From: Candidatus Nomurabacteria bacterium
GTDB taxonomy: Bacteria > Patescibacteriota > Minisyncoccia > Phycocordibacterales > UBA9973
Direction: 5' to 3'
Length of the DNA: 64,000 nt
Assembly (NCBI GenBank): GCA_037139835.1
Contig: JBAXFQ010000001.1
Coordinates: forward strand, 12,780 to 76,779
Positions within the stretch are counted from its first letter, which is position 1. The number at the start of each line of letters is the position of its first letter. The notes under the pieces were generated by a model. It was not told the DNA's origin. It did not search any database and worked only from the letters and a program-made list of their open reading frames with translations. Both the position numbers and the translations under genes were made by a program. Shown piece by piece: positions 1-64,000 of this stretch.

Positions 1-65
1 ATTGTTTTAATAGTTCTGACTTTAGTAAATTACCAAAGTGGAGATTGCTAGGGGAGTCAAAGGAA

Positions 66-971
66 ATGTCTTTAGTTTTTAAAGAACAGTTGTCAAAATT
101 TTTGGCGAAGTATGGATTAAATGATAGTGAAACATTTTTTAATAGTTGGATTGAATCAGATTATCAAAATAGTGGTAGTTGTATTGAAAAAAATATGAAC
201 CATGTCGTTTTATTAGAAAAACAAAAACCAGGTTCATCAAAAATATTATACGAAAATAACGGCATCACTCGTTTCGATAGAATGTCTCCAGATTTTTGGT
301 TAAAACAAATTGCAATTGGAGATACTCCTGGTAGGTTTGGAATGTTTATAGTTTCGCGTCATGATCATAATAATTCATTTGAATCAGAAGAGGCTGGACC
401 GAAACTTGAAAAAGTTTATGATAATTTGGAACAAAATAATTATATTACACGATATATAGAAGTTGCTAATAAAATAGACTTAGCTAAAAAATTGCTAAGA
501 CAAAATATTGTTTTAGGTGATCAAAATAAAATAGAATATGCACTCGTTTTTGCGCATGGTTCGCCTGATGGTATTGCCTTAACGCAAAATTTTGATGAGA
601 AAAGTCTAGAAGAGGTCGCATCTGCTAATTTTAAAAGAGCAAAAGATATTAAATATATAGATAAATCTGATTTTGAGGGAGATGGTTTCAAGAGCGCTAA
701 AAAGTTTTTTATTGATGAACCAACTGTTGGTTTTATTTCTTGTTCTGTTGGGGCTCCTGATGGTTTTGTACAGTCATTTTCTAAAACATATAATGCAAAT
801 TCAATTGGGGCTGATAAGCCTATTGGTTTAAAAGATGTATCAGTTGTTTTTAATAATGATAAGCCTGAATTTAATATAGAATATAGAGTAACAGAAGACA
901 CTTTAAAAAATACTTTTTCTGATGGAGAAATTATTCGACAAGAAAAAATATCTCCAGTTGAAGAAGAATAG
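66..971 (+). CDS. Hypothetical protein; possible caspase/CHAT-like (C14-fold) peptidase with a candidate His-Cys dyad (LVFAHGSPDG ... GFISCSVGAPDG)
   Basis: ORF 45..971. The ATG at 66 is preferred because it follows a purine-rich SD-like stretch (ggggagtcaaaggaa); position 45 is a TTG. The motifs 'hydrophobic-x-HG' and 'hydrophobic-SC-x-G' about 60 aa apart resemble the catalytic dyad of caspase-like peptidases. Confidence 0.45.
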   Translation: MSLVFKEQLSKFLAKYGLNDSETFFNSWIESDYQNSGSCIEKNMNHVVLLEKQKPGSSKILYENNGITRFDRMSPDFWLKQIAIGDTPGRFGMFIVSRHDHNNSFESEEAGPKLEKVYDNLEQNNYITRYIEVANKIDLAKKLLRQNIVLGDQNKIEYALVFAHGSPDGIALTQNFDEKSLEEVASANFKRAKDIKYIDKSDFEGDGFKSAKKFFIDEPTVGFISCSVGAPDGFVQSFSKTYNANSIGADKPIGLKDVSVVFNNDKPEFNIEYRVTEDTLKNTFSDGEIIRQEKISPVEEE

Positions 972-987
972 CATAATTTATTGTTTT

Positions 988-3174
988 TTATTCGAAATGT
1001 AATTTTAAATCCTTTTCTATTAGGTTTTTAGCTAGAAGAGGGGATGATTTTAGGTTTGTATCTATTTCTATTATTTTTATCGCTTCTGTTCTTGCGGCTT
1101 CTACCATTTTTATATTCTTGATTGCTTCCATTCCTAGATCTGTGATACCCCATTGTTTGTCTCCAGAAAGAAGTCCTGCTCCACGAAGTTGTAGATCTAG
1201 CTCTGCCAATTCAAAACCATTGGCAGCTTTTGTGAGAGCTTTGAGTCTATCCATAGTCTTGTCTGTTTTTGCGTCAGCAAATAGATAACAATATGATTGG
1301 TGTGTAGAACGAATAACTCTTCCTCTTAATTGATGAAGTTGAGCTAGTCCAAATCTCTCAGCTCCTTCTATGACTATAACTGTAGCATTTGGAACGTTGA
1401 CTCCAACTTCAATAACAGAAGTAGAGACTAGTATATCTATCTTCTTTTCTGCAAAATCTTTCATAACTTTTTCCTTCTTATCTTTAGTCATCTTACTGTG
1501 CATGATATCAATATTGTAATTTTGGAAGATATCTTTCTTTAGTCTTTTAGCTTCAGTGGTGACAGATTTAACATCAAGTTTTAATTTTTCTTCTTCATCA
1601 TCTCCATCAGCAATCTTCGGACAAATCACATATAGTTGTCGTCCAACTTCTAATTCTTTTTTTATTTTTTCATAAGACTCTGTCCTTTTATTTTCTCCTA
1701 CTATTTCTGTGATGACCTGCTTGCGACCCAAGGGCATTTGGTCGATGATACTTAGGTCTAAGTCTCCATAGATAGTGAGGGCAAGAGTACGAGGTATAGG
1801 AGTAGCCGTCATTGAAAGGTAGTGTGGAGCATGACCATCTTTTTTAGCGAGCTTCATTCTTTGATTAGTTCCAAAGCGATGTTGTTCATCTATAATCACT
1901 AGTCCTAAATCTTCAAATTCGACAGTCTTTGATATCAGAGCATGTGTTCCGATAACTATAGGTATTTCACCATTTTTAACCCATTTGAGCAGTTGATTTT
2001 TAGCTATAGGAGTCCAAGTTTTGATTTGTGAGCCATTCTCCCAGCGAGCACTCTTACTTGGGTATTTACGACAACCAGAGCCTGTCATGAGGGCTATAGA
2101 GATACCTGTGTGTTCGAAGTATTGAATAAAATTTTCATATAGCTGAGTAGCGAGTACTTCAGTCGGTGCCATATATGCGACTTGTAAATTACCAAAGTTT
2201 TGACCCAGTGGTCTATTCTTGATAACTGCATAAGCAACCGTAGCTGCGACAAAAGTTTTACCACTTCCTACGTCTCCTTCGACAAGACGAGACATAGGTT
2301 TATCCTTTACAAAATCTCCTAGGATAGTATCAATAGCATCTGATTGTGCCTTTGTTGGGGTGAAAGGAAAACGAGATATAAAGTCATCTACATCTTTATG
2401 TGGGATTTTCAATTTATAAGAAAATAGTGATTCATATTTTTTCTTTTCTTGCTGACGAGCAAGCTGTATAAAAAATACTTCTTCAAAAGCAAATCTTTTT
2501 CGTGCTATTTCTGCATGCTCTTTTTTTTGTGGCATGTGGACCCAAAATAGAGCTGTGTGTAAAGCTGGTAATTTATATGTGTTTAATATATCTAGAGGGA
2601 TATAGTCTTCTATACTTGTTACACAGTCTTGTTTAAGTATCTTCTGGATTGCGTGGTAAAACCATTTAGATGTTATTCCTCTCGATTCTCTGTATATAGG
2701 AAAGCCGTATTGGATCTGTGTACCCTTATTGTTAAATAAAGAGTCATGGATGTCTATCGGAAGTATATCCTCTTTTGTTATTTCAGGGTTAGTCAGTGTC
2801 AGACCGTATGTTTTACTGTTGGTCACTTTTCCTGTTACTCGCACAGTTGAGCCTTCCTTCAACATTTTAGCTAAGTATGGCTGGTGAAACCAAATGATGT
2901 TGATAGATCCTGTAAGATCCGACAGACGAGCCTCTCCCATAGGGATTTTACTTTTAAAACCTTTTTTAGTTTTTAGTCCTGTAATGTTTCCAAGAATGGT
3001 TACATTCTCTCCATCTTCTAGTGTATTTATGTTTCTTATTTCACTTATGTCACTGTATCTAGAAGGGAAGTGATAAAGAAGATCTTTGATTGTTTTTAAG
3101 CCAAGTGTAGAGAGTGCTTTTTTTTGATTTATATCAATTCTGAAATGGTTTTCTATTTTATCCTCTAATTTCAT
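988..3174 (-). CDS. recG: ATP-dependent DNA helicase RecG
   Basis: 728 aa with Walker A GDVGSGKT, a DEQHRFG box and a helicase C-terminal domain. Length and N-terminal wedge region fit RecG rather than Mfd. Confidence 0.85.
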   Translation of the reverse strand: MKLEDKIENHFRIDINQKKALSTLGLKTIKDLLYHFPSRYSDISEIRNINTLEDGENVTILGNITGLKTKKGFKSKIPMGEARLSDLTGSINIIWFHQPYLAKMLKEGSTVRVTGKVTNSKTYGLTLTNPEITKEDILPIDIHDSLFNNKGTQIQYGFPIYRESRGITSKWFYHAIQKILKQDCVTSIEDYIPLDILNTYKLPALHTALFWVHMPQKKEHAEIARKRFAFEEVFFIQLARQQEKKKYESLFSYKLKIPHKDVDDFISRFPFTPTKAQSDAIDTILGDFVKDKPMSRLVEGDVGSGKTFVAATVAYAVIKNRPLGQNFGNLQVAYMAPTEVLATQLYENFIQYFEHTGISIALMTGSGCRKYPSKSARWENGSQIKTWTPIAKNQLLKWVKNGEIPIVIGTHALISKTVEFEDLGLVIIDEQHRFGTNQRMKLAKKDGHAPHYLSMTATPIPRTLALTIYGDLDLSIIDQMPLGRKQVITEIVGENKRTESYEKIKKELEVGRQLYVICPKIADGDDEEEKLKLDVKSVTTEAKRLKKDIFQNYNIDIMHSKMTKDKKEKVMKDFAEKKIDILVSTSVIEVGVNVPNATVIVIEGAERFGLAQLHQLRGRVIRSTHQSYCYLFADAKTDKTMDRLKALTKAANGFELAELDLQLRGAGLLSGDKQWGITDLGMEAIKNIKMVEAARTEAIKIIEIDTNLKSSPLLAKNLIEKDLKLHFE

Positions 3175-3218
3175 AATAAGAGCATTATAACATATAAGAA
3201 AATAACACCAGGATGGTG

Positions 3219-3587
3219 TTATTTGAGTAGTATTTTATTTATGTATTCTACGAGTTCTTCAAGAGAGAAGTTTGACTTAATCATGAATCTGGTAGCTCCT
3301 AATCCGTTGGCTTTATCTATATCACTTTTTTCTGATAGGTTAGAAAATACAATTACAGGTATATTTTTGTTTAATTCTCCTTCCCTTATCTTTTTAAGAA
3401 TTTGAAATCCATCATAGTTAGGTAATAGCAAGTCCAATAGAACTAAATCAACTTTAGAGTCTGATATTCTTCTCATACCATCTTCTCCATTGATAGCAGT
3501 TATAACTTCATAGCCACTATTCTTTATTTTAGTAGCTTCAAGTCCTTGTAAGAATTCATCGTCTTCGATTATCAGTATTTTTTTCAT
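3219..3587 (-). CDS. Stand-alone response-regulator receiver domain protein (CheY-like)
   Basis: 122 aa with conserved receiver motifs (acidic pocket DD, LLDLLLP, a phospho-acceptor Asp context and K near the C-terminus). It lies directly downstream of a histidine kinase. Confidence 0.8.
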   Translation of the reverse strand: MKKILIIEDDEFLQGLEATKIKNSGYEVITAINGEDGMRRISDSKVDLVLLDLLLPNYDGFQILKKIREGELNKNIPVIVFSNLSEKSDIDKANGLGATRFMIKSNFSLEELVEYINKILLK

Positions 3588-3610
3588 ATATTTTTATTAT
3601 ATCATAGCTA

Positions 3611-4354
3611 TTAATCTATCGGTAGCAAGACAAAGAAAGTAGTTCCTTCCTTTTTGCTTTCGAACCATATTTTACCTTTATTCTTATCCACTAAACTCTT
3701 TGTTGTAAAAAGACCAAGTCCAGAACCCGTATTCTCTTTTTCTATAGCATTTGGGGCTCTGAAGAATTTACCGAATACTTTCGAAGCATCATCTTCTTTT
3801 ATGCCTATACCGTTATCTTCGATAGACACTAGAATTCCATTTTCTTTTTCATCTTTTTTAATGCGTATTATTATTTCTCCATTGTTGTGACTGTATTTGA
3901 TCGCATTTTCAACTAAATTCTCAAATACACTCGTGATCATATCCTCATCGCATTTGACTTCAAGATGTTCACTATCTTCTTTGTTGAATATTAGATTTAT
4001 ATTTTTATTTTTAATCTCACCTGAGAATATAAATATAATTTTCTCTAATAGGTTAAGTATATCTATCTTGGATAAATTTATGGATTCTTTTATTTCACCT
4101 GTATGGTTAGAAACAAGTACATAATTTATGAGCGATAAGGATTTTTCATTATTTTCAATAAGTTTTTCTAGATACTTTTTCTGTTCATCAGTTATTTCTC
4201 CCAAATCTTTATTTAAAAACATTCGAAGAGTCCACTTTAGAGCTGTGAGGGTAGTACGTATCTTATGCGAAGTCGTTGAAAGTATATCAGATTTGCTTTC
4301 GATCATCTTTTTTAAACTCTCATTTTCAGATTTTAATTTTTTGATCTCATCCAT
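3611..4354 (-). CDS. Soluble sensor histidine kinase (HisKA + HATPase_c)
   Basis: H-box SHKIRTTL, N-box, and G1/G2 boxes DNGIGI and GSGLGL. There is no TM segment, but a coiled-coil N-terminus. Confidence 0.8.
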   Translation of the reverse strand: MDEIKKLKSENESLKKMIESKSDILSTTSHKIRTTLTALKWTLRMFLNKDLGEITDEQKKYLEKLIENNEKSLSLINYVLVSNHTGEIKESINLSKIDILNLLEKIIFIFSGEIKNKNINLIFNKEDSEHLEVKCDEDMITSVFENLVENAIKYSHNNGEIIIRIKKDEKENGILVSIEDNGIGIKEDDASKVFGKFFRAPNAIEKENTGSGLGLFTTKSLVDKNKGKIWFESKKEGTTFFVLLPID

Positions 4355-4358
4355 ATAT

Positions 4359-4739
4359 TTATTTTTTCATTGTAGTATTCAAGGAGTTTATTTTCCCTAT
4401 ATCCATTTTTCCGATTTGCTCTTGGTCTATACGCATTAGCTTTACCCCTGCGTAGACTACTAGTGCAATCACAATAAAATCAATTCCGTTATTTAAGAAT
4501 CTTCCATAGAAGATTGATGTTTTGCCTATGTGATAAACTTCTGAATTTAAATCATTCACTCCACCCATGAGTCCGTTCATGATAGGGTATATAATATCTG
4601 CTACGAGAGATGATACAAATTTAGAAATTGCTCCTCCTAAGATAAAACCTATAGCTAGAGTAATAATACCTTGGTTTCTCAAGAATTCCCTAAAACCACT
4701 TAACCCTCTAAGTTTTTTAATTCTTTCTAATCTTTTCAT
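4359..4739 (-). CDS. mscL: Large-conductance mechanosensitive channel MscL
   Basis: GFREFLRNQGIITLAIGFILGGAISKFVSSLVADIIYPIMNGL matches the MscL TM1 signature. Start is moved to the internal ATG (MKRLERIKK). Confidence 0.8.
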   Translation of the reverse strand: MKRLERIKKLRGLSGFREFLRNQGIITLAIGFILGGAISKFVSSLVADIIYPIMNGLMGGVNDLNSEVYHIGKTSIFYGRFLNNGIDFIVIALVVYAGVKLMRIDQEQIGKMDIGKINSLNTTMKK

Positions 4740-4835
4740 TTTTTTAGTATAGCAAATAAATCGATATTTTTTAAGAGTCAACTGATTTGCTTTTATATTC
4801 ACCTTTATATAGTATAAAAGAAAAAAGGAGGAAAA

Positions 4836-5240
4836 TTGAAGAAAAAGAAAATTCTAAAAGTCGTACGGTTCTTTTCTGCTGGGATAATAAGCACAATTTT
4901 TGGTTTTTCAATGCTTTATGCTTTTACCGAATATATTGGAATCCATTATTTGTTATCATTTGTGATGTCGTTTATTATAAGTGATATTTTTAGTTTTGTA
5001 ATTAAGAAATTTTGGGTATTTGAAGAAAAAAATATTAAGGAAGCTAAGCTTCAAATATTTTTATATCTGGTATTATCCATTATGTATTTAATTACAAATA
5101 CGGGGCTTCTTCTTATAGGGGTAGAGTATTTACATATACATTATCTTATCATCCAAGCAGTAGTAATATTTTTATTGTTGATGCCTAATTATGTACTTTC
5201 TCAGAAGATCTTTATCGTACAAAAAATCCAACAGCGTTAG
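4836..5240 (+). CDS. GtrA-family membrane protein (polyprenyl-P-sugar flippase-like)
   Basis: 134 aa with four TM helices. The N-terminal pattern RFFSAGIISTIFGF ... EYIGIHY ... KFWVF is typical of GtrA (PF04138). Confidence 0.65.
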   Translation: MKKKKILKVVRFFSAGIISTIFGFSMLYAFTEYIGIHYLLSFVMSFIISDIFSFVIKKFWVFEEKNIKEAKLQIFLYLVLSIMYLITNTGLLLIGVEYLHIHYLIIQAVVIFLLLMPNYVLSQKIFIVQKIQQR

Positions 5241-5262
5241 ACGTTGTTGGATTTTTATTTTT
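5224..5262. terminator. Bidirectional rho-independent terminator hairpin between the GtrA-like gene and the minus-strand tRNA
   Basis: Inverted repeat atccaacagcg / cgttgttggat flanked by A- and T-runs. Confidence 0.5.
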
Positions 5263-5263
5263 G

Positions 5264-5350
5264 CGGAGCTGGCTGGATTCGAACCAGCGGGGGAAATTAC
5301 TCCCCGCCTCTTTAGCAAAGAGGTAGATTAAACCACTCTCCCACAGCTCC
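5264..5350 (-). tRNA. tRNA-Ser (anticodon GCU), type II with a long variable arm
   Basis: Hand-folded cloverleaf: acceptor GGAGCTG/CAGCTCC, anticodon stem CCTCT/AGAGG, loop TTGCTAA, long variable arm, T-loop TTCGAAT and discriminator G. Confidence 0.8.
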
Positions 5351-5570
5351 TTATAATATAAAGTATCATAATTATTCTTATTTCTCAATAATATTTTATT
5401 ATTAAAATAAATGTGCTAAGATAATCAAAGTAAATCACAAGGAGGCGTGGATATGAAATGTAAACTGCTTTACATTTCATCCGTTCAGATATTTTATCTG
5501 AAAAGCTATATGCTTTAAGCATAGCTTTAGGGAAGGGCCCGGGAGGGCACGAAGACACAACGACGAGTGA

Positions 5571-6977
<1,407 letters not shown>

Positions 6978-7012
6978 TTTTAAAAAATTATATTTTAAGA
7001 TACAATACAATC

Positions 7013-7189
7013 ATGGAAACAATACAAACATTTATACAAACTATTTGGGCTTCGGTCCTTTTACTTGGATGGTTTAAGGTAATTATTATTGTAGTAGCAA
7101 TAGCGCTGCTTTCAAAGTATCAGTATATATTAGGAATGTTGGCGGCTTTATTGTTCGTTGCATTTTTGGGACATTGGATATCTTTCTAA
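7013..7189 (+). CDS. Small hydrophobic protein (58 aa, two predicted TM helices), not in the ORF table
   Basis: ATG..TAA ORF with two clean hydrophobic stretches (WASVLLLGWFKVIIIVVAIALL and ILGMLAALLFVAFLGHW) immediately downstream of eno. Confidence 0.3.
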   Translation: METIQTFIQTIWASVLLLGWFKVIIIVVAIALLSKYQYILGMLAALLFVAFLGHWISF

Positions 7190-7334
7190 TTTATAGAATA
7201 TAGGGTGTAAAAGAAAATGAGTAAAGTAAGACTTTACTCATTTTCTTTTTGACAAAAAAACACAAAAGGTATAATATTTCTGCAAGTAATGTTGGCAATA
7301 TCAATTCAGATATTGCTTTTAAATTTTTTAAATT

Positions 7335-7733
7335 ATGGGGAAAAATATTGTAAAGCCTAACAGTGTGGCTACAACAGCACGTTATTCTGATGCGGATTTA
7401 GCCTATTTTGAGAAGATTATTAATCTCAAGCTTGAAAAAGCACGTCAAGACCTAGCTGTCTATAAAAGCTCAGGAACGAACGCGAATGGGACTGAAGATA
7501 CCAGCCCAACTTTCAAAGCGATTGATGAAGAATCATCTCCTACTGCACTTAAAAAAGAAAGAGATGATGCTATTTCAAGATTGAATAAGTTTATCTCCTA
7601 TTTAGAGGAGGCGCTTGTCCGTGTTAAAAATAAGAGTTATGGAGTTTGCCGCAAGACAGGAACTCTTATTCCTAAAGAACGTCTTATTGCTGTTCCACAT
7701 GCTTCATTATGCATTGAAATGAAGGCTTATTAA
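7335..7733 (+). CDS. DksA/TraR-family protein with a degenerate C4 zinc finger
   Basis: The C-terminus YGVCRKTGTLIPKERLIAVPHASLCIEMK aligns with the DksA/TraR finger YG.CE.CG..I...RL.A.P.A..C..C, but only two of the four Cys are kept. Confidence 0.5.
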   Translation: MGKNIVKPNSVATTARYSDADLAYFEKIINLKLEKARQDLAVYKSSGTNANGTEDTSPTFKAIDEESSPTALKKERDDAISRLNKFISYLEEALVRVKNKSYGVCRKTGTLIPKERLIAVPHASLCIEMKAY

Positions 7734-7935
7734 TTAAGTTAAATTAATTTAAAAAAAGAAAAAAGATGAAAATGTCAAAGAAGAGGGATCACTATTCCTC
7801 AAAAGAATTAACAGATTTTGCTTACAGCGAAAACCAAAATTCCCCAATTGATATTAAAGAAGATGAAAGAGAGGAAACTACTCAAGAGGATTTTGTAGCT
7901 GAAGAGTAATTAACTCGATAAAACTGTAAATTATA

Positions 7936-7975
7936 AAATGGCTCAGTCTTAATTAAGACAGAGCCATTTATTTTG
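7936..7975 (+). terminator. Rho-independent terminator
   Basis: aaatggctcagtctta / taagacagagccattt inverted repeat (one mismatch) followed by TATTTTG. Confidence 0.6.
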
Positions 7976-8158
7976 ATTAAAATCGATTTAAGGTATAATA
8001 TAAGTATATGAAACCACAATCTAATAAAATATGGTTTATTATAGCGGTTGTTATTATTGGTAACATTGCAATTTTTTATAACATGTCAAAAAAGTTAGAA
8101 AGTTATGTAGCAGATAGTATGATTGAAAATACAGTTATTGGTGGTATAAGTAATAATT

Positions 8159-8698
8159 ATGGACAAAAGTAAATTAACGACAAGTCAGAAAATAAAGAAA
8201 AATATCTGGAAGCATCTTTATAAATATTTTCCATGGGTTCAAAAGCATTTTTTGAAATGGCATTTAGTGTGGCATGAGAAGGGTCGTCAGCCTTACCACA
8301 TAGGATGGCTTGCTCCAGGGAAGACACTTGAAGAGCTAGAGAAGCACTTGCATACTGAATGGGGATTTGGTAATCATTTCGTAGCTTGGAAAGACAATGG
8401 CCAAGTTCTTTCTTGGCGTAAGCTTGAAGATTTCGACAATCAGTACCATCTTCGCGTTTTTAAAGATGGAGAAATAAGAGGGCACCATGAATTTACTCCT
8501 GAGAGTAAGCCATTCGAACATTTTGTGGAAATAAGTGAAGAATCACGAATAGATGAATTTAAAAAGTTTTTAGGGCATTATATCGTAGAAAAGAAACATA
8601 TTTCACATTTAAAAATGGATAGAAAAACTGCTCCAGATTCTGAGATTACAGTTGATGATCCACTAGATAAAAATGGAAGACATAAAAGAAAACAATAA
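8159..8698 (+). CDS. Hypothetical His/Trp-rich protein
   Basis: 179 aa with no recognisable motif and coding-like composition. Confidence 0.45.
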   Translation: MDKSKLTTSQKIKKNIWKHLYKYFPWVQKHFLKWHLVWHEKGRQPYHIGWLAPGKTLEELEKHLHTEWGFGNHFVAWKDNGQVLSWRKLEDFDNQYHLRVFKDGEIRGHHEFTPESKPFEHFVEISEESRIDEFKKFLGHYIVEKKHISHLKMDRKTAPDSEITVDDPLDKNGRHKRKQ

Positions 8699-9674
8699 GA
8701 TTATAAAAATTTTATCAGAATTACCAGATTTAGATAATAATTATAAAGAGATATCCGTAGAGATGACTCCAGATGGAACACCATTGGCTGTGGCTTTTTT
8801 TGATATAGATAAGACTCTGGCTGAATTAAAAAATATACATGGTAGGTCTATTAAAACTTTATTTAAAATTTTCTTTGATAAAGATTTTGAAGGAATAGAA
8901 GAAGTTTATTTTCGAGGTTTTAGACTTGGTAATTCATTTCGAGAATTTGATCGCATGAACGGTATATATAATTTGGGATACAAGGAGTGGATAGATGAAA
9001 ATGTTTATATAAAAGAAAGACTAAATCATAAAAAGAAAGAGATTGATAGTGAAGGGAATGAGACTCACGATACTGCCAAGATGTATCTCGAAAAGTATGT
9101 TGAAATAGCTTCTTCTGTCGCAGAGGATATATATAAAAATGACAAAGAAGAGTTTGAGCTTTCTAAAATAAAGCCTGTTTTTGCTTTAGCTAAATTTTAT
9201 AAAAGTATGGGTATTCCTATGTTTGGAATGACTGCAAATGGTAAAAAATTTGTATATACAATTTCAAAATACCTAAATTTGTTTGATTTTTTTATTGATA
9301 TAGCTACGGACGAAGATATGGTAGGGGGAGGAAAAGAGATCATAATACCAAAGCTAATAAAAAAGCTTGAAGACAAGGGAGTGAAAGTTTCAAAAGAAAA
9401 GCTTGTTATAGTTGGCGATTCTCTATCGGGAGACATAGGTAGTGGATATAGATATAAAGATGGAGAAAAAGAAGTTTTTATAAAAGGCATACTTGTTCTT
9501 AAGGATGTGATAGAGCTTAAGAAAATTAAGAATCAAATATCCCAAAATCCAGAACTTTCCAGAATCATAAAGAATACAGATACAGAAGCTTTTATAACTG
9601 ACAATGTAAAGATGGATATTCATGGATTACCTATGATTATGGGGGATAAAAGAAATTTCTTGGTCAAATTATAA
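8673..9674 (+). CDS. HAD-superfamily hydrolase-like protein
   Basis: Motif I FFDIDKTL (DxDxT) and motif IV VGDSLSGD. It overlaps the upstream ORF by 26 nt. Confidence 0.55.
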   Translation: MEDIKENNKIIKILSELPDLDNNYKEISVEMTPDGTPLAVAFFDIDKTLAELKNIHGRSIKTLFKIFFDKDFEGIEEVYFRGFRLGNSFREFDRMNGIYNLGYKEWIDENVYIKERLNHKKKEIDSEGNETHDTAKMYLEKYVEIASSVAEDIYKNDKEEFELSKIKPVFALAKFYKSMGIPMFGMTANGKKFVYTISKYLNLFDFFIDIATDEDMVGGGKEIIIPKLIKKLEDKGVKVSKEKLVIVGDSLSGDIGSGYRYKDGEKEVFIKGILVLKDVIELKKIKNQISQNPELSRIIKNTDTEAFITDNVKMDIHGLPMIMGDKRNFLVKL

Positions 9675-9702
9675 AATGCGTTAGGCTTTGCCTAACGCAT
9701 TT
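9672..9702 (+). terminator. Rho-independent terminator
   Basis: gcgttaggc ttt gcctaacgc hairpin followed by ATTTTAT. Confidence 0.6.
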
Positions 9703-9736
9703 TATAATTATTTTCTAATCACTAAAACCTAATTTA

Positions 9737-10939
9737 CTATTCACTAATTTTAGATTCTGGATAGATTACATCCCATAGTGCTCCTGCCACATTGTGTGGT
9801 TTTCCGACAAGAGGGAAGTGATGAAGATCAATAAATGGAGCAGAATTGCATTCTATGACTCCACTTTTTGGTTGGTCTTTCCACGATATAGATACATCGT
9901 CCATTATAAAGTCTACACCGATAAGTGGGTCGTCTAATACTTCTCCGATTTTTTCAAGCATTGCTATATTGTCTTTGTGTATTACTTCGGTCATATCTGT
10001 TATACCTCCTCCTACTGCACGACTAGTTTTTTGTCCGAGTGTTATTACTTCTTTGTCTTTTGGTATTGTTAATTCTGTTTTGTTCCAGTGTGTAAGTTCT
10101 TTGATTGCTTCTTCGTCTAAAGCAAGCTGATGAAATATTGGTCCATGACGTAGAGGATTTTTATTTTCTATTTCTATTAATTCTTTTACGTTGTGTATCC
10201 CATCTCCGATAACATAAGCTGGCTCACGTCGTAAACATGCGACAAACTTTTTACCAATGACAGTCCCTCTAAAGACGTAACCAGAAAGTTCTTCTTCAAT
10301 CATAACCCAAGGAGATAGTTGGTGTGCCTTTTTGTAAGAAGCTATTAGATTTGCTTCATCTGATATATGCGTTGTAGTATGACGACTTCTAGAACCTAGA
10401 TTTGGCTTTGTTATTACAGGTTTGTTTAGAGTATTGAATATTTTAACAGCTTGTTTTACACTACCTGCTATACCTCCGCTCGCTACTGGTATACCTTCTT
10501 TTTTAAAATGCTTTTTCATTTCATTCTTATTATCCATCCAGGAAAGACCCTTTGGGTTATAATTTTTTGTTCTAGGAAGTACATCAAAGAATCTTGTTTC
10601 ACCTTTGAATTTTGATATAAAAATATCACGACCAACACCAAATAAAAGGAACTCTTTCATAACGATTCCTCTTTTTATTGCTTCTTCCCATAAAACTCTT
10701 GCTCTTAGACTGTCTTTTTTTTCAGGTTTATCTATATATTTTCCTAAATGTAAAATTACTAAAATTCTTGTAATTATTGGTCCGATCCATTCTAGTTTAT
10801 CTTCAGGAATTATATTATCCATCCAGCTTGTCCATGGTTCTATCTTATTACTTAGCCATATTGATATATAAGCAAGATTATGATTTACCTGGGCACCTCC
10901 ACAATCTACACAATACTTTTTCTTTTTTTGTTCTGACAT
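9737..10939 (-). CDS. ATP-grasp domain protein (cyanophycin-synthetase/RimK-like) with an N-terminal Cys-rich ribbon
   Basis: 400 aa with YCVDCGG at the N-terminus. The ATP-grasp core motifs include GVIECNSAPFIDLHH, matching the ievNaaPgl..H box of CphA-type ATP-grasp enzymes. Confidence 0.55.
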   Translation of the reverse strand: MSEQKKKKYCVDCGGAQVNHNLAYISIWLSNKIEPWTSWMDNIIPEDKLEWIGPIITRILVILHLGKYIDKPEKKDSLRARVLWEEAIKRGIVMKEFLLFGVGRDIFISKFKGETRFFDVLPRTKNYNPKGLSWMDNKNEMKKHFKKEGIPVASGGIAGSVKQAVKIFNTLNKPVITKPNLGSRSRHTTTHISDEANLIASYKKAHQLSPWVMIEEELSGYVFRGTVIGKKFVACLRREPAYVIGDGIHNVKELIEIENKNPLRHGPIFHQLALDEEAIKELTHWNKTELTIPKDKEVITLGQKTSRAVGGGITDMTEVIHKDNIAMLEKIGEVLDDPLIGVDFIMDDVSISWKDQPKSGVIECNSAPFIDLHHFPLVGKPHNVAGALWDVIYPESKISE

Positions 10940-11091
10940 ATGTTTACAATATACCAGAAATTTACCTCCATACCTACTTTTTTATGGTTATTATTGTATT
11001 ATTGTATTATTTTTTAAATCAAATCATTAAAATATATAAATATATTTTCATTTTACAAAATGAACAATTACAAAAAAGTGGGTGTATGGTT

Positions 11092-11766
11092 TTAGTGTGC
11101 AACTGCAATGCCTACGACTTTCTTAGCCCCAGATTTTTTCAAAACTTTTATCGCTTCGAGCATAGTTCCACCCGTTGTTGTTACATCATCTATAACAATA
11201 AGAGTTTTACCTTTTATCGATTCACTATTTTTTATTTCAAAAGCTCCTTTTATATTTTTTAATCTTTTATTTCTGTTTGTTAGCCTAGCTTGTGGTATTG
11301 TATTTAATTTTTTATATAAAATATTTGTTTTTAAAATAATGATATTATCATTTTTCGTACAGCAGAAGGCTCTAGCAATAATTTCAGACTGATTATATCC
11401 TCTTTTATTGTATTTGTTTTTAGATATTGGTATTGGTATGACAAATATAGGTGATCCTTTTGAAAATGTTTTTATTGAATCAATTTCTTCTAGCATTGAT
11501 TCATATAGCATCTCTCCAAATTTTTTACCCAAGTAGGGAGAGTGATGGTATTTTAATTTCCATATAGCTTTTTTTATCAGAGGATCTCTGTAGTCATAAA
11601 GTGCTATTATATTTTCCTCTGTTTGTCTTTCTGCCAATTTCAGACTATCTATACAATTTGAACATATTATTTCGCCTCTGATATTGCACCCAATACATCT
11701 CGAAGGGAATAGGATTCCGAGGATTAGATTCAAACTTCTTCTCAATGTATATATTGTCTTTTCCAC
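11092..11766 (-). CDS. comFC: ComF-family protein (ComFC; double zinc ribbon + phosphoribosyltransferase domain)
   Basis: CIGCNIRGEIICSNCIDSL plus the PRTase P-loop LIVIDDVTTTGGTM. It is divergent from pilM. Confidence 0.75.
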   Translation of the reverse strand: MEKTIYTLRRSLNLILGILFPSRCIGCNIRGEIICSNCIDSLKLAERQTEENIIALYDYRDPLIKKAIWKLKYHHSPYLGKKFGEMLYESMLEEIDSIKTFSKGSPIFVIPIPISKNKYNKRGYNQSEIIARAFCCTKNDNIIILKTNILYKKLNTIPQARLTNRNKRLKNIKGAFEIKNSESIKGKTLIVIDDVTTTGGTMLEAIKVLKKSGAKKVVGIAVAH

Positions 11767-11810
11767 TTCTTAATTTTACAATATATATGTTATACTGGAT
11801 AGTAATTAAT

Positions 11811-12959
11811 ATGGATAAATCACTAAAGAATGTAATATCATCTGGACTAGCCAGCCTCTCTGAGATATTTTCCTCTGATAAATCTACGAAGAGCGTTTTG
11901 GGTATAGATATTGGTTCTTCTGCTATAAAAGTTGTCCAACTAAAAAAGAAAAATGGAAAAGCCGTCCTAGAGACTTATGGTGCTATTTCACTTGGTCCTT
12001 ATGGTAATACAGACATAGGTTCAGTGACTAACTTAAAAACAGAAGATATCGTTCGAGCTCTACTTGATGTTATGAAAGAATCAAATGTAACTGTTAAGAC
12101 AGGTATTTTAGCTATCCCTTCTTCTTCTAGTTTGATTTTTACAATTTCTCTTCCAGACAAGATTACTGAGGACAAGCTTTCAAGTGTAGTCCCTCTAGAA
12201 GCTCGTAAATATATCCCAGTTCCCATTACAGAAGTTTCTTTGGATTGGTTTGTTCTTCCAAAGGAGGCTGATTCGTCTGAGATAAACATAATGAATAATA
12301 CTGTTGCTCAAAAAATACCTGATCCCAAGACAGAAGTTCTAGTTGTTGCTATCCACAACGATATACTTGGACGCTATCAAGAAATCCTTAAAGATACAGA
12401 TATACATTCCGATTCATTTGAAATGGAAATATTTAGTAATATAAGAGCTTCTTTTTCTCATGATTTGGCTCCAGTCTTACTTATGGACTTTGGTGCTTCT
12501 AAGACCAAGCTTTCCATCATAGAAGAAGGAGTTGTTCACGTCTTCCATGTTGTAAACAGGGGAGGAGCAGATATTACAAAAAATATTGTCAGCTCTATGG
12601 GTATATCTTTTGCAGAAGCAGAAAAGTTAAAGAGATCTATTGGTCTAGATGCAAATAGTAATCCAGAAGTCGCAGATATCATAAGATTGTCTGTTGATTA
12701 TATCTTATCAGATACAAATAGTGTTGTGTTTGCATACCAGAAGAAGTATAATAAAAACATCAGCAAAGTTATTCTTACTGGCGGAGGCTCTCTCACGAAA
12801 GGATTGATAGAAAGAGCCGTTTCTAATTTTCACACAGAAGTAATTTACAGTAATCCTTTTTCAAAAACAGAAGCTCCAGCATTTTTACTTCCAATTCTAG
12901 AAATTAGTGGACCAGAATTTAGTGTTGCTGTTGGTTTGGCCTTGAGACAATTATTTTAA
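11811..12959 (+). CDS. pilM: Type IV pilus assembly protein PilM (actin-like ATPase)
   Basis: VLGIDIGSSAIKVVQL is an actin/ASKHA fold N-terminus. This is the first gene of the pilMNO block, with start set at MDKSLKNV. Confidence 0.8.
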   Translation: MDKSLKNVISSGLASLSEIFSSDKSTKSVLGIDIGSSAIKVVQLKKKNGKAVLETYGAISLGPYGNTDIGSVTNLKTEDIVRALLDVMKESNVTVKTGILAIPSSSSLIFTISLPDKITEDKLSSVVPLEARKYIPVPITEVSLDWFVLPKEADSSEINIMNNTVAQKIPDPKTEVLVVAIHNDILGRYQEILKDTDIHSDSFEMEIFSNIRASFSHDLAPVLLMDFGASKTKLSIIEEGVVHVFHVVNRGGADITKNIVSSMGISFAEAEKLKRSIGLDANSNPEVADIIRLSVDYILSDTNSVVFAYQKKYNKNISKVILTGGGSLTKGLIERAVSNFHTEVIYSNPFSKTEAPAFLLPILEISGPEFSVAVGLALRQLF

Positions 12960-12962
12960 ATT

Positions 12963-13631
12963 ATGGAGAATTCATTTCAAACATCGTTCATCCCTAAAAA
13001 GCCCATAGTGGCTAATAGTTCTGCATCTAATTCTGACAATAGTATAAGTATTACTATGGTTGTTTCTATTTTTATTTTGGTAGTAATGCTTGCTGCGACA
13101 GGAGGCTTGTATTTGTATAAGAATTATTTACAAAATAACAAAGCAGTGTTATCTGGAAACTTAAAAAAAATCAAGGATAGTTTTGACAAGAATACAATTG
13201 CCAACCTTGAAACGTATGATAAAACTTCTAGTGTTGCTAAACAGATATTAGAAAATCATATAGTATTATCTCCTTTATTTGAATTAATAAATGAGCTAAC
13301 ACTTTCTTCTATTCAATATACAAAGTTCGACCACAAGGTAGTCAACGGGGTATTTTCTGTAAATATGTCAGGTATAGCTCGTGATTATAAATCAATCGCT
13401 CTTCAGGCTGATGTTTTTAGCACTCCTAAAGGCCGTATGTTTCAAAATGTTATTTTTTCTAATTTAACAAAAGACAAGAATAATAATGTAACTTTTAACG
13501 TAGAATTTGATGTAGATCGTGCCTTACTTTCATATTCGAACAATATAACCAATGGCAACATAAAGACTTCAGCAAACAATACACCCTCGATAGACCAGCC
13601 AGCACAACAGGTAACTAATAATCCACAATAA
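12963..13631 (+). CDS. pilN: PilN-like bitopic pilus assembly protein
   Basis: One N-terminal TM helix followed by a periplasmic domain. Positioned after pilM. Confidence 0.55.
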   Translation: MENSFQTSFIPKKPIVANSSASNSDNSISITMVVSIFILVVMLAATGGLYLYKNYLQNNKAVLSGNLKKIKDSFDKNTIANLETYDKTSSVAKQILENHIVLSPLFELINELTLSSIQYTKFDHKVVNGVFSVNMSGIARDYKSIALQADVFSTPKGRMFQNVIFSNLTKDKNNNVTFNVEFDVDRALLSYSNNITNGNIKTSANNTPSIDQPAQQVTNNPQ

Positions 13632-13636
13632 TTATT

Positions 13637-14224
13637 ATGAAAATAATCATTCCAATTTTATTTATAGTTATAGCGGTCCTAGCTTTTATTTTCGGTGTGA
13701 ATCCGTGGTATAATGACGTTAATGCTCTAAGAGCTGAAATATTAGATTATAATACAGCACTAAATAATTCTGCTGAATTACTAAAAGCTGAAGATTCTTT
13801 GATTGGTACATATAATGGCATAAAACAATCAGACAAAGATCGTTTGAGTAGTTTAATCCCTAGTTCAGTAAATAATATCCAATTTATCCTTGAAGTGGAA
13901 CGCATTGCAAATCTTCATAACATGCCGATAAAAGATTTGAAGTTTGAGGCTAGCAGACAAACATCATCAGGAGGGGCTGTCGTCGCTCAAGTTGGGCCAG
14001 ATGATAAACCTTATGGAGTTTTTCCTTTAGAATTTAGCACCGAAGGTACTTATGATACATTTGTTCTTTTCTTAAAAGACCTCGAGTATAATTTGAGATT
14101 AGTTGATGTTAAGTCTATATCATTTACAGTTCCTACTGTGGATCCGTCAGTAAAAATTACAGATGGTTTAGATCCAAACGTATATAAATATTCAGTTAAA
14201 GTAGAGACTTATTGGCTTAAATAA
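13637..14224 (+). CDS. pilO: PilO-like bitopic pilus assembly protein
   Basis: N-terminal TM helix followed by a coiled coil. Positioned after pilN. Confidence 0.5.
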   Translation: MKIIIPILFIVIAVLAFIFGVNPWYNDVNALRAEILDYNTALNNSAELLKAEDSLIGTYNGIKQSDKDRLSSLIPSSVNNIQFILEVERIANLHNMPIKDLKFEASRQTSSGGAVVAQVGPDDKPYGVFPLEFSTEGTYDTFVLFLKDLEYNLRLVDVKSISFTVPTVDPSVKITDGLDPNVYKYSVKVETYWLK

Positions 14225-14226
14225 TT

Positions 14227-14871
14227 ATGCATAGAAAATACAATAAATTTTTAATAGTTTCACTTGTTGCTGTAGTAATACTAGGGGTTTATTCATATTT
14301 TTATAATGATTTAAAGTCAGAGGCTGCAGCCGGAGATAATGCTCTAACGTCTTCTTTGAATCCTACTGGCTCTCCTGTTGCGACAAGTACTAGTGGAACT
14401 TCAACTTTCAGTGAAGATTCAGCATTTTTGTTAAAATTAAATTCTCTAAAGAAGATAAAGATAGATGTTTCTATTTTTGATAGCCAGGCATTTAAGCTTT
14501 TAGTTAGTAATACCATAAAACTTGATCCAGTACCTTACGGAAGAATAAATCCTTTTTCTCCTACAGATAAACCAGTCGTAACCAATAAAGTAACTTATAC
14601 ATTGAAGACTAATCCCGTTTCTGCCTTAACAGCCAAGTCGGCAGTATTAAATGGATCACTAGAAGGTGCTGTTTCAAATAATATATATTTTGAATACGGC
14701 TTAGTGGAACCATTAGATAAAATGACACCTAAGGTCACTCCGTCTTCTATCGGTAGTTTTGCTTCGAATATAATTTCACTTACTCCAAAGACTACTTACC
14801 TATATCGTGCTGTTGCAAATATAAATGGTGCTCTTGTTTATGGAGATATAATTTCATTTAATACAAATTAA
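14227..14871 (+). CDS. Membrane-anchored hypothetical protein in the pilus operon (possible PilP analogue; beta-rich C-terminal domain)
   Basis: Signal-anchor followed by a Ser/Thr-rich linker. Located between pilO and pilB. Confidence 0.4.
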   Translation: MHRKYNKFLIVSLVAVVILGVYSYFYNDLKSEAAAGDNALTSSLNPTGSPVATSTSGTSTFSEDSAFLLKLNSLKKIKIDVSIFDSQAFKLLVSNTIKLDPVPYGRINPFSPTDKPVVTNKVTYTLKTNPVSALTAKSAVLNGSLEGAVSNNIYFEYGLVEPLDKMTPKVTPSSIGSFASNIISLTPKTTYLYRAVANINGALVYGDIISFNTN

Positions 14872-14874
14872 AAT

Positions 14875-16605
14875 ATGATATTACTAGAAGAATTAGTAAA
14901 ACATGGTCTTCTAACAGAAGATCAAGTACCTGAAATTGTAAAATCATCAGAAGAAAAATATGATGGTGATATAGAGCAGGCCTTAGTAAATTTCGGTATA
15001 AACGAGGATTCTATTCTTGAATTGAAAGGGTCAGTTTTTAATATACCAATTAAAAAAGTTGATCTAGGGCTTGTTACATCTTCTATTCTTAAAATAATTC
15101 CAGTAGAGACTACAAAGACTTATCATTTTGTTCCTATTGGAATTACAAATAATGTTCTTGAGATAGGTATTATTGATCCTGAAAACGTGCAAGCTATAGA
15201 TGTTTTGACATTTATTACGGCAAAGTTGGATAAGCCTTTTAAATTATATTTAATTAGTAGTTCTGTATATAGAAAATTATTAGAGAAATATGACGCACTT
15301 AGCAGTGAAGTCGATATGGCTCTTTCAGAGCTAGATCAAGAGATAGCTAATGCAGGAAGTGATAAATCAAAAGATAAAGAAAAAGCACTAAAACCCGGTG
15401 AGACCAGAGAAGAAGAAAAAATTACAGAAGATGCTCCTATAATAAAAATAGTTGCCGTTATCTTGAGACATGCTGTCGAGGGTAATGCTTCAGATATACA
15501 TATAGAGCATGTAGGGGATAGGATAAAAGTACGTTTCCGTGTTGACGGAATTCTTCATACATCTCTCACTCTTCCTGTTGCCGTCTACAATGGAGTAATT
15601 GCTCGTATTAAAATATTGGCCAAGTTAAGATTAGATGAGAAACGTAAACCACAAGATGGTGGCTTCTCTACAAAAATGGAAGGCCGAAAGATAGACTATC
15701 GTGTCTCCACAATGCCATCTTATTATGGTGAGAAGATAGTTATGCGTATTCTTGATTCACAGAGAGGTGTGAAGCCTTTGAATGATTTAGACATGTCTCC
15801 TTCAAATCTAGCTTTAGTTCGTGAAGCCTTAGACAAACCATACGGACTTATCTTGATAACTGGCCCTACTGGTTCTGGTAAAACGACGACTTTGAATTCG
15901 ATGATAAGTGAACTAGATCATGAAAAAGAAAATATAGTCACACTGGAAGATCCTGTTGAGTATCACATTGATGGTGTAAACCAGTCACAAGTCGCCCCAG
16001 AGATAGGATATACTTTTGCTTCGGGTTTACGTTCTATTTTAAGACAAGACCCAGATGTAATCATGGTGGGAGAGATCCGTGATAAAGAGACAGCTGAGCT
16101 CGCTATTCAAGCTGCTCTTACTGGTCACTTAGTATTTTCTACACTCCACACCAATAGTTCTGTCGGTGCTATCCCTCGTTTGATAGATATGGGAATCGAT
16201 CCATACTTGATAGCTCCTACTCTAATCCTTTGTATGGCTCAACGTTTAGCTCGTAAAATACAGGTAAATTCTAAACAAGAAATCCCAATAGATGAAGCGA
16301 AAAGATTATTGATAGACAAGCATTTTGCGGATTTGCCTGCTGAATATAAGTCAAAGATAAATTTCAATACATCCGTTTTTGAAGCTATCTCAACTCCTGA
16401 ATGTCCATCAGGAATGCTCGGACGTGTTCCTGTTTATGAAATGTTCAAGATAGATAAAGAAATGCAAAAAATAATATTAAGTAAACCTCAAGAACAGGAT
16501 ATCTATGCACTTGCACGTTCAAGAGGTATGCTCACTATTCGCGAAGATGCGATTATTAAAAGTATGGAAGGCTTAATTCCTTTTAAAGAGATATATAACT
16601 TCTAG
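14875..16605 (+). CDS. pilB: Type IV pilus assembly ATPase PilB (GspE family)
   Basis: N1/N2 domains, Walker A GPTGSGKTTT, Asp and His boxes, and a C-terminal tetra-Cys-like region. Confidence 0.9.
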   Translation: MILLEELVKHGLLTEDQVPEIVKSSEEKYDGDIEQALVNFGINEDSILELKGSVFNIPIKKVDLGLVTSSILKIIPVETTKTYHFVPIGITNNVLEIGIIDPENVQAIDVLTFITAKLDKPFKLYLISSSVYRKLLEKYDALSSEVDMALSELDQEIANAGSDKSKDKEKALKPGETREEEKITEDAPIIKIVAVILRHAVEGNASDIHIEHVGDRIKVRFRVDGILHTSLTLPVAVYNGVIARIKILAKLRLDEKRKPQDGGFSTKMEGRKIDYRVSTMPSYYGEKIVMRILDSQRGVKPLNDLDMSPSNLALVREALDKPYGLILITGPTGSGKTTTLNSMISELDHEKENIVTLEDPVEYHIDGVNQSQVAPEIGYTFASGLRSILRQDPDVIMVGEIRDKETAELAIQAALTGHLVFSTLHTNSSVGAIPRLIDMGIDPYLIAPTLILCMAQRLARKIQVNSKQEIPIDEAKRLLIDKHFADLPAEYKSKINFNTSVFEAISTPECPSGMLGRVPVYEMFKIDKEMQKIILSKPQEQDIYALARSRGMLTIREDAIIKSMEGLIPFKEIYNF

Positions 16606-16642
16606 TAGGAAAAGTATTGTAATTGTATTATAATATATTGGT

Positions 16643-17032
16643 ATGGATCAAAGTAAAAAAATTCTAATTATAGATGATGATAGTTTTCTTTTGGATATGT
16701 ATGCATTAAAATTTACTAAATCAAATTTTGATGTTACTGCGGCGTTGGGTCCAGAAATTGCCTTAGAAAAACTACATTTAGGTTTAAAGCCAGATGTAAT
16801 ACTGCTTGATATTGTAATGCCAGTTATGGATGGATTTGAATTGCTTGAGAAAATGAAAGAAGAAAGCTTATCTCAGGATTCCATCAAGATTATTCTTTCA
16901 AATAGAGGTCAAGCTTCTGATATTGCTAGAGGAGAATCTCTCGGAGCAGCTGGATATATAGTAAAAGCTTCAAGTACTCCAACAGAAGTTTTAGAAAAAG
17001 TTAAAAGTATTATTAATGAGAAAAAAATATAA
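16643..17032 (+). CDS. Stand-alone CheY-like receiver protein (PilH-like position)
   Basis: ILIIDDDSFLLDMY ... LLDIVMPVMDGFELL ... KIILSN. It sits between pilB and pilT. Confidence 0.75.
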   Translation: MDQSKKILIIDDDSFLLDMYALKFTKSNFDVTAALGPEIALEKLHLGLKPDVILLDIVMPVMDGFELLEKMKEESLSQDSIKIILSNRGQASDIARGESLGAAGYIVKASSTPTEVLEKVKSIINEKKI

Positions 17033-17034
17033 AT

Positions 17035-18093
17035 ATGGATTACAATAAATTTTTAGATGAAATATTAACAAGTTTAATTCACGAAGATGGATCAGACTTA
17101 CATCTCGGGGTAGGGCGTAAGCCAGCTATCCGTATCAATGGTCAGCTTGTTTTTCTAACAAATAAAGAGAACCTAAAGAGTGAAGATATGATTAGTATCC
17201 TAAGTATTATTCTTGGTAAAGAAAAAACTGAAAAATTCTTGGAAGATAAAGAAGTAGACTTCTCTTTTGCTTTCAAGGGGTTAGCACATTTGCGAGGCAA
17301 TGCTTATTTTCAGAGGAGTGGCATCTGTATTGCATTAAGACTTGTCCCCAAGGCTAAGAGTTTTGAAGATTTAAATCTTCCAGGTGTCCTTAAAACTTTT
17401 GCTATGAACAAGCAAGGATTTTTCCTTGTAGTTGGACCAGTAGGTCAAGGTAAGTCTACAACTCTTTCGACCATGATAAATTTTATAAATAAAGAAAGTA
17501 CAACTCATATAATAACTATTGAAGACCCTATAGAGCATGTATATACACAAGAAAGGTCTATTATAGATCAACGTGAAATAGGTCTAGATACAAAAGATTT
17601 CCCTGTAGCTTTAAAGTCCGCTTTTCGTGAAGACGTCAATGTGATCCTTATCGGTGAGATGCGTAACAATGAGACTATCTCTGCGGCAGTTACAGCTGCC
17701 GAGACTGGGCACTTGGTATTCTCAACGCTACATACGAACAATGCCCCCCAGACTATCGATCGTATCATCGACTCTTTCCCCGCTAATCAGCAGGATCAGA
17801 TAAGACTTCAACTCGCTTCTAGTTTGCTCGGTATTTTATCTCAGCGTCTTATCCCTCGTATTACAGGAGGACGTATACCTGCATTTGAATTACTTATAAA
17901 CAATAATGCTGTTTCAAATCTTATCAGAGAAAAGAGAACACACGAGATAAATACAGTCATAGAGACATCTTCAGAGCAGGGTATGATAGATATGAATCGG
18001 TATTTGATAGAATTAGTAGCTAAAGGAGAAATTTCTCTTGAAAGTGCTTATCAATATTCATTTAATCCAAAGGCACTTGAGAGAATGCTATAA
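17035..18093 (+). CDS. pilT: Twitching-motility retraction ATPase PilT
   Basis: Walker A GPVGQGKSTT and an AIRNLIRE-like box (AVSNLIREKRTHEI). Confidence 0.9.
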   Translation: MDYNKFLDEILTSLIHEDGSDLHLGVGRKPAIRINGQLVFLTNKENLKSEDMISILSIILGKEKTEKFLEDKEVDFSFAFKGLAHLRGNAYFQRSGICIALRLVPKAKSFEDLNLPGVLKTFAMNKQGFFLVVGPVGQGKSTTLSTMINFINKESTTHIITIEDPIEHVYTQERSIIDQREIGLDTKDFPVALKSAFREDVNVILIGEMRNNETISAAVTAAETGHLVFSTLHTNNAPQTIDRIIDSFPANQQDQIRLQLASSLLGILSQRLIPRITGGRIPAFELLINNNAVSNLIREKRTHEINTVIETSSEQGMIDMNRYLIELVAKGEISLESAYQYSFNPKALERML

Positions 18094-18098
18094 AATAT

Positions 18099-19304
18099 AT
18101 GATATTTAAATATGAAGCCATAACAAGTACAGGGGAGAAAAAAGTTGGGTCTATAGATGCTTCATCTAAAGATTCAGCTGTAGCAGCTATTCAACGTAGA
18201 GGGTTGATAGTCTCTTCTATACAAGAAGAAGGTATTAAAAATGGAATATTTAAATTATCCTTTTTCCAAAAAAGAATAAAAATGAAAGATGTTGTGATCA
18301 TGTCACGACAGATTTCTACTTTATTTGAAGCTCAAGTCTCAGCCTTGAAAGCTTTTCATCTACTCGCTTCAAATACAGAAAATCCTGCCTTGATCAAGGT
18401 CTTGAGTACTATCTCTTCAGATATAGAATCAGGTATCTCTATCTCAGAAGCTCTTTCCCGCCATCCAGATGTCTTCTCAGTTTTCTATGTAAACATGGTA
18501 AAAGCAGGTGAAGAATCCGGTAAGCTGACTCAGACCTTTTCTTATTTGGCTGAATATTTAGATAGACAGTATCAGCTAACTTCAAAGACAAAGAACGCTC
18601 TTATTTATCCTAGTTTCGTTATTGGAGTCTTCTTTGTAGTTATGATACTCATGTTCGTTTTTATTGTTCCTAGACTAGCTGCTATCATCAAAGATTCAGG
18701 TCAAGCCATACCATTTTCTACTAAAATCGTTTTCGCTTTAAGTGACTTACTTATCAATTACGGTTTATTTGTATTTATCGGAGTTTGTATTTTTGCTTTC
18801 TATTTATATAGGATGAGTAAGTCTGAGTCAGGAATGAAATACTTAGACAGAGTAAAGATTTCTATCCCTGTAATGAAAAATATTTTCATCAAGCTTTATC
18901 TTTCTAGAATTGCAGATAATCTAGATACATTACTTTCTTCTGGTGTTACTATTATTCGTTCGATGGAGCTTACTTCCGTTATTGTAGGGAATAGAGTCTA
19001 TGAAGATATTTTAAAAGATGCGACAGAGAAAGTGAAGAGTGGTAGTTCTCTATCTGAGGCTTTTGGTTCTTATCCAGAGATACCTCCTATCATGGTAGGT
19101 ATGATACACGTCGGAGAAGAGACAGGTTCTCTCGGAAATATCTTGAAAACATTGGGTAAATTTTACAATCGTGAAGTAAATGAAGCAGTCGATACTATGG
19201 TCTCTCTAATCGAGCCGATGATGATCGTTGCCCTCGGTCTTGGAGTTGGACTTCTTCTCACCTCTGTTCTCATGCCAATCTACAATATTGCAGGAGGAAT
19301 ATAA
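18099..19304 (+). CDS. pilC: Type IV pilus inner-membrane platform protein PilC (GspF family)
   Basis: 401 aa with two GspF repeats and three TM helices. Confidence 0.85.
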   Translation: MIFKYEAITSTGEKKVGSIDASSKDSAVAAIQRRGLIVSSIQEEGIKNGIFKLSFFQKRIKMKDVVIMSRQISTLFEAQVSALKAFHLLASNTENPALIKVLSTISSDIESGISISEALSRHPDVFSVFYVNMVKAGEESGKLTQTFSYLAEYLDRQYQLTSKTKNALIYPSFVIGVFFVVMILMFVFIVPRLAAIIKDSGQAIPFSTKIVFALSDLLINYGLFVFIGVCIFAFYLYRMSKSESGMKYLDRVKISIPVMKNIFIKLYLSRIADNLDTLLSSGVTIIRSMELTSVIVGNRVYEDILKDATEKVKSGSSLSEAFGSYPEIPPIMVGMIHVGEETGSLGNILKTLGKFYNREVNEAVDTMVSLIEPMMIVALGLGVGLLLTSVLMPIYNIAGGI

Positions 19305-19350
19305 GAATAATTGAGAATTAATAATTATTAATTAATAATTTAAACTCAAA

Positions 19351-19380
19351 AATACGTCGGCTCTGCCGACGTATTTTGTA
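19351..19380 (+). terminator. Rho-independent terminator after pilC
   Basis: acgtcggc tct gccgacgt followed by ATTTTGTATTT. Confidence 0.65.
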
Positions 19381-19480
19381 TTTATTATTAATACTATTCG
19401 CTAGAAACTAATCACTGATTATTAATCACTAACCCTTACTTGTCCACAGTCTATAAGTATTGTGCTTTTAATAATCTTAT

Positions 19481-19491
19481 ATGATATAATA
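19481..19491 (+). promoter_or_regulatory. Extended -10 promoter (TGATATAAT) for the major pilin gene
   Basis: ATATGATATAATAC lies about 65 nt upstream of the pilin ATG. A small hairpin (gtctttcataaaaaaagac) is present in the leader. Confidence 0.45.
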
Positions 19492-19557
19492 CATATATTA
19501 AAAAGTTAGGTCGCGTCTTTCATAAAAAAAGACAAATTATTAATTTAAATTTTAATC

Positions 19558-20067
19558 ATGAATAAAAATAAAGGTTTTACGCTTATTGAACTTTTGGTTG
19601 TTATTGCAATCATCGGTATCCTAGCTTCGGTCGTGTTGGCTTCTCTTTCTGGAGCAAGAACAAAAGCAAAGATAGCTGCAGTTCAATCAACATTAGCTTC
19701 AGCAAGAGCTCAAGCAGAGATTGGAATGGTAAATGGTAAATATATTCCAGATATTTGTCACTCAGGTTCAACGGGTTCTCTTAAGTTATTAATTGATTCT
19801 TTGAATAAAGTATCTTCTAAAGTTACTGAAATTAGATGTGGTTCTGATGCATCAGATTCATCAGGTTGGGCCAATAAATGGGCATTGGAAGCAGTAGTTG
19901 ATGGTAAATATTATTGTGCTGATAGTTCTGGATATTCTGGTCTTTCTGGTACGATTGGGTCAACTAGTGCTATCAGTCCAGCTTCAGTCACTATAAGTTC
20001 AAGCTCAGCTAATTCAATAACGGGTACTTATTCTTCTACTTCAGTAGACCTATCTTGTGCTTCTTAG
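19558..20067 (+). CDS. Type IV major pilin (class III signal peptide; Ser/Thr-rich C-terminal tail; 4 Cys)
   Basis: The sequence MNKNKG|FTLIELLVVIAIIGILASV is a prepilin leader with Glu+5. Confidence 0.85.
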   Translation: MNKNKGFTLIELLVVIAIIGILASVVLASLSGARTKAKIAAVQSTLASARAQAEIGMVNGKYIPDICHSGSTGSLKLLIDSLNKVSSKVTEIRCGSDASDSSGWANKWALEAVVDGKYYCADSSGYSGLSGTIGSTSAISPASVTISSSSANSITGTYSSTSVDLSCAS

Positions 20068-20105
20068 TTTTTTTTGCAGTAAATTATTAATTAATTTTAA
20101 AAATA

Positions 20106-20606
20106 ATGAATAAAAATAAAGGTTTTACACTTATTGAACTCTTAGTTGTTATTGCAATCATCGGTATTCTAGCTTCGGTCGTATTAGCTTCACTTTCTTC
20201 TGCTCGTGATAAAGGGAAGGACGCAGCCGTGAAGTCTCAGCTCGCAAGTATGAAGGCTCAGGCAGAATTGTTTTTTGCTAAAAGTGAAACATATGCTAAT
20301 GTTTGTGGTGATTCTCAAGTCAATAATGGCTTTGGAGGGGCATCAGGTCCAGGACTATTGTCTGCAGCTCATGCTTCGTCTGGTTCAGCAACTCCAGGGT
20401 CTACCGGTGTTGCGATAAATAATATATCATCAGCTCAAGTTTCTACTCAGACTGTTTGTAATGATTCAGATTCTGCTTGGGCAGTATCAGTGCCTTTAGC
20501 CACAAGTAGTTCTGGCTCACCATCTTATTACTGTTCTGATAATACTGGTTTATCAAAGGAAACTACTGTTCCTTTAGATAGCAAGACTGATTACGTTTGT
20601 AATTAA
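20106..20606 (+). CDS. Type IV pilin paralog
   Basis: Its N-terminal 31 aa are identical to the upstream pilin, and it has a divergent Ser/Gly-rich head. Confidence 0.85.
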   Translation: MNKNKGFTLIELLVVIAIIGILASVVLASLSSARDKGKDAAVKSQLASMKAQAELFFAKSETYANVCGDSQVNNGFGGASGPGLLSAAHASSGSATPGSTGVAINNISSAQVSTQTVCNDSDSAWAVSVPLATSSSGSPSYYCSDNTGLSKETTVPLDSKTDYVCN

Positions 20607-20626
20607 TTTATAGAGTATCTCTAAAA

Positions 20627-20661
20627 ACCAATCCACTCTATCGGATTGGTTTTTTGTTTGG
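20627..20661 (+). terminator. Rho-independent terminator after the second pilin
   Basis: aaccaatcc actctatc ggattggtt followed by TTTTTG. Confidence 0.7.
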
Positions 20662-20769
20662 TTGTGTGATAAAATAGTTAAAATAATATATTGATTTCAT
20701 TATTTTTTTGTTTTTTCAGATTTTACCAACAACAAATATTTTACTTAAAGAATTTATTAATTTTAATTT

Positions 20770-22326
20770 ATGGAATTAAATAAAAAAAGATTTTTATGCG
20801 CGAAGGCTTTATTTATCGCCCTGTTTTTTTTTATTTGGTTATTATTTTTGCGTTTTAATTCAATAAATTCTCCTTTTATGAGAGACGAGGGTGAGTATGA
20901 TTATGCAGCACAGCTATTGCACGACGGGGGAGTTCCATACAAGGAATCATTTATGCAGAAGCCACCAATGATTATTTATACTTATTCTCTGGCTCAGACT
21001 TTTGGTGATAGTGTTTCTTTTCCTCGAATATTAGCTTTGATTTCACTTTTTCTAGCAGGTCTAATTTTGGCTGATATTTTAAGAAAAGAATATAATCCAA
21101 AGACGGCTGTAGTCTTTTTATTTCTTTTTTCGTCCCTGATATCTTTTTATCCCTTAGAGGGATTTTTTGCTCAACCCGAAATATTCTTATTGTTACCCTT
21201 AGCTATTTCACTATGGTGCTATTTCAAATGGAAATATACCAAAAGAGAACCCTGGCTTTATTTTATTGGATTTTTTGGCTTAATTTCAATACTCTATAAA
21301 CCAATAATACTATTAGCTGTATTTTTCATATTCTTATATATACTTTTATTTGAAATATTAAAAAATAAAGCCACTTTTTTAAAAATTATTAAGTATAGTT
21401 CGTTAATTTTCTTGGGAGGGTTATCTGCTACTCTTATAGTTATATTACCCATCTTTTTGAAAGGCGGACTGACCTACATGTGGGATTCAGCTTTTTATTA
21501 TAATTATTATTATGCATCATTTGTCGGCCTAAATTTTAGTAGAATATTTTCATTATTTATTTATTTATGGCCATACCTCTTATTAGTTTTATATTTTTAT
21601 ATTAAAGATAAAAAAAATAATATATTTTTTTTAGGTATATTATTTGGTAGTTTCTTTGGATCTTTTGGAAGTTTGCAGTTGCACTATTATCTTGTAACGA
21701 TACCAGTATTAGCCATGATTAGTTCTATCTCTATCGTCAACCTAGAGGAAAATTATAGCTCTTTTGTAAATAAAAATAGAAGAATTTTAATTACATTATT
21801 AATTTGTTTTTTTCTATTTTTTTTATTATTTTTTCAATTTAGAGATTATCTTTTTATAAAATCGAGAAATTTTACAGATTATTTTTTCCCAGAATGTTCA
21901 TTTGGTCAATCTGTGTTACTAGGTCAAGAACTAAAAAAGATTACAAAAGAAAACGATGGGATTTTTATTTTTGGCAATGAACCTGAGATATTATATTATG
22001 CCCATAGGAAAAGTGTCACTAGATTTATGATAACTTATCCAATTATACTTAAAACTAAGTTATCAAAAAGGTATGCATTGGAAGCATTGTCTGATCTCAA
22101 ACTAAATCCCCCTAAAGCTATTATTACTAATAGTAAACTAGATTTAAATATAACGGATACCCAAGGAGGCGACATTTATAGAAATACAATTATTAGTACG
22201 ATAAAGAATGAATATTATTTCGCAGGCCAAGTATATTCTGCCAAAGAAAGTAATAATTATGAATTTGGTTTTCCAATTAAGGATAATAATCACAATATGA
22301 ACTTATCAATTTATATTAAAAAATAG
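20770..22326 (+). CDS. GT-C fold glycosyltransferase of the ArnT/PMT type (GT83/GT39-like)
   Basis: 518 aa with more than 10 TM helices. The first extracytoplasmic loop RDEGEYDYAAQLL...KPPMIIY aligns with the ArnT/PMT DE-x-RYAE ... KPP motif. Confidence 0.6.
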   Translation: MELNKKRFLCAKALFIALFFFIWLLFLRFNSINSPFMRDEGEYDYAAQLLHDGGVPYKESFMQKPPMIIYTYSLAQTFGDSVSFPRILALISLFLAGLILADILRKEYNPKTAVVFLFLFSSLISFYPLEGFFAQPEIFLLLPLAISLWCYFKWKYTKREPWLYFIGFFGLISILYKPIILLAVFFIFLYILLFEILKNKATFLKIIKYSSLIFLGGLSATLIVILPIFLKGGLTYMWDSAFYYNYYYASFVGLNFSRIFSLFIYLWPYLLLVLYFYIKDKKNNIFFLGILFGSFFGSFGSLQLHYYLVTIPVLAMISSISIVNLEENYSSFVNKNRRILITLLICFFLFFLLFFQFRDYLFIKSRNFTDYFFPECSFGQSVLLGQELKKITKENDGIFIFGNEPEILYYAHRKSVTRFMITYPIILKTKLSKRYALEALSDLKLNPPKAIITNSKLDLNITDTQGGDIYRNTIISTIKNEYYFAGQVYSAKESNNYEFGFPIKDNNHNMNLSIYIKK

Positions 22327-22327
22327 A

Positions 22328-22717
22328 ATGTTAAATATATTCAAGGAAAATAAAATAGTCAGATATATCTTCTCAGGCGGAGTTGCTGTCTTTGCAAATC
22401 TTACTATTCTTTTTGTTTTAACAAAATATTTACATATGTTTTATTTAATATCGGCAATTATAGCATTTTGTTTTGGAGTATTGGTTAGTTATTCTCTGCA
22501 TAAATTTTGGACATTTAAAAATTATCTTATAGGGAATATGTCATCTCAATTTTATATTTTCTTTATTTATTCAATTTTAATTTTATGTTTAAATACAATA
22601 CTGATGTATCTTTCTGTTGATATTTTCGGTCTTTGGTATATTTTTTCTCAAGTAATCATTACCATCATTACTTCATTTATAAATTATTTATATTTTAGTA
22701 GAACTATTTTTATCTAA
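22328..22717 (+). CDS. GtrA-family protein (flippase-like)
   Basis: 129 aa with four TM helices and the RYIFSGGVAVFANL...KFWTFKN pattern. Confidence 0.65.
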   Translation: MLNIFKENKIVRYIFSGGVAVFANLTILFVLTKYLHMFYLISAIIAFCFGVLVSYSLHKFWTFKNYLIGNMSSQFYIFFIYSILILCLNTILMYLSVDIFGLWYIFSQVIITIITSFINYLYFSRTIFI

Positions 22718-22719
22718 TT

Positions 22720-23853
22720 ATGTCTAAAAAAACATTTTATCTTATCATTGTTATCTCTTTCGTAGTTTCATTATTTTTCCAATGGACTAGATGGAAGGAT
22801 TTATATTTTATCGACTCACATATGTGGGCTAGTCAAGCACAGTATGTCCAAACAAACGATGCAAGAGAATTCGATGCCAAGATGGCCTATGGTCATCCTG
22901 GTGGCACGGTAGTAGAGGGGGCTATTATCTTCCATGATATATTTAAGGTACCATATGAAGACTCTTTGATAATATTTATAACTATTTTTAATAGTCTAAT
23001 TATTTCAATTATCTGTCTACTTTGTTTTATTTTATACAAAAATCACTTATGGTGGATTATTACTTTATCTACTCTGGCTATGAATTCTGCTTATGATAAT
23101 GCTACCCCAACTTCAGCGATTGTAAGTCCACTTATGGTCCTTTTGACACTTTTAACTTTATATTTTTATAAGAATAAAGAAAAGATTAATATACCTTTAG
23201 TTCTATTTTTTTCTTTAGTTGTTGGATTAGCTTCGTCAACTAGACTTGATATTGGTGTTTTCTGTTCAGTATTTTTTATTGGTTTTTTGAAATATACAAA
23301 TACAATTGATTGGAAAAAATTATTCTATATAATTTTAGGTTCATTTACTACTTTTTGTATATTTGATCCATTTATGTGGTTTATGCCATTTCAGCACATA
23401 AAGGATCTAATAGCAAAAATAATTTTTCATTATAGTGAATTTTTACCTTACCATCTAACCTTCATGAGTGTTTTTATCTTATCAATGCTCACTATCATTA
23501 GTATTTCATTGGCAATATCTATAGTTTTGTTGAAAAATAAAATAAAATTATTAGTACCAGAAAATTTTATTAAAACCTTGATTGTTATGACTATAATTTT
23601 ATATATTATTTTTTTAACTTCACATTATCAGGCAGAACGATATTTTCAACCAATTATTTTTATTTGGGAAGTTTTACTACCATTATTTATATTTAATTTA
23701 ACAACTTATATTTCTCATTCTTTATCTTTTAAAATAGATAAATATATCAAATTTATAAAAGTTCTAAATTTTTCAATTTTTTTACTTCTTGTCAGTTATC
23801 ACTCATTTTTATTTTATATATGGTTTATTTTTGATAGAATAAGACTTGTATGA
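22720..23853 (+). CDS. Polytopic membrane protein of the glycosylation cassette (possible second GT-C-type transferase; unassigned)
   Basis: 377 aa with about 10 TM helices, translationally coupled to its neighbours. Confidence 0.4.
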   Translation: MSKKTFYLIIVISFVVSLFFQWTRWKDLYFIDSHMWASQAQYVQTNDAREFDAKMAYGHPGGTVVEGAIIFHDIFKVPYEDSLIIFITIFNSLIISIICLLCFILYKNHLWWIITLSTLAMNSAYDNATPTSAIVSPLMVLLTLLTLYFYKNKEKINIPLVLFFSLVVGLASSTRLDIGVFCSVFFIGFLKYTNTIDWKKLFYIILGSFTTFCIFDPFMWFMPFQHIKDLIAKIIFHYSEFLPYHLTFMSVFILSMLTIISISLAISIVLLKNKIKLLVPENFIKTLIVMTIILYIIFLTSHYQAERYFQPIIFIWEVLLPLFIFNLTTYISHSLSFKIDKYIKFIKVLNFSIFLLLVSYHSFLFYIWFIFDRIRLV

Positions 23854-24620
23854 ATAAATTAAAAGTGATAGTTGTAATGCCTGCTTATAATGCTGAAGCT
23901 ACCTTAGCTAAAACAATCGGAGATATACCATTTGATTATATTGATGAGATTATATTGGTTGATGATGCCTCGAGCGATAAAACCTCTGAGTTAGCCAAAG
24001 GCATAGCCACTAAGCATGATTTGTTGACTTTGGATTTAAATGATTACCTTATAGATGATTCTAAAATTTTATTTACAATAAAAAAACTTATTAAAAATAA
24101 AGGTTACGGAGGTAATCAAAAGGAATGTTATGATATAGCCCTCAGTCACGGGGCAGATATCGTAGTTATGCTACATCCAGACTATCAATATGATCCAAAG
24201 CTTATAAAATATTTTATTGAATATATAGAAGATGGTTATTTTGATACAGTTTTAGGTTCTAGAATTCGTAGTCGAAAAGAGACCTTAGCAGGGGGTATGC
24301 CTTTATATAAATACTATTCAAATAGGTTTCTTTCTCTTATTCAAAATATATCGAGCGGTCACAATCTTTCAGAATGGCATACTGGGATGAGAGCTTACAA
24401 AAAAGAAGTATTAGAGAATATAAAATATGATAAATTCTCAGATGATTTTATATTTGATACTCAAATGTTATTTTCTATAATTAAAAAGGGTTATATGGTG
24501 GGGGATATACCAGTCCCAGTTCGGTATTTCAAGGAGGCTTCTTCTATTAATTTCAAAAGAAGCTTTAAGTATGGAGTTTATACTCTTTGGGAAACTATTA
24601 AATTTATACTAAATAAGTAA
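23850..24620 (+). CDS. GT2 glycosyltransferase (polyprenyl-phosphate sugar synthase, GtrB/DPM-synthase-like)
   Basis: VVMPAYNAEATL ... LVDDASSDKT ... and the DxD region, with an approximately 35-aa insertion after the first Rossmann strand. Confidence 0.75.
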   Translation: MNKLKVIVVMPAYNAEATLAKTIGDIPFDYIDEIILVDDASSDKTSELAKGIATKHDLLTLDLNDYLIDDSKILFTIKKLIKNKGYGGNQKECYDIALSHGADIVVMLHPDYQYDPKLIKYFIEYIEDGYFDTVLGSRIRSRKETLAGGMPLYKYYSNRFLSLIQNISSGHNLSEWHTGMRAYKKEVLENIKYDKFSDDFIFDTQMLFSIIKKGYMVGDIPVPVRYFKEASSINFKRSFKYGVYTLWETIKFILNK

Positions 24621-24715
24621 TAGAATTTTGTCTATATTAGTCTTTTGTTTGAATAAATAAAATAAGTTTTTTGCCTATACCAAAATTTACAACAGGATGG
24701 TATAATCAATGGTAT

Positions 24716-25528
24716 ATGAACATACTTATCTTCGTTTTTATTTTTTTACTCGGAACCATTATTGGTAGTTTTTTGAATGTTGTTATTTATAGATTTAATA
24801 CTGGTAAATCAATAGTAAGAGGTAGGTCTATCTGCATGACTTGCAATAGAACTCTCCGTTGGTACGAGCTCATCCCTGTCTTCTCTTATTTATTTCAGCT
24901 TGGTAAATGTCGTCGTTGTGCCGAGAAGATATCTCATCAATATCCGATAGTAGAGTTATTGACTGGTCTTTTATTTGTTTTAATTTCATATCATTTTTTA
25001 TCCATATTAATGTTTTCGCCTTTTTCTTATGTTTTTCTTGTTACTTTTTATGTTTTCATCTTCTCACTTCTTATTGTTATTTCTGTCTATGATCTACGTC
25101 ATAAAATAATACCAGATATTTTAGTATATTTATTTTCTTTTATTTCTTTTTTATCTATTTTTATAAGCCATTCTATTTTTGGTAGTTTATTTATTAAGCC
25201 AGACTTTTCTTCTCTTATAGCAGGACCGTTACTAGCTTTGCCTTTTGCTTTGATTTGGTTCGTTTCTAAGGGTAAGTGGATGGGATTAGGGGATGCCAAG
25301 CTCATGCTCGGTATCGGATGGATACTAGGTATATATCAAGGTTTAGCTGCGATAATTTTAGCTTTTTGGATAGGATCTATCATTAGTCTTACTTTTATGT
25401 ATATTTCAAAGAAGAAAATAAATATGAAGACAGAAATTCCTTTTGCTCCTTTCCTCATATTAAGTTTATTGATTGTATTTTTATTTAATATAAATGTTTT
25501 TTCATTGTCTGCATTGTTTCGATTTTAA
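24716..25528 (+). CDS. pilD: Prepilin peptidase PilD (A24 family)
   Basis: Zn-binding CMTCNRTL...CRRC tetrad and catalytic Asp-containing TM segments. Start is set at MNILIFVFIF; the listed ORF starts at 24671. Confidence 0.8.
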   Translation: MNILIFVFIFLLGTIIGSFLNVVIYRFNTGKSIVRGRSICMTCNRTLRWYELIPVFSYLFQLGKCRRCAEKISHQYPIVELLTGLLFVLISYHFLSILMFSPFSYVFLVTFYVFIFSLLIVISVYDLRHKIIPDILVYLFSFISFLSIFISHSIFGSLFIKPDFSSLIAGPLLALPFALIWFVSKGKWMGLGDAKLMLGIGWILGIYQGLAAIILAFWIGSIISLTFMYISKKKINMKTEIPFAPFLILSLLIVFLFNINVFSLSALFRF

Positions 25529-25543
25529 TTTTATTTACTTTTA

Positions 25544-26248
25544 ATGTATAAAAAAAATTACATAAAAATAATAAAAAATATTTCAAATATCAAGGGTTTG
25601 ACTTTGGTGGAGTTGATTGTAGTTATATCGATTTTTATGATTATTACATCGGTGGCGATTTTTAATTATGGTAATTTTAATTCAACAGTCTCACTTCAGA
25701 ATCTTACTGATGATATAGCATTATCTATACGTAAGGCTCAGGGCTTTGCTATTGGAGCTCGTGGAGTGGAGGAGGGTGTGGGACCTGATAAAGTATTTAA
25801 CTTCAATAATAGTTATGGTATGCATTTTTCTGTAGATCCTAATCCTACAGGATCTTTGTCTGGGTCCAATAAATCATTTCTAATGTTTACCGTACCGATA
25901 CCTGTAGATAAATCTACTGTATATGATAAAAAATATGTATATGATGAAAGTGCGAATGCAGTCTGTAACGATGGTGTGAATAAATGTGTAGAATTATTTA
26001 ACATAAATACCATAGATGAGATAAAAGATATAAAGATAGATGGTGTATCAAAAGCTTCAGGGTCTATAGATATTGTATTCACTCGTCCAGATCCTAGGGC
26101 TAATTTTTGCTATAGGACTAGCTTGTCTAGTTCTTGTAATTCCGATATTTCAGATGTAGAGATAGTTTTATCAAACGGTCAAACAGATGAACAATTTAGA
26201 ACCAAGACTATAACTATACAAAATACAGGACAAATAAGTATTCAATAA
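25544..26248 (+). CDS. Minor pilin / pseudopilin
   Basis: Prepilin N-terminus NIKG|LTLVELIVVISIF. Confidence 0.7.
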   Translation: MYKKNYIKIIKNISNIKGLTLVELIVVISIFMIITSVAIFNYGNFNSTVSLQNLTDDIALSIRKAQGFAIGARGVEEGVGPDKVFNFNNSYGMHFSVDPNPTGSLSGSNKSFLMFTVPIPVDKSTVYDKKYVYDESANAVCNDGVNKCVELFNINTIDEIKDIKIDGVSKASGSIDIVFTRPDPRANFCYRTSLSSSCNSDISDVEIVLSNGQTDEQFRTKTITIQNTGQISIQ

Positions 26249-26252
26249 TATT

Positions 26253-26912
26253 ATGATTAAAATTATTAGAAAAAATAAAAACGAAAGGTTTATTCAAACA
26301 TCAAATTTTAAAAATGGAACAAATTTGATATCGGGCTTTACTTTGATAGAACTGATGATAGCTACCACTCTATTTACTATTATCATGATGATGGGAGTAG
26401 GTTCATTGGTGGTCTCTTCTAACTCTGCTAAATCTGCTCAGAAGCTTAGAATTTCCGTCGATAATGTAAACTTTGCTATGGAAATTATGACACGCGAGCT
26501 TCGCATGGGGACTCATTATTATTGCGTAACTACTAATCAATATCTGATGGGGGAGACAACAAGAGAAGGTGACTGTGAAGAAGGTGGTAATGTAGTCGAG
26601 TTTGATTCTCCTGTTGATCAGTTGGGTTCGACTCACAGGATTGCGTATTATAAAGAGGAGAGATCTACTCCTGATGGTATAGGTACTTATACATTAAAAA
26701 GATGCGAAGGTGTAAATAAATGTGTAGATATAGTATCTAGAGATGTTAATATTGATATCTTAAAATTTTATGTAAGAGGTTCGAAATTTGACGATAATAT
26801 CCAGCCAAGTGTTCGAATATTGATAAGAGGTAAGGTTACAATTAAAGGAATAGAAAAGACATTTTCTTTGCAGACGATGGCTTCACAACGCTCAACAGAA
26901 ACAACATTATAA
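26253..26912 (+). CDS. Minor pilin / pseudopilin
   Basis: Prepilin motif LISG|FTLIELMIATTLF. Confidence 0.7.
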   Translation: MIKIIRKNKNERFIQTSNFKNGTNLISGFTLIELMIATTLFTIIMMMGVGSLVVSSNSAKSAQKLRISVDNVNFAMEIMTRELRMGTHYYCVTTNQYLMGETTREGDCEEGGNVVEFDSPVDQLGSTHRIAYYKEERSTPDGIGTYTLKRCEGVNKCVDIVSRDVNIDILKFYVRGSKFDDNIQPSVRILIRGKVTIKGIEKTFSLQTMASQRSTETTL

Positions 26913-26913
26913 T

Positions 26914-27519
26914 ATGAATTATTTTAATAGAAAAAATAAAAATAGCGGTTTTACAATCATCGAAGCGATGGTGGCTATATTTATTTTGTCCGTATCTGTA
27001 GCTACGATGCTCGGTATTACAGCTTCGAGTGCAGCTTCAGCTCGCTATGCGAACAATGAAATTACTGCAAATTATCTTTTACAAGAAGCAGTAGACTCTA
27101 TAAGGAATAGCCGAGATACTATGGTATTTCAGCATAAATTATCATGGACAGATTTTCTAAATAGATATGGTTATGCAGGTAATACTAAATGTTTTCCATA
27201 TGAAGGTAACGGTTGTTTTTTATTAATAGAGAATTTCGATCCAGCAAATGTTACAGGTGATGATGTAGAGAATTGCGATGCAGGTATTTGCCCGAATTTT
27301 TTTTACGATAATGAACCAAATAACAACAAGACATTTTATAATTATACTAGTTCGACAGGATACATAGGTGAATTCAGAAGAACTATAAATATGGATGTGG
27401 ATAGTAATGCCCCGGATCAGTTGAAAGTCACTGTAAATGTTGAATGGTATAACGGAAGTGAGACAAATAAAAGATCTCAATCTTTAACATTTTATTTATT
27501 GAATTGGCAGAAAAGTTAA
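26914..27519 (+). CDS. Minor pilin / pseudopilin
   Basis: KNSG|FTIIEAMVAIFILSV. Confidence 0.7.
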   Translation: MNYFNRKNKNSGFTIIEAMVAIFILSVSVATMLGITASSAASARYANNEITANYLLQEAVDSIRNSRDTMVFQHKLSWTDFLNRYGYAGNTKCFPYEGNGCFLLIENFDPANVTGDDVENCDAGICPNFFYDNEPNNNKTFYNYTSSTGYIGEFRRTINMDVDSNAPDQLKVTVNVEWYNGSETNKRSQSLTFYLLNWQKS

Positions 27520-27522
27520 TTT

Positions 27523-27999
27523 ATGAAAAATATTAAAGCCAAAAAAGAAAATAAAGGATATGCTATATTATTTACTGTCGTAGTGGTTGGTATTATTTCA
27601 GCTATTACTTTCGGACTTACAAATGCAGCCTATAAGCAAATGATGCTATCGTCAGTGGCTAGAGATTCCACTTCAGCTTTTTATCAAGCCGATATCGCTA
27701 CAGAGTGTGCTATGTATGCCGATAATTTGGATTTTTTAACAAGTACTAATAATTTAACTACTTTTACATGTGGTGGTACCACTATGAAATATTCTTATAC
27801 TGCAGGTACTACAAATAATACTTCACTTTATCAGTTGTCTCCTCAAAATGAGTCTTCGACTGGAAAATGCTTTAGGGTGGATGTGACTAAGACTGATAAT
27901 GATGTTTTGATTACTACAAAAGTTGAAGCCTTGGGTTATAATATATGTAATAAAAATAATTTCAGGACAGTTGAACGTGCAATTGAAGTTAATTATTAA
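27523..27999 (+). CDS. Pilin-like protein lacking Glu+5 (PilX-like)
   Basis: ENKG|YAILFTVVVVGIIS. It follows the minor pilin trio. Confidence 0.5.
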   Translation: MKNIKAKKENKGYAILFTVVVVGIISAITFGLTNAAYKQMMLSSVARDSTSAFYQADIATECAMYADNLDFLTSTNNLTTFTCGGTTMKYSYTAGTTNNTSLYQLSPQNESSTGKCFRVDVTKTDNDVLITTKVEALGYNICNKNNFRTVERAIEVNY

Positions 28000-28005
28000 A
28001 AATAG

Positions 28006-30135
<2,130 letters not shown>

Positions 30136-30153
30136 ATATGTTATTCTAAAATC

Positions 30154-30447
30154 ATGACCTTAGAAGATATTAAAAAATTAGCAGACTTAGCTCGTATAGA
30201 TATGAGCGATGAAGAGATGGAGGGTATGGCCAAAGATTTTGACCCTATTTTGGCATATGTTGGGCAAATCCAAGAAGTATCAAAGTTGGGCATTGAAGAT
30301 ACTATCCACTCTCCCGAAAATTATAAATTACAAAATATAATGCGTGAGGATGTGGCTACAAATACTAGAGGCGAATATACAGACTCAATTATGAAAAATG
30401 CTCCAGATACTGAGAATGGATTTATAAAAGTTAAACAAATACTATGA
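30154..30447 (+). CDS. gatC: Glu/Asp-tRNA amidotransferase subunit C
   Basis: 97 aa with LARIDMSDEE...; overlaps gatA by ATGA. Confidence 0.8.
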   Translation: MTLEDIKKLADLARIDMSDEEMEGMAKDFDPILAYVGQIQEVSKLGIEDTIHSPENYKLQNIMREDVATNTRGEYTDSIMKNAPDTENGFIKVKQIL

Positions 30448-31859
30448 TTGATTTAAGAAACCTTACAATTAAAAAAGCTCATGACCATTTTAAAAATGGT
30501 GATTTTACAGTCACAGATTTGGTAAATGAGTATTTGAAAGTTATAAAAGAAAAGAATGGAGATATCAATGCCTATTTAGAAGTTTATAATGATGTGCTCA
30601 ATCAAGCGAAAGAAGCAGAAGAAAAGTTTAAAAATGGTACTGCTACTTTGATGACAGGAATTCCAATCGCACTTAAAGATAATATGCTTTATAAGGGGCA
30701 TATAGCAAGTGCTTCTTCTAAGATATTAGAGAATTATGTTGCTACGTATGATTCATCTATTGTTAAACAGCTAAAAAGTCAGGGTGTAGTCTTCTTGGGT
30801 AGGACGAATATGGATGAATTTGCTATGGGTTCATCTACTGAAACGAGTGCATATGGAAATACTAAAAATCCAATAGATACAAGTAGAGTCCCTGGTGGTT
30901 CTTCGGGTGGTTCTGTCGCTGCTTTGGCTATGGATGGAGCATTGGTCTCACTAGGAAGTGATACTGGTGGTTCAATACGTCAGCCAGCTGCCTTTTGCGG
31001 TCTAGTCGGATTAAAGCCTACATATGGAGCTGTTTCTAGATACGGTATTATCTCTATGGGTAGTTCACTTGATCAAGTTGGAACTTTTGGAAAAAATGTT
31101 GAAGATGCCGAGATACTTTTCAATACAATAAATGACTATGATGAAAAAGATAGTACTTCAGTAAAAAAGGAAGAAAGACTATCTCCATCTCCATTAAAAA
31201 AGAAAATAGGCGTACCAAGATCTTTTCTTTCTGGGGACGGAATAGAAAGTGATATCCTTAAAAATTTTGAAGAGAATTGCAAAAGGTTAGAAAAAGCTGG
31301 ATATGAGATAGTAGATATATCTCTACCTCTTATTAAATATTCATTAGCTGTTTACTATATTATTTCTCCAGCAGAAGTATCTAGTAATCTAGCTCGTTAT
31401 GATGGTATTCGCTATGGTCTACATGAAGAAGCTGACAAACTTTATGAAGTATATACAAAAAGTCGCGGAAAAGGTTTTGGTAAAGAAGTTCGTCGCCGTA
31501 TCTTACTAGGTACTTATATTCTTTCTCATGGTTATTATGATGCATATTACAATACTGCTATTAAAGTAAGACATGCTATCAAAGAAGAATTAAAAAATGC
31601 CTTTAAAGAAGTAGATGCTATCATCACTCCGACTTCTCCTTTTATGCCTTTTAAATTCGGCGAAAAACTTGCGGACCCTGTAGGTATGTATCTATCAGAT
31701 TTATTTTCTGTTCCTGCCAATATTGCTGACATCCCGGCTATCTCTATACCATCAGGTAAAAATTCTGAAGGTTTACCATTTGGTCTTCATATAATGGCTC
31801 CTCTCTTCCGTGAAGATATTCTATTTACTATAGGTAAAGATTTTGAAAAATTGGTTTAA
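30444..31859 (+). CDS. gatA: Glu/Asp-tRNA amidotransferase subunit A (amidase)
   Basis: Amidase signature GGSSGGS and the Ser-cisSer-Lys triad context. Confidence 0.9.
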   Translation: MIDLRNLTIKKAHDHFKNGDFTVTDLVNEYLKVIKEKNGDINAYLEVYNDVLNQAKEAEEKFKNGTATLMTGIPIALKDNMLYKGHIASASSKILENYVATYDSSIVKQLKSQGVVFLGRTNMDEFAMGSSTETSAYGNTKNPIDTSRVPGGSSGGSVAALAMDGALVSLGSDTGGSIRQPAAFCGLVGLKPTYGAVSRYGIISMGSSLDQVGTFGKNVEDAEILFNTINDYDEKDSTSVKKEERLSPSPLKKKIGVPRSFLSGDGIESDILKNFEENCKRLEKAGYEIVDISLPLIKYSLAVYYIISPAEVSSNLARYDGIRYGLHEEADKLYEVYTKSRGKGFGKEVRRRILLGTYILSHGYYDAYYNTAIKVRHAIKEELKNAFKEVDAIITPTSPFMPFKFGEKLADPVGMYLSDLFSVPANIADIPAISIPSGKNSEGLPFGLHIMAPLFREDILFTIGKDFEKLV

Positions 31860-31908
31860 TTTTGTTAAAACTTTATTTAAGTTTTTTTACAGAGTATAAT
31901 AAAAAAGT

Positions 31909-32523
31909 ATGCAATTAACAAACGGAGTACAAGCCATAGTAGATAAACCTCTATTTGATCCAACCTATTTAAATATAGAGTATGTTTTCAATAAGATAGC
32001 AAGCTCTATCCAACCAACCATTAATCTTCTTACTAATCCGAGTACTTGGGGGACCTTGGGTACTGTATCGGCTATTGTTTCTATTATTTTTCTTTCGATA
32101 ATAATTTTTTCTTTAGTTCGAATGTATGAAATACAAGTTTTCGACAAGAAAGAAATTGAACATGAGATTAGTCATGCTTTAGCTAAGATTAAAGAGAGAG
32201 ATCGAGAATTAAACCCACGATGGAAATACATTTTAACTTTACTAGAAAGTCCCAATGAGTCTGACTGGAGAGTTGCCATAATAGAATCAGATACTTTACT
32301 TGAAGAAGCTTTTAGAGAGAGAGGTTTAGTGGGGAATACTATGTCTGAACTTTTAGAAGAAGCCAAGATGAATGGCTATGCAAGTATTCAAAGTGCTTGG
32401 GATGCACACTTGGTTCGTAATAAGATTGCTCATGAAGGTTTGAATTATCCTATAACTCAAGTAGAAGGAAGAAGAGTGATAAAATTATATCAAAATGTTT
32501 TTGAAGACTTACAGGTTATATAA
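31909..32523 (+). CDS. Hypothetical membrane-anchored protein
   Basis: 204 aa with one TM helix and no recognisable motif. Confidence 0.45.
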   Translation: MQLTNGVQAIVDKPLFDPTYLNIEYVFNKIASSIQPTINLLTNPSTWGTLGTVSAIVSIIFLSIIIFSLVRMYEIQVFDKKEIEHEISHALAKIKERDRELNPRWKYILTLLESPNESDWRVAIIESDTLLEEAFRERGLVGNTMSELLEEAKMNGYASIQSAWDAHLVRNKIAHEGLNYPITQVEGRRVIKLYQNVFEDLQVI

Positions 32524-32552
32524 AAAAGAGTAGCAAATGCTACTCTTTTTTT
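32524..32552 (+). terminator. Rho-independent terminator
   Basis: agagtagca aat tgctactct followed by TTTTTTT. Confidence 0.7.
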
Positions 32553-32570
32553 ATTTGCGCGGTCGACCGG
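32553..32570 (-). pseudogene. Fragment identical to the 3' acceptor end of tRNA-Asp (TCCGGTCGACCGCGCA in the tRNA sense)
   Basis: An 18-nt direct repeat of the tRNA-Asp 3' end, located 150 nt downstream of the intact gene. Confidence 0.5.
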
Positions 32571-32648
32571 AATCTTTCGCCCTACGGTCTTACCAATAAG
32601 TGATTCTGCTGAATCAGGTACTTTTCCATCTTCAATAAGGAAAAGTTT

Positions 32649-32716
32649 TTCAAGTCCGGTCGTTAGCAAAGCAGTTTGCTAACTCGACCTCATAAAAAGC
32701 CTCTTTCGAGGCTTTT
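32649..32716. repeat. Inverted tRNA-Asp T-arm fragment (TTCAAGTCCGGTCG) plus two perfect hairpins (gttagcaaa..tttgctaac and aaaaagcctc..gaggcttttt)
   Basis: Direct reading of the sequence. Confidence 0.5.
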
Positions 32717-32723
32717 TCTTTTG

Positions 32724-32797
32724 CGCGGTCGACCGGACTTGAACCGGCAACCTCTCACGTGACAGGCGAGTGCTCTAACCAGTTGAGCTACGACCGC
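32724..32797 (-). tRNA. tRNA-Asp (GUC)
   Basis: Hand fold: acceptor GCGGTCG/CGACCGC, anticodon loop CTGTCAC, T-loop TTCAAGT and G73. Confidence 0.8.
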
Positions 32798-32848
32798 AAA
32801 TTTTTCTAAACTATAACTTTTATAAACCAAACAATATAACTTTGCCAA

Positions 32849-32892
32849 GGCGAGTGCTCACTATATTCTAATTGAAGTTGAGCTACGACCGC
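32849..32892 (-). pseudogene. Degenerate copy of the 5' half of tRNA-Asp (acceptor + D-arm)
   Basis: GCGGTCGTAGCTCAACTTCAATTAGAATATAGTGAGCACTCGCC, compared with the tRNA-Asp 5' half GCGGTCGTAGCTCAACTGGTTAGAGCACTCGCC. Confidence 0.5.
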
Positions 32893-32941
32893 AAATACCT
32901 AACTAACATAACATAAAATAGAAAATAATTCTATCCTATTG

Positions 32942-33015
32942 TGTCGGTGGGAAGACTTGAACTTCCTACCTCGGGCTTATGAGTCCCGCGCTCTAACCAG
33001 ATGAGCTACACCGAC
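32942..33015 (-). tRNA. tRNA with CAU anticodon (elongator Met or Ile2-lysidine type; 1:72 paired)
   Basis: Hand fold: GTCGGTG acceptor, loop CTCATAA and T-loop TTCAAGT. Confidence 0.7.
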
Positions 33016-33061
33016 ATTTTCAGCTTGGGACATAGTTTGGGGCCTGTCACATGCCTACTTG

Positions 33062-33132
33062 TTGCGGGACTTGGAATCGAACCAAGGTCTTAAGGTTATG
33101 AGCCTTACGAGATACCATTTCTCTATCCCGCT
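33062..33132 (-). tRNA. Initiator-like tRNA-fMet (CAU) with an A1xA72 mismatch and A73
   Basis: AGCGGGATAGAG...CTCATAA...GGTTCGATTCCAAGTCCCGCAA. The unpaired 1:72 position and the CGCAAC 3' end resemble bacterial initiator tRNA. Confidence 0.65.
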
Positions 33133-33242
33133 ATAATAATAAGAGATTTTCTTATATCTGACTATTATACTTAAAAATGTAGAATATGCAAATTGAAAAT
33201 ATAGATTATATATAGTACTATGGATTGAGTTTGAACTTATTA

Positions 33243-33314
33243 GCCGTCATAGCTTAGTGGCAAAGCACTCCCTTGGTAAGGGAGAGAGCGTGAGTCCGAT
33301 TCTCACTGACGGCT
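33243..33314 (+). tRNA. tRNA-Thr (GGU)
   Basis: Hand fold: acceptor GCCGTCA/TGACGGC and loop TTGGTAA. Confidence 0.8.
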
Positions 33315-33340
33315 CAAAAGATACCTAAGTATCTTTAAAG

Positions 33341-33384
33341 GTGTATTGCTCCTGTAAAGAGAGATTCTCACTGACGGCTCAAAA
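33341..33384 (+). pseudogene. Truncated pseudo-tRNA: a second copy of the last 23 nt of tRNA-Thr(GGU) (GATTCTCACTGACGGCTCAAAAG) preceded by a decayed anticodon-arm-like stretch
   Basis: An exact 23-nt repeat of positions 33298-33320, abutting the next tRNA. Confidence 0.55.
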
Positions 33385-33457
33385 GCCATCCTAGCTCACC
33401 TGGTAGAGCAATCCCTTCGTAAGGGATAGGTACCGAGTTCGAGTCTCGGGGATGGCT
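33385..33457 (+). tRNA. tRNA-Thr (CGU)
   Basis: Hand fold: acceptor GCCATCC/GGATGGC and loop TTCGTAA. Confidence 0.8.
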
Positions 33458-33534
33458 CCCATTTTCTTATGAGGTAGTTCGAATTTTGAAAATGCAGTAC
33501 TGTAAGTACTCATATTTATTAATTAATAAATTTT

Positions 33535-34581
33535 ATGATGAAAAAAATATCTAATGGTTCTAAAGTTTTCGAAGGCAGTAATGCAGTTACAGATTTTCTA
33601 ACTCCAGGATCTTTAGGAATGACCCCATTGGTAGAACTTCCATCATCTCTCAATAAATTCTCAAAAGATGGTGTTAGGATATTTGTAAAACTCATGCAAT
33701 TCGTTCCACTAGGAAATATAAAATCTATGCCTTCATGGCAGATGCTTTCTGGTATGAGTAAAGAAGATTTGAAATCCACTAAACATCTAGTTGAATACTC
33801 TTCAGGGAATACAGTTCTTTCTCTTGCTATATTATCTCGTCATTTTGGAATTCCAAATCTTCATGCGATTATTACCCCCGATGTACCTGAACACAAGAAG
33901 CGTCTTTTGAAGTTAGTCGGTGCCGACCTTATGATATCTCATGGCCCTCGTAGTCCTGATGTTCATAGTAATAAAGGAGGAGTATATGAAGCTAAACAAT
34001 TAGGTAAAAAGAAGGGGTGGCACAATCTAAATCAATATATCAATCCTGGAAATATAGGAGCAGGGGAAGAGTATGTAGCCAAAGAGCTTTGGTCTCAGCT
34101 AGGCGACAGACTTTCTATTTTTGCTGCGACCATTGGTACAGCTGGTACTATCTATGGAGCAGGTTCATATCTTAAATCTAAAAATAAAGATATATATGTG
34201 GCAGGTTCATCTATTAAAAAAGGTTCTTCTATTCCAGGCCCTCGTGTAGATGAAGCTATACTAAAGCTCGGTATTCCTTGGTATGACGTTGTTGATCAAG
34301 TTATACCTATCGATGCAGTGTCTGCCTATGAACGAAGTCTAGCTCTTATAAGGCTTGGTTTATTTGTTGGACCTTCGACTGGTATGCAGTTGGCAATGAT
34401 AGAAAAGATGATTAAAGAAATGAAAAGTAAAAAGACTTTAAATAAATATAGGAATAAAGATAAAGAGATAGTTATAGCTTTTGTTGCTTGCGATATGATG
34501 CATCCATATATAGATGATTACTTTTCTATACTTCCAAAAAAGTATTTTAAAGATGAACACAATTTAGAAAATAATAAATAA
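33535..34581 (+). CDS. PLP-dependent cysteine synthase-family enzyme (CysK/CysM-like)
   Basis: The N-terminus TPLVELP and the lysine context NIKSM align with CysK SVKDR. A Gly-rich loop TIGTAGTIYG is also present. Confidence 0.65.
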   Translation: MMKKISNGSKVFEGSNAVTDFLTPGSLGMTPLVELPSSLNKFSKDGVRIFVKLMQFVPLGNIKSMPSWQMLSGMSKEDLKSTKHLVEYSSGNTVLSLAILSRHFGIPNLHAIITPDVPEHKKRLLKLVGADLMISHGPRSPDVHSNKGGVYEAKQLGKKKGWHNLNQYINPGNIGAGEEYVAKELWSQLGDRLSIFAATIGTAGTIYGAGSYLKSKNKDIYVAGSSIKKGSSIPGPRVDEAILKLGIPWYDVVDQVIPIDAVSAYERSLALIRLGLFVGPSTGMQLAMIEKMIKEMKSKKTLNKYRNKDKEIVIAFVACDMMHPYIDDYFSILPKKYFKDEHNLENNK

Positions 34582-34604
34582 ATATATTTTGTTATAATAA
34601 AAAT

Positions 34605-35492
34605 ATGGAAAGAGAGAAAGATGATCTAAAAAAAGAACTAGAAATCTTAGAGGCAGAGATGATTAAGAATGATTTCTGGTCTGACAAATCTAAAGCCCAA
34701 GCTACTATCAAAAGAATAGGGGAACTTAAGGACGAAATTCTAGGAGGAGAGAAATACGATAAAGGCAATGCCATCATTTCTATTCTTTCTGGTGCTGGAG
34801 GTGATGATGCTGAAGATTTCTCTTCTCTGCTTTTACGAATGTATTTAAAATATATAGAGAGGAAAGGTTGGCAAGTGACACTTCTCCATGAGAATAAGAA
34901 TGATGTCGGTGGTTATAGAAATATCTCACTCGAAGTCAGTGGTAAGGGTGTATATGGAACACTCAAGAATGAATCAGGCGTTCATCGACTTGTACGCATT
35001 TCTCCTTTTAATGCTAAGGCTCTTCGTCATACATCTTTTTCTTTAGTGGAAGTTGTTCCTAAATTACAGAAAGATGATACTGTCATTGAGATAAGACCAG
35101 AAGATATGAGAATTGAATTTTCAAAGTCAGGTGGTCCTGGAGGTCAAAATGTAAACAAAAGAGAAACTGCCGTCAGGATAATTCACTTACCTACGAACAT
35201 GTCAGTCCATGTCACGACAGAGAGATCCCAAGAACAGAACAGAGAAAGAGCAATGGAAATACTAAAAGGCAGGCTTTATAAGAAAAAATTAGAAGATAAA
35301 TTAAAAGAAAAGGCTGGTCTCTCGACGACTAAAACCACAGAGATAGAATGGGGGAGCCAAATACGTTCATATGTCCTTCATCCATATAAGATGGTCAAGG
35401 ATCATAGGACAGGAGTAGAAGTAAATGATGTTGACGGAGTGCTCGAAAGTGGCATGATTGATGATTTTATTGTTGCAGAAATGAATATGTGA
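34605..35492 (+). CDS. prfB: Peptide chain release factor 2 (short form, no programmed frameshift)
   Basis: SPF tripeptide (ISPFNAK), the GGQ motif SGGPGGQNVNK and a C-terminus ending ...SQIRSYVLHPY. The ORF ends TGA-TAA. Confidence 0.85.
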   Translation: MEREKDDLKKELEILEAEMIKNDFWSDKSKAQATIKRIGELKDEILGGEKYDKGNAIISILSGAGGDDAEDFSSLLLRMYLKYIERKGWQVTLLHENKNDVGGYRNISLEVSGKGVYGTLKNESGVHRLVRISPFNAKALRHTSFSLVEVVPKLQKDDTVIEIRPEDMRIEFSKSGGPGGQNVNKRETAVRIIHLPTNMSVHVTTERSQEQNRERAMEILKGRLYKKKLEDKLKEKAGLSTTKTTEIEWGSQIRSYVLHPYKMVKDHRTGVEVNDVDGVLESGMIDDFIVAEMNM

Positions 35493-35508
35493 TAAAATTG
35501 TAGAATCG

Positions 35509-36186
35509 ATGATCTATTTTGATAATGTTACAAAAAAATACAAAGAAAATACTTCGCTGGAGGAAGTGACACTTTCTATCGCTCCAGGAGAATTCGTTTC
35601 TATTGTTGGTCATTCAGGTGCGGGTAAGACCACTTTAACTAAATTGATATTGGCTGAAGAAGCTCCTACTTCAGGAACTGTCTTTTTTGAGTCTACAGAT
35701 ATCCATAAACTTTCTAAGAATGATTTGATGAATTTTCGTCGTAAAGTTGGTATCGTTTTCCAGGATTTCCGTCTACTTCCGAATAGAACTGCCTATGAAA
35801 ATATCGCTTTTGCTATGGAAGCTACAGGGAAGAAAGATGAAGATATCATGGAAGATGTTCCTCATGTACTTGAGCTTGTAGATCTTACCAATAGAGCCTT
35901 TCATTTTCCTCACCAACTTTCTGGTGGAGAAAAACAACGCCTAGCCATTGCCCGAGCTATCATTACTCAACCAGATTTGATTATCGCTGACGAGCCTACA
36001 GGCAATCTGGATCCAGCTAATGCCATAGAAGTTATCAATATTCTTAAAAAGATAAATGATTTAGGTACTACTGTTATTTTGACTACTCACAATAAAAGTC
36101 TAGTGGATGGTATTAAAAAACGCGTCATAACTCTAGAGAATGGACGTGTGATAAGAGATGATAAAGAGGGTAAGTATATGCTATAA
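35509..36186 (+). CDS. ftsE: Cell-division ABC ATPase FtsE
   Basis: Walker A GHSGAGKTT, signature LSGGEKQRLAIARA and Walker B IIADEPTGNLD. Confidence 0.88.
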   Translation: MIYFDNVTKKYKENTSLEEVTLSIAPGEFVSIVGHSGAGKTTLTKLILAEEAPTSGTVFFESTDIHKLSKNDLMNFRRKVGIVFQDFRLLPNRTAYENIAFAMEATGKKDEDIMEDVPHVLELVDLTNRAFHFPHQLSGGEKQRLAIARAIITQPDLIIADEPTGNLDPANAIEVINILKKINDLGTTVILTTHNKSLVDGIKKRVITLENGRVIRDDKEGKYML

Positions 36187-36195
36187 TCAAAATAT

Positions 36196-37116
36196 ATGTT
36201 AATACACGCAAAAAGAATAATAAGAACAGGTTGGAATAGTTTCGTACGTAGCGGATTTACTTCGATAGCTAGTATTCTCATCATGACCATTACTCTCTTT
36301 GTGATGACTTCTCTTATTTTTGTTCAAGCATCACTTAATGCATCTTTAAATGAAATTAAAGACAAAGTAGATGTCACTATTTATTTCGTTCCTGGAGCTG
36401 ATGAAACTTCTATTTTGAAAGTCGAGGATTCTTTAAAGAAATTACCTGAAATTAAAACTATATCTTACACTTCTGCTACAGAGGCATTGTCTAATTTTAA
36501 AGATAAGCATTCTAATGATTACCTTACTTTACAAGCTTTAGATGAGCTCAACGATAATCCACTAGGAGCATCTCTAAATATAAAAGCCAATGATCCTTCA
36601 CAGTATGAGAGCATTTCTAAATATTTTGAGAATGATAATGCATTATCAAAAGGCGCTCTAACTATCATAGACAAGATAGATTATAGTCAAAATAAAATAG
36701 TCATTGATAGACTTACTTCTATAATAACTGGAGCAAAGAATCTGGGATTTGCCGTTTCTATCGTTCTTATAATTATCTCTATAATCATAACTTTCAATAC
36801 AATACGCTTGATAATCTTTATGTCCAAAGATGAGATTGCTGTTATGAGGCTTGTCGGAGCAGGTACAAAATACGTCCAGGGTCCATTTATCGTTTCTGGT
36901 ATTTTAGTTGGAGTATGTGCGGCTCTTCTGACTATTCTTATTTTCATCCCAGTTTCTATATGGCTAGGTAATAATATGACTGACTTCATTGGAATTAATT
37001 TATATCAATATTATAAATCAAATTTCTTGCAGTTATTTATTATCATGTTAGGTTTTGGCATTGCGCTTGGAAGTATTTCAAGTTTCTTTGCTATTAGTCG
37101 TTATCTAAGAAAATAA
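36196..37116 (+). CDS. ftsX: Cell-division permease FtsX
   Basis: Four TM helices with a large first periplasmic loop; directly follows ftsE. Confidence 0.8.
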   Translation: MLIHAKRIIRTGWNSFVRSGFTSIASILIMTITLFVMTSLIFVQASLNASLNEIKDKVDVTIYFVPGADETSILKVEDSLKKLPEIKTISYTSATEALSNFKDKHSNDYLTLQALDELNDNPLGASLNIKANDPSQYESISKYFENDNALSKGALTIIDKIDYSQNKIVIDRLTSIITGAKNLGFAVSIVLIIISIIITFNTIRLIIFMSKDEIAVMRLVGAGTKYVQGPFIVSGILVGVCAALLTILIFIPVSIWLGNNMTDFIGINLYQYYKSNFLQLFIIMLGFGIALGSISSFFAISRYLRK

Positions 37117-37119
37117 AAT

Positions 37120-38811
37120 ATGGAAAAATCATCTGAATTAAAGCTAGAGAGTAAATTATCTAACTGTAAGTATATTTTCGTTGTAGGTGGAGTTATATCA
37201 GGAGTGGGGAAGGGTATTACTGCTTCATCTATTGCACGTATTCTTTCAGATAGAGGCCAACGTGTCACAGCTATCAAGATTGATCCATATATCAATATAG
37301 ATGCAGGTACGATGAATCCTACTGAGCATGGCGAAGTTTTTGTACTTGATGATGGAGATGAGACAGACCAAGACATGGGTAACTATGAAAGATTTTTAGG
37401 AGTTGACCTATCTCGTGCGAATTATATGACGACTGGGCGAGTCTATCAAAGCGTTATCGAACGCGAGAGGAATCTAGAGTATAAAGGAGCTTGTGTGCAA
37501 GTCGTTCCTCACATACCACTTGAGGTTATTCATCGTATTGAGAATGCTCGCGATAAGGCCAATGCCGATGTTGTCTTGATAGAGATAGGTGGTACTGTCG
37601 GTGAATATGAAAATATTCTTTTCCTTGAAGCCGCTCGTATTATGAAACTTCGCAAGCCAAATAGTGTTTTCTTTGTGATGGTTTCTTACTTACCTGTACC
37701 TGGAAATATCGGAGAGATGAAGACAAAGCCTACCCAGCATGCAGTGAGAACTTTAAATTCTTCTGGAATTCAACCAGATATTATAATAGCCAGAAGTAAG
37801 ATGCCACTAGATGATAAGAGAAAGGAGAAGCTTTCTATGTTTTGTAATGTTCCTGTTGATCACGTCATTTCAGCTCCAGATGTAGATAGTGTTTATGATA
37901 TTCCTATAAACTTTGAGAAGGAAGGCTTGGGGGATATGATCTGCGGCACTGTCGGTATGACTTGTGGTCCAGCCATAAATGAAGGATCGGCAAAGTGGAA
38001 AAAGTTTGCAAAATCAACCCATGTAAAAAATAATGAGATAAAGATAGCTATAGTTGGTAAATATTTTAATACAGGAGACTTCACTCTTTCTGATTCATAT
38101 CTTTCTGTTATAGAAGCTATTAAATATTCTGGATATGCAGCTGGTAGTAAGCCCACTCTTACTTGGATATCATCTATGGACTTCGAGAAGGATCCAAAAA
38201 AAATAAAAGAACTTTCTAAATATGATGGTATTATAGTCCCTGGTGGATTTGGCTCTCGTGGAATAGAAGGTATTCTAAAAACAATTGAATATGCTCGTAA
38301 GAACAATATACCTTATTTCGGTTTGTGCTATGGAATGCAATTGATGGTTATCGAATATGCTAGAAATGTACTAGGACTTAAAGATGCAAATACTCGCGAG
38401 GTAGATCCTAGTTCAAAGAATATTGTTATCGATATAATGGAAGATCAAAAAGATAAATTAGAAAAGAAAAATATGGGAGGTAGTATGCGCTTAGGTGCAT
38501 ACCCTGCAAGTTTAAAGAAGGGTACTGTTGCTCATAAGGCTTATGGTGCTGCAGAAATATCAGAACGTCATAGACATCGCTATGAGGTCAATAATGCTTA
38601 CAGAGAGGCCATAGAGGGTGCTGGATTAGTGTTCTCGGGGCTTTCCCCAGACGGAAAGCTTTGTGAAATAGCCGAACTTCCTGCAGGTAAGCATCCTTTT
38701 TTCTTGGGTACACAATTCCATCCAGAGTTTAAAGCTAGACCTCTCTCTCCACATCCTTTATTTACGGCTTTTATAAAAGCTTGTCAGAAAAAAATAGGTT
38801 CTAGTAAATAG
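37120..38811 (+). CDS. pyrG: CTP synthase
   Basis: YIFVVGGVISGVGKGITASS N-terminus and a glutamine amidotransferase C-domain with GLCYGMQ. Confidence 0.92.
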   Translation: MEKSSELKLESKLSNCKYIFVVGGVISGVGKGITASSIARILSDRGQRVTAIKIDPYINIDAGTMNPTEHGEVFVLDDGDETDQDMGNYERFLGVDLSRANYMTTGRVYQSVIERERNLEYKGACVQVVPHIPLEVIHRIENARDKANADVVLIEIGGTVGEYENILFLEAARIMKLRKPNSVFFVMVSYLPVPGNIGEMKTKPTQHAVRTLNSSGIQPDIIIARSKMPLDDKRKEKLSMFCNVPVDHVISAPDVDSVYDIPINFEKEGLGDMICGTVGMTCGPAINEGSAKWKKFAKSTHVKNNEIKIAIVGKYFNTGDFTLSDSYLSVIEAIKYSGYAAGSKPTLTWISSMDFEKDPKKIKELSKYDGIIVPGGFGSRGIEGILKTIEYARKNNIPYFGLCYGMQLMVIEYARNVLGLKDANTREVDPSSKNIVIDIMEDQKDKLEKKNMGGSMRLGAYPASLKKGTVAHKAYGAAEISERHRHRYEVNNAYREAIEGAGLVFSGLSPDGKLCEIAELPAGKHPFFLGTQFHPEFKARPLSPHPLFTAFIKACQKKIGSSK

Positions 38812-38825
38812 TTTCTAGTGAGTAG

Positions 38826-38862
38826 TAAAATCCCCGCAAACTTCGTTTGCGGGGATTTTAAG
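38826..38862 (+). terminator. Rho-independent terminator after pyrG
   Basis: aaaatccccgcaaac ttcg tttgcggggatttt. Confidence 0.75.
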
Positions 38863-38899
38863 GATTTTTACTATTCACTAATCACTAACTTACAAATCA

Positions 38900-39625
38900 C
38901 TAATTCAGTTCATCTGCACCGTCTCTTATTTTACTCGTACGAACTATTTCTAATATTTTATCTACATCATCAGTAATTATAAATCTTTCTAAGTCAGAAG
39001 GAGATATAGTTTTATATTTTTCCACCATCGATTCTTCAAGTAACTTTTTGATAGGATTCCAGAATTCTGTTCCAAATAGTATTACTGGTATTGGTCCTAC
39101 TTTTCCAGTCTGTAGGTGTGTGAGCATTTCGAAGAATTCATACATTGTTCCTGTTCCTCCTGCACAGTAGACTACTGCTTCTGTCGTATATTGCATTGAT
39201 ACTTGTCTAGCAAAGAAGAAATGAAATGGTACTTCTTTCGTTACATATTTGTTTGTATTTTGTTCTTTTGGAAGTCTGATTGTTAATCCGACGGATTCTA
39301 TTCCAGCATCAAACGCACCTTTGTTAGCAGCTTCCATGATTCCTCCACCTCCGCCAGATATTATCACATAGCCTAATTCTTTTGCTATTCTGTATGACAA
39401 ATTGTAAGCGTTCATGTAGTCAGGGTGATCGGGCTTAAGTCTAGCTGATCCGTAGAAAGTAACTGAAGGTCCAAGTTCTTTTACAGTATCTATTCCTTCA
39501 CGAAACTCTTCTTGTATCATACATAGCTTTGTCTCTTCTCCGTCTCCACCTGTAAGAGTCATACACCCATTTTTAATATCATCTGTGGTTATATGTCTAG
39601 GTTCATATTTTATTTCTGTATTCAT
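38900..39625 (-). CDS. LOG-family protein (cytokinin riboside 5'-monophosphate phosphoribohydrolase / nucleotide 5'-monophosphate nucleosidase-like)
   Basis: GGGGGIMEAANKGA and PGGTGTMYEF, the LOG/TIGR00730 signatures. Confidence 0.78.
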   Translation of the reverse strand: MNTEIKYEPRHITTDDIKNGCMTLTGGDGEETKLCMIQEEFREGIDTVKELGPSVTFYGSARLKPDHPDYMNAYNLSYRIAKELGYVIISGGGGGIMEAANKGAFDAGIESVGLTIRLPKEQNTNKYVTKEVPFHFFFARQVSMQYTTEAVVYCAGGTGTMYEFFEMLTHLQTGKVGPIPVILFGTEFWNPIKKLLEESMVEKYKTISPSDLERFIITDDVDKILEIVRTSKIRDGADELN

Positions 39626-39855
39626 CCCGTTTAGAAGCAGGTCGTGGTCATTATTTTAATAAAGACTAACGTGCTTATTTTATTATAAGTAATTAAATAA
39701 TATTACAATCCACATTATTCACCATGACCGCGGCTTCTAACGGGATTCATAACCCCAATTCTACCTTAAAAATCTGATGTTTCCAAACTGTATTTTTGTA
39801 TAAGAATAATGGTCTAATGGTAGGAAAAATATCTCATTATTGATATAATATAAAT

Positions 39856-40557
39856 ATGCCAAGTAATTGGAATAGGGGATTAACTAAAGAAAATAATAAT
39901 TCTGTTAAGAAAATATCTGAAACAATGAAAAATAAACACATTGATAATTTTTACCATTGGAGAGAAAAAATGAAAAAAGAAGGTAAAATTAAATCAATTT
40001 ATCTACCTTTTAAAAAGAATGGAGATTTAGCAGAATTAATTGGTGTGACGCTAGGAGATGGTCATCTTTGTGTATATCCAAGAACAGAAGAATTAAGAAT
40101 AATATCAAATTCAAAAAATACTGGTTTTATTGAAAGATACTCAATTATTTTAGAGAAAGTTTTTAAGAAAAAACCTTATATTATAAATTCAAAAATTAGT
40201 AATTCAACAAGAATTGGTCTTTACGAAAAGAACATTAGTGAAAGAATACAAATTCCTACAGGAGCACGTAAAAATATAGTTATTATTGTTCCTGACTGGA
40301 TTTTAAGAGATAAAAAGTATATAGTAAGGTATCTGCGAGGTTTATACGAAGCAGAGGGAAGTTTTAATGTTCATAGCTCTACTTATACTTATAAATTTTC
40401 ATTTTCTAACAGTAATGAATCAATGCTCAATAATGTATTTGATTTAATGAAAGTTATTGGTTTTAACCCGCATAAAAGTAAAAACCAGATTCAAATTTCA
40501 AGGAAAGAAGAAGTGTATAAGGCAATGAAAATATTAAAATTCAGAGACTATAAATAA
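39856..40557 (+). CDS. Free-standing LAGLIDADG-family homing endonuclease-like protein
   Basis: Two LAGLIDADG-type motifs, LIGVTLGDGHL and LRGLYEAEGSF, about 100 aa apart. A TATAAT lies 6 nt before the ATG. Confidence 0.6.
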   Translation: MPSNWNRGLTKENNNSVKKISETMKNKHIDNFYHWREKMKKEGKIKSIYLPFKKNGDLAELIGVTLGDGHLCVYPRTEELRIISNSKNTGFIERYSIILEKVFKKKPYIINSKISNSTRIGLYEKNISERIQIPTGARKNIVIIVPDWILRDKKYIVRYLRGLYEAEGSFNVHSSTYTYKFSFSNSNESMLNNVFDLMKVIGFNPHKSKNQIQISRKEEVYKAMKILKFRDYK

Positions 40558-40563
40558 ATATTT

Positions 40564-40634
40564 TGCTGGTTGGTGTAATGGTAGCACGTCTCCCTCTGGA
40601 GGAGAAAATTGGGGTTCGAGTCCCTGACCGGCAG
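40564..40634 (+). tRNA. tRNA-Gln (CUG)
   Basis: Hand fold: U1-A72 acceptor TGCTGGT/ACCGGCA, G73, and anticodon stem TCTCC/GGAGA with loop CTCTGGA. The listed ORF 40563..40802 is spurious. Confidence 0.75.
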
Positions 40635-40643
40635 CAAAATGAA

Positions 40644-40677
40644 AATCCGCTTGTTAAAGCGGTATTTTCTTTTTTTG
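40644..40677 (+). terminator. Rho-independent terminator after tRNA-Gln
   Basis: ccgctt gtta aagcgg followed by TATTTTCTTTTTTTG. Confidence 0.6.
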
Positions 40678-40794
40678 TTACCGGTAACGAGCAAACTTCT
40701 TTGCTCGTGTCAGGGACGAGAAAGACTTTTCTGTGGTTTGTTTACAAACCTAGAAAAGTACCAGCGACCGTAGGGCGAGAGAAGTGTATTCACA

Positions 40795-40839
40795 GTCCCT
40801 GACCGGCAGCAAGGGTTTTAAATATTAATTTGGTATAAT
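40795..40839 (+). promoter_or_regulatory. Box P0: an exact 17-nt copy of the tRNA-Gln 3' end (GTCCCTGACCGGCAGCA), then 22 nt, an extended -10 TGGTATAAT, 6 nt and the ATG of the downstream gene
   Basis: Direct comparison with tRNA positions 40618-40634. Confidence 0.6.
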
Positions 40840-40845
40840 ACAATA

Positions 40846-41325
40846 ATGATAATTTTTATTAATGGTTCAATAAATTCTGGCAAAACTACAGTCTCTAAAA
40901 TATTAGCTTATAAACTTTCTAATGTAGCTTTAATAGAAATTGATTCACTTAGAGAAATGATTGATTGGATGCCACTCAATGAAGCAATTCCTATTAATTT
41001 AGAAAATACAATTTCATTAATCAAAAATTTTTCTAATAAAAATTTAAATACAATTATTCCATATCCTTTATCTAAGAAAAACTACGATTTCATTTTAAAT
41101 GAACTTAAAGATATAAATACGAAAATCTATACCTTCACATTAGCTCCAAAACTTGAGACGGTTCTCATTAATAGGGGAACCAGAGAATTAGATGACAGTG
41201 AACGTGAAAGAATTAAGTATCATTATAATATAGGAATACATAAGCCTATTTTTGGAGAAATTATAGATAACAGTAATCAAACACCTGAAGAAACCGCTAA
41301 TTTTATCTTATCTAAAATATCTTAA
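40846..41325 (+). CDS. P-loop NTPase / small-molecule kinase-like protein
   Basis: Walker A GSINSGKTT within 10 aa of the N-terminus. At 159 aa it resembles shikimate/chloramphenicol-phosphotransferase-type kinases. Confidence 0.55.
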   Translation: MIIFINGSINSGKTTVSKILAYKLSNVALIEIDSLREMIDWMPLNEAIPINLENTISLIKNFSNKNLNTIIPYPLSKKNYDFILNELKDINTKIYTFTLAPKLETVLINRGTRELDDSERERIKYHYNIGIHKPIFGEIIDNSNQTPEETANFILSKIS

Positions 41326-41351
41326 TTTTATCCTCATTTTCTATCAAAATA

Positions 41352-41409
41352 GGTTCCAACTTCGTCCCAGACGGTCAGCAACGACTTTTTGAACTAGGTT
41401 TGATATAAT
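41352..41409 (+). promoter_or_regulatory. Box P1: a tRNA-Gln-3'-end-like element (GGTTCcaacttcGTCCCAGACGGTCAGCA), then 23 nt, TGATATAAT, 6 nt and ATG
   Basis: It matches the tRNA 3' end at 14 of 17 positions and shares a GGTTC T-loop start. Confidence 0.55.
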
Positions 41410-41415
41410 AATTGT

Positions 41416-42066
41416 ATGGAAAATAATAAAAATTTTAATAAACTTTCAGTTGTCTCATTAATTTTAATACTAGTAGGTCCATTATTTATAATCCTAGATA
41501 AATTACATATTTATTTACCCAAAGGAGATTTTTGGGAAATATATTTGGTAATAATATCATTTATTCTTGGATTTATTTTTGCAATTATTTCATTATATAA
41601 AATTAAACAATCTGCTGAAAAAGGAAGAATTTTATCTATCGCAACAATAACAATATTTATTATATTATCATTATTAATTTCTTATGCTTTACTTTTTAGC
41701 CAGTCAGATCCCATAAAACCAAATTCAAGAATGAAATCACAATTAGCAAGTGTAAGAGCACAAGCAGAATCATATTATCAATCATCAAATTATTCTTATG
41801 ATGGTTTGTGTGAAGCCACACAAGATAAAAATGGTTTAGGTGGTAATTCTAACTCTGGACTTTTAATGGCAATCTCTGCAGCTTCAGCTAAAAATACAAC
41901 TAAATGTTTTAGTGGTAGCAGTAGTTGGGTTGTAACATCTGGATTGGTTGATATTACAAAGCCATATACACATTATTGTACAGACATGACAGGAGTTTTT
42001 GAACCAATAACAAAAGCTCAAAATGATTCAATTACAAACGCCGATACTCTTTGCCCTCAGCAGTAA
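41416..42066 (+). CDS. Pilin-headgroup homolog on a polytopic anchor (3 TM helices; no prepilin cleavage motif)
   Basis: The C-terminal 120 aa (KSQLASVRAQAE ... NGLGG ... GLLMA ... HYCTDMTG, 4 Cys) are homologous to the globular domains of the two major pilins at 19558 and 20106. Confidence 0.6.
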   Translation: MENNKNFNKLSVVSLILILVGPLFIILDKLHIYLPKGDFWEIYLVIISFILGFIFAIISLYKIKQSAEKGRILSIATITIFIILSLLISYALLFSQSDPIKPNSRMKSQLASVRAQAESYYQSSNYSYDGLCEATQDKNGLGGNSNSGLLMAISAASAKNTTKCFSGSSSWVVTSGLVDITKPYTHYCTDMTGVFEPITKAQNDSITNADTLCPQQ

Positions 42067-42067
42067 A

Positions 42068-42109
42068 GGTTCCAACATTGTCCCAACAGTAATCAAATTA
42101 TGGTACAAT
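42068..42109 (+). promoter_or_regulatory. Box P2 (GGTTCcaacattGTCCCaacagtaatca) fused to TGGTACAAT, then 6 nt and ATG
   Basis: Same family as P1 and P3, with an internal deletion. Confidence 0.5.
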
Positions 42110-42115
42110 TAAATT

Positions 42116-42385
42116 ATGAATCTACTAGCCGGTATAATTGTTGGTTTCTTATTTTTTAAATTATTCGCGGGAAAATACGAAGGAGATAAAATTGAAAGAT
42201 CTTTGCGCTTTTCTATCAAAAATAATTATCTACATATCCATCATTGGATTTTTTGTTTAACATTACTAATAATTATTTTAATTCTAGGTTTTAAGAATGA
42301 ATTAATTATTGGATTACTTATAGGTTCTATAGTGCAAGGTTTAACTTATAAAGATAGATTTTTAATTATCTACTCTAAAAGTTAA
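42116..42385 (+). CDS. Small membrane protein (89 aa, 2-3 TM helices)
   Basis: Hydrophobic profile, and it has its own P-box promoter. Confidence 0.4.
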   Translation: MNLLAGIIVGFLFFKLFAGKYEGDKIERSLRFSIKNNYLHIHHWIFCLTLLIIILILGFKNELIIGLLIGSIVQGLTYKDRFLIIYSKS

Positions 42386-42408
42386 TCTAAATATTTCCAA
42401 TAAAAAAT

Positions 42409-42465
42409 GTTCCAACATCGCCCCAGACAGTCAGATAGTTCATTCAAGGTTTTACGTGATATAAT
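42409..42465 (+). promoter_or_regulatory. Box P3 (GTTCcaacatcGCCCCAGACAGTCAGA), then 23 nt, TGATATAAT, 6 nt and ATG
   Basis: 27 of 31 positions identical to P1. Confidence 0.55.
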
Positions 42466-42471
42466 CATTCC

Positions 42472-43458
42472 ATGGAATCAAACCTTGAAAAAATAAATTC
42501 AACAGTACATTTTAAAAACCAGCCAAAACTCTCTGGCGCAGAGGTTGATAAGAATCGAGATGAAAGACGATTGTCGTTATTTTCTTCTATTGAGAATTTT
42601 TTGTTGAATGATGATTTATTTAAGGGAAAAGAAATTGAAGTTGAATTTTCCCATGAAGGTATTTCTTCATTAGTTTGTTTTATTGAAGGAGGAGAGAAAA
42701 AAATGGTTCTTAAAATTGCTGTAGATAATACCGTAACCGAAGGTAGTGAAGCATTGTTTCTAAGAACGTGGAAATCTATCGGCATCTCAACACCACATAT
42801 TTACAAAGAGGGTAAACTTGCAGGTAGGCCATTTGTTTTGATGGAATATATCGATGCACCTACTGCAGGAGAGAAGTATAATGAGGATAAAGAAGGCAGG
42901 GAGAGTATGCATCTTGAAGTAGGGAGAATTTTACGCAAAATGCACAAACCAGAATCTATTGGATTTGGTAAGGTTATAGACGGCAAAGGAGAGTATACTT
43001 CTTTTAGAGAATGGATTGATACTCCAGATATGAGCAACAGAGTAAAGTATATAGAAGAAAATAATTTATTAACTTTAGAGCATGGAACATTTTCTCAAGC
43101 TAGAAATATTCTGGTTGATTATGTAGGTGATAGTAATAAAAGCAGTTATTGCCATTTTGATTATAGTGCTGGGCATCTTTTTGCCACAGAACCTCTAACC
43201 GTCTTTGATCCGAATCCTCTTTTTAATAATGGATATATAGATTTGGGGCGTACTTTAGTAAATTATATCGCTGCTAGTGGAACATATCCTAAAAAGATTG
43301 TGGAGGGTTATTTTGAAGAAGGTGGATTAGATGAAAAAGTTTTGCATGCCTCAATATTTATCAATATAATCTACAAGTTACCATACCAGTATCAGAAAGG
43401 AAAATCACAAACTATACAAAACTTCCAAAATTATCTTTCTCAGAATAAATTTCTCTAG
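42472..43458 (+). CDS. Phosphotransferase-family protein (APH/choline-kinase-like fold)
   Basis: Brenner-like catalytic region CHFDYSAGHL and an IDLGRT motif resembling the APH IDxGR(x)G box. Confidence 0.5.
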   Translation: MESNLEKINSTVHFKNQPKLSGAEVDKNRDERRLSLFSSIENFLLNDDLFKGKEIEVEFSHEGISSLVCFIEGGEKKMVLKIAVDNTVTEGSEALFLRTWKSIGISTPHIYKEGKLAGRPFVLMEYIDAPTAGEKYNEDKEGRESMHLEVGRILRKMHKPESIGFGKVIDGKGEYTSFREWIDTPDMSNRVKYIEENNLLTLEHGTFSQARNILVDYVGDSNKSSYCHFDYSAGHLFATEPLTVFDPNPLFNNGYIDLGRTLVNYIAASGTYPKKIVEGYFEEGGLDEKVLHASIFINIIYKLPYQYQKGKSQTIQNFQNYLSQNKFL

Positions 43459-43478
43459 ATATAGTATGTTTTCTATAT

Positions 43479-43508
43479 CTGTCTATCACTTTGGAACTTT
43501 GTTATAAT
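43479..43508 (+). promoter_or_regulatory. Box P4 (TGTCTATCACTTTGGAACTTTGTTATAAT) for the HIT gene; a second promoter-box family
   Basis: Nearly identical to P5 (45513..45541), and preceded by the terminator hairpin agatatag..ctatatct. Confidence 0.5.
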
Positions 43509-43515
43509 CAAAACT

Positions 43516-43992
43516 ATGAATAAAGAAATATTTCAAACGAAAAATTTTACTGTAGAATCAGTAGAAAAACCACATATAACTAGGATAGATGGTGGTCATA
43601 TCATGATTAGACCGAAATCAAGGATTGTTGATAGGACTAAACTTACTCCAGATGCGGCGATAGAATTGATGAAATTGACTATGATAATAGGTGAAGCGAT
43701 GGCAAATGGACTTAATAAGGCGGGTATTGATATAGGAAGAATCAATTACCAAGATAATGGGAATTGGAGTGTATTTAAACCTGAAGGTCCTTATTTTCAT
43801 ATCCATTTATATGGTAGAGCAAAAAGTGCTAAGATTCAAAAATATGGAGATGCTTGTTATTTTCCACATATAGATACTGGTTTCTATGATTCATTTGAAC
43901 CATTAAATGATAATGATATAGAAGAAATTAAAAAAGAGATTGAATTAATAATTAAACAAGAAAAATACCAAGATAAAAATTGGCATATTTAA
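43516..43992 (+). CDS. HIT-family (histidine triad) hydrolase-like protein
   Basis: HFHIHLYG matches the H-phi-H-phi-H-phi-phi HIT motif. Confidence 0.5.
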   Translation: MNKEIFQTKNFTVESVEKPHITRIDGGHIMIRPKSRIVDRTKLTPDAAIELMKLTMIIGEAMANGLNKAGIDIGRINYQDNGNWSVFKPEGPYFHIHLYGRAKSAKIQKYGDACYFPHIDTGFYDSFEPLNDNDIEEIKKEIELIIKQEKYQDKNWHI

Positions 43993-43999
43993 TAAAAAA

Positions 44000-44635
44000 A
44001 TGGAAAAACAAAATTATTGTAATTTATATTTAGTTCGTCACGGAGAAACTGAATGGAATGTAAAAAATATTATTCAAGGACAATCAAATTCCAATCTAAC
44101 CGAGAAGGGTATAGAGCAAGCCATGAAAACAGGGGATGAATTGAGAGATATTAAATTTGATGCAATTTTTTCTTCAGATTCAACTCGAGCACACAATACT
44201 GCGGAAATAATCAAATTAGACAGAGAATTAATAATAGAAACGTCTCATTTATTAAGAGAAAGAAATTTTGGTAGTTTTGAAGGTAGACATGCAAGTGAAT
44301 TCCTTGAAGCTTTTAGAGAAAAATTAAAAGAAAAAGAAACTTTATCAGGTGAAGAAGGATGGAATTTCACTGTTGCCTCTGATATAGAAACTGATGAAAT
44401 GATTGTATCAAGATTCATTACTAAATTACGTGAAATAGCTGTTGCTTATCCCAATCAGACGGTGTTAGTAGTTAGTCATGGTGGACCAATAAGAATGTTT
44501 CTAGCAAAAATAGGATATGCAAAAAGAGAAGAACTCGTTGGTGGTTCTTTAAAAAATGCTGGATGTGTCAATGTTCTTTCTGATGGTGTTGATTTTATTC
44601 TTCAAAGTGTAAAAGGAGTGGAATTATCTAAATAA
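44000..44635 (+). CDS. Histidine phosphatase-family protein (phosphoglycerate-mutase-like)
   Basis: LYLVRHGETEWN (RHG motif) and a later SHGG. Confidence 0.7.
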   Translation: MEKQNYCNLYLVRHGETEWNVKNIIQGQSNSNLTEKGIEQAMKTGDELRDIKFDAIFSSDSTRAHNTAEIIKLDRELIIETSHLLRERNFGSFEGRHASEFLEAFREKLKEKETLSGEEGWNFTVASDIETDEMIVSRFITKLREIAVAYPNQTVLVVSHGGPIRMFLAKIGYAKREELVGGSLKNAGCVNVLSDGVDFILQSVKGVELSK

Positions 44636-44809
44636 TCATATTCTCAAACTAAAAGTTACCATCATCGTCTCTGTAATTATATACAAAAAATGACCTCGCA
44701 CTTACGTCGAGGTCATTCACATTCCAGAGTTATCTACCAGATAAGGGCCTTTGTTTCTAGAGGTTTTAATTTCAACCTCGAACTGTCTTGTGGTAGCGCA
44801 TTCTGTTAA

Positions 44810-45445
44810 CTAATTTAAACATAAAATTCTGAGTGCTTCCCTGTAAGCAGGTCCATCGCACATAGTCTTCATTTTTTCCTGATGTTCTTGTGGAGTAATA
44901 CCAACTTCCACAAGAAGTGGATCAGAAATATAAATAATTCTTCCGCAATCAACCTCTTTTTCAACGAAGTGGATTGTAGAAGCTGTATATTTCTCTCCAG
45001 CCTCTATAGCCATTCTAACCGCATCATCACCAGTATACTTTGGTTTTCCTTCTTCATTCTTGATACTTAAATCAGCAGGGTGGACATTGATAATCGGACA
45101 ATAGCCAAGCAGGGGTTCTGTTATCTCTAACATAAATCCTGAGAGTATAATAATATCAGGATTAAACGGCTTAATGAGATCCAGCATCTCTTTGAAATAA
45201 TCCCTTCTTACCCAGATTGGCATATCCCTAAGTTTTCCATCAAATCCAGAGTCAAAGCAAAAATGTCTTGTATTTAATCCTATAAAAGGAATATCTTTCT
45301 CTTTACAAAACTTTTCACCCTTAGTATCTTTCTTGTTTGAGATACAGCACACAACCTCGTAACTCTTCCCATAATTTTTGTCTTTTTCAAACAAATACCT
45401 GAGAGAACTTGCACTTCCTGAGAATAAAACAGCGATTCTTTTCAT
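44810..45445 (-). CDS. Formyltransferase (PurN / GAR-transformylase-like fold)
   Basis: N-terminal Rossmann MKRIAVLFSGSASSL, then SGFMLEI and the NVHPADL motif (compare INIHPSLLP). Confidence 0.6.
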   Translation of the reverse strand: MKRIAVLFSGSASSLRYLFEKDKNYGKSYEVVCCISNKKDTKGEKFCKEKDIPFIGLNTRHFCFDSGFDGKLRDMPIWVRRDYFKEMLDLIKPFNPDIIILSGFMLEITEPLLGYCPIINVHPADLSIKNEEGKPKYTGDDAVRMAIEAGEKYTASTIHFVEKEVDCGRIIYISDPLLVEVGITPQEHQEKMKTMCDGPAYREALRILCLN

Positions 45446-45512
45446 ACGTTTAATTGTTTAAAATGTTCATTATTTAAGAACATATTACTTAAAAATGAAT
45501 ATTAAGCAAGCC

Positions 45513-45541
45513 TGTCTATCACTTTAGAACTTTGGTATAAT
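45513..45541 (+). promoter_or_regulatory. Box P5 (TGTCTATCACTTTAGAACTTTGGTATAAT), then 6 nt and ATG
   Basis: 28 of 30 positions identical to P4. Confidence 0.5.
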
Positions 45542-45547
45542 ATAATT

Positions 45548-45757
45548 ATGCAAAAAATATCAACAAGAATTTTTATCTATTCATCTATAGTTTTTGGAAT
45601 TATCGGTATTTTAGTTGTGATAACCGGCTCTGGACCGGATTCACCTGATTCTTATATTAGCAAAATACTAATTAGGCTTTTGTTTGCAACTGTATTTGTC
45701 ATACTGCCTTCATTTGCTTTAAGCGTTGCTGGTAAGTACTTAAACGATAGGTCTTAA
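45548..45757 (+). CDS. Small membrane protein (69 aa, 2 TM helices)
   Basis: Hydrophobic profile, with the P5 promoter upstream. Confidence 0.4.
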   Translation: MQKISTRIFIYSSIVFGIIGILVVITGSGPDSPDSYISKILIRLLFATVFVILPSFALSVAGKYLNDRS

Positions 45758-45831
45758 TTCTAGATAAAGTTTTTGTTTTAATCCTGATCTTAAGATAGGG
45801 TTTTTAACTATTATTTTGATATAATTAGCAA

Positions 45832-46134
45832 ATGACAAAATACAACAAATTAGTAAGAGATAAAATACCAGAAATGCTAGATAATAAAGGTATTTCGTAT
45901 GAAAAAAGAATAGCTTCAGATGATGAATATAAAATAGAACTAATTAAAAAACTAGACGAAGAAGTAAAAGAATTTTTAGAGGAAAATATTACAGAAGAGT
46001 TGGCTGATATTATAGAAGTAGTCGAAGCACTAAAAAGATTACCTGAGTATAGTGATGTAGAAGAAGTTCGTATTCAAAAATTAAAAGATAGGGGAGGATT
46101 TGATAAAAAGATAATACTTAAAGGAGAAAAATGA
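45832..46134 (+). CDS. MazG-like nucleoside-triphosphate pyrophosphohydrolase (small all-alpha NTP-PPase)
   Basis: N-terminus KLVRDKIPE plus the EExxE/D acidic helix EELADIIEVVEAL. TGATATAAT lies 6 nt before the ATG. Confidence 0.55.
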   Translation: MTKYNKLVRDKIPEMLDNKGISYEKRIASDDEYKIELIKKLDEEVKEFLEENITEELADIIEVVEALKRLPEYSDVEEVRIQKLKDRGGFDKKIILKGEK

Positions 46135-46559
46135 TATATCTAGAAAAACCAGAAAATTTTAATCCTAAATTTGAAGTTGTGAGTTGCTTTTTTAAGCAAG
46201 AAGGAAAGTTTCTATTGCTCCATCGTTTAGATTCAAAACCACAAGGAGATACTTGGGGTGTTCCAGCAGGGAAGGTTGAGAAAGGTGAAAGTTCTATCGA
46301 TGCTATTTGTAGAGAGATTATGGAGGAGACAGGGTATAATAATTTTAAGATATTACCTGAATTAACTCATACTATTTTTGTTAAGTATTCTGATTATGAT
46401 TTCATCTATTATATTTATGGTTTAGATATAGATAAAGATTACTTAATTAAAATAGAAACTAACGCTCATAAAGGATTTAGGTGGGTTAATAAAGAAGAAG
46501 CTTTGAAGATGAATTTAATCCAAGACCTGGATTCTTGTATTGATCTTTATTTCAAATAA
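46131..46559 (+). CDS. NUDIX hydrolase
   Basis: Nudix box GKVEKGESSIDAICREIMEETG. Overlaps the upstream gene by ATGA. Confidence 0.8.
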   Translation: MIYLEKPENFNPKFEVVSCFFKQEGKFLLLHRLDSKPQGDTWGVPAGKVEKGESSIDAICREIMEETGYNNFKILPELTHTIFVKYSDYDFIYYIYGLDIDKDYLIKIETNAHKGFRWVNKEEALKMNLIQDLDSCIDLYFK

Positions 46560-46609
46560 AGTATTTAATTAAAACCCTGAAATAGTTTCTAATATTGCTT
46601 AAAATCACT

Positions 46610-46642
46610 ACCAACGACTTTTTGAGATTGTTCTGGTATAAT
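46610..46642 (+). promoter_or_regulatory. Box P6 (ACCAACGACTTTTTGAgaTtGTTcTGGTATAAT), then 6 nt and ATG
   Basis: It shares the promoter-proximal half (CAACGACTTTTTGA...TATAAT) with P1. Confidence 0.5.
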
Positions 46643-46648
46643 TTAATT

Positions 46649-47014
46649 ATGGATGAATTGAAGAAGATTATATATAAATTAGAAACAGACTTGCTTAAAC
46701 CAGAAGTTAGAAGTTCATTTAAAACGCTTGATGAAATTATAGCAAATGATTTTATTGAATATGGGAGTTCTGGTCTTATTTATAATAAAGATATGATTTT
46801 AGAAAGATTACCAAAAGCAATTTCTCCTTCTTATTCTTTGTATGATTTTGAGGTTATTTTTTTAGCAGAAAATATAATTCAGACAAGATTCAAAACAGAT
46901 AGGATAAATCTAAATAATACCAAAACAACTTCTTTTAGAAGTTCTATTTGGAAAAATACTGGAAAAAAGTGGCAAATAATATTTCACCAAGGAACACCAA
47001 TTAATTATTTATAA
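46649..47014 (+). CDS. NTF2-like / DUF4440-like small protein
   Basis: C-terminus ...KKWQIIFHQGTPI, typical of SnoaL/DUF4440 folds. Start is set at the ATG 6 nt after TATAAT; the listed ORF begins at 46595. Confidence 0.45.
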   Translation: MDELKKIIYKLETDLLKPEVRSSFKTLDEIIANDFIEYGSSGLIYNKDMILERLPKAISPSYSLYDFEVIFLAENIIQTRFKTDRINLNNTKTTSFRSSIWKNTGKKWQIIFHQGTPINYL

Positions 47015-47017
47015 ATT

Positions 47018-47359
47018 ATGAAAGATAAGATAATTGATTTTTGGGCTGTAAATATTCTTTTTATTTTACATTTTATCTTTGTAATTATAATATTTTTTGG
47101 TTGGGTATTTCCTAGTATCCATTTCATATATGTCTTGATCTTATCGGGGACACTGCTATGCTGGGTTGTTTTAGGATATTGTCCTATAACAAGATGGGAA
47201 TTTAATATCAGGAGAAAATACGAACCAAATCTTAATTATAAGAATGAATATTTAGAATATTATTTTAGCAAATTTTTAAAAATAAATATTCCTGTAACTT
47301 ATATTAGATTTTACGGAACTTTGTTTATCATTTTGTCTTTATTGATTTCAACTATATAA
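47018..47359 (+). CDS. Hypothetical membrane protein (3-4 TM helices)
   Basis: Hydrophobic profile. Confidence 0.4.
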   Translation: MKDKIIDFWAVNILFILHFIFVIIIFFGWVFPSIHFIYVLILSGTLLCWVVLGYCPITRWEFNIRRKYEPNLNYKNEYLEYYFSKFLKINIPVTYIRFYGTLFIILSLLISTI

Positions 47360-47371
47360 TATCTAAACTAT

Positions 47372-47689
47372 ATGCTTACTTTTTCTGAACGTGTTATTAA
47401 AATAGCCCTTGCGATTCCTCCTGGTAGGGTGACCACTTATGGGCGTATTGCTCGTGCGGCAGGAGCAGGGCCTATGGCATCTCAGAGTATTACTACTATT
47501 TTAGGTAAAGCTTATTTTTCTGGTATAAAAAATATTCCTTTTCATAGGATAGTATATGCCGATGGAAAAGTATGGCTAAATGATGAGTATGGTAAAAAAA
47601 GATTAGCATTATACAAAAAAGAAGGTATTAAGCTCGATAAGAATAACAGAATTATTAATTTTAGAGATGTTTTGTTTGAGTTTAAATAA
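47372..47689 (+). CDS. Alkyltransferase-like protein (ATL; MGMT DNA-binding domain lacking the acceptor Cys: IPFHRIV instead of IPCHRV)
   Basis: AIPPGRVTTYGRIA helix-turn-helix and the Asn-hinge context match the O6-alkylguanine transferase C-domain. The PCHR cysteine is replaced by Phe. Confidence 0.6.
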   Translation: MLTFSERVIKIALAIPPGRVTTYGRIARAAGAGPMASQSITTILGKAYFSGIKNIPFHRIVYADGKVWLNDEYGKKRLALYKKEGIKLDKNNRIINFRDVLFEFK

Positions 47690-47707
47690 ATTTGGTATAA
47701 TGGATAT

Positions 47708-47944
47708 ATGAAAACAAAAAATTGTGAGAGTTGTATGATGCCTTTTAATAAAGACACTGGAGTAAGAGAGTCAGATAAATACTGTAGTCTTTGTTATAAA
47801 GATGGCAAGCTTTGTTATGAAGGAAATGATATAAAAGAGTTTCAGAGGGTTTGTTACAAGTCCATGTTGGATAAGGGTATAAATAAATATCTAGCTAAAT
47901 TTTATACTTGGATGATAAAGTTTGCTCCTCGTTGGAAGAAATAA
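47708..47944 (+). CDS. Small zinc-ribbon protein
   Basis: CESC...CSLC pairs. TGGTATAAT lies 6 nt before the ATG. Confidence 0.45.
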   Translation: MKTKNCESCMMPFNKDTGVRESDKYCSLCYKDGKLCYEGNDIKEFQRVCYKSMLDKGINKYLAKFYTWMIKFAPRWKK

Positions 47945-47949
47945 AATAT

Positions 47950-48510
47950 ATGAAAATAATCAGAATTATACTTCTCATTTTAATAATCATAGGGCTAGCT
48001 CTTTTGGCTACACAAAAAATTTGGGTGCCTAAATTAGTTGATAGAATTATTTCATCAGAAACTAAAACAAATGTTATACATATAGATAATAAGTCTACTA
48101 TGCTTGCACCTAAAGCAAATATTTCTTTGGTAGATGGTAGACAGTGCTATACTTATAATCACGAAGCAACTAAGACTGAGCCATATAAGGTCAGTGAATT
48201 TATGGATATAACCATTAAAGGCGAATCCGTAATTGGAACTAAAAAGGGGACACAAAGTGGCCCAGACCTTACAAATGGATACACTGGAAGTATCATAGGG
48301 ACTTTGAACAAAGATACTATCACATCAGTACTTTCATATACAGTAGAAGGATCGAAAGGTAAAGAGAAAGAAATATATAAAGCAGATAAAACTGGTATTG
48401 AGAAATTGCGATACCCACTTATCGAAGAAAAAGGAGTACTAGTACCAGATATAACTAAAGAATTTAAGATAATGCATTATTCTCGTGTTGGATGCGAATC
48501 TGCTAATTAA
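47950..48510 (+). CDS. Membrane-anchored / secreted hypothetical protein
   Basis: N-terminal signal-anchor MKIIRIILLILIIIGLALLA. Start is moved to the internal ATG. Confidence 0.45.
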   Translation: MKIIRIILLILIIIGLALLATQKIWVPKLVDRIISSETKTNVIHIDNKSTMLAPKANISLVDGRQCYTYNHEATKTEPYKVSEFMDITIKGESVIGTKKGTQSGPDLTNGYTGSIIGTLNKDTITSVLSYTVEGSKGKEKEIYKADKTGIEKLRYPLIEEKGVLVPDITKEFKIMHYSRVGCESAN

Positions 48511-48574
48511 TTTGTATCATTTGTAAATATTAGAAATTTATATAATTGGTCTATAAATATGGTAATATATAATC

Positions 48575-49561
48575 ATGGAAAAAAATGAACATTTTTTGGG
48601 TTGGGATGCACTTATTCGTATTGTTATAATGGGGGTTTTAATTTTTCTTTGTTGGAAAGTCCTTCCTATTATGCCAGTTGTTTTAGTCTCATTAGCATTA
48701 ACAGCCGCTTTCTATCCTACAGTAATTAAAGTCCAGAAAAAGACAAAAATACCAATGATTATTTGTATTTTTTTGATTTTAGTTATACCTATCGTTCCTT
48801 TTGTTGTTTTAGGTTTTATTTTCATTCCTCGTATTATAAAAGAGATTCCTGTCTTATTAGGTAGTATAAATAATGTTGTAGGCCACTCATCATTTCTTTC
48901 TTCTTTTTTGAAAGATTTTAATATTGTTACTTACTTAAAAACTCATCTAGACTACACGACTGCCACAGTTAATATAACTTTTATAATTGTTTCAATAATT
49001 ACGACTATAATTCTGACTTTTTTCCTTATGTATGATATGAAAAGATTATCAGAATTGTTTTTAAATAACTTACCTTTAAAAGAAAAAGATAGTGTAAAAG
49101 AATTGATAGAAGAGATAGCAGTAGTAACAGGTAAATATATAAGAGGGAATGTTATCATTTCTATAATATGTGGAGTTGTTGTCTATACTGGACTTACACT
49201 TTTAGGTGTTCCTTTTGCTTTGCCCTTAGCTTTGTTTGCAGCAATTTTTGATTTGTTACCTTTGGTCGGACAGACCATAGGCGCAATACCTGCGGTTATC
49301 ATTGGCTTTGGTGTATCACCAACGATAGGTATATTAGTTGTCATTTTACATTTCCTTTACCAGCAAATCGAGAATAATATAATCTCGCCTTTGATTTACA
49401 ATAAGGCACTCGATCTTTATCCTTCAGTTGTTTTTCTGTCTGTGTTGATAGGAGCAAGCCTATTTGGTATCTTAGGAGCATTTTTATCTCTCCCCGTTGC
49501 TGCTAGTATTCCTGCTATGATTAACTATCGAAAAAATTATAAAATTAGACATAGTGCTTAA
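48575..49561 (+). CDS. AI-2E family transporter (PerM/UPF0118)
   Basis: Eight TM helices and a conserved C-terminal block LLGVPFALPLALFAAIFDLLPLVGQTIGAIP. Confidence 0.65.
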   Translation: MEKNEHFLGWDALIRIVIMGVLIFLCWKVLPIMPVVLVSLALTAAFYPTVIKVQKKTKIPMIICIFLILVIPIVPFVVLGFIFIPRIIKEIPVLLGSINNVVGHSSFLSSFLKDFNIVTYLKTHLDYTTATVNITFIIVSIITTIILTFFLMYDMKRLSELFLNNLPLKEKDSVKELIEEIAVVTGKYIRGNVIISIICGVVVYTGLTLLGVPFALPLALFAAIFDLLPLVGQTIGAIPAVIIGFGVSPTIGILVVILHFLYQQIENNIISPLIYNKALDLYPSVVFLSVLIGASLFGILGAFLSLPVAASIPAMINYRKNYKIRHSA

Positions 49562-49581
49562 TAATTAATTATATCTATAAA

Positions 49582-50304
49582 ATGAATAAAATAAGAAATC
49601 CGATTACTCACGTAGAGTTAAGTGACTCAATGAGTAATAATAAATTGAATTGGTTGAGGGCTGCAGTCTTAGGAGCCAATGATGGTATTGTCTCAACTTC
49701 TGCTGTTATTGTTGGGGTTGCTGGAGCTTCTAACTCGAAGAGTTTTATATTGACGGCTGGTGTAGCTAGTTTAGTTGCTGGGGCTCTTTCTATGGCTGTA
49801 GGAGAGTATATATCTGTAAGTACACAAAGAGATACAGAGAAATCATTACTTGAAAAAGAACGTATAGAGCTTGCCACTGTTCCAGATGAGGAATTAGAAG
49901 AGCTTACTGGTATATATGAGAAAAAAGGTTTATCTAGAATTACGGCTGAAATAGTAGCAAAAGAATTAACAGCTCATGATGCCTTTAGTGCTCATGTTGA
50001 AGCCGAACTCGGTATAGATCCAAATAACCTCACCAAGCCTTTAAACGCAGCTTATGCTTCAGGGCTAGCTTTCTTTTCTGGAGCTATCATTCCTATTGTC
50101 CTAATAATAATTTCACCTGTAGCTTACTGTATACCTGTTACATTTATAGCTGTCGTTCTAGCTCTCGTAGCCACTGGGACACTTAGTGCTCATGCTGGAG
50201 GCTCTAGTAAGTCTAAGGCGGTAATACGTGTAGTGGCTGGAGGCTTGATAGCTATGGTAGTCACTTTTGGTATAGGCAAACTATTCGGAGTTGCTGGTAT
50301 ATAA
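49582..50304 (+). CDS. VIT-family (CCC1/MbfA-like) membrane iron/manganese transporter
   Basis: NWLRAAVLGANDGIVSTSAVIVGVAGA is the VIT1 signature. Five TM helices. Confidence 0.65.
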   Translation: MNKIRNPITHVELSDSMSNNKLNWLRAAVLGANDGIVSTSAVIVGVAGASNSKSFILTAGVASLVAGALSMAVGEYISVSTQRDTEKSLLEKERIELATVPDEELEELTGIYEKKGLSRITAEIVAKELTAHDAFSAHVEAELGIDPNNLTKPLNAAYASGLAFFSGAIIPIVLIIISPVAYCIPVTFIAVVLALVATGTLSAHAGGSSKSKAVIRVVAGGLIAMVVTFGIGKLFGVAGI

Positions 50305-50349
50305 AATACCATTGTTTGAATAATATCAACTATTTGTTAAAATAAAAGT

Positions 50350-50913
50350 ATGATAAATATAAATTCAACAGTCCCTGATTTTGAGTTAGATTCATATCAG
50401 GATAATAATATTAAAAAAATTAAGCTTTCAGATTACAAAGGCAAGTGGGTAGTTCTTATTTTTTACCCAGCTGATTTCACTTTTGTTTGTCCTACTGAAT
50501 TAGAAGATGCAGTGACACACTATGAAGAAGTAAAAGCATTAGGAGGGGAGATTATGAGTATCAGTACAGATACTGCTTTTTCTCATAAAGCTTGGCATGA
50601 TGAATCACCTGCAATAAGTAAGATAAATTATCCTATGTTGGCAGATCCTACAGGCAAAGTCTCAATGATGTTTGGAACATATATAGAGGAAGAGGGTCTA
50701 TCTTTAAGAGGTACCTTTATAATTGATCCTGATGGAGTTCTAAAAACAATTGAGATTCACGATAATAATATAGGACGAAGTGCAAAAGAAATGGTTCGTA
50801 AACTAGAAGCTGCAAAATTTGTCAGAGAGCATGATGGAAATGTTTGTCCTGCAAGTTGGGAACCTGGTAAAGATGTCTTAACTCCTGGTATAGATCTTAT
50901 AGGTAAGATATAG
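50350..50913 (+). CDS. Peroxiredoxin (typical 2-Cys, AhpC/Prx1 subfamily)
   Basis: Peroxidatic FTFVCPTE and resolving GNVCPASWEPG motifs. Confidence 0.85.
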   Translation: MININSTVPDFELDSYQDNNIKKIKLSDYKGKWVVLIFYPADFTFVCPTELEDAVTHYEEVKALGGEIMSISTDTAFSHKAWHDESPAISKINYPMLADPTGKVSMMFGTYIEEEGLSLRGTFIIDPDGVLKTIEIHDNNIGRSAKEMVRKLEAAKFVREHDGNVCPASWEPGKDVLTPGIDLIGKI

Positions 50914-50937
50914 AATATATTTTTAAATTTGCTAAAT

Positions 50938-50968
50938 GAAAAACCGACCAATTGGTCGGTTTTTCATT
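50938..50968 (+). terminator. Rho-independent terminator
   Basis: aaaaaccgaccaa ttgg tcggttttt. Confidence 0.7.
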
Positions 50969-51138
50969 TAGCAAAGTTACTTCTTTTTAGCCGTCTTTTT
51001 TGCTTTTTTCTTTTGAGGCATAAAGTATATTTAGATTTAATTAGTATTAAAATCGACCTTCTTAATTCTATTTGTCTCTGCATATTATACACCTACAAAA
51101 ATTTCAAGAGAAGGACTTATACACTTTAAATATTTAAA

Positions 51139-51567
51139 TTAACTTGCTTGGGATCTTCTACTTGGTGACTGTACTACTGTTTGAGTTTGGGTCTGAGCCA
51201 AAGCTTGTGCCTTTTGGTTAGCTAAGGCTTTTGCTTTTTGTAAGGCTAAAGCTCTAGTTTCAGCTTGTTGATTTGCTAATAAAGCAGCTTGTTCTTTAGC
51301 TAGGTCTATTTGCTGTTGATTGTATAAGGCTTGGTTAGAATCATTTTGTGCTTGAGATGCTGCTAATTCTTGTTGCGCCCTTAACGCTTCTTGCTGTGCT
51401 GTTATCTGGGCTAATTTATTTTGTTCTAGTTTGATAGCTTTTTCTTGATTTGCAACCAAAACGGCATTTTCTTTTTTAACTTTATCTTGATATGCGGAAG
51501 AACCTTGGGCAAAAACTAAGCCTATTAATCCGAAGGTTATTATTACATTTTTAAGGTCTTTTATCAT
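51139..51567 (-). CDS. Secreted low-complexity Ala/Gln-rich coiled-coil protein
   Basis: Signal peptide followed by an AQ-rich repetitive sequence. Confidence 0.4.
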   Translation of the reverse strand: MIKDLKNVIITFGLIGLVFAQGSSAYQDKVKKENAVLVANQEKAIKLEQNKLAQITAQQEALRAQQELAASQAQNDSNQALYNQQQIDLAKEQAALLANQQAETRALALQKAKALANQKAQALAQTQTQTVVQSPSRRSQAS

Positions 51568-51604
51568 ATCTAATTAAAATTCTTATTATTATAAAATAAT
51601 TGGT

Positions 51605-51775
51605 CTAATCAATTTTTTGCCACATATGTGTATCACTTTTTCTTATGCTACATTCTGCGCATTTAAAATCCATGGGAAGTGTTTCCCATTTTGTTCCTGG
51701 AGGTATTCCTCTTGCAGGATCTCCTTTTGCTTCGTCATATATCCATCCACATTCTAAACATACATATTGTGCCAT
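51605..51775 (-). CDS. Rubredoxin (56 aa), not in the ORF table
   Basis: Minus-strand ORF MAQYVCLECGWIYDEAKGDPARGIPPGTKWETLPMDFKCAECSIRKSD... with the two CxxCG knuckles and a Trp/Tyr aromatic core. Confidence 0.7.
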   Translation of the reverse strand: MAQYVCLECGWIYDEAKGDPARGIPPGTKWETLPMDFKCAECSIRKSDTHMWQKID

Positions 51776-51859
51776 AATTATTTATACCTTCATTATTCTT
51801 AATGATAGTATTATATATTAGAATTATGAAAACTAGATGAATATAAATATGCTTTAAAT

Positions 51860-52891
51860 TTATATACTAGATAGGGTTACAGTAAAGGTTGTTCCTTTAT
51901 CTATTTGGCTATTTACTTCAATTAGGCCATGGTGTTCGTCGATAATCTCCTTTACGATAGAGAGTCCTAACCCTGTACTTGAAGAATTCTGAGTTCTGGA
52001 ATTATCTGCCTTATAGAATCTTTCAAATATCTGATTTATATCTTCTTTCTTTATGCCTATACCTGTATCTTCGATGGAAAGGATTATTTTATTATTTTTC
52101 TTTTTAAGAGAAATTATTATTTTTCCTCCTTGTTTGTTGTAGTCAACAGCATTTTTAAGTAAATTTATAATTAGACGAGTTAAGTCTTCTTTTTCTCCTT
52201 CTAATATCAAATTATCTTCGATATTGTCTTCTATTTTTATATTTTTTACATTCGCATATGCTCTCATTATTTCTATTTGTTTCTTGCATATTTCTCCTAT
52301 GTTTACCTGTGTATTTGATTTAACTTTCTTTTTATTATTACTAGCTAGAAATAAAAGATCGTTTGAGAGGGTAGTCAATCTATCAACTTCCTCGAGAGAT
52401 TCTTTTATATACTTTGTGTATTCATCTTTAGATCTATTACTTCTTAGTATAACTTCTCCACCTGCTTTCATGACAGAGAGAGGAGTTCTTAATTCATGAG
52501 CAGCATCTGCTACAAATCTAGATTGTTTTTTATAGGCTTCTTCCAAGGGTTTGAGTGTCCTTTTCGAAGAAAGATAAGCTACAAGTAAAGTTATTATTAG
52601 TATAACGGCATCTGATGTAAGAAGAATATTTAGAAGATTATCTTGCATTTCTTTTGCGCTACTCTCTTTAATTTTAATACCATTTATCTGCTGATTAATT
52701 TTCTCAGCTCTTTCGTTATCTCCAGTCTTTATGCTATTTGTGAATAAACCATATACCATAAGGTTGAAAATAGCTAAAACTATAAAAACACCAGTTGTAT
52801 AGTAAATAGTTAACAGGATAACAGCTTTCTTAAAGTTACTTTGTTCTGAAGGTGTATCCCACCCCTCGAATTGTTTGGATATATTTTTCAT
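51860..52891 (-). CDS. Sensor histidine kinase (2 TM, HisKA, HATPase_c)
   Basis: H-box ADAAHELRTPLS, N-box NLLKNAVDY, and G1/G2 boxes DTGIGI and GLGLSIV. Confidence 0.8.
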   Translation of the reverse strand: MKNISKQFEGWDTPSEQSNFKKAVILLTIYYTTGVFIVLAIFNLMVYGLFTNSIKTGDNERAEKINQQINGIKIKESSAKEMQDNLLNILLTSDAVILIITLLVAYLSSKRTLKPLEEAYKKQSRFVADAAHELRTPLSVMKAGGEVILRSNRSKDEYTKYIKESLEEVDRLTTLSNDLLFLASNNKKKVKSNTQVNIGEICKKQIEIMRAYANVKNIKIEDNIEDNLILEGEKEDLTRLIINLLKNAVDYNKQGGKIIISLKKKNNKIILSIEDTGIGIKKEDINQIFERFYKADNSRTQNSSSTGLGLSIVKEIIDEHHGLIEVNSQIDKGTTFTVTLSSI

Positions 52892-53504
52892 TTGTATCTT
52901 TTAATTTCTTTCTTAGTTGTTTTATATAAACATCTGTTATGTTGCTAAATGCACTATAGGCGAAATCCCAACAATGTTCAAGTAGTTGTTCTCTTGTTAT
53001 GACACTACCAGCATTCATCATCAAGTATTCTAAGATAGCATACTCTTTAAGAGTTAAAGATATTGTTACTCCTTTTTTAGTCACTACATGCTTACTATTA
53101 TCAAGCACAATATCTTTGACTTCCAGTTTAGTTAATATCTTTTCTTGAGGTCGGCGGAGTAATGCTCTAACTCTAGCAAGTAATTCTTTCATATCATATG
53201 GTTTGACTAGGTAATCATCAGCTCCACTATCTAGCCCCATAATTTTATCTTCAACTTCTCCTTTGGCTGTAATCATTATTATAGGTATATTTATATTGTC
53301 ATCCCTCAAACTTTTACAAACAGAAATACCATCTTTTTTTGGTAGCATTATATCTAAAATGACTAAGTCATGGTTCTTTGATCTAGCTTGTCTTTCTCCT
53401 GTTTCTCCATCGTGAGATACATCTACAGCGTAGCCTTCTTCTTCGAGCATTTGTTTTGTGTATTTAGCTAATTTTTCATTATCTTCTACTATTAGGATTC
53501 TCAT
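52836..53504 (-). CDS. OmpR-family response regulator (receiver + winged helix)
   Basis: MRILIVEDN ... LDIMLPKKDG ... and a C-terminal trans_reg_C domain (VYIKQLRKKL, GVGYTF). Confidence 0.85.
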   Translation of the reverse strand: MRILIVEDNEKLAKYTKQMLEEEGYAVDVSHDGETGERQARSKNHDLVILDIMLPKKDGISVCKSLRDDNINIPIIMITAKGEVEDKIMGLDSGADDYLVKPYDMKELLARVRALLRRPQEKILTKLEVKDIVLDNSKHVVTKKGVTISLTLKEYAILEYLMMNAGSVITREQLLEHCWDFAYSAFSNITDVYIKQLRKKLKDTNEKYIQTIRGVGYTFRTK

Positions 53505-53561
53505 ATTTATATTATATATCTATTCATGGATTATTCATCTCTTTCTTGTATTATATAAAAC

Positions 53562-54464
53562 ATGATAGAAGAATTTGAATATAATGGCAAGGCGATGGGA
53601 ACAGAATATTCTATTGCAATTGTTTGTAAAAACAAAGAACTTGCCTATAAAATGCATGAAATAGGCAAGAATTATATAGAGGAGTATGAATCAATATTTT
53701 CTAGATTTTTACCAAATAGTGAACTTTCTATACTAAATAAAAAGAAAAGTATGGTTGTTTCTTCAGTATTTCTTAGAGTGACTCTAAAAGCTTATCAATT
53801 ATTTAATAAAACGAAGGGGATATTCAATCCTCTTGTATCTATTTCAAGACTAGGCTATGATAAAAACTTTTCTGATTTAGATGATAATAAAAATACAAAA
53901 GATGATGATCCGTATGATATAGATTTCTCTTCAGTTTTAATTGATAAAAATAAATCATATATTCAATTGGGTGAAGGGCAGAATCTTGACTACGGTGGAT
54001 TTCTAAAAGGATATTTAGCAGAGGTTATAGCCGAAAAGATAAAATCATACTCGTCCGATATCAAAGGGGTTATAGTAAATATAGGAGGAGATATTCATAC
54101 AAAAGGTTTAGATAAGAATGGAGATAGATTTGTATTTAGTATTTATAACCCGATTTTAAAAAATGAAGATATTGTAGTGACTTTGTACAATCAAAGTTTG
54201 GCTACTAGTGGAAGTTATAAAAGATCGTGGTTTAATTTTAGTAAAAAAATACATCACATTTTAGATACATCTGGATCTAGTAATCCAGAGGGTGATATAA
54301 TTTCTGCCAGTGTGATTCATAAAGATGGTAGCTTTTCAGAGGCTTACACTAAAGTTTTTTTTAATGTTGAACATAAAAAAGCATTACTATTGCTAGAAGA
54401 AGATAATCTTGGCTTTATAATTATTAAAAATAATGGAGATGTAATTAAAAGCAATACAATTTAA
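53562..54464 (+). CDS. ApbE-family FAD:protein FMN transferase
   Basis: LDYGGFLKGY (ApbE LDLGGIAKGY) and TSGSYKRSW (ApbE TSGDYER). Confidence 0.6.
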   Translation: MIEEFEYNGKAMGTEYSIAIVCKNKELAYKMHEIGKNYIEEYESIFSRFLPNSELSILNKKKSMVVSSVFLRVTLKAYQLFNKTKGIFNPLVSISRLGYDKNFSDLDDNKNTKDDDPYDIDFSSVLIDKNKSYIQLGEGQNLDYGGFLKGYLAEVIAEKIKSYSSDIKGVIVNIGGDIHTKGLDKNGDRFVFSIYNPILKNEDIVVTLYNQSLATSGSYKRSWFNFSKKIHHILDTSGSSNPEGDIISASVIHKDGSFSEAYTKVFFNVEHKKALLLLEEDNLGFIIIKNNGDVIKSNTI

Positions 54465-54479
54465 CGTAATAAAAAACAT

Positions 54480-55184
54480 ATGAAAAAATATTTTAACATA
54501 ATCAAATATACTCAAGAAACATTATTAGTCATTTCAGTCTTGATTTTGATGGTACTTCCTTTGCTTATCGTTTTTTATCCAAACATTATAAATTCAAATG
54601 TAACTTTGAATCTTTATTTTATTTCACATATCTTTTTATTTTTTGTGATGATAATAAGACCACTGGCGGATATCTTTACAAAAGTTAAATGGTTGAGACC
54701 TTTAGTTATTCTAAGAAAGGGGACGGGGGTTATATCTGCTTCTATTATAGTGTCTTTTATACTTTCCAAGCTTATGATTGATCCATCTGGATACTTTGCA
54801 GCTTTTGGTACTTATAAATATTGGTCTATGACACATTACGCTTTATTGGCACACCTAGCTGATATATCTGCTGTAATTCTTATAATAACTTCCAATAATT
54901 TATCTAAAAAAATATTTGGGACTTGGTGGAAAAAAATTCAGCAATTATCTTATGTTTACTTTTATGCTAGTGTATTATATGTTTATCTTTCGTATGGGAA
55001 TAATGATCTATTATATGCATTAATTATAATTACTCTAATAACTTATGTAGCTTCTGTTAGAAATAAAAAAAGATTAATGCAAAGTCCTGTATCTGCACCT
55101 ATTCCTAATATAGTTGTCCCGTCTCAAGTGCAGGTAGATATTAATAAAATACCAGATAAAAGAAAATTATTAAAAAATATATGA
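54480..55184 (+). CDS. Polytopic membrane protein, possibly a ferric-reductase-like / MsrQ-like heme-binding domain
   Basis: Six TM helices, conserved His in TM segments (ISHIF..., HYALLAH), and an RP motif. It is translationally coupled to the downstream FNR-like gene. Confidence 0.35.
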   Translation: MKKYFNIIKYTQETLLVISVLILMVLPLLIVFYPNIINSNVTLNLYFISHIFLFFVMIIRPLADIFTKVKWLRPLVILRKGTGVISASIIVSFILSKLMIDPSGYFAAFGTYKYWSMTHYALLAHLADISAVILIITSNNLSKKIFGTWWKKIQQLSYVYFYASVLYVYLSYGNNDLLYALIIITLITYVASVRNKKRLMQSPVSAPIPNIVVPSQVQVDINKIPDKRKLLKNI

Positions 55185-55882
55185 ATATAAAAAAAATTAC
55201 AGGTAAAATAATAAAAATAACTGATTTATCTAAAACTGCCAAGGAGATAAGCATTGATTTGTCAGAACCTTTGGAATTTATTCCAGGTAGTTTTGTTAAT
55301 GTTTTCTTTGATGTAAATGGTGAAAAAGTTAGGCGTGCATATTCGATATCTTCAACCTCAAAGAATAATGAAAATATCTCTTTGAGTATTCGATTGAGTC
55401 CTACTGGGGCTATCACTCCTATATTCTGGGAGAAAGATATGACAGGCGAACAGGTAGAACTTATGGGCCCTCTTGGTTTAAATACTGTAAATAAAATGAA
55501 TCAAAATAAAGTATATTTATTTGCATTTGGTATTGGTATTGGGGTAGTCAAATCCATAGCTGATTATTTTACTGAAACAAGAAGGGTTGATAGTTTGACT
55601 ATTATTTCTGGAAGTAGATGTGAAGATGAGATTCTCTATAATGATTATTTTAAAGGGATGTCAGACAAATACAAAAATGTTTCATTTTCAAATGTAGTCT
55701 CTAGGGGAGGATCAGAATCAAAAATTCGAGTAGGGTACATACAAGACTTTATAAGTGATTTTGACTTCAATGATTCAGATGTCTATGTTTGTGGACAAGA
55801 AAAGGCTTGTAATGATCTTGTATCAAAAGTTAATTCACTTAATCACTCAAATTGTAATTTCTTTATTGAAGGATTTCATTAA
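55181..55882 (+). CDS. FAD/NAD(P)-binding oxidoreductase (ferredoxin-NADP reductase-like fold)
   Basis: FAD-binding RAYSISS (RxYS) and a Gly-rich NAD(P) loop FAFGIGIGV. Confidence 0.55.
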   Translation: MNIKKITGKIIKITDLSKTAKEISIDLSEPLEFIPGSFVNVFFDVNGEKVRRAYSISSTSKNNENISLSIRLSPTGAITPIFWEKDMTGEQVELMGPLGLNTVNKMNQNKVYLFAFGIGIGVVKSIADYFTETRRVDSLTIISGSRCEDEILYNDYFKGMSDKYKNVSFSNVVSRGGSESKIRVGYIQDFISDFDFNDSDVYVCGQEKACNDLVSKVNSLNHSNCNFFIEGFH

Positions 55883-55915
55883 ATAAAAAACACTGATTAA
55901 TTTAATCAGTGTTTT

Positions 55916-56554
55916 TTATTTAAGATCAAACATTTCTTTATCTTTTTTGAATAGATATAAAGATATGTGGTAGATAGAGTAGGTGATGAAGAATGCAGCT
56001 AAGACATCAATAGAATAATGGTAATGTCCGAGTAAAACAACTGTTCCCATAAATAATGAATCCAATATAAATAAATATCTTAATGGTTTGTAATTCCAGA
56101 ATATTAAAGCCATTAAAAATGGAATACCTGTATGTCCAGAGAAGAAGAGGTCTCCACCAAATGTGAATTTGCTAATAAAATTTGTTGCACCTGTTACCGC
56201 TTGTGTTGGGAAAGGACCTAGATGGGTTAAGCTTATAAATATAGAACGTATAACAGTAAATAGAGCTATATTCTTTGTAATAAAAGGAAGTTTTTTGGGA
56301 TTGTAAAGAGATATTATTAATACAATTGTAAATAATAAAATTGGTCCGTAAATAAAAAATAGGTCTACATCAAATACTCTAATGTTGCTCAAGATAATAT
56401 CTGTAACAGGGAGACTAGCACTCTCAGTCGCATAATTGCCAGCTCTAAAATTTATATAAAGACTCAACAAAAGAAATAAAGCTGAAACAAGTAAAGATTG
56501 TATAAAATCTTTACTTTTCAATAATTCTCTCCATTTTTGTGTCCATATCTTCAT
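55916..56554 (-). CDS. PAP2-family phosphatase (type-2 phosphatidic acid / undecaprenyl-PP phosphatase-like)
   Basis: SGHT and HYHYSIDV, the PAP2 motifs 2 and 3. Confidence 0.55.
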   Translation of the reverse strand: MKIWTQKWRELLKSKDFIQSLLVSALFLLLSLYINFRAGNYATESASLPVTDIILSNIRVFDVDLFFIYGPILLFTIVLIISLYNPKKLPFITKNIALFTVIRSIFISLTHLGPFPTQAVTGATNFISKFTFGGDLFFSGHTGIPFLMALIFWNYKPLRYLFILDSLFMGTVVLLGHYHYSIDVLAAFFITYSIYHISLYLFKKDKEMFDLK

Positions 56555-56674
56555 ATAATAATGAGTAACAATATAATACTACGAAGAAATTTTATAATCA
56601 ATTATTTATAATAATAAAAAAAGGACTAGCGATTGTATCGCTAGTCCTAATCTTTAAATTTTCATCCAGTATGA

Positions 56675-56908
56675 TTAAATCTTTTTCCTACCTAGGTAAA
56701 AAACTATAAAACTTACCAACCCAATAATGTTTGTTACCACGAATGTATTTTTCTCTATGGTACTATTCATTGGAAATTGGTTATTTATAATTAAAAATAT
56801 AATGTCTAGAAAGATTACTAGAAAAAATATTGAAATACAATAAATAACTAATTTTTTCATTTTTAAAATTTTAAGTGAAAAATCAAAATGTCTACTAAAC
56901 AGTAGCAC
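56675..56908 (-). CDS. Small membrane protein (77 aa)
   Basis: Two TM helices. Confidence 0.3.
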   Translation of the reverse strand: MLLFSRHFDFSLKILKMKKLVIYCISIFFLVIFLDIIFLIINNQFPMNSTIEKNTFVVTNIIGLVSFIVFYLGRKKI

Positions 56909-56943
56909 ATTTTATATAAAAAGTCAATATGAGATAATAAGTT

Positions 56944-57756
56944 TTAATTTAATTTCTCTAAAAATTCTTTCATCGCATTGGATATTTTTTCGATTGTGAC
57001 TAATGAGTCTTTTAACTCGTGGCTTACATTATCGAGTTTTACAATCTTAGAATCAGCTATCTTACTAGCCATCAGTTCTCCATATTTGATAGGGAAGATA
57101 GAGTCTTTCTTACCATGAACGATTAATACAGGGAAATTTATTTTATTTAATACCTCTTCTCCATTAAATGAATATGCTTGATTCATACAATACAAGTATG
57201 TTCTTAGGCTTGTATTTGAAACATCTGCATAAGTTCTCTTTAAATTAAAGTCGCCTGAGTTTGGAAAATCTTTTAAATAGTCGAGATGTTTTCTCTTTTT
57301 TGTCTTTGATATAGGGAATTTAATTTTAGAGATTAAATTAAAGAAAGGTTTTACCATCTTAGCTTCAGGCATGATACCAGCATTAAAGTTTGGACTTAAG
57401 AATATTGAAGCTTTTACATATTCAGGATATTTATCAATAAAATCAAGAGATATGAAAGTTCCGAATGAGTGTGATATTAAAACAAATTTTTTAATGTTTA
57501 GAAAGTTTACTAATTCAAGGACATCATTTGAAAAATTTTCGATTTTATAATCATCGTATTCTGTAAATCTTTTTGATTTACCATGACCTCTTATGTCCAT
57601 AGCGACTAGGTTGTATTTATCAGTAAGTCTTTTTTCAAATTCCCACCAAGCTGAAGAACTACCGCATGCACCATGTATCAAGACTAGAGTTAGTCTATCC
57701 GATTTAAATTCATTTGTACGATAATATATTTTATTTTCAAAAATTGATTCAGTCAT
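56944..57756 (-). CDS. Alpha/beta-fold hydrolase
   Basis: Nucleophile elbow ISHSFGT, an HGxxG-like oxyanion region LIHGACGS and a C-terminal His. Confidence 0.65.
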   Translation of the reverse strand: MTESIFENKIYYRTNEFKSDRLTLVLIHGACGSSSAWWEFEKRLTDKYNLVAMDIRGHGKSKRFTEYDDYKIENFSNDVLELVNFLNIKKFVLISHSFGTFISLDFIDKYPEYVKASIFLSPNFNAGIMPEAKMVKPFFNLISKIKFPISKTKKRKHLDYLKDFPNSGDFNLKRTYADVSNTSLRTYLYCMNQAYSFNGEEVLNKINFPVLIVHGKKDSIFPIKYGELMASKIADSKIVKLDNVSHELKDSLVTIEKISNAMKEFLEKLN

Positions 57757-57761
57757 ATGTT

Positions 57762-58937
57762 TTATAATATTGAATAATAAACTTGCTCTAATTTTGCGAC
57801 GCTATTATTGATGTCATAATCTTTACTTTTTTCTATGCTTTTCTTTCCCATTTTTTCTCTTAGTTCACTATCTTTTATAAGCATTAATATTTTTTCTGCT
57901 AGATCTATTGGATTTTTAGATTCAAATAGAAAACCATTTTCATCAACAAAGAATCTTGAGGCACTCATCTCGGAGTCTCCGATAATGATAGGCTTGCCGC
58001 AAGACATCGCTTCTAGGACTACCATGCCTTCAAGTTCTGCAAGAGAGGGGAGTATGAAGATGTCGCTGGCATTATAAGCAAGTATTTTGTCTTCCTCACT
58101 AACTAGCCCCAAGAAAGTAATATGTTCATTTATTTTTAGATCCGAAACCATTTTTTTTAATTTTGATTCTAAATGCCCTCCTCCTACAATCATTAGATGT
58201 GTATTTGGATATTCTTTTACAACATGAGGAATGGACTTTATCAGTGTATCTATAGACTTTTCGGGGAAAAGCCGTCCTACAAATAATAGTTTTGTTTTAT
58301 CTTCTGGTATATTAAATCTCTCGTGAAAATCACCGACGGAAATTATTTTAAATTCTTGTGTATTAATACCATTACTAATCACATGTGATTTTTGGTTTTT
58401 CTTACTTAATTTATCTAGAAGTGTGCGAGCCATCTCGGTTGGATATATAAGTGACTCAGCTTTATCATAAGTCCAAGATAAATATTTATTCCATAGATTA
58501 TTGAGTGCTGGTTGAATAGCTTTAGGCATATCCATAAAAAGATTTTCAGGCTGTGAATGAGAGTGTGCAACAATTTTAATATTTAAAGAACGAGCAGCTT
58601 TAATAGCTACGATAGAAGCAGACATTGGAAGAATGATATGAACTATATTTATATTTTCTTCCTTAAATATTTTTTTAAGTTCTTTGACAGTAGGGAATGC
58701 TAGATTCCATCCTCCCGATTTTGGTATAGGTATACTTCTAAATCTATATGCTTTTATTCCGTTGTGATAGCTATGATCTTTATGCTCTTGAGAGCGAGCG
58801 GCAATAAAAATAACATTGTGACCTTTTTCTTTTAATAATTTAGCAAAACGCAAAGTGGAAACAACAACTCCAGATTTATTATTACCGATAGGATCACAAA
58901 TCATTGCTATTCTTAACTTGTTATTATTTTCATTCAT
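57762..58937 (-). CDS. GT4-family (GT-B) glycosyltransferase
   Basis: EGMVVLEAMSCGKPII, the E-x7-E retaining GT-B motif. Confidence 0.75.
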   Translation of the reverse strand: MNENNNKLRIAMICDPIGNNKSGVVVSTLRFAKLLKEKGHNVIFIAARSQEHKDHSYHNGIKAYRFRSIPIPKSGGWNLAFPTVKELKKIFKEENINIVHIILPMSASIVAIKAARSLNIKIVAHSHSQPENLFMDMPKAIQPALNNLWNKYLSWTYDKAESLIYPTEMARTLLDKLSKKNQKSHVISNGINTQEFKIISVGDFHERFNIPEDKTKLLFVGRLFPEKSIDTLIKSIPHVVKEYPNTHLMIVGGGHLESKLKKMVSDLKINEHITFLGLVSEEDKILAYNASDIFILPSLAELEGMVVLEAMSCGKPIIIGDSEMSASRFFVDENGFLFESKNPIDLAEKILMLIKDSELREKMGKKSIEKSKDYDINNSVAKLEQVYYSIL

Positions 58938-58939
58938 AA

Positions 58940-59527
58940 TTATATATTTTTATTTTTGAGATATTTATTAGCATATCTTAGGCCTAATACAAATGCAATA
59001 AGAATAAAGAATACGAAGACTATTTTAAGTGTACCAGGAATTATAAGGAAAATATTTCCTAAGAAGAATCCAATGGCAATAAGAAAAGCTGTCCAGATAA
59101 AACCACCAACCAAGTTTAATATTACATAATTTTTAAATGGTACTTTGAACATTCCAGCTACTACAAGTATAACTGCAGCAAAACCTAATCCCATAGTAAG
59201 CTTGGATATAATAAGAATTTTTTGATGGAATTTAATAAATTGATTTTCTACTCTTTCTATTGTCTCTGGTGTTACCCCTACATAATGTCCATATTTATAA
59301 ATTGCGTTTCTTGTTCCATATCTACCAAGACAATACCATAGTATATCAGCCACAAAGTCTCCTAGGACTAAAGCTAAGTACATGGGAAAGAAACTGAATG
59401 ATCCTAATCTGTATAGGAAGCCACTAGCCATCATTACAACTGGACCTTCTAGTATAGTACCTATAAACAACAAAATATATTTTGAGGATTCTAACCAAAT
59501 GATTATATTATGCAAGAAGAGGCTCAT
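58940..59527 (-). CDS. DedA / VTT-domain membrane protein
   Basis: FIGTILEGPVVMMASGFL resembles the DedA re-entrant loop motif. Confidence 0.5.
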   Translation of the reverse strand: MSLFLHNIIIWLESSKYILLFIGTILEGPVVMMASGFLYRLGSFSFFPMYLALVLGDFVADILWYCLGRYGTRNAIYKYGHYVGVTPETIERVENQFIKFHQKILIISKLTMGLGFAAVILVVAGMFKVPFKNYVILNLVGGFIWTAFLIAIGFFLGNIFLIIPGTLKIVFVFFILIAFVLGLRYANKYLKNKNI

Positions 59528-59573
59528 ATTTATATTAAAATTATAACATAATTTTAATTATTTTATTTAGGTT

Positions 59574-60584
59574 TTAATTTATCTCTATATCTACGTAAGC
59601 TATCTCTGGAAATTTTTCTTTTATTCTTTTTTCTATTTCATCTATTCGTGTGCCCACAAGACGGGGTATGCGATCTGTAGTTTTGAACATAAGTTTTGTA
59701 AATTCTTTAAAACTATTTTTTATCTTATCGAATTCTTCTTTTAAATCTCCTGCATCATAGATCTCTTCATAGAGAGGAGTGCCGTTCCATTCAACCGTTG
59801 TATATATTCTATATTTATTAATATCAACTGCTACTGATTTAAATTCTGAGATATTTTCTATACAAGGGTCTGCTAATAATAATTCAGTTATTTCTTCTGT
59901 TGTTTCTTCACTCAAAGATTTACCTATTATATATTGATGATTTTTAAGGATTAATAATACAGCTAAAAAGCCTAAGATGAGGCCGACTAGGATACCCCCT
60001 ATAGAGTCATATATATTATTACCTGTTAGATGCATTAATACTTGAGCTCCAAGTGCTACAAAGACACCAAGAACGGCAGCTCCATCTTCGTAAACTACAG
60101 CTAGAGTTACTGGGTCAGCTTCTGCAAAAATTTCTTTTGAAAGTTTTTGTTCACCTTTTAATTCTTTAATAGCAATAAATAGAGTTATACTCTCAACTAT
60201 TAAAGATATAAATAAAACTGAAAGAGTAAAATAATTATAATTATGAGTTGTATTAGTTATTCCATTTTTGATAAGTGAGTCTATTGAATGATAAACAGTT
60301 ACTCCGGCTCCTATGAAAAGAATTCCACAAGCAGAAATAAGAGACCAAAAGAATCTTTCAATACCATATCCGTACCCTCTAGATTCATCTGCTGGCCTCT
60401 TTGATCTCTTAAGTCCGATAAGTAGCAGAGATTGATTTAAAGTATCAGCCAAACTATGTACACTTTCAGCAAACATCGAAGTGGAACCAGATGATATTGC
60501 TACAAAAGTCTTTATAATTGTGACAAAAATATTACCAAAAAATGCTGTAACTACTGAATGATTTCCTTCCTTTTTGTGTGGCAT
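59574..60584 (-). CDS. Cation diffusion facilitator (CDF) family transporter
   Basis: Six TM helices with an HSLADT-type motif and a C-terminal cytoplasmic domain. Confidence 0.75.
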   Translation of the reverse strand: MPHKKEGNHSVVTAFFGNIFVTIIKTFVAISSGSTSMFAESVHSLADTLNQSLLLIGLKRSKRPADESRGYGYGIERFFWSLISACGILFIGAGVTVYHSIDSLIKNGITNTTHNYNYFTLSVLFISLIVESITLFIAIKELKGEQKLSKEIFAEADPVTLAVVYEDGAAVLGVFVALGAQVLMHLTGNNIYDSIGGILVGLILGFLAVLLILKNHQYIIGKSLSEETTEEITELLLADPCIENISEFKSVAVDINKYRIYTTVEWNGTPLYEEIYDAGDLKEEFDKIKNSFKEFTKLMFKTTDRIPRLVGTRIDEIEKRIKEKFPEIAYVDIEIN

Positions 60585-60704
60585 GAGATGGATTATAACA
60601 TATATAATAGTAGTCTTCCATGTAAGTAATCTTTATAGATTGATTACAATCTAATAAAACTGGAGTATAATATCGTTATATATAATTAATAGTAAAATAT
60701 TCTT

Positions 60705-62024
60705 ATGAAAATATATTACGGAGATGAAACTAAAAAGGCTTTGAAAAATTTTCCTTTTTCTAATCATAAAACAAATATAGACTTTATTATGTCTATTGTT
60801 TTGTTAAAAAAAGTTGCAGCGATAGCAAATTATAAATCTGGGAATCTAAATTTAAACATCAAGGATGCTATTGTTAAATCTTGCAACATTATTCTACTAG
60901 GCGGTTATGAAAACCAATTCCTTATATCTTACTTGCAAGGAGGAGCTGGTACTGCAAGTAATATGAATGTGAATGAGGTTATTGCAAATATGGCCAGTGA
61001 AATTTTAAAAGGAAAGATCAAGGTTCATCCAAACGATCATGTAAATATGAGCCAGTCGACAAATGATATAAATCCTTCAGCTCTTAAAATATCTACTTAT
61101 AATTTACTGAAAGAGCTCAATATTAAATTGTTGTCTTTAGTTTCTTCCTTGAATATAAAGTCCAAGGAATTTAAAAATATAAAAAAGCTTGGTCGTACAC
61201 ATTTACAAGATGCTGTTCCTACTACAATGGGAGCAGAATTCCTAGCTTATTCAGAAAATCTAAAAAGACATATTCCTTTAATAAAATTATCAGAAAATTT
61301 ATCTAAGGTTTTAAATTTGGGAGGTACTGCTATAGGGAATTCTATAAATGCAAATAATATATATATAAAAGAAGTTTATAAAGAATTAAATAATGAGACC
61401 AAAACCAAATTTTTGAAAGCAGATAATCTAATGTCTAAAACAAGCAGTCAGGTTGATTTTTTGATTATATCCCAGACAATAACGTCATTGTGTGTAGATC
61501 TTTCAAAGATTGCCAATGATCTCCGCTTCATGTCATCAGGGCCTAATGGAGCAATAGGAGAAATAATTTTACCAGAATTACAAAAAGGTTCTTCTATAAT
61601 GCCTGGTAAAGTAAATCCAGTTATACCAGAAACTGTAAATCAATTATATTATTTAGTTTCAGGTAATAATGTTTCGATAGAAAAGGCTGTTGAGAGTTCT
61701 CAAATGGAACTGGGTGTGATGCTTCCTATTATTGTCGATAAGCTGATTGATTCTATTAAAATTACAGGAGAGGTAATCAATCAATTTGATTTCTTGTGTA
61801 TAAGAGGAATAAAAGTAAATAAAGAAAAATGTATATATCACCTAGAATGCTCAACTGCTTATGCTACATTATTAGTCCCTCGTTTGGGATATGATTTAGT
61901 TTCTTCTCTTGTTAAAAAATCATTAATTAATAATAAAACATTGAGAGAAATGGTAGTAAGCGAAAAATACTTAAGTGAGGAAGAATTCAATAATATTATA
62001 AATTATAAACATTTATTGGGATAA
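60705..62024 (+). CDS. Aspartate ammonia-lyase / class-II fumarase family lyase
   Basis: Fumarate-lyase signature GSSIMPGKVNPV. Confidence 0.75.
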   Translation: MKIYYGDETKKALKNFPFSNHKTNIDFIMSIVLLKKVAAIANYKSGNLNLNIKDAIVKSCNIILLGGYENQFLISYLQGGAGTASNMNVNEVIANMASEILKGKIKVHPNDHVNMSQSTNDINPSALKISTYNLLKELNIKLLSLVSSLNIKSKEFKNIKKLGRTHLQDAVPTTMGAEFLAYSENLKRHIPLIKLSENLSKVLNLGGTAIGNSINANNIYIKEVYKELNNETKTKFLKADNLMSKTSSQVDFLIISQTITSLCVDLSKIANDLRFMSSGPNGAIGEIILPELQKGSSIMPGKVNPVIPETVNQLYYLVSGNNVSIEKAVESSQMELGVMLPIIVDKLIDSIKITGEVINQFDFLCIRGIKVNKEKCIYHLECSTAYATLLVPRLGYDLVSSLVKKSLINNKTLREMVVSEKYLSEEEFNNIINYKHLLG

Positions 62025-62063
62025 ATTGGTTATATATTGCGTATTAGATGTATAATACAAAAC

Positions 62064-62639
62064 ATGATAGATCATAGTCTTTGTGGAGATAAAACAGATA
62101 ATGAATTAGTTGGTATGTCTTTAAAAGAGCCCGACCATTTTCTTTGTTTGTCTAAAAGATATGAGGACAAACTCTTAAGATATATTTTAAGAATTTCCAA
62201 ATTTAGTCGTGAGGATGCAGAAGATGTATTGCAAGATGTTTTTATTAAGACTTATTACAATCTAAATGGTTTTGACAAAGATTTACAATTTTCTTCTTGG
62301 GTGTATCGAATAGCACACAATGAAACAGTTAGTGCTATAAGAAAAAAAGTAGTAAGACCAACGATAGCATTGGAAGTTGAAGACTTAGAAAGATTTGGAG
62401 ATGCTTTTGATATGACAAAAGATATCGATAACTCATTTGATAGAAAGTATATCGATGAAGCACTTTCTAAGTTAGATGAAAAATATCGTGAAGTTTTAGT
62501 GTTAAGATTTTTAGATGAAAAAGATTATATAGAAATTGCTGATATCTTAAAAAAACCTGTAAGTACTATAGGAAATCTAATATTGCGGGGAAAGAAAATT
62601 TTTAAAGAAGAATATGAGAAATTAGTAATTAGTAAATAA
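62064..62639 (+). CDS. ECF-type sigma-70 family RNA polymerase sigma factor
   Basis: Region 2 (DVLQDVFIKTYYNL...FSSWVYRIAHN) and region 4 (YREVLVLRFLDEKDYIEIADIL). A TATAAT lies 7 nt before the ATG. The listed ORF starts at a TTG at 62037. Confidence 0.7.
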   Translation: MIDHSLCGDKTDNELVGMSLKEPDHFLCLSKRYEDKLLRYILRISKFSREDAEDVLQDVFIKTYYNLNGFDKDLQFSSWVYRIAHNETVSAIRKKVVRPTIALEVEDLERFGDAFDMTKDIDNSFDRKYIDEALSKLDEKYREVLVLRFLDEKDYIEIADILKKPVSTIGNLILRGKKIFKEEYEKLVISK

Positions 62640-62640
62640 T

Positions 62641-63378
62641 ATGGAAAACAAAAATATAAGCCAAATAGTTTTAGAAAGAATAAAAGGAGAAGGTATCAAA
62701 CCTATCTCTAAAAAAGTTTTTAATATAAAACGTGTTTTATTCTGGTTAGCAGTTGCTTTTTCTCTTGTTATTTCGGCTCTTGCTTTTTCATTGATTTTGT
62801 CTGCTTTGTTTAATAATGATTGGGATTTATATGGTAAATTCGGTTTTAGTTTTATATTAAAAACCTTACCATACTTTTGGTTAGTATCACTTCTTGTATT
62901 TATAATATTAGGAGAGTTTTACTATAGAAAAACTTCACTTGGTTATCGTAGAAATTTATCAATAATACTAGGTTTTTATCTTTTATATACAATCATTTTC
63001 GGTATAATGTTTTATTTTGTAGGAATTGGTAATTTTATAGAGCAGTCATTATTAGATAACGCACCCTCTTATAGTAATTATATTCTCAATAGGCATGAGG
63101 TTTGGCTTCATCCAGAAGAGGGACTACTTTCTGGAGAGATTGTTTTACTTGGAGATAATGAATTAGAATTAATTGATACAAATGGTTCTGTTTGGGTTAT
63201 AAATACAGAAGAAGCTTTTACTAATGGCGATGTTAAACTAGAAGTAGGGGAGAAAATAAAAATATTAGGAGATAAAGTAGAAGAAAATATATTTAATGCT
63301 GAAGAAATAAGGCCTTGGGTTGGTATCGGAATGAATAGTAAAAGAAAAGCTTTAAATATAACACCTGTTATACAATGA
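62641..63378 (+). CDS. Membrane protein co-transcribed with the ECF sigma factor (candidate anti-sigma / partner)
   Basis: Polytopic N-terminus followed by a soluble C-domain. Start is 2 nt after the sigma-factor stop. Confidence 0.4.
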   Translation: MENKNISQIVLERIKGEGIKPISKKVFNIKRVLFWLAVAFSLVISALAFSLILSALFNNDWDLYGKFGFSFILKTLPYFWLVSLLVFIILGEFYYRKTSLGYRRNLSIILGFYLLYTIIFGIMFYFVGIGNFIEQSLLDNAPSYSNYILNRHEVWLHPEEGLLSGEIVLLGDNELELIDTNGSVWVINTEEAFTNGDVKLEVGEKIKILGDKVEENIFNAEEIRPWVGIGMNSKRKALNITPVIQ

Positions 63379-63493
63379 GATAAAAATTTGTATTTTGCGT
63401 ACTAGTAAGTGTAAGCAATTGGATTGCTTATTAAAATTATAAATCTAAACATATTTATTTTGTAGTGTAAAACAAAATAAATTTTACAAAATT

Positions 63494-63817
63494 ATGAAAA
63501 ATAGAAATTCACTTATTATGAGCGGTTTATTAGCATTAACTTTAGGATTGGGTGTCTCAGGAACAGCATTTGCGGCTCAAGATTTTTCTAAAAAAAGTCC
63601 TTCATATAACCAAGTTTTTGATTCACAGATGGAGCAAGTTATGGCAAATGTTGATTATGATGGATGGAAACAATTGGTACTAAATACCACTGGTAATATT
63701 GACCCTATTATTACAGCAGATAATTTTCCTCAATTTGTAGAAGCATGGAAATTAGCAAAAGAAGGAAAGATAAAAGAAGCTAATAAAATAAGGAAAGAAC
63801 TAGGAATGAATAATTAA
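63494..63817 (+). CDS. Small secreted protein (signal peptide)
   Basis: MKNRNSLIMSGLLALTLGLGVSGTAFA. Confidence 0.4.
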   Translation: MKNRNSLIMSGLLALTLGLGVSGTAFAAQDFSKKSPSYNQVFDSQMEQVMANVDYDGWKQLVLNTTGNIDPIITADNFPQFVEAWKLAKEGKIKEANKIRKELGMNN

Positions 63818-63850
63818 GTAAAATAAAAATATTGTGTGTTTAAAAATAAG

Positions 63851-63884
63851 GCTATAATAGGCCTTATTTTTAGATTCACCCAAT
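63851..63884 (+). terminator. Rho-independent terminator
   Basis: aaaataaggc tataatag gccttatttt. Confidence 0.6.
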
Positions 63885-64000
63885 CTTAATGTATTGGTGT
63901 TATAATGTACCTATTATAAATAATAAATAGAATTATGGATTTAAATCGATGTAAGGTTAACTTCTGCGATATAAATTTATTTTTTAAAAATCATATATGA

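Follow-up and report, generated by a model that had tools for sequence, protein, structure and literature searches.

Organization of the pilus locus

The window analysed here, a 64-kb stretch of DNA from an ultrasmall Candidatus Nomurabacteria bacterium, carries a type IV pilus locus whose genes all lie on the + strand. The upstream machinery (11745..19304) comprises PilM (Pfam PilM_2), three small PilN/O/P-like genes, PilB, a CheY-like receiver, PilT and PilC, open reading frames that recur in the same order in L001, L010, L011, L012, L015 and L047. A terminator-like hairpin 3' of pilC (19349..19377; 13-bp stem with 6 GC pairs) is followed by two prepilin genes: prepilin 1 (169 aa, 19558..20067) and prepilin 2 (166 aa, 20106..20606), both matching N_methyl with E 7e-11. 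A second hairpin (20623..20654), with a 12-bp stem and then a T-rich tail, separates the pilins from a cassette of four genes. In order, these encode a PMT_2-type GT-C glycosyltransferase of 518 aa (20770..22326), a GtrA/DPMS-type small membrane protein of 129 aa (22328..22717; PF04138, E 8e-19), a polytopic protein of 377 aa (22720..23853) and a GT2 synthase of 256 aa that lacks a TM segment (23850..24620; PF00535, E 3e-18). The junctions are tight, with spacers of only 1 and 2 nt and then an ATGA overlap between the stop of the 377-aa gene and the start of the GT2 gene. The GC content falls to 26% across the cassette; AT-rich codons of membrane proteins are one possible cause.

The cassette is followed by the prepilin peptidase gene pilD (24671..25528; A24_N_bact E 1.6e-33 and Peptidase_A24), whose true start is likely the ATG at 24716. 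Four minor-pilin-like genes come next (25544..27999; N_methyl in three of the four), in an order that recurs in related loci, and then LigA (28021-30135). A first-pass annotation of this DNA had described two pilins, a terminator, a four-gene cassette and pilD, and every one of these elements was recovered in its place. All four cassette genes named there are present, listed in pathway order rather than gene order. Prepilin motifs were confined to the pilus locus when the whole window was searched. The N_methyl and TIGR02532 matches, together with PilB, PilT, PilC, PilM and PilD at the locus, mark these genes as encoding type IV (pre)pilins.

The two pilins are conserved paralogues

The prepilins are identical over residues 1-31, as had been reported, and 44% identical overall. 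The shared N-terminus is not special, since the same GFTLIELLVV(I/V)AIIGIL helix is also found in pilins of related genomes; the first 96 nt of the two genes carry several synonymous differences. Outside this helix prepilin 1, the lineage-variable paralogue with a Ser/Thr-rich C-terminal part, has weak relatives only. Prepilin 2, the conserved paralogue with the tail CNDS..AWA..VPL...YC.D.TG.SK, has relatives in L003, L010, L015, L040, L027 and L012, and its globular part shares 37% identity (E 2e-18) with pilins from other genomes but only 28% (E 2e-4) with its own neighbour. Tandem pilin pairs are also conserved at related loci. The proposal that the pair serves pilin variation or sequential expression thus did not hold up: as old, conserved paralogues they do not look like variation cassettes or switchable variants. 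By sequence comparison the two pilins are long-standing conserved paralogues, which probably co-assemble or have distinct roles.

Beyond mature residue 50, Ser and Thr make up 32% of prepilin 1 and 29% of prepilin 2. The combined content is 26% in major pilins, 20% in minor pilins and 11.5% in cytoplasmic neighbours; judged from composition, Ser/Thr richness does not discriminate well as evidence for pilin glycosylation.

Two predicted GT-C proteins

The 377-aa protein has no match in Pfam, NCBIfam or the sequences of the PDB. When its AF2 model (pLDDT 90.1) was compared with solved structures using Foldseek, the top 20 hits were all GT-C enzymes (PglB, ALG9, ArnT, ALG3, AftA), at a TM of about 0.6. 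What had been listed as a second polytopic protein is, by its predicted structure, a compact, membrane-only GT-C-fold glycosyltransferase. Its family (326 clusters at 50% identity) has about 11 TM helices and no soluble domain, and its 23 invariant residues all map to the predicted outer face. Conserved on this face are D32, H59-P-G-G, R175, D177, D216-PFMWFMP, H226 and R307-Y308. D32 is at least 90% conserved and falls just before an external helix (33-44), so that the acidic residue with which the first long external loop of GT-C enzymes is expected to begin is present here, as it is in the 518-aa protein (D39-E40). A search for the Pfam YfhO domain gave no match in the window proteins (E threshold 0.01) or in 32 members of the 377-aa family (threshold 1). 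Nor was there a Pfam Wzy_C match for either transferase, and both folds match GT-C only, which sets the two proteins apart from PglL/TfpO O-oligosaccharyltransferases.

The 518-aa protein scores 30.2 bits against Pfam PMT_2 (cutoff 26.1), a domain found in 13 of 15 family members, and combines about 11 TM helices with an alpha/beta domain at the C-terminus that is predicted to be extramembranous. Its AF2 model (pLDDT 89.4) retrieved GT-C structures in all of the top 47 Foldseek hits (STT3, PglB, AglB, ArnT, DPY19, AftA, Emb, PMT; best E 1e-7, TM 0.59). D39-E40-G-E-Y43 and K64-P-P66 are invariant across the family and align with DEGRY and EKPP of ArnT 5EZM, in a whole alignment that is not significant (E 3.3, PDB profile search). 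The earlier statement that this protein matches ArnT therefore stands at the level of superfamily and motifs but goes no further: neither transferase matched any NCBIfam family, ArnT models included, and the 518-aa model is as close to STT3/PglB/AglB as to ArnT. Assignment to ArnT (GT83) was rejected, as no curated model matched, the ArnT alignment reached only E 3.3 and the scanned window genes include no arnA/B/D. Membership of PMT (GT39) was likewise rejected: instead of a PMT domain with MIR and PMT_4TMC, the 518-aa protein matches only PMT_2 and the 377-aa protein nothing.

The predicted GT2 synthase and its possible GtrA partner

The nearest NCBIfam models to the GT2 protein are AglJ, Dol-P-hexose transferase, PpgS, ArnC and PgfS; all matches fall below the equivalog cutoffs (33 bits against 529 for ArnC) and so imply no specific orthology. 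The closest solved relatives are the Pyrococcus Dol-P-Man synthase (DPMS 5MLZ, E 6e-6) and ArnC. These best relatives are polyprenyl-phosphate glycosyltransferases without exception, and the cassette GT2 fits that class: its catalytic domain is of the DPMS/GtrB/ArnC type, and a GtrA/DPMS domain is encoded beside it. Membership of the 129-aa protein in the GtrA family agrees with the first-pass annotation, but the flippase role given to it there is uncertain: in seven related loci (L003, L008, L017, L026, L035, L052 and L055) GtrA is fused to GT2, an architecture resembling the Pyrococcus DPMS. The protein may thus be a DPMS-like membrane subunit of the synthase rather than a proven flippase.

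In most loci the 377-aa and GT2 genes overlap or abut, and they are usually translationally coupled. The GT2 family is very large and widespread and has other partners too, such as a TPR membrane protein in L059. This adjacent, often overlapping gene for a DPMS/ArnC-type enzyme suggests that the GT-C donor is a polyprenyl-phosphate-linked sugar. The view that the cassette is a lipid-linked extracytoplasmic glycosyl-transfer set is supported, in the form of a DPMS/ArnC-type GT2, GtrA and GT-C transferases.

Linkage to prepilin genes across genomes

Homologues were grouped into lineages at 70% identity, and 33 lineages plus L060 were examined, 22 of them informative as to context. A prepilin-type gene lies within 2.3 kb of the 377-aa gene, usually within 250 bp, in 15 of these 22, and a position next to a major pilin gene, as known for TfpW, is thus seen in the window and in these lineages. 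The layouts differ widely. The module sits between the pilins and PilD in the window, L001, L011 and L015, between the two pilins in L010 and L012, and on the opposite strand in L025, L047 and L054. It accompanies a lone pilin in L020 and stands among five pilin genes, away from any assembly genes, in L021 (labelled Saccharibacteria). In a 66% GC genome (L039, with five other contigs) it is directly 3' of an N_methyl+DUF1559 gene. No pilin gene is near in the other 7 of 22 lineages (L003, L007, L008, L019, the L052 group, L055 and L060). Many pilin-linked loci share ancestry, so inherited synteny inflates the linkage count. The pilin-PilD junction also holds other cargo, a Fic protein with a toxin-antitoxin pair in L010 and a methyltransferase in L001, and may therefore be an insertion hotspot.

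The 518-aa protein behaves differently. Only 14 homologues were detected, and it is absent from the pilin-linked loci L010, L011, L012, L015, L020, L021, L025, L047 and L054. It accompanies the 377/GT2 module even where no pilin is nearby (L008). Distant homologues are found in gene neighbourhoods unrelated to pili, although one, in L006, adjoins a pair made up of a T2SSF and a pilin gene. The gene contexts point to the 377-aa protein as the conserved, pilin-linked component of the cassette, and to the 518-aa protein as a rare accessory that follows the GT2/377 module rather than the pilins. It is quite possible, if not quite probable, that the 377-aa protein founds a minimal GT-C family, unrecognised until now, of dedicated O-glycosyltransferases for prepilin-type proteins. 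In Patescibacteria their clients would be the major type IV pilins; in a high-GC lineage (Planctomycetes/Verrucomicrobia-like) they would be DUF1559 pilin-like proteins.

A candidate pathway and its alternatives

We consider it rather likely that the cassette is a lipid-carrier-dependent extracytoplasmic O-glycosylation system with type IV pilin as its main client. Gene neighbourhood alone points to both acceptor and sugar. At the cytoplasmic side of the membrane the GT2, which has no TM segment and is either anchored by the GtrA-type protein or acts together with it, would load polyprenyl phosphate with a single sugar taken from a nucleotide sugar, as its family membership suggests. The lipid-linked sugar would then reach the outer leaflet, a putative step to which GtrA may contribute. 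The 377-aa GT-C protein, its conserved acidic and basic residues facing outward, would transfer the sugar to Ser/Thr of membrane-anchored (pre)pilins before assembly, as gene linkage suggests. In the few lineages that have it, the 518-aa protein may draw on this donor pool too, adding one more sugar or acting at different sites or on different proteins; of the four steps, this one is the weakest. The earlier proposal of a pilin O-glycosylation pathway is thus strengthened by the recurrent pilin linkage, while the parts it gave to the 377-aa protein, the 518-aa protein, GtrA and pilin variation had to be corrected.

If pilins were only the most abundant of many Ser/Thr-rich surface clients of a general extracytoplasmic O-glycosylation system, as in streptococci or actinobacteria, one would expect just such frequent but not universal pilin linkage. 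About a third of the informative lineages do carry the 377/GT2 pair away from pilin genes, the GT2 family is very widespread with other membrane partners, and streptococcal GtrB/PgtC2 is a broad system of this kind. However, systems of broad specificity, Neisseria PglL among them, are typically encoded away from the genes of their targets. In the present family a prepilin-type neighbour is seen again and again, across widely differing layouts and in two genome types that are very unlike each other. We regard a general system as unlikely, though worth keeping in mind.

It is quite unlikely, in our view, that the cassette decorates a non-protein envelope component (a teichoic-acid-like polymer, a glycolipid or a wall polysaccharide), as GtrABV, CsbB/YfhO and ArnC/ArnT do, with its place in the pilus locus explained by inherited synteny and a site that tolerates insertions. 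Lipids or polysaccharides are often the acceptors in systems of the PMT_2/ArnT and Gtr types, and the unrelated cargo at the pilin-PilD junction and the low GC of the cassette (for which membrane-protein codons offer an explanation) would fit. Yet the module stays with pilin genes even when it lies away from the main locus (L020, L021), as it also does in the high-GC lineage L039, and the scanned parts of the window hold no arn, teichoic-acid or polysaccharide genes. To our knowledge Patescibacteria lack lipid A, so an ArnT-like role would have no substrate. Finally, the original assignment, with the 518-aa protein as the pilin transferase and the 377-aa protein as an extra (which might then be a flippase, scaffold or polymerase), is improbable and is reversed here: despite its DE and KPP motifs of the classical kind, a C-terminal domain outside the membrane that might bind an acceptor, a position directly after the pilin terminator and the L006 homologue, the 518-aa protein is missing from most pilin-linked loci and has few homologues, whereas the 377-aa protein tracks pilin genes and has its own predicted GT-C fold with a conserved outer-face site.

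Comparison with known systems

The closest parallel is TfpW, the arabinosyltransferase for group IV pilins of Pseudomonas aeruginosa, a GT-C enzyme encoded just 3' of pilA. In both cases a GT-C-fold membrane enzyme adjoins the major pilin gene, and pilin Ser/Thr is (or here would be) modified outside the membrane from a polyprenyl-phosphate-linked sugar, with a GtrA-like protein in the pathway. TfpW, however, has 646 aa, a C-terminal TPR domain and a DDx motif, and uses D-arabinofuranose from a DprE1/DprE2 pathway encoded elsewhere. Neither window transferase has a TPR domain (Pfam), and where TfpW has DDx, the 518-aa protein has DE and the 377-aa protein a lone D. The donor synthase is a DPMS/ArnC-type GT2 in the same cassette rather than a PRPP/DprE pathway, and the pilin-linked enzyme, at 377 aa and membrane-only, does not fit the description of TfpW.

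Streptococcal GtrB/PgtC2 and PgfS/PgfM1 glycosylate Ser/Thr-rich extracytoplasmic regions in a monoderm bacterium: the sugar, linked to Und-P by a GT2, is passed on to membrane-associated proteins by a GT-C enzyme. PgfS is among the NCBIfam neighbours of the cassette GT2. These systems are broad in specificity and not linked to pilin genes, and PgtC2 belongs to the YfhO family, while the window transferases match neither YfhO nor any Pfam family but PMT_2 (518 aa). Actinobacterial Ppm1/Pmt and eukaryotic Dpm1/PMT likewise pair a polyprenyl-P-sugar synthase with a GT-C enzyme bearing DE in the first external loop, with the synthase catalytic domain separate from or fused to its membrane partner, as in the cassette family; the 518-aa protein matches PMT_2 and not the PMT family with MIR domains, and the 377-aa protein matches neither. 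O-antigen glucosylation by GtrA, GtrB and a Gtr-type transferase shares the three-part logic and the GtrA Pfam family. GtrB, though, has C-terminal TM helices that the cassette GT2 lacks, fusion to GtrA being seen in relatives of the latter instead; the Gtr acceptor is O-antigen, and the cassette has two GT-C genes. Likeness to ArnC/ArnT lipid A modification extends to structural matches with ArnT (TM 0.58), the DE/KPP alignment and a weak GT2 match to ArnC, but OST-type structures match equally well, NCBIfam gives no ArnT match, and arnA/B/D were not found among the scanned window genes. The cassette is novel in form and known in the kind of pathway that it is predicted to encode, lipid-linked extracytoplasmic glycosylation.

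Implications

Of all surface machines in Patescibacteria, type IV pili are the best conserved. Through them the cells attach to their hosts, and in cultured Saccharibacteria host binding, competition and motility are all pilus-driven. For the pilins of Patescibacteria/Saccharibacteria, glycosylation has been predicted by software only, with no enzyme named, and the authors of that prediction call for confirmation. The 377-aa protein is the first concrete enzyme candidate in the Candidatus Nomurabacteria group, and a specific set (GT2, with or without GtrA, plus the 377-aa GT-C) would make the question directly testable. Pilin glycans of Pseudomonas block pilus-specific phages, and similar functions, in escaping phages or in recognising hosts, are plausible for the present system. 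A GT-C enzyme of about 370 residues with no soluble domain would serve as a minimal model for protein-acceptor recognition, and the DUF1559 linkage hints at glycosylation of a very large, unexplained family of planctomycete pilin-like proteins. If the 377-aa family does consist of dedicated pilin transferases, pilus glycosylation would be common, and so far unseen, in ultrasmall episymbiotic bacteria.

Organisation of the pilus locus and its cassette

A single co-oriented type IV pilus locus occupies 11745-30135. Its 5' part runs through PilM, three small genes, PilB, a CheY-like receiver, PilT, PilC and a terminator-like hairpin; then come two prepilin genes (19558-20067 and 20106-20606), a second hairpin (20623-20654), the four closely packed genes of the cassette (20770-24620) just upstream of PilD, and a 3' part made up of PilD, four minor-pilin-like genes and LigA. 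In order, the cassette encodes a 518-aa PMT_2 protein, a 129-aa GtrA/DPMS-TM protein, a 377-aa polytopic protein that matches nothing in Pfam or NCBIfam, and a 256-aa GT2. Its junctions are 1 nt, 2 nt and finally an ATGA overlap joining the 377-aa gene to GT2. Checking of open reading frames, domains and junctions showed that the gene layout had been described accurately in the first-pass annotation. Operon boundaries were not drawn from promoter-like matches, as these were at chance level (81 found vs 76 expected). Proteins that NCBI attributes to a Candidatus Nomurabacteria MAG match the 377-aa and GT2 proteins at 100% identity. The GC content is 26% in the cassette (22001-24000) vs about 32% for the window, probably due to membrane proteins rich in Phe, Ile, Leu, Lys and Asn, though the cassette could instead be of foreign origin.

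Other features of the region were recorded as well. The CheY-like single-domain receiver (16643-17032) lies between pilB and pilT, as it does in every related pilus locus examined (L001, L003, L010, L011, L012, L015, L025, L047 and L056, all from other genomes or contigs), and is a conserved built-in regulator without a kinase in the locus. LigA, an NAD-dependent DNA ligase, comes immediately after the minor pilin genes in the window and in L001, L003, L010-L012, L015, L047, L054 and L056, a conserved synteny that might be tied to DNA uptake. After LigA comes an Amidase-family (GatA-like) gene in the window, where the two span 28021-31859, and GatC plus an Amidase-family gene in L056-L058. Two divergent tRNA-Ser genes are present at 5263-5350 (minus strand) and 5576-5663 (plus strand). 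ARAGORN assigns the latter the unusual anticodon ACT, and the gene shares sequence with the 5' end of the mechanically called enolase ORF; the Pfam domain of that ORF begins only at residue 41. A free-standing LAGLIDADG-like ORF (39856-40557) sits just upstream of tRNA-Gln (40564-40635).

The cassette encodes two putative GT-C glycosyltransferases

AlphaFold models of the two polytopic proteins were confident, with pLDDT values of 89.4 (518-aa) and 90.1 (377-aa). The 518-aa model matched GT-C structures only, with STT3/PglB/AglB, ArnT, DPY19 and AftA at like scores (TM 0.56-0.59), and PMT_2 was matched by 13 of the 15 family members; by model and sequence this protein is therefore a GT-C of PMT_2 type and not specifically an ArnT. 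The DE..Y and KPP motifs previously reported in it are indeed there, with D39, E40, Y43, K64 and P66 invariant. Of the ArnT/PMT type proposed in the first-pass annotation, the PMT_2-type GT-C and its motifs stand, while membership of ArnT was dropped on curated models and gene context.

The 377-aa model likewise matched GT-C structures only (the PglB membrane domain, ALG9, ArnT, ALG3, AftA, ALG12, AftB, DPY19 and PMT, TM about 0.6), and no non-GT-C structure exceeded a probability of 0.12. It consists of about 11 TM helices, without any soluble domain. If the N-terminus is placed inside, following the positive-inside rule, all 23 invariant residues of the family fall on the predicted outer face, where the conserved positions are D32, H59-P-G-G, R175, D177, D216-PFMWFMP, H226 and R307-Y308; D32, which opens the first external helix, is nearly invariant (at least 90%). 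In the model, these positions are arranged as in the active site of a GT-C enzyme. Profile-profile comparison detects a faint relation between the 518-aa and 377-aa families (hhalign probability 74%). Searches of PDB sequences, whether by single protein or by family profile, yielded no significant match to either transferase, and neither has an NCBIfam match. Pfam and fold led us to drop PglL/TfpO (Wzy_C) and YfhO membership. An STT3-type N-oligosaccharyltransferase was also set aside for the 377-aa protein, whose length and model suggest no C-terminal external domain and hence no WWDYG-type module. Judged from model and sequence, the 377-aa protein represents a compact, unclassified and unannotated GT-C family, and it is the notable component of the cassette.

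The 377-aa family tracks prepilin-type genes

The 377-aa family comprises 326 clusters at 50% identity, 310 of them with an E-value of 1e-10 or better. We collected 53 loci carrying the gene and annotated them with the window proteins and the prepilin motif; these loci were chosen for containing the gene, and the frequency of pilus loci lacking it lies outside the count. At 70% identity they cluster into 33 lineages, 21 of which have enough flanking sequence to judge. A prepilin-type gene lies within 2.3 kb of the 377-aa gene, mostly within 250 bp, in 15 of these 21; with one further lineage found via its GT2 (L060, 41% identity), which has no pilin nearby, the final figure is 15 of 22. Since no prepilin motifs were found in the 64-kb window other than in the pilus locus, adjacency by chance would amount to a few percent. 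The gene lies between the pilins and PilD in the window, L001, L011/L056 and L015, between the two pilins in L010 and L012, on the opposite strand in the PilD-pilin interval in L047 and L054, on the opposite strand adjoining a pilin in L025, beside a lone pilin in L020, and, in L021, a locus labelled Saccharibacteria, in a set of five pilin genes lacking assembly genes within reach. Such differing layouts argue against simple inherited synteny.

In a high-GC lineage (60-68% GC; L039 6733-9137, L033, L037, L041, L046 and L049), which some MAGs label as Pirellulales or Verrucomicrobiota, the 377-aa gene is directly downstream of an N_methyl+DUF1559 gene. These six contigs are closely related and were counted as one lineage. 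DUF1559 is a very large family in Planctomycetes whose function is unassigned. On the high-GC contigs at 62-66% GC, the pilin-like DUF1559 (SBP_bac_10) gene is followed by the 377-aa gene with no GT2 adjoining.

In seven informative lineages the 377/GT2 pair, its GT2 often fused to GtrA, lies away from any pilin. This arrangement would suit a general protein O-glycosylation system, which we consider unlikely; the 377-aa family tracks prepilin-type genes. A non-protein acceptor is more improbable still. Two loci lacking the pilin linkage (L008 13763-17357 and L055 9348-14212), on contigs of 45-47% GC, have cytochrome oxidase subunit genes immediately after the 377/GT2-GtrA pair.

A caveat to the linkage is that the junction of pilins and PilD also seems to take varied cargo. 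The pilins, the 377-aa gene and PilD of L010 are interrupted at 8930-12541 by a nucleotidyltransferase/HEPN-like pair and by a protein with a Fic domain (HPFxDGNGR motif), and L001 carries an unrelated SAM-dependent methyltransferase (11584-12348, minus strand) there. As in L001, a SAM-dependent methyltransferase lies in or beside the glycosylation cassette in L004 (1552-2448); a methylated sugar is one possibility.

The 518-aa family is rare, with 14 homologues in a collection of 5.8 billion proteins. Where a close homologue is present, so is the 377/GT2 module: in L001 the homologue lies within the pilus locus, though the genes are ordered differently, in L003 it comes just after LigA, and in L008 there is no pilin nearby. 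Distant ones have further GT-C paralogues, GT2 genes or TPR proteins as neighbours. One of these (28% identity) lies beside two TPR proteins in a Chitinispirillaceae MAG (L006 10001-13398), with T2SSF and a prepilin-type gene nearby on the other strand. In L059, a GT2 homologue has as its neighbour a TPR membrane protein, which is not related to the 518-aa family. The original assignment of roles, with the 518-aa protein as the ArnT/PMT-like transferase and the 377-aa protein as a second polytopic component, does have the GT-C motifs on its side and is nonetheless very doubtful, given the rarity of the former and the linkage of the latter to prepilin-type genes.

GT2 and GtrA as the putative donor side

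The NCBIfam families nearest to GT2 are AglJ, Dol-P-hexose transferase, PpgS, ArnC and PgfS, all of which attach a sugar to dolichyl or undecaprenyl phosphate. GT2 scores below the equivalog cutoff in every one of them, too low for any particular sugar to be assigned. By sequence, its only solved relatives are Pyrococcus Dol-P-Man synthase and ArnC. The subfamily is very large (>8000 matches) and well conserved (59-75% identity in the 119 best non-self clusters), and in most low-GC lineages the GT2 gene directly adjoins the 377-aa gene or overlaps it. No TM segment is present in GT2, which in seven related loci is fused to a GtrA domain. This is the architecture of archaeal DPMS, and Pfam now names PF04138 "GtrA/DPMS transmembrane domain". 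GtrA, previously read as a flippase, may therefore be the membrane subunit of the synthase, a flippase, or both.

The tandem pilins are old paralogues

The two pilins share 31 identical N-terminal residues, as noted before, and this, together with their divergent Ser/Thr-rich heads and tails, had been read as a sign of variation or sequential expression. The DNA of the shared stretch has several synonymous differences and the same helix sequence occurs in pilins of related genomes, so that the identity implies neither recent duplication nor switching. Outside the helix, pilin 2 resembles the L003 pilin (37% identity, E 2e-18) more than it does pilin 1 (28%, E 2e-4), and tandem pairs are also present in L001, L003, L011, L015, L024 and L040. 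Variation cassettes were dropped, since pilin 2 has closer relatives elsewhere and the N-terminal helix is universal among pilins. By their sequences the two are old paralogues, for which antigenic variation, we infer, is less likely than either a heteropolymeric pilus or a division of labour. Ser/Thr content is 26% in the adjacent pilins, 20% in the minor pilins and 11.5% in cytoplasmic neighbours. As an acceptor sign this is suggestive but weak and discriminates poorly, because pilins in general are Ser/Thr-rich.

A model for pilin O-glycosylation

With modest confidence we favour a four-step pathway of pilin O-glycosylation, building on the folds, motifs, topology logic, gene coupling and recurrent linkage. 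GT2 and GtrA would put one sugar on polyprenyl phosphate, and the lipid-linked sugar would presumably get to the outer leaflet. There, the 377-aa GT-C would move it to Ser/Thr of the membrane-anchored pilin prior to assembly; where present, the 518-aa GT-C might add another sugar or serve other sites. Acceptor, sugar, flipping and the part played by the 518-aa protein are the conjectural elements.

The cassette resembles TfpW-type pilin glycosylation, in which a GT-C is encoded beside the pilin gene and works with a lipid-linked donor and a GtrA-like helper, and the streptococcal GtrB/PgtC2 or PgfS/PgfM1 systems, which O-glycosylate Ser/Thr-rich external regions. However, by the features testable here its transferases fall outside the TfpW, ArnT, PMT, YfhO and PglL families. 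In the literature searched we found no enzyme for pilin glycosylation in Patescibacteria; the one experimental study of Saccharibacteria pili gave predicted glycosylation sites only and called for confirmation. Altogether, folds, motifs and linkage to prepilin-type genes bear out the cassette as a candidate pilin glycosylation pathway, and it is a real feature that is directly testable.

Follow-up and report, generated by a model that had tools for sequence, protein, structure and literature searches.

The window analysed here is a 64-kb stretch (64,000 nt) of the genome of a Candidatus Nomurabacteria bacterium, in which a tRNA-Gln gene is followed on the same strand by four small genes, interspersed with short repeats that recall the 3' end of that tRNA. 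The features of the locus are as follows:

39856-40557, plus strand: LAGLIDADG-type homing-endonuclease-like ORF directly 5' of tRNA-Gln (Pfam LAGLIDADG_3, E = 4e-7)
40564-40635, plus strand: tRNA-Gln(CTG) (ARAGORN and Rfam)
40647-40662, plus strand: intrinsic terminator hairpin of the tRNA gene (terminator scan)
40664-40793, plus strand: structured spacer, 'TFE' (repeat search, I10; RNA fold z = -5.1)
40794-40812, plus strand: P0, 19-nt direct repeat identical to the tRNA-Gln 3' end, AGTCCCTGACCGGCAGCAA (repeat family D3)
40834-41325, plus strand: cassette 1, with the -10 box TATAAT at 40834-40839, 6 nt, and the ATG of the ORF 40846-41325
41347-41384, plus strand: P1, near-canonical P-type box AAATAGGTTCCAACTTCGTCCCAGACGGTCAGC, core CAGC at 41376-41379 (nhmmer E = 2e-10)
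41404-42066, plus strand: cassette 2, with a -10 box at 41404-41409 and the ORF of a 216-aa membrane/secreted protein at 41416-42066
42064-42085, plus strand: P2, truncated P-type box AAAGGTTCCAACATTGTCCCA that has lost its core-proximal half (nhmmer E = 3e-4; repeat family D1)
42104-42385, plus strand: cassette 3, with the -10 box TACAAT at 42104-42109 and an 89-aa transmembrane ORF at 42116-42385
42403-42439, plus strand: P3, P-type box AAAAATGTTCCAACATCGCCCCAGACAGTCAGA with the degenerate core CAGA (nhmmer E = 8e-8; repeat family D2)
42460-43458, plus strand: cassette 4, with a -10 box at 42460-42465 and the ORF of a 328-aa APH-family phosphotransferase at 42472-43458 (Pfam APH)
43478-43508, plus strand: 'Promoter X' CTGTCTATCACTTTGGAACTTTGTTATAAT, the downstream border of the array, repeated at about 45511-45541

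The 3' end of the tRNA-Gln gene (...GGTTCGAGTCCCTGACCGGCAGC) is an attB-type (B) arm, and P0, with its core CAGC at 40807-40810, is a B-type site as well; the array begins there. A P0-like arrangement is also found at two further loci (L091 and L092), where it co-varies with the local tRNA. The TFE spacer duplicates the 5' acceptor strand of the tRNA and also contains a hairpin and the complement of a tRNA 3' segment (GTCCCTGAC, present within TFE as GTCAGGGAC at 40711-40719), and it is homologous to the spacer behind tRNA-Asp. Searches of the boxes and the spacer with Rfam 15 covariance models returned tRNA matches only, plus one unrelated LOOT RNA. The LAGLIDADG-like ORF is a recurring neighbour, with homologues at the same position in L210 and L160, and a GIY-YIG ORF takes its place in L090.

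Cassette 1 encodes a 159-aa P-loop (AAA_18/zeta-like) kinase whose Pfam matches lie under the curated cut-offs, while the cassette 2 protein has no significant Pfam family. Homologues of the cassette 4 APH protein (73-90% identity) occur in four other genomic contexts; no recognisable box is present downstream of this cassette, and in L002 Promoter X is found on either side of the APH gene. In a close relative, several contigs begin near one of the repeats, no more than about 1 kb before the APH gene, which points to an assembly hazard at this place.

P1, P2 and P3 are copies of a conserved box of about 35 nt, A.AAARGTTCCAACATCGTCCCAGACNSCCAGC, rather than decayed forms of the local tRNA. All three are recovered by a profile made from foreign copies of the box, and a 26-nt pattern has P1 and P3 as its sole matches in the 64 kb (shuffles expect 0.00), in good agreement with the earlier proposal that the boxes form a real family. 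When compared with the tRNAs of the window, P1 matches tRNA-Gln best, at 15 of 18 positions without gaps and with a local alignment score of 21 that was reached by 6 of 5000 shuffles. The tRNA likeness of P3 alone is not significant and the best tRNA match of P2 is to the reverse strand of another tRNA, so that, as far as likeness to a tRNA is concerned, these two belong to the family only through P1. Identity of about 15 nt or more to the 3' part of the tRNA, as expected of tyrosine-integrase islands, is found at P0 (19 nt) and not at P1-P3 or the canonical boxes, in which 3-5 of 17 positions differ from the local tRNA. The variable positions of the box are third positions of an antisense reading frame (profile column counts) and behave as codon third positions of a recombinase tail would. 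The box is an attP arm that merely resembles tRNA-Gln: the original prediction, which took all four repeats for degenerate copies of the tRNA-Gln 3' end, is correct for P0, exact over 19 nt, and incorrect for the conserved attP arm that constitutes P1-P3.

The family extends far beyond the window. A scan with a 20-base exact pattern detected 162 boxes in at least 120 metagenome contigs with GC contents of 28-64%, to which a profile search adds degenerate copies; the two box contigs checked for lineage are both Patescibacteria. The orientation of the boxes is constant, all of them lying on one strand in 117 of 117 loci, with a median spacing of 550 nt and up to 8 boxes per locus at E<1e-3. Linkage to tRNA-Gln is strict: this tRNA is present in 25 of the at least 120 loci and any other tRNA in only 3, and in every locus for which coordinates were compared tRNA-Gln lies upstream of the boxes on the same strand. 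Hundreds of times over, a unit begins a few bases past the previous core and stops at the next box. As cargo, these cassettes carry genes for small accessory enzymes of the NUDIX, HAD, GNAT, kinase and glyoxalase families, and in 39 of 111 cassettes the longest ORF is on the strand opposite to the box.

Comparison of synteny among relatives, suggested earlier as a check, shows that pyrG-LOG-tRNA-Gln is conserved and that, downstream of the tRNA, each genome has different genes. In four locus comparisons the junction falls precisely behind the CAGC with which the tRNA gene ends, and the box is located at the far end of the insert. In L141 the tRNA ends in GGCAGC and is followed directly by AACGAGTTTTAG, while in L127 a 771-nt insert, ending in ...GTTCCAACATCGTCCCAGACAGCCAGC, separates the same tRNA from AACGAGTTTTAG. 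L099 and L162 diverge exactly after CCCAGC, past which L162 carries a 6.9-kb element with genes for a large serine recombinase (LSR) and a Rep protein and a canonical box at its end. An identical cassette is present behind a B-type site in L191 and behind a P-type box in L155, where it sits at the end of a 7-box array, and an SRPBCC gene together with its promoter lies behind P0 in L092 and behind a third box in L090. At the junctions of the L141/L127, L099/L162 and L191/L155 pairs, box and tRNA share at most 4 nt (CAGC), and from these pairs we infer that insertion in the window would have taken place directly past CAGC at 40632-40635. Each box was originally thought to head the cassette downstream of it; instead, it ends the upstream cassette, and the promoter belongs to the next unit. 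P1 is the attP-arm scar that closes cassette 1.

The recombinase of the relatives is assigned to the LSRs on the basis of its Pfam domains (Resolvase, Recombinase and Zn_ribbon_recom). In L162 and L210 its gene abuts or converges on tRNA-Gln, and in L088, from a close relative of the window organism, the gene is situated near this tRNA; overall, it was found within only about five box-bearing loci, many of the stretches examined being short. An LSR gene is also present on free circular elements. LSR P0298 is encoded in 13 contigs, and the five examined are 5726-5751 nt long and circularly permuted, with 30- or 55-nt terminal overlaps; a second free element, of 4.6 kb, is likewise circularly permuted. 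Besides the LSR gene, the free circles contain cargo genes and a gene for a rolling-circle Rep. By tblastn there is no recombinase gene in the 64-kb window, tyrosine recombinases included, just as noted earlier, and this absence is explained by the recombinase being an LSR that resides in relatives and on free circles.

On the free circles (L337-L341 and L343/L344) attP is located inside the LSR gene. The box of the 5.7-kb element is near-canonical, with 3 extra bases beside the core; it overlaps the 3' end of the LSR gene on the opposite strand and codes for ...LVAVWDDVGTGLTISL followed by a stop. In the 4.6-kb element the corresponding position is taken by a degenerate box that codes for ...LLAVWYDVGT.... 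The tail that the box encodes in the free form of the LSR reads ...L-(G/A)-V-W-D-D-V-G-T..., and the opposite strands of P1 and P3 translate to LTVWDEVGT and LTVWGDVGT, respectively. Integrated LSR copies instead read into antisense tRNA-Gln. Among the database members of the LSR family, about 26 of the 36 C-termini, read by eye, are antisense-tRNA peptides (such as ...L(R/G/P)D or ...LRDLDSNQD...SYH, each followed by a stop). Since attP overlaps the recombinase coding sequence, integration alters the C-terminus of the protein.

The two types of site differ in the spacing of their motifs. The tRNA has the arrangement GGTTC-N3-TCCC...CAGC and the box GGTTC-N8-TCCC...CAGC, i.e. the box has its outer motif shifted outward by 5 bp, which fits the half-site rule that the outer motif, that of the zinc-ribbon domain, lies 5 bp further from the centre in attP than in attB (PMC3783163). 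GGTTC and TCCC.G.C are candidate LSR-binding motifs, and their assignment to the individual domains is likewise a prediction from sequence. A canonical LSR site consists of two related inverted half-sites flanking the core; no inverted copy of the box motifs is recognisable to the right of the core, be it in P' of L162, L210 and L337 or in B' of L141. The box has no internal dyad or hairpin, and an upstream inverted motif precedes only 15 of 149 boxes (about 10%). The crossover of serine recombinases is 2 bp and the overlap of tyrosine recombinases 6-8 bp, and the shared junction sequence of at most 4 nt therefore suits the former and not the latter. Taken together, we consider it highly probable that the boxes are the P arm and crossover core of the attachment site of small integrative elements that are moved by an LSR and form a Patescibacteria-wide family, with the predicted LSR likely catalysing the integration reaction. 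The variable genes downstream of the tRNA, the junction at the tRNA end and the LSR render the original notion of tandem islets, inserted one after another and site-specifically at the 3' end of tRNA-Gln, essentially right, save for the details of box origin and box placement.

A tRNA-derived operator/promoter module had been put forward as the other possible reading, i.e. the box would be a regulatory element (e.g. the binding site of a regulator) that spread with a leaderless promoter in front of accessory genes. Within the window this has some appeal: all four genes have TA(T/C)AAT, 6 nt and ATG, every box precedes a same-strand gene, and the distance to the -10 box, described as fixed, is indeed 25 nt for P1 and P3 and 24 nt for P0. 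However, this regularity does not hold family-wide, where the core lies 4-55 nt from the -10 box. About one third of all boxes (75 of 222) precede a -10 box and the ATG of a same-strand gene, but many are followed by a hairpin or a convergent gene, and the invariant orientation of the boxes is independent of the direction of the cargo genes. Furthermore, the promoter arrangement is common throughout the window without a box, and the box forms the distal boundary of the insert in the comparisons of related loci and, on the free elements, falls within the recombinase gene. The promoter does not include the box, and the module reading is unsupported and scarcely credible. We similarly regard as very improbable that a tyrosine recombinase captured the cassettes at the tRNA, with the box serving as an att or attC-like site. 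While tyrosine integrases usually target tRNA 3' ends, the 19-nt identity block of P0 starts in the T-loop as it does at such sites, and the arrays have an integron-like appearance, the junction falls short of a 6-8-bp overlap, the box has no inverted-repeat or hairpin architecture, the cassettes have promoters of their own and, in free elements, the box is physically within an LSR gene. Xer-like tyrosine recombinases do occur in 3 of the at least 120 loci, once directly behind a box (L205), but they are of the ordinary Xer type, and no IntI-like gene is linked to the arrays.

Alternatively, the units could be passive scars: each would once have been a full 5-7-kb LSR element, deleted down to useful cargo and an att remnant, and nothing would move now. 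The truncation of P2, the degenerate core of P3, the many degenerate boxes among the loci and the fact that full LSR elements end in the same box all agree with this view, as does the finding of no free circle for any unit without a recombinase. We nevertheless think it unlikely, given that random deletion would not repeat the core-to-box layout hundreds of times, and that conservation of 162 boxes exact to the 20-base pattern, in arrays of up to 8, is hard to account for in unselected DNA. The presence of the identical cassette both behind the B-type site of L191 and at the end of the L155 array also argues against it.

For elements moved by an LSR we propose the following course of events. 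The free element is a 4.6-5.7-kb circle with attP within the LSR 3' end on the opposite strand. Its attB target would be the tRNA-Gln 3' end itself or, as with P0, a copy of it further downstream. With strands exchanged in CAGC or immediately past it, the tRNA would remain intact; upon integration the LSR gene would point into the tRNA and gain a different C-terminal tail, and the box would come to lie at the distal end of the insert, with the former flank behind it. The next element would enter at the tRNA-side site and push older inserts outward, resulting in a co-oriented row of promoter-gene-box units. Most units, the four of the window included, are without a recombinase; they would be remnants of stripped-down elements or else non-autonomous cassettes reliant on a recombinase in trans, and the latter may still be mobile. 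The window would then comprise a B-type landing site (P0), two full scars (P1 and P3) and a truncated one (P2). To our knowledge, canonical LSRs do not recombine attP with attL-like sites, and re-entry on the tRNA side would therefore need relaxed right-arm requirements. P0 stands directly before a promoter (CAGC followed by AAGGGTTTT...), and the same promoter drives a different gene in L092 and L090, an arrangement not predicted by the simple push-outward model.

Tentatively, and with somewhat less than even confidence, we suggest that Patescibacteria have an integron-like platform for gene capture, with a tRNA gene and a serine recombinase as its basis. Cassettes of one gene, each with its own leaderless promoter and 35-nt attP arm, would be excised and re-inserted as units at tRNA-Gln, with the LSR supplied in trans by co-resident 5-kb circles. 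The swap of the LSR tail, from the free ...VWDDVGT... to an antisense-tRNA peptide, could provide the enzyme with an intrinsic switch of direction or stability.

Several known systems share parts of this organisation. In staphylococcal cassette chromosome (SCC) and the ccr-less pseudo-SCC elements, large serine recombinases insert at the 3' end of one conserved gene (rlmH), where insertions accumulate in tandem, and the recombinase-less units, bounded by integration-site repeats, can use a recombinase in trans. The arrays resemble them in the tandem LSR insertion at the 3' end of one gene and in their recombinase-less, repeat-bounded units, but the target here is a tRNA gene rather than rlmH, the units are mostly single-gene and 0.3-1 kb rather than tens of kilobases long, attP is inside the recombinase gene and the hosts are Patescibacteria. 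In the integration-dependent immunity of cluster G mycobacteriophages attP lies inside the repressor gene and the integrase is a tyrosine recombinase; there, too, integration changes the C-terminal end of the product of the attP-bearing gene, whereas here the altered gene is that of the serine recombinase itself. With integrons the arrays have in common co-oriented, mostly single-gene cassettes that each end in a recombination site, a fixed platform and accessory enzymes; they differ in having no IntI and no attC hairpin, in their own leaderless promoters, in the tRNA platform and in the serine recombinase implicated. The short core, the motifs shared by attB and attP and the recombinase beside attP are reminiscent of phage serine integrase sites (A118/LI, Bxb1 and phiC31; PMC3783163), although in our case only the left arms are recognisable, attP overlaps the recombinase CDS and repeated same-side integration is implied. 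Finally, the tycheposons and tRNA-linked genomic islands of Prochlorococcus integrate at tRNA genes, tycheposons mostly by means of tyrosine integrases and a minority of the elements by large serine recombinases; new arrivals push older ones inward, and the islands contain scattered partial tRNA repeats and degraded remnants (bioRxiv 10.1101/2020.12.28.424599). Integration at a tRNA gene, displacement of older inserts and the repeats and remnants are common to both. However, the tycheposon repeats are true partial copies of the local tRNA, while here a conserved non-tRNA attP arm recurs across lineages of 28-64% GC, and each of the tightly packed units holds a single gene.

The genomes of Patescibacteria are tiny, and the ways in which genes enter and leave them are little understood. 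The locus type described here represents a sequence-defined exchange point, present across lineages of very different base composition. The genes stacked at it are small and accessory, coding for NUDIX and HAD hydrolases, acetyltransferases, kinases and membrane proteins. The conserved box provides a search handle for such arrays and their cargo in metagenomes. Finally, the free circles point to a compact candidate serine recombinase whose natural target is the tRNA-Gln 3' end and which may be of interest for the development of Patescibacteria genetics.

The array begins behind a tRNA-Gln gene. Past that gene come a terminator hairpin, a spacer and P0, which repeats the tRNA 3' end exactly, and then three copies of a conserved box (P1-P3) that lie between genes.

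Features of the tRNA-Gln locus in the window
40564-40635, + strand: tRNA-Gln(CTG), called by ARAGORN and Rfam
40647-40662, + strand: terminator hairpin downstream of tRNA-Gln
Between the terminator hairpin and P0: spacer of 130 nt
40794-40812, + strand: P0, exact repeat (19 nt) of the 3' end of tRNA-Gln
41347-41384, + strand: P1, box of the repeat family, between genes
42064-42085, + strand: P2, box of the repeat family, truncated, between genes
42403-42439, + strand: P3, box of the repeat family, between genes

Each of the four genes of the array begins with TA(T/C)AAT, 6 nt and ATG. Across the 64 kb, whose GC content is 32%, a 26-nt box pattern matches P1 and P3 only, with 0 matches expected by chance. 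The original prediction described an array of boxes linked to tRNA-Gln, each fused to a leaderless promoter, without an integrase in the window; since boxes, promoters, the tRNA likeness of P1 and the absence of a recombinase gene from the window were all checked, we can confirm this observation. The proposed resemblance of the boxes to tRNA-Gln held in part: P0 is exact, and P1 is closer to tRNA-Gln than to any other tRNA of the window (15 of 18 positions without gaps; an alignment score reached by 6 of 5000 shuffles), whereas P2 and P3, taken by themselves, show no significant likeness to a tRNA. In Pfam searches the product of the first gene has weak P-loop kinase matches and that of the fourth belongs to the APH family, while the second and third products have no significant family. 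Ahead of the gene that starts at 46649, the promoter region (46603-46648) has CAACGACTTTTTGA in common with the sequence after the P1 core; it may be another junction of this array in a more degenerate state. More generally, many genes of the window start 6-8 nt past a TATAAT-like hexamer, with no space for a ribosome-binding site (for example at 3587, 16643, 31909, 34605, 36196, 39856, 45832, 53504 and 60584), so that leaderless expression seems common in this organism.

Comparison with relatives, which the original prediction had proposed, showed a fixed anchor with changing contents. Homologues of the flanking LOG-family gene (85-87% identity) led to loci that retain the order pyrG-LOG-tRNA-Gln(CTG), and the genes 3' of tRNA-Gln differ in every relative compared: contig L088 has a large serine recombinase (LSR) and a type I restriction-modification island, and L090, L091 and L092 each have their own distinct set of small genes. 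Box-like sequences, all on the tRNA strand, precede genes past the tRNA in L090 (three), L091 and L092; the latter two also retain the spacer and the copied tRNA 3' end, each of which has co-varied with the local tRNA sequence. Homologues of the APH gene (73-90% identity) were found in four other contexts. The APH-family protein of the window is identical to one from a MAG that NCBI names Candidatus Nomurabacteria, and contig L001 (assembly GCA_005795825.1) has the same gene order, tRNAs and boxes as the window. Among the matches listed, a scan of a genome collection with the LOG protein gave relatives at no more than 48% identity and no synteny information.

An exact-pattern scan of metagenome contigs recovered at least 162 boxes on at least 120 contigs with a GC content of 28-64%, and a profile search raised the number of copies to 303 in all. 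Their consensus reads A.AAARGT TCCAAC A TCG T CCCAGAC N S C CAG C AA. Every one of the 117 loci with strong matches has all its boxes on a single strand. The median spacing is 550 nt (interquartile range 424-685), and a locus has up to eight boxes at E<1e-3, or nine in L097 counting one weak match. The stretch between two boxes usually holds one small ORF whose stop adjoins the next box, with 72 such ORFs running along the box and 39 against it. tRNA-Gln (UUG or CUG) is present in 25 of 120 loci, and in every locus for which coordinates were compared it precedes the boxes and shares their strand; any other tRNA is found in only three of the 120. NCBI places proteins of two loci of ~52% GC in clusters named Patescibacteria.

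Among 40 cassette ORFs scanned against Pfam, six are NUDIX proteins, HAD, GNAT, DUF218 and AAA_18 account for two each, and the singles include peptide deformylase, isochorismatase, TauE, glycosyltransferase 2, diacylglycerol kinase and glyoxalase. No Rfam family matched box or spacer in the window region and nine array loci; a LOOT RNA (RF03000, 68 bits) lies at 952-1065 of L193, a few kilobases upstream of a five-box array. An 18-mer box pattern gave isolated single matches in viral contigs, which are probably due to chance. In the literature consulted we found no account of the box or of tRNA-Gln arrays in Patescibacteria.

The insertion junction was fixed by four pairs of loci (in the sequences below, a slash marks the junction). 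The tRNA end of L141 reads ...TCCCTGTCCGGCAGC/AACGAGTTTTAG; in L127 an identical tRNA is followed by 771 additional nucleotides ending in ...AAAAAGTTCCAACATCGTCCCAGACAGCCAGC/AACGAGTTTTAG, and then by the flank of L141. L099 equals L162 through ...TCTCCCAGC/ and diverges beyond, where L162 continues into a 6.9-kb element that terminates with the first of the six boxes of an array. L191 and L155 have a cassette in common (100% identity over 107 nt), which stands behind a tRNA-type site (GGTTCGATCCCTACTCTGCCAGC/) in L191 and behind a box (...CCCAGACAGCCAGC/) in L155. Similarly, an SRPBCC gene with its promoter follows a P0-type copy in L092 and the third box in L090, the homology beginning directly past CAGC. 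From these four pairs we conclude that exchange takes place within or just past CAGC, at the end of the tRNA gene, that the box forms the distal end of the inserted DNA, and that the promoter behind a box is part of the next unit. At the junction, box and tRNA have at most four bases in common (CAGC).

A candidate enzyme is encoded at several tRNA-Gln loci. In L162 and L210 a protein of 486-488 aa with Resolvase, Recombinase and Zn_ribbon_recom domains (Pfam) is encoded convergently, directly against the tRNA-Gln 3' end, and its gene adjoins one for a rolling-circle Rep (PF23343); L088 and L166 carry related recombinases at the equivalent position. At E<=1e-40 the family numbers 2558 proteins in the database, and those few that carry a name are from Parcubacteria, Campbellbacteria and Patescibacteria. 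One LSR, P0298, is found on 13 contigs from different samples. The five of these that we examined are 5726-5751 nt long, start at differing points in one sequence and have terminal overlaps of 30 or 55 nt; they represent a free circle of ~5.7 kb. A second LSR, P0290, belongs to a 4.6-kb circle represented by two contigs that are circular permutations of each other. In IMG/VR there were no free forms of LSR elements, and the LSR protein had no match in one scan of viral contigs and at most 28% identity in another. Defence genes are among the cargo that the recombinase elements carry: a Shedu-type (SduA_C) nuclease is encoded on the 5.7-kb circle (L337, 2325-5189), and the island beside tRNA-Gln in L088 (1-6966) encodes type I restriction-modification together with an AAA_15 ATPase.

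The 5.7-kb circle contains a near-canonical box, GGTTCCAACATCGTCCCAGACTGCCACCAGC/TCGACAAG..., on the strand opposite the recombinase gene and overlapping its 3' end, so that on the gene strand it encodes the recombinase tail ...VE-L-VAVWDDVGTGLTISL*; the corresponding position of the 4.6-kb circle is occupied by a degenerate box that encodes ...LLAVWYDVGT.... When integrated, the LSR ORF runs across the core into antisense tRNA and ends in ...MLGD* (L162) or ...MLRD* (L210). Reading the C-termini of 36 family members, we found that about 26 match antisense-tRNA peptides, e.g. ...L(R/G/P)D* or ...LRDLDSNQD...SYH*, and that two have the box-encoded tail. The positions at which the box varies (6, 18 and -3 in a column table) fall on the third bases of codons in the antisense frame L-(G/A)-V-W-D-D-V-G-T, and the antisense readings in the window are LTVWDEVGT for P1 and LTVWGDVGT for P3. 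The box is unusually conserved because it serves as a recombination arm and, in the free element, codes for protein as well.

Box and tRNA also share motifs at different distances. tRNA-Gln genes read GGTTC, 3 nt, TCCC.G.C....CAGC and boxes GGTTC, 8 nt, TCCCAGAC..CCAGC, which places the outer motif 5 bp further from the crossover in the box. In phage serine integrases, the motif for the zinc-ribbon domain is shifted 5 bp towards the centre in attB relative to attP (Rutherford et al., PMC3783163). By this analogy, and given the shared motifs, we infer that the box would act as the P arm (element side) and the tRNA end as the B arm (tRNA side) of one enzyme. To the right of the core, no inverted copy of the box motifs, a defining feature, was seen in elements or chromosomal flanks.

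Several other explanations were weighed. The array layout recalls integrons, and the first 8 bases of the box, GTTCCAAC, are loosely like the inverse core site of attC, but the box has no partner site and no hairpin, IntI is missing and the cassettes have their own promoters, so that an integron was rejected. A hairpin site could be formed by TCTRGACAGAAC...TTGCA, which lies 34 nt upstream of some boxes and can pair with them, but it accompanies only ~10% of boxes and was rejected as a general feature. The fuller form of this motif, TCTRGACAGAAC.TA.CAT..TTGCA, with GG-N10-GC spacing, is found in L116, L117/L168, L173, L190, L193, L204 and others. A classical tyrosine-integrase island was rejected because the common core is too short. 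A homing endonuclease as the inserting enzyme was considered since LAGLIDADG or GIY-YIG genes lie just 5' of tRNA-Gln in four loci; nothing ties them to the junctions. The LAGLIDADG-type ORFs are in three unrelated loci (window 39856-40557, L210 1457-2164 and L160 3834-4574) and the GIY-YIG ORF is in L090 (9603-9860); they look like free-standing homing-endonuclease genes linked to tRNA-Gln.

Homologous recombination between similar promoters may have added to the shuffling of genes. What follows the promoter sequence CAGC/AAGGGTTTT... is one gene in the window and another in L092/L090, and promoter X, a 30-nt repeat (CTGTCTATCAYTTTRGAACTTTGNTATAAT) at the downstream border of the array, stands ahead of different genes in different genomes and on both sides of the APH gene in L002, which suggests gene exchange via recombination between promoter repeats. 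As the sole cause, such exchange was rejected, since it cannot account for the precise CAGC junctions; on the strength of these promoters, it may work alongside site-specific insertion.

Copies of promoter X
Window, 43478-43508
Window, about 45511-45541
L002, 957-998
L002, 2005-2044
L090, 8352-8421
L091, 8107-8162

L002, L003 and L004, contigs of a close relative from different samples, begin at most ~1 kb upstream of the APH gene, near promoter X, which suggests either an assembly break at the repeat or a strain-variable junction.

Structured spacers and partial tRNA copies are also found elsewhere. The spacer between tRNA-Gln and P0 (40636-40812 region) has a stable RNA fold (z = -5.1). Within 32553-32722 on the minus strand, tRNA-Asp is likewise followed by a terminator, by a spacer and by a sequence that repeats the tRNA-Asp 3' end exactly (32557-32575); an inverted copy lies at 32648-32663, and the spacer is homologous to that of tRNA-Gln (AGCAAACTnCTTTGCT, GAAAAGTACC and GACCGTAGGGCGA in common). 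Similar structures lie behind tRNA-Gln in L091, L092 and L127 and behind tRNA-Trp in L006. A copy of the tRNA-Asp 5' half (32847-32892) lies upstream of tRNA-Asp, and a 23-nt copy of the tRNA-Thr(GGT) 3' end (33362-33384) just before tRNA-Thr(CGT). ARAGORN also predicts, facing tRNA-Ser(GCT), another tRNA-Ser whose anticodon, ACT, is unusual (5263-5350, 5441-5452, 5576-5663); its first 12 bases recur 135 nt upstream, and a long ORF call overlaps it.

SCC and pseudo-SCC elements use serine recombinases, accrete in tandem at the 3' end of one gene and include recombinase-less units, features that make them one of the closest parallels to the arrays described here. Another is provided by the tycheposon islands of Prochlorococcus (bioRxiv 10.1101/2020.12.28.424599), and a third, as regards array layout, by integrons. 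In the model that we propose, elements would enter on the tRNA side, at the tRNA or at a repeat of its end further downstream (P0, for example), and older inserts would shift outward, each leaving its P arm behind as a box. The enzyme would then have to accept an attL-like site as its target. Under such outward growth, P1-P3 would be the distal scars of three successive inserts in the window and P0 its present landing site. The truncated P2 and degenerate P3 core show decay at this locus. The recombinase-less units of 0.3-1 kb may themselves move as units: the arrays are regularly packed, many boxes are intact, and an identical cassette stands in two contexts, all of which speaks for mobility.

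Follow-up and report, generated by a model that had tools for sequence, protein, structure and literature searches.

The SCC and pseudo-SCC composite islands of staphylococci are inserted at rlmH (orfX), mediated by Ccr large serine recombinases. The pdif modules of Acinetobacter are plasmid-borne and XerC/D-dependent, and carry dif-like sites with inverted XerC/XerD arms in alternating orientation. Free-standing homing endonucleases, for example Seg and Mob of phage T4, act through 'intronless homing', and integrons, including sedentary chromosomal integrons and CALIN, form long one-way arrays of mostly single-ORF cassettes. Here we describe a fast-changing row of small, separately promoted genes for clean-up enzymes beside tRNA-Gln in a bacterium with a tiny genome, the organisation of which resembles an integron or SCC-like cassette array. 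Similar rows in more than 100 related environmental contigs, sharing one conserved 30-base signature, suggest a gene-capture system; a description of such a system was looked for and not found.

The analysis covered a 64-kb stretch of DNA (the window), in which positions 40846-47944 had been singled out by a first-pass annotation, which suggested an accessory island put together by horizontal transfer and carrying modular promoters. This central idea holds against that of a core operon, and the island is a mix of persistent and transient genes. The region probably forms the tRNA-proximal end of a flexible island, in a Paceibacterota (Patescibacteria/CPR) genome, that is anchored at the tRNA-Gln 3' end and was built through a cassette mechanism.

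Results

The tRNA-Gln anchor

The cluster begins directly 3' of tRNA-Gln(CUG), and is preceded by the following features.

39809-39825, + strand: tRNA-Gln D-arm remnant ATGGTCTAATGGTAGGA, read from the sequence, upstream of the LAGLIDADG gene
39841-40557, + strand: free-standing LAGLIDADG homing-endonuclease gene with predicted leaderless promoter (PF14528, E = 4e-7)
40564-40635, + strand: tRNA-Gln(CUG), the array anchor (ARAGORN and Rfam, 57 bits)
40636-40690, no strand: imperfect palindrome of tRNA 3' acceptor strand, terminator hairpin (40647-40662) and inverted acceptor-strand copy
40678-40811, + strand: tRNA-like structured element (TLE) with acceptor-like helix, 9-bp hairpin and T-stem-like helix

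About 60 relatives share the conserved block g34605-g35509-g36196-pyrG-LOG-tRNA-Gln. In the closest relative, L274, homology stops at the tRNA-Gln 3' end (breakpoint 40637). The last 17 nt of the TLE (40795-40811) duplicate the tRNA-Gln 3' end without a mismatch; this 17-mer is thus repeated exactly at 40795, and with three mismatches at 41364, against 0.01 repeats expected by chance. The TLE fold is common to five genomes, with compensatory changes and z = -4.6 to -6.8, and matched no Rfam family. The first-pass annotation had mentioned neither the tRNA-Gln anchor, nor the repeated tRNA-3'-like junction motif, nor the continuation of the plastic zone past 47944.

Gene content

Every ORF listed by that annotation was present where it had been placed, in the following order.

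40831-41325, + strand: cassette 1, predicted leaderless promoter and P-loop small-molecule kinase, chloramphenicol-phosphotransferase (CPT)-like
41345-41381, + strand: junction motif copy 1, AGGTTCCAACTTCGTCCCAGACGGTCAGCAA (nhmmer E = 7e-10)
41401-42066, + strand: cassette 2, predicted leaderless promoter and 216-aa membrane protein, no assigned function
42064-42085, + strand: junction motif copy 2, degenerate, overlapping the stop codon (nhmmer E = 2e-3)
42101-42385, + strand: cassette 3, predicted leaderless promoter and 89-aa membrane protein
42401-42439, + strand: junction motif copy 3 (nhmmer E = 9e-7)
42457-43458, + strand: cassette 4, predicted leaderless promoter and APH-family kinase (Pfam APH at 42472-43458, E = 3e-6)
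43479-43508, + strand: portable junction/promoter module copy 1, CTGTCTATCACTTTGGAACTTTGTTATAAT, 93% identical to the copy at 45512
43516-44635, + strand: two-gene unit, HIT-like hydrolase (43516-43992) and histidine phosphatase (44000-44635; His_Phos_1, Pfam E = 5e-45)
44810-45445, - strand: PurN-like formyltransferase (Formyl_trans_N, Pfam E = 3e-24)
45512-45757, + strand: junction/promoter module copy 2 (45512-45541) and 69-aa membrane protein
45817-46559, + strand: two-gene unit with predicted leaderless promoter, MazG-like NTP pyrophosphatase (45832-46134) and NUDIX hydrolase (46131-46559, Pfam-confirmed)
46612-47359, + strand: junction remnant CAACGACTTTTTGA, promoter, NTF2-like DUF4440 gene (46649-47014, true start 46649) and DUF2784 gene (47018-47359), both Pfam-confirmed
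47372-47689, + strand: alkyltransferase-like (ATL) protein (Pfam DNA_binding_1; PFHRIV instead of PCHRV)
47693-47944, + strand: Zn-ribbon gene (Pfam Zn_ribbon_2 at 47708-47944)
47950-50913, + strand: distal plastic zone, the more persistent part, with a 186-aa ORF, AI-2E transporter, VIT1 and peroxiredoxin (Prx)

Among the original domain calls, Pfam bore out APH, His_Phos_1, Formyl_trans_N, NUDIX, DUF4440, DNA_binding_1 (ATL) and Zn_ribbon_2. Support for the P-loop kinase, HIT and MazG-like calls was indirect, through homologues. Direct matches of the P-loop kinase were weak, while homologues at 66-78% identity carry PF07931 (the CPT-like family); homologues of this kinase also occur outside such arrays. 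The HIT-like ORF, which has the motif HIHLY, gave no direct Pfam match, and its homologues (73-78% identity) either contain PF01230 or go by the name HIT/Ap4A hydrolase. The MazG-like ORF matched no Pfam, NCBIfam or PDB sequence, and a Foldseek search with a model of pLDDT 91 returned nothing significant, with MazG structures only among the weak matches; its homologues at 93-100% identity are named NTP pyrophosphohydrolase or MazG superfamily in their sources, and its invariant residues (E43, E44, E47 ... E56, D59) fit the EExxE...ExxD signature. The PurN-like protein has the Formyl_trans_N domain and scored 91 bits against the PurN model, under the 150-bit cutoff. The protein at 47372-47689 is assigned as an ATL because its PFHRIV motif is without the active-site Cys.

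Judged by these domains, the region would encode stand-alone hydrolases, kinases and transferases for nucleotides or small molecules, together with small membrane proteins. The genes look like dispensable house-cleaning or detoxification accessories rather than a pathway; the proposed roles in nucleotide sanitation or small-molecule modification appear to fit, with no coherent pathway implied.

Promoters

The sequence TGNTAYAAT-N6-ATG occurs 10 times in the window versus 0.14 expected, and 9 of the 10 lie within 39.8-47.7 kb (12% of the window). The extended -10 element (TGnTAyAAT) stands 6 nt (once 7 nt) 5' of the ATG at 40846, 41416, 42116, 42472, 43516, 45548, 45832, 46649 and 47708, as well as at 39856 and probably at 48575. 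From this spacing, transcription should start at the ATG and give a leaderless mRNA. The promoter signal that had been attributed to each gene is real, but present at only about 10 of 16 genes. The histidine phosphatase, NUDIX and DUF2784 genes are second in two-gene units, the ATL gene has a -10 element 13 nt upstream, and the formyltransferase and the 47950 ORF are without the extended -10 signal. Since operons in other parts of the window begin with leaderless promoters too, it is promoter density, not type, that distinguishes the region. A generic -35/-10 scan was uninformative (46 found versus 53 expected). One promoter module of about 35 nt precedes five different genes in four genomes.

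A conserved junction motif

A tRNA-Gln-3'-like motif (GTTCCAACaTCGTCCCAGAC..CCAGCAA) stands at the first three gene junctions of the cluster. With an nhmmer profile built from 270 metagenomic copies, it was recognisable at only 3 of about 10 window junctions, so most of 40846-47944 is not demonstrably cassette-derived. Copy 3 and the promoter that follows are homologous to a junction in L067 lying between different genes, and the junction remnant CAACGACTTTTTGA also stands after copy 1. The 69-aa membrane protein has an 81% homologue in L043, preceded by a weak motif copy.

The strict motif pattern matched 276 copies in more than 120 metagenome contigs (GC 28-64%) and 0 viral contigs. Orientation within a contig is uniform, with none of the 276 reversed and a median spacing of 540 bp; the nhmmer profile found 297 copies, one of them reversed. 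The core consensus of about 30 nt looks like the 3' half of a tRNA (T-arm and acceptor), and is retained, together with a 5-6-nt T-loop insertion (GGTTC-CAACAT-CG), in the 276 copies across this GC range. Of the 25 motif contigs that hold any tRNA, 24 have an upstream tRNA-Gln on the strand of the motif. Motif intervals contain one ORF each (median coverage 0.84; plus strand 100, minus strand 53), with up to eight units of about 540 bp in succession. The cassette ORFs are very diverse (140 ORFs in 127 clusters), the commonest families being NUDIX (7) and GNAT (6), with HAD at 2; the window's cargo looks like this typical cassette-array assortment. In a cassette common to L207 and L277, the left breakpoint falls at the motif.

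Across 1.26 Mb (the window plus relatives' loci), the motif was present in three tRNA-Gln islands, those of the window, L004 and L067. The only other matches to the loose pattern, two in L068 and L071, seem to have arisen by chance within coding sequence.

Comparison with relatives

Content 3' of tRNA-Gln varies even at 83-93% PyrG identity. Presence/absence polymorphism, a check proposed with the original call, was seen in relatives at about 86% nucleotide identity as gain, loss and permutation of single genes exactly at gene boundaries. Compared with L322, L323, L325 and L328, the window differs by indels that follow cassette limits precisely and by the position of the APH cassette. The APH unit (42457-43524) is placed elsewhere in L322 and L323, and a 178-aa NUDIX gene replaces the DUF4440-DUF2784 unit in L322. 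The Zn-ribbon gene is an insertion relative to L322 and L328 (flanks ATGAAAACAA and ATGAAAATAA) and uses a promoter which in relatives serves the following gene; the AI-2E transporter is absent from L328. The variable content 3' of the tRNA and the single-gene indels and permutations at gene boundaries identify a flexible island. The GC deviation, also proposed as a check, was confirmed, with island genes lower at 0.294 versus 0.339 (p = 0.002).

Other members are persistent. MazG-NUDIX, ATL, HIT-like and CPT-like kinase genes are widespread in Patescibacteria at 65-98% identity; the MazG-NUDIX pair is kept in close relatives, and ATL in L067 (84%), L246 (70%), L028 (70%) and L079 (63%). Several cargo genes follow PyrG divergence (in L067, ATL 84% versus 85%), which argues for their vertical persistence. 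Horizontal assembly is upheld by variable content, boundary indels, lower GC and a shared promoter module, in a region that also holds these persistent members.

Possible routes of gene acquisition

We propose that small modules of one or two genes, most with their own extended -10 promoter, enter beside the tRNA-Gln 3' end by recombination. The partners would be the tRNA 3' end, or its copy at the TLE end, and the tRNA-Gln-3'-like site of about 30 nt ending each cassette, so that cassettes and motifs would alternate after the tRNA (tRNA - cassette - motif - cassette - motif). Older junctions would then decay, and later loss, replacement and permutation would proceed via conserved junction/promoter sequences and start-codon microhomologies. 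The recombinase would be supplied in trans. A scan of the window's island and of part of the remaining window ORFs turned up no recombinase, and no integrase adjoins the array or was found near most arrays. Large serine recombinases in some relatives' tRNA-Gln islands are the only candidate, on circumstantial grounds: they lie near only about 8 of about 200 loci (L276, with related enzymes in L280, L265, L310, L020, L009, L051 and L023), and the motif link comes from two loci. In L009, the recombinase start has a motif-like site about 175 nt upstream. Neither a circular cassette nor an empty site was seen. The 3' part of the motif scores 10.8 of 17 against the resident tRNA and 10.4 against other tRNAs (p = 0.016), a difference too slight for a simple attL/attR hybrid model to count as demonstrated.

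An unlikely but credible alternative dispenses with a dedicated site-specific recombinase, invoking natural transformation with homologous or microhomology recombination at tRNA, motif and promoter anchors, possibly boosted by homing-endonuclease breaks at tRNA-Gln and co-conversion. The scarcity of integrases near arrays agrees with it, and the indel and permutation breakpoints coincide with the repeated promoter modules (43479, 45512) and an ATGAAAAYAA direct repeat. The LAGLIDADG gene lies directly 5' of tRNA-Gln, with homologues at the same position in L069, L071, L274 and L246; LAGLIDADG genes adjoin tRNA-Gln in five loci, at 5 of 15 variant D-arm alleles versus 0 of 63 of the common, canonical type. 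The remnant upstream of the window's gene is of the allele type of close relatives, by comparison with their tRNA-Gln sequences, and GIY-YIG genes stand on both sides of tRNA-Gln in L003 and after it in L332. However, most arrays have no neighbouring homing endonuclease, and strict one-way orientation, with strong conservation of a 30-nt non-coding site at very different GC contents, is more usual where a protein recognises the site than for a passive homology anchor.

Tandem build-up from classical integrative elements that target tRNAs (of phage, plasmid or ICE type), with later deletion of integrase and backbone, the motifs being decaying attR remnants without cassette mobility, is distinctly unlikely. 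In L276, a complete-looking integrative element, with its large serine recombinase and a RepSA-like Rep directly after tRNA-Gln, abuts the tRNA and terminates at a degenerate motif. Many relatives have the tRNA 3' end directly repeated, and such repeats match the relative's own tRNA allele (L002, L004 three times, L067 twice, L007, L015 and others), and short 3'-half tRNA duplicates adjoin the tRNA in L035, L045, L075 and L079. Yet the conserved T-loop insertion and core are no product of random decay, and one-ORF units in rows of up to eight would need repeated precise deletion of every backbone. The motif is also hardly host-tRNA specific.

It is very improbable that the motif acts as a signal in RNA, for instance as a terminator or as a tRNA-like element by which 3' ends are processed or stabilised, in a normal, poorly conserved chromosomal neighbourhood. 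The tRNA likeness would suit such a signal, as would the motif start 0-4 nt from a plus-strand stop codon in 63 of the 137 motifs with such an ORF (276 copies in total); but its orientation is fixed to the tRNA and array while one third of cassette ORFs lie on the other strand, it has no hairpin or partner strand, and it was seen only by tRNA-Gln or tRNA-Gln-like 3' ends and not after other genes in the window or 1.2 Mb of relatives' loci. A core operon cluster with the same genes and order in related genomes is scarcely credible: the order APH..MazG-NUDIX..ATL-47950 ORF-VIT1-Prx is partly syntenic in close relatives (MazG-NUDIX, ATL with the 47950 ORF, and VIT1-Prx in L322-L328), but the conserved orthologous neighbourhood that would have spoken for it is not found overall, content being unlike the window's in L002, L003, L004, L067 and L274, and single-gene indels among even the closest relatives contradict it.

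Discussion

Read as a cassette array, the locus is like integrons in its one-way rows of mostly single-ORF cassettes with occasional inverted ORFs, a terminal repeat on each cassette that looks like a recombination site, apparent growth from a fixed platform end, and extremely diverse, mostly unannotatable cargo in which NUDIX and GNAT-type enzymes are prominent. Unlike in integrons, no IntI-type integrase lies by the platform, which is a tRNA-Gln gene rather than attI; the site is a sequence-conserved, non-palindromic 30-mer like a tRNA 3' half rather than a structure-conserved attC hairpin; many cassettes appear to bring their own leaderless promoter instead of depending on Pc; and the hosts are Paceibacterota.

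The locus is like SCC in that units appear to have been inserted one after another where a single conserved housekeeping gene ends, with a direct repeat akin to the 3' end of that gene at every junction; many of the units are without a recombinase and would need one in trans, and some relatives' islands hold a large serine recombinase. The units here are single genes of about 0.5 kb, in contrast to elements of 20-60 kb, the target is a tRNA, and the recombinase link is circumstantial. Like tRNA-linked or 'additive' flexible genomic islands, the locus combines a tRNA 3'-end site and duplicated tRNA 3' fragments with presence/absence polymorphism, slightly lower GC and accessory functions; unlike them, it has no integrase in the island, its module is one gene, and its conserved junction motif is common to a whole phylum-level lineage.

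Small gene modules, short conserved recombination sites and a recombinase that would be encoded elsewhere recall the Acinetobacter pdif modules, whose sites, however, alternate, are dif-like and plasmid-borne, and have no tRNA anchor. Finally, as in intronless homing, a LAGLIDADG or GIY-YIG gene lies beside a variant, presumably cleavage-resistant allele, and a fragment of another allele remains; in contrast to T4 Seg/Mob, the putative target is a bacterial chromosomal tRNA-Gln gene, and the likeness concerns the anchor rather than the cassettes.

A variable gene island anchored at tRNA-Gln

The window is AT-rich (~32% GC), and PyrG-anchored relatives group it with Nomurabacteria-like MAGs of the class Paceibacteria (Patescibacteria). 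The tRNA-Gln(CUG) gene lies at 40564-40635, with the first ORF 210 nt further on. The gene order RF-FtsE-FtsX-PyrG-(LOG)-tRNA-Gln is kept in ~60 relatives. The window genes 3' of the tRNA are missing or scattered in relatives, even at 83-93% PyrG identity. At the same place, three related loci (L003, L004 and L067) carry HAD, NUDIX, APH, ITPase-like, nucleotidyltransferase, HIT, NADAR-like and MsrA/B genes. In L274, the closest relative bearing a LAGLIDADG gene, homology with the window ends at the last tRNA base.

Relatives recovered via the MazG-like protein (97% and 93% identical) share a DNA identity of ~86% with the window and retain the backbone APH ... MazG-NUDIX ... ATL-186-aa ORF-(AI-2E)-VIT1-Prx ... 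HK-RR-ApbE. The differences between them and the window are module-precise events: the APH unit occupies a different position, another NUDIX gene stands in place of DUF4440 and DUF2784, the Zn-ribbon gene is missing from the relatives compared, the AI-2E gene is missing in one of them (L328), and META and rubredoxin genes are extra. The contigs of these relatives end immediately before the conserved part, a break that would be expected of a strain-variable array. A check of GC content, suggested by the first-pass annotation, found island genes to be GC-poorer (0.294 vs 0.339, p = 0.002), a modest difference.

Since both the content 3' of the tRNA and the modules differ among relatives, the neighbourhoods are not identical as in a core operon cluster, though some members persist. 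The island status of the region is nearly certain. The earlier observation was largely correct, and its proposal of a horizontally assembled accessory island is supported in essentials but missed the organising principle. Cassette arrays anchored at tRNA-Gln are widespread in Paceibacterota in their canonical form, and the interval 40846-47944 represents the tRNA-proximal portion of one such array, in a partly decayed state.

Junction sequences within the window

The 3' 17-mer of tRNA-Gln is repeated exactly at 40795-40811 and with 3 mismatches at 41364-41380 (0.01 expected), and the direct repeats of relatives correspond to each one's own tRNA allele. The first three gene junctions (41345, 42064 and 42401) share the motif AGGTTCCAAC.TCG.CCCAGAC.G.CAGCAA, which aligns to the T-arm and acceptor 3' half of tRNA-Gln with a 5-6-nt T-loop insertion. 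The idea that the 3' part of the motif copies the resident tRNA, as an attR hybrid, found only marginal support and was set aside.

The motif is absent from the later window junctions, which have other modules in common. The sequence CTGTCTATCACTTTGGAACTTTGkTATAAT has window copies at 43479 and 45512, and across four genomes it stands ahead of five different genes; CAACGACTTTTTGA is found at 41379 and 46612. The Zn-ribbon ORF (window 47693-47960, compared with 3880-4010 in L322 and 6440-6570 in L328) is an insertion immediately after the start codon of its downstream neighbour, whose leaderless promoter it now uses, and the direct repeat ATGAAAACAA / ATGAAAATAA marks its two ends. Site and repeat together suggest an ORF-level insertion through microhomology at A-rich 5' coding ends.

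Motif arrays in metagenomes

A degenerate 26-nt pattern for the motif was run on viral and metagenome contigs. It matched at least 120 metagenome contigs, with ~1 expected by chance on a rough estimate, and had no match in the viral contigs, so the strict motif provides no evidence for a phage vehicle. Among the matches listed, the array loci ranged in GC from 0.28 to 0.64; the motif copies at three or fewer mismatches numbered 276, none of them reversed within a contig, with a median spacing of 540 bp and runs of up to eight copies; and an nhmmer profile recovered 297 copies, one reversed. Only a non-symmetric core of ~30 nt is conserved, A.AAA.GTTCCAACaTCGTCCCAgAC.gCCAGCaa.

The same listed matches placed tRNA-Gln upstream on the same strand in 24 of 25 tRNA-bearing array loci (15 UUG, 9 CUG), and some of the remaining arrays begin at a tRNA-like 3' half. 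Each interval in the listed matches holds about one ORF (median coverage 0.84; 100 on the plus strand, 53 on the minus strand). Where a motif followed a plus-strand ORF of 40 aa or more, it started 0-4 nt from the stop codon in 63 of 137 listed cases. A cassette common to two array contigs, L207 and L277, has the motif as its left breakpoint. Flanking proteins of two higher-GC array loci are annotated as Candidatus Paceibacterota. We also observed that dnaX (DNA polymerase III gamma/tau) lies upstream of the array-bearing tRNA-Gln in many other Paceibacterota (13 metagenome loci, e.g. L209, L234, L296 and L300). Arrays of another lineage (L282 and L284) lie behind pilB-pilC; no intact tRNA was called there, and the arrays begin at a tRNA-like 3' half.

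The 140 cassette ORFs among the matches listed fell into 127 clusters. NUDIX (7), GNAT (6), HAD (2) and DUF218 (2) were the Pfam families found, while most ORFs had no match; single cases include PurD, a deformylase, an isochorismatase, a pentapeptide protein, a cytidine deaminase and a SnoaL-like protein. The "nucleotide house-cleaning" enrichment of the window is best understood as the usual cargo of cassettes, not as a metabolic pathway. Rfam, searched with gathering and E-value thresholds on the window, L004, L067 and four arrays, holds no family for the motif or for the tRNA-like element described below. The literature searched, though not exhaustively, yielded nothing that contains the motif or describes such arrays, and searches on CPR integrons and cassettes, tRNA-Gln hotspots and leaderless CPR genes returned nothing relevant.

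Gene content and promoters of the island

All the ORFs named by the first-pass annotation are present. Pfam confirmed APH, His_Phos_1, Formyl_trans_N, NUDIX, DUF4440, DUF2784, ATL and Zn_ribbon_2, while the calls of the P-loop, HIT and MazG proteins were supported indirectly. The formyltransferase matches Formyl_trans_N and is PurN-like, yet falls under the PurN cutoff. The ATL protein was identified by an AGT DNA-binding domain (PF01035, E 7e-14) from which the catalytic Cys is missing, with IPFHRIV (PFHRIV) where PCHRV is expected. Indirect evidence from homologues would group the P-loop protein with chloramphenicol-phosphotransferase (CPT)-like kinases; one such homologue lies in the tRNA-Gln island of L332 and two are located outside such islands, which rules out the CPT-like kinase as an exclusively cassette-borne gene.

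The HIT-like protein has the motif HIHLYGR, with Tyr in place of the third His of HxHxHxx. It matches HIT proteins in the PDB weakly (E = 0.12), and PF01230 is present in its homologues at 73-78% identity. The MazG-like protein had no Pfam, NCBIfam or PDB sequence match. Its invariant residues E43, E44, E47, E56 and D59 form the pattern EExxE...ExxD, the metal-binding signature of the four-helix MazG and all-alpha NTP pyrophosphatases, and its structure model is all-helical (pLDDT 91). Foldseek with this model returned nothing significant, with MazG, DR2231 and TM MazG at E = 4-8 only; near-identical homologues are named MazG-superfamily NTP pyrophosphatase by their sources.

Outside the island, a LOG/SLOG-family protein (Lysine_decarbox, LDcluster4; 38900-39625, minus strand) is encoded between pyrG and tRNA-Gln across Paceibacteria. 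Possibly a nucleotide phosphoribohydrolase, it is a further nucleotide-processing enzyme but part of the conserved block. An exact-protein look-up found copies only in the source genome.

The 64-kb window has 10 copies of the pattern TGnTAyAAT-N6-ATG, in which the spacer is exactly 6 nt (0.14 copies expected); nine of the ten fall within 39841-47710, and 9-10 window units have their own. Shine-Dalgarno-like sequences were not found at these starts in the window. Given this lack and a -10 element that stops 6-7 nt short of the ATG, transcription of these units should begin at or next to the start codon, i.e. leaderless. A -10-like element also lies 5-8 nt before the start in 35 of 66 plus-strand metagenomic cassettes among the matches listed. 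The signal is not specific to the island, as it also heads operons at 34605, 50350, 60584 and elsewhere; the unusual property of the island is its promoter density, ~10 transcription units per 16 genes. The claim that each gene has its own leaderless promoter was thus overstated, since the HisPhos, NUDIX and DUF2784 genes are each second in a two-gene unit and the pattern is missing before the formyltransferase, ATL and 47950 ORF. A generic sigma-70 -35/-10 scan was discarded as promoter evidence because its matches are not enriched in this AT-rich DNA; only the extended -10 at a fixed distance from the ATG is informative.

A structured element and endonucleases at tRNA-Gln

A tRNA-like structured element (TLE) of 75-212 nt follows tRNA-Gln and recurs within the island in two related loci, L004 and L067.

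Positions of the TLE in the window and in related loci
Window: 40678-40811
L002: 12687-12850
L015: 12754-12885
L206: TLE present
L004: three copies, 12272-12408, 13775-13911 and 18985-19169
L067: two copies, 12768-12979 and 13838-14033

Of the three TLE helices, the acceptor-like P1 terminates in a copy of the tRNA 3' end. P2 forms a 9-bp hairpin, and its sequence varies among genomes with fully compensatory changes; the T-stem-like P3 shows covariation with the resident tRNA. Fold z-scores range from -4.6 to -6.8. The 5' strand of the TLE doubles as the distal arm of a long palindrome that it forms with the tRNA 3' end. The TLE could act as an RNA, as a DNA recombination target or as a decoy attB. 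A viral scan with a 16-mer of the TLE hairpin gave 120 matches, all of them chance or coding.

A free-standing LAGLIDADG gene lies directly 5' of tRNA-Gln in five loci (window 39809-40635, L069, L071, L274 and L246), beside none of 63 common D-arm alleles of tRNA-Gln versus 5 of 15 variant alleles. In the window, the LAGLIDADG gene is closely preceded by a piece of the common allele, ATGGTCTAATGGTAGGA, and the resident tRNA-Gln is very different from the tRNA-Gln of relatives whose PyrG is 91-93% identical. From these sequences, the locus looks like an intronless homing into the tRNA gene along with a resistant allele, and we predict that the window enzyme would cleave the D-arm allele TCGTCTAATGGTAGGAC and not TGGTGTAATGGTAGCAC. 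GIY-YIG nuclease-like genes, a second endonuclease family at this site, lie on both sides of tRNA-Gln in L003 (12553-13345) and behind it in L332 (4094-4357).

Fragments of 12-18 nt from the tRNA-Gln 5' end are duplicated upstream of the intact gene in eight loci (L004, L007 with 3 copies, L035, L075, L079, L202, L253 and L283), and a 3'-half duplicate lies ~25 nt behind it in L035, L045, L075 and L079. From these duplicates, both ends of the gene appear to be recombination targets. Elsewhere in the window, ARAGORN called a tRNA-Ser with the unusual anticodon ACU at 5576-5663 (loop TTACTAA; Rfam tRNA, 56 bits), divergent from a tRNA-Ser(GCU). A second copy of its first 12 nt, GGAGGCGTGGAT, lies ~135 nt upstream (5441-5452). 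The listed enolase ORF start (5586) overlaps this tRNA, and the true start is therefore probably further downstream.

Proposed recombination mechanism and candidate recombinases

The arrays share the architecture tRNA - (terminator / tRNA-like element) - cassette - motif - cassette - motif. Because the orientation of the motif is fixed and that of the ORFs is free, the evidence points to a DNA recombination site rather than an RNA signal. We regard a cassette-capture mechanism as evenly balanced. More specifically, and tentatively, at a likelihood just short of even, we propose that Paceibacterota hold an undescribed gene-capture platform in which a trans-acting recombinase inserts motif-ended, promoter-bearing cassettes site-specifically at tRNA-Gln. 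The cassettes would be single genes with their own promoters, each closed by a ~30-nt mimic of the tRNA-Gln 3' half, and their insertion at the tRNA 3' end by an enzyme that is possibly a large serine recombinase would build integron-like arrays. Such arrays would constitute a common pool of small "house-cleaning/detox" genes for minimal-genome organisms, with the window as one, partly decayed, instance.

Live alternatives to recombinase-driven capture are endonuclease-stimulated conversion at the tRNA and exchange, homologous or mediated by microhomology, at conserved junctions; both probably feed rearrangements in the distal part of the window's island. Scans of the island and of a set of other window ORFs detected no recombinase domain, and no recombinase was found conserved 5' of tRNA-Gln; the genes at that position are lineage-specific housekeeping genes (dnaX, matrixin, YkuD, pyrG-LOG) and were rejected as candidates. 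Phage_integrase is outside the 25 commonest Pfam families of 148 flanking ORFs, a ranking in which families of 1-2 members could be hidden, and a tyrosine recombinase box-II regex, a weak test with no positive control, had no match near the arrays.

Large serine recombinases were found in eight loci only (L276, L280, L265, L310, L020, L009, L051 and L023). The integrative element of L276 (108-2430) directly follows tRNA-Gln: the recombinase lies 27 nt past the tRNA and is followed by a RepSA/G2P-like rolling-circle replication initiator, and the recombinase segment of ~6.4 kb terminates at a degenerate motif. L280 and L265 carry related elements. A reverse transcriptase gene (RVT_1) separates the recombinase from the array in L310. 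The recombinase lies 2-7 kb downstream of tRNA-Gln in L020, L009 and L051, and at that distance downstream of pyrG in L023, a locus lacking a tRNA-Gln call; in L009 a motif-like site lies ~175 nt upstream of its start. These loci are suggestive only, and make the large serine recombinase the only recurrent candidate for cassette insertion.

The genomes of CPR/Patescibacteria are tiny and streamlined, and how these bacteria acquire and exchange genes is poorly known. If the proposed platform is real, this sequence-defined cassette array, present at one tRNA gene across the phylum, would solve the integron problem a second time and independently, contrasting with integrons in its self-promoted (leaderless) cassettes and tRNA-mimicking site. 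The 30-mer would be a simple sequence handle with which to catalogue the flexible gene pool of uncultured bacteria in metagenomes, assembly breaks beside tRNA-Gln would be explained, and a recombinase/site pair with a compact conserved target would be of possible biotechnological interest.

Comparison with known systems

Like integrons, the arrays are one-way series of mostly single-ORF cassettes. Unlike integrons, they have no IntI-type recombinase detected adjoining the platform (scanned ORFs; limited tests), and unlike attC the motif is not an imperfect palindrome, its conservation lying in the non-symmetric core: an inverted arm was found downstream of 16 of 243 motif copies, versus 7 of 243 in the upstream control. 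Without an adjacent IntI and an attC-type palindrome, they cannot be classed as integrons. Many cassettes also carry their own promoter, whereas integron cassettes are promoterless and depend on Pc.

The arrays resemble tRNA-linked islands and integrative elements in their location at a tRNA 3' end, in the direct repeats of that end at their boundaries, and in their presence/absence polymorphism and modest compositional deviation. They differ in that no integrase gene was found in the window's island. The array also resembles an SCC-type composite island, where a large serine recombinase catalyses insertion at the 3' end of the target gene; the tie of the array to such an enzyme consists only of co-location, with tRNA-Gln in L276 and with a motif-like site in L009.
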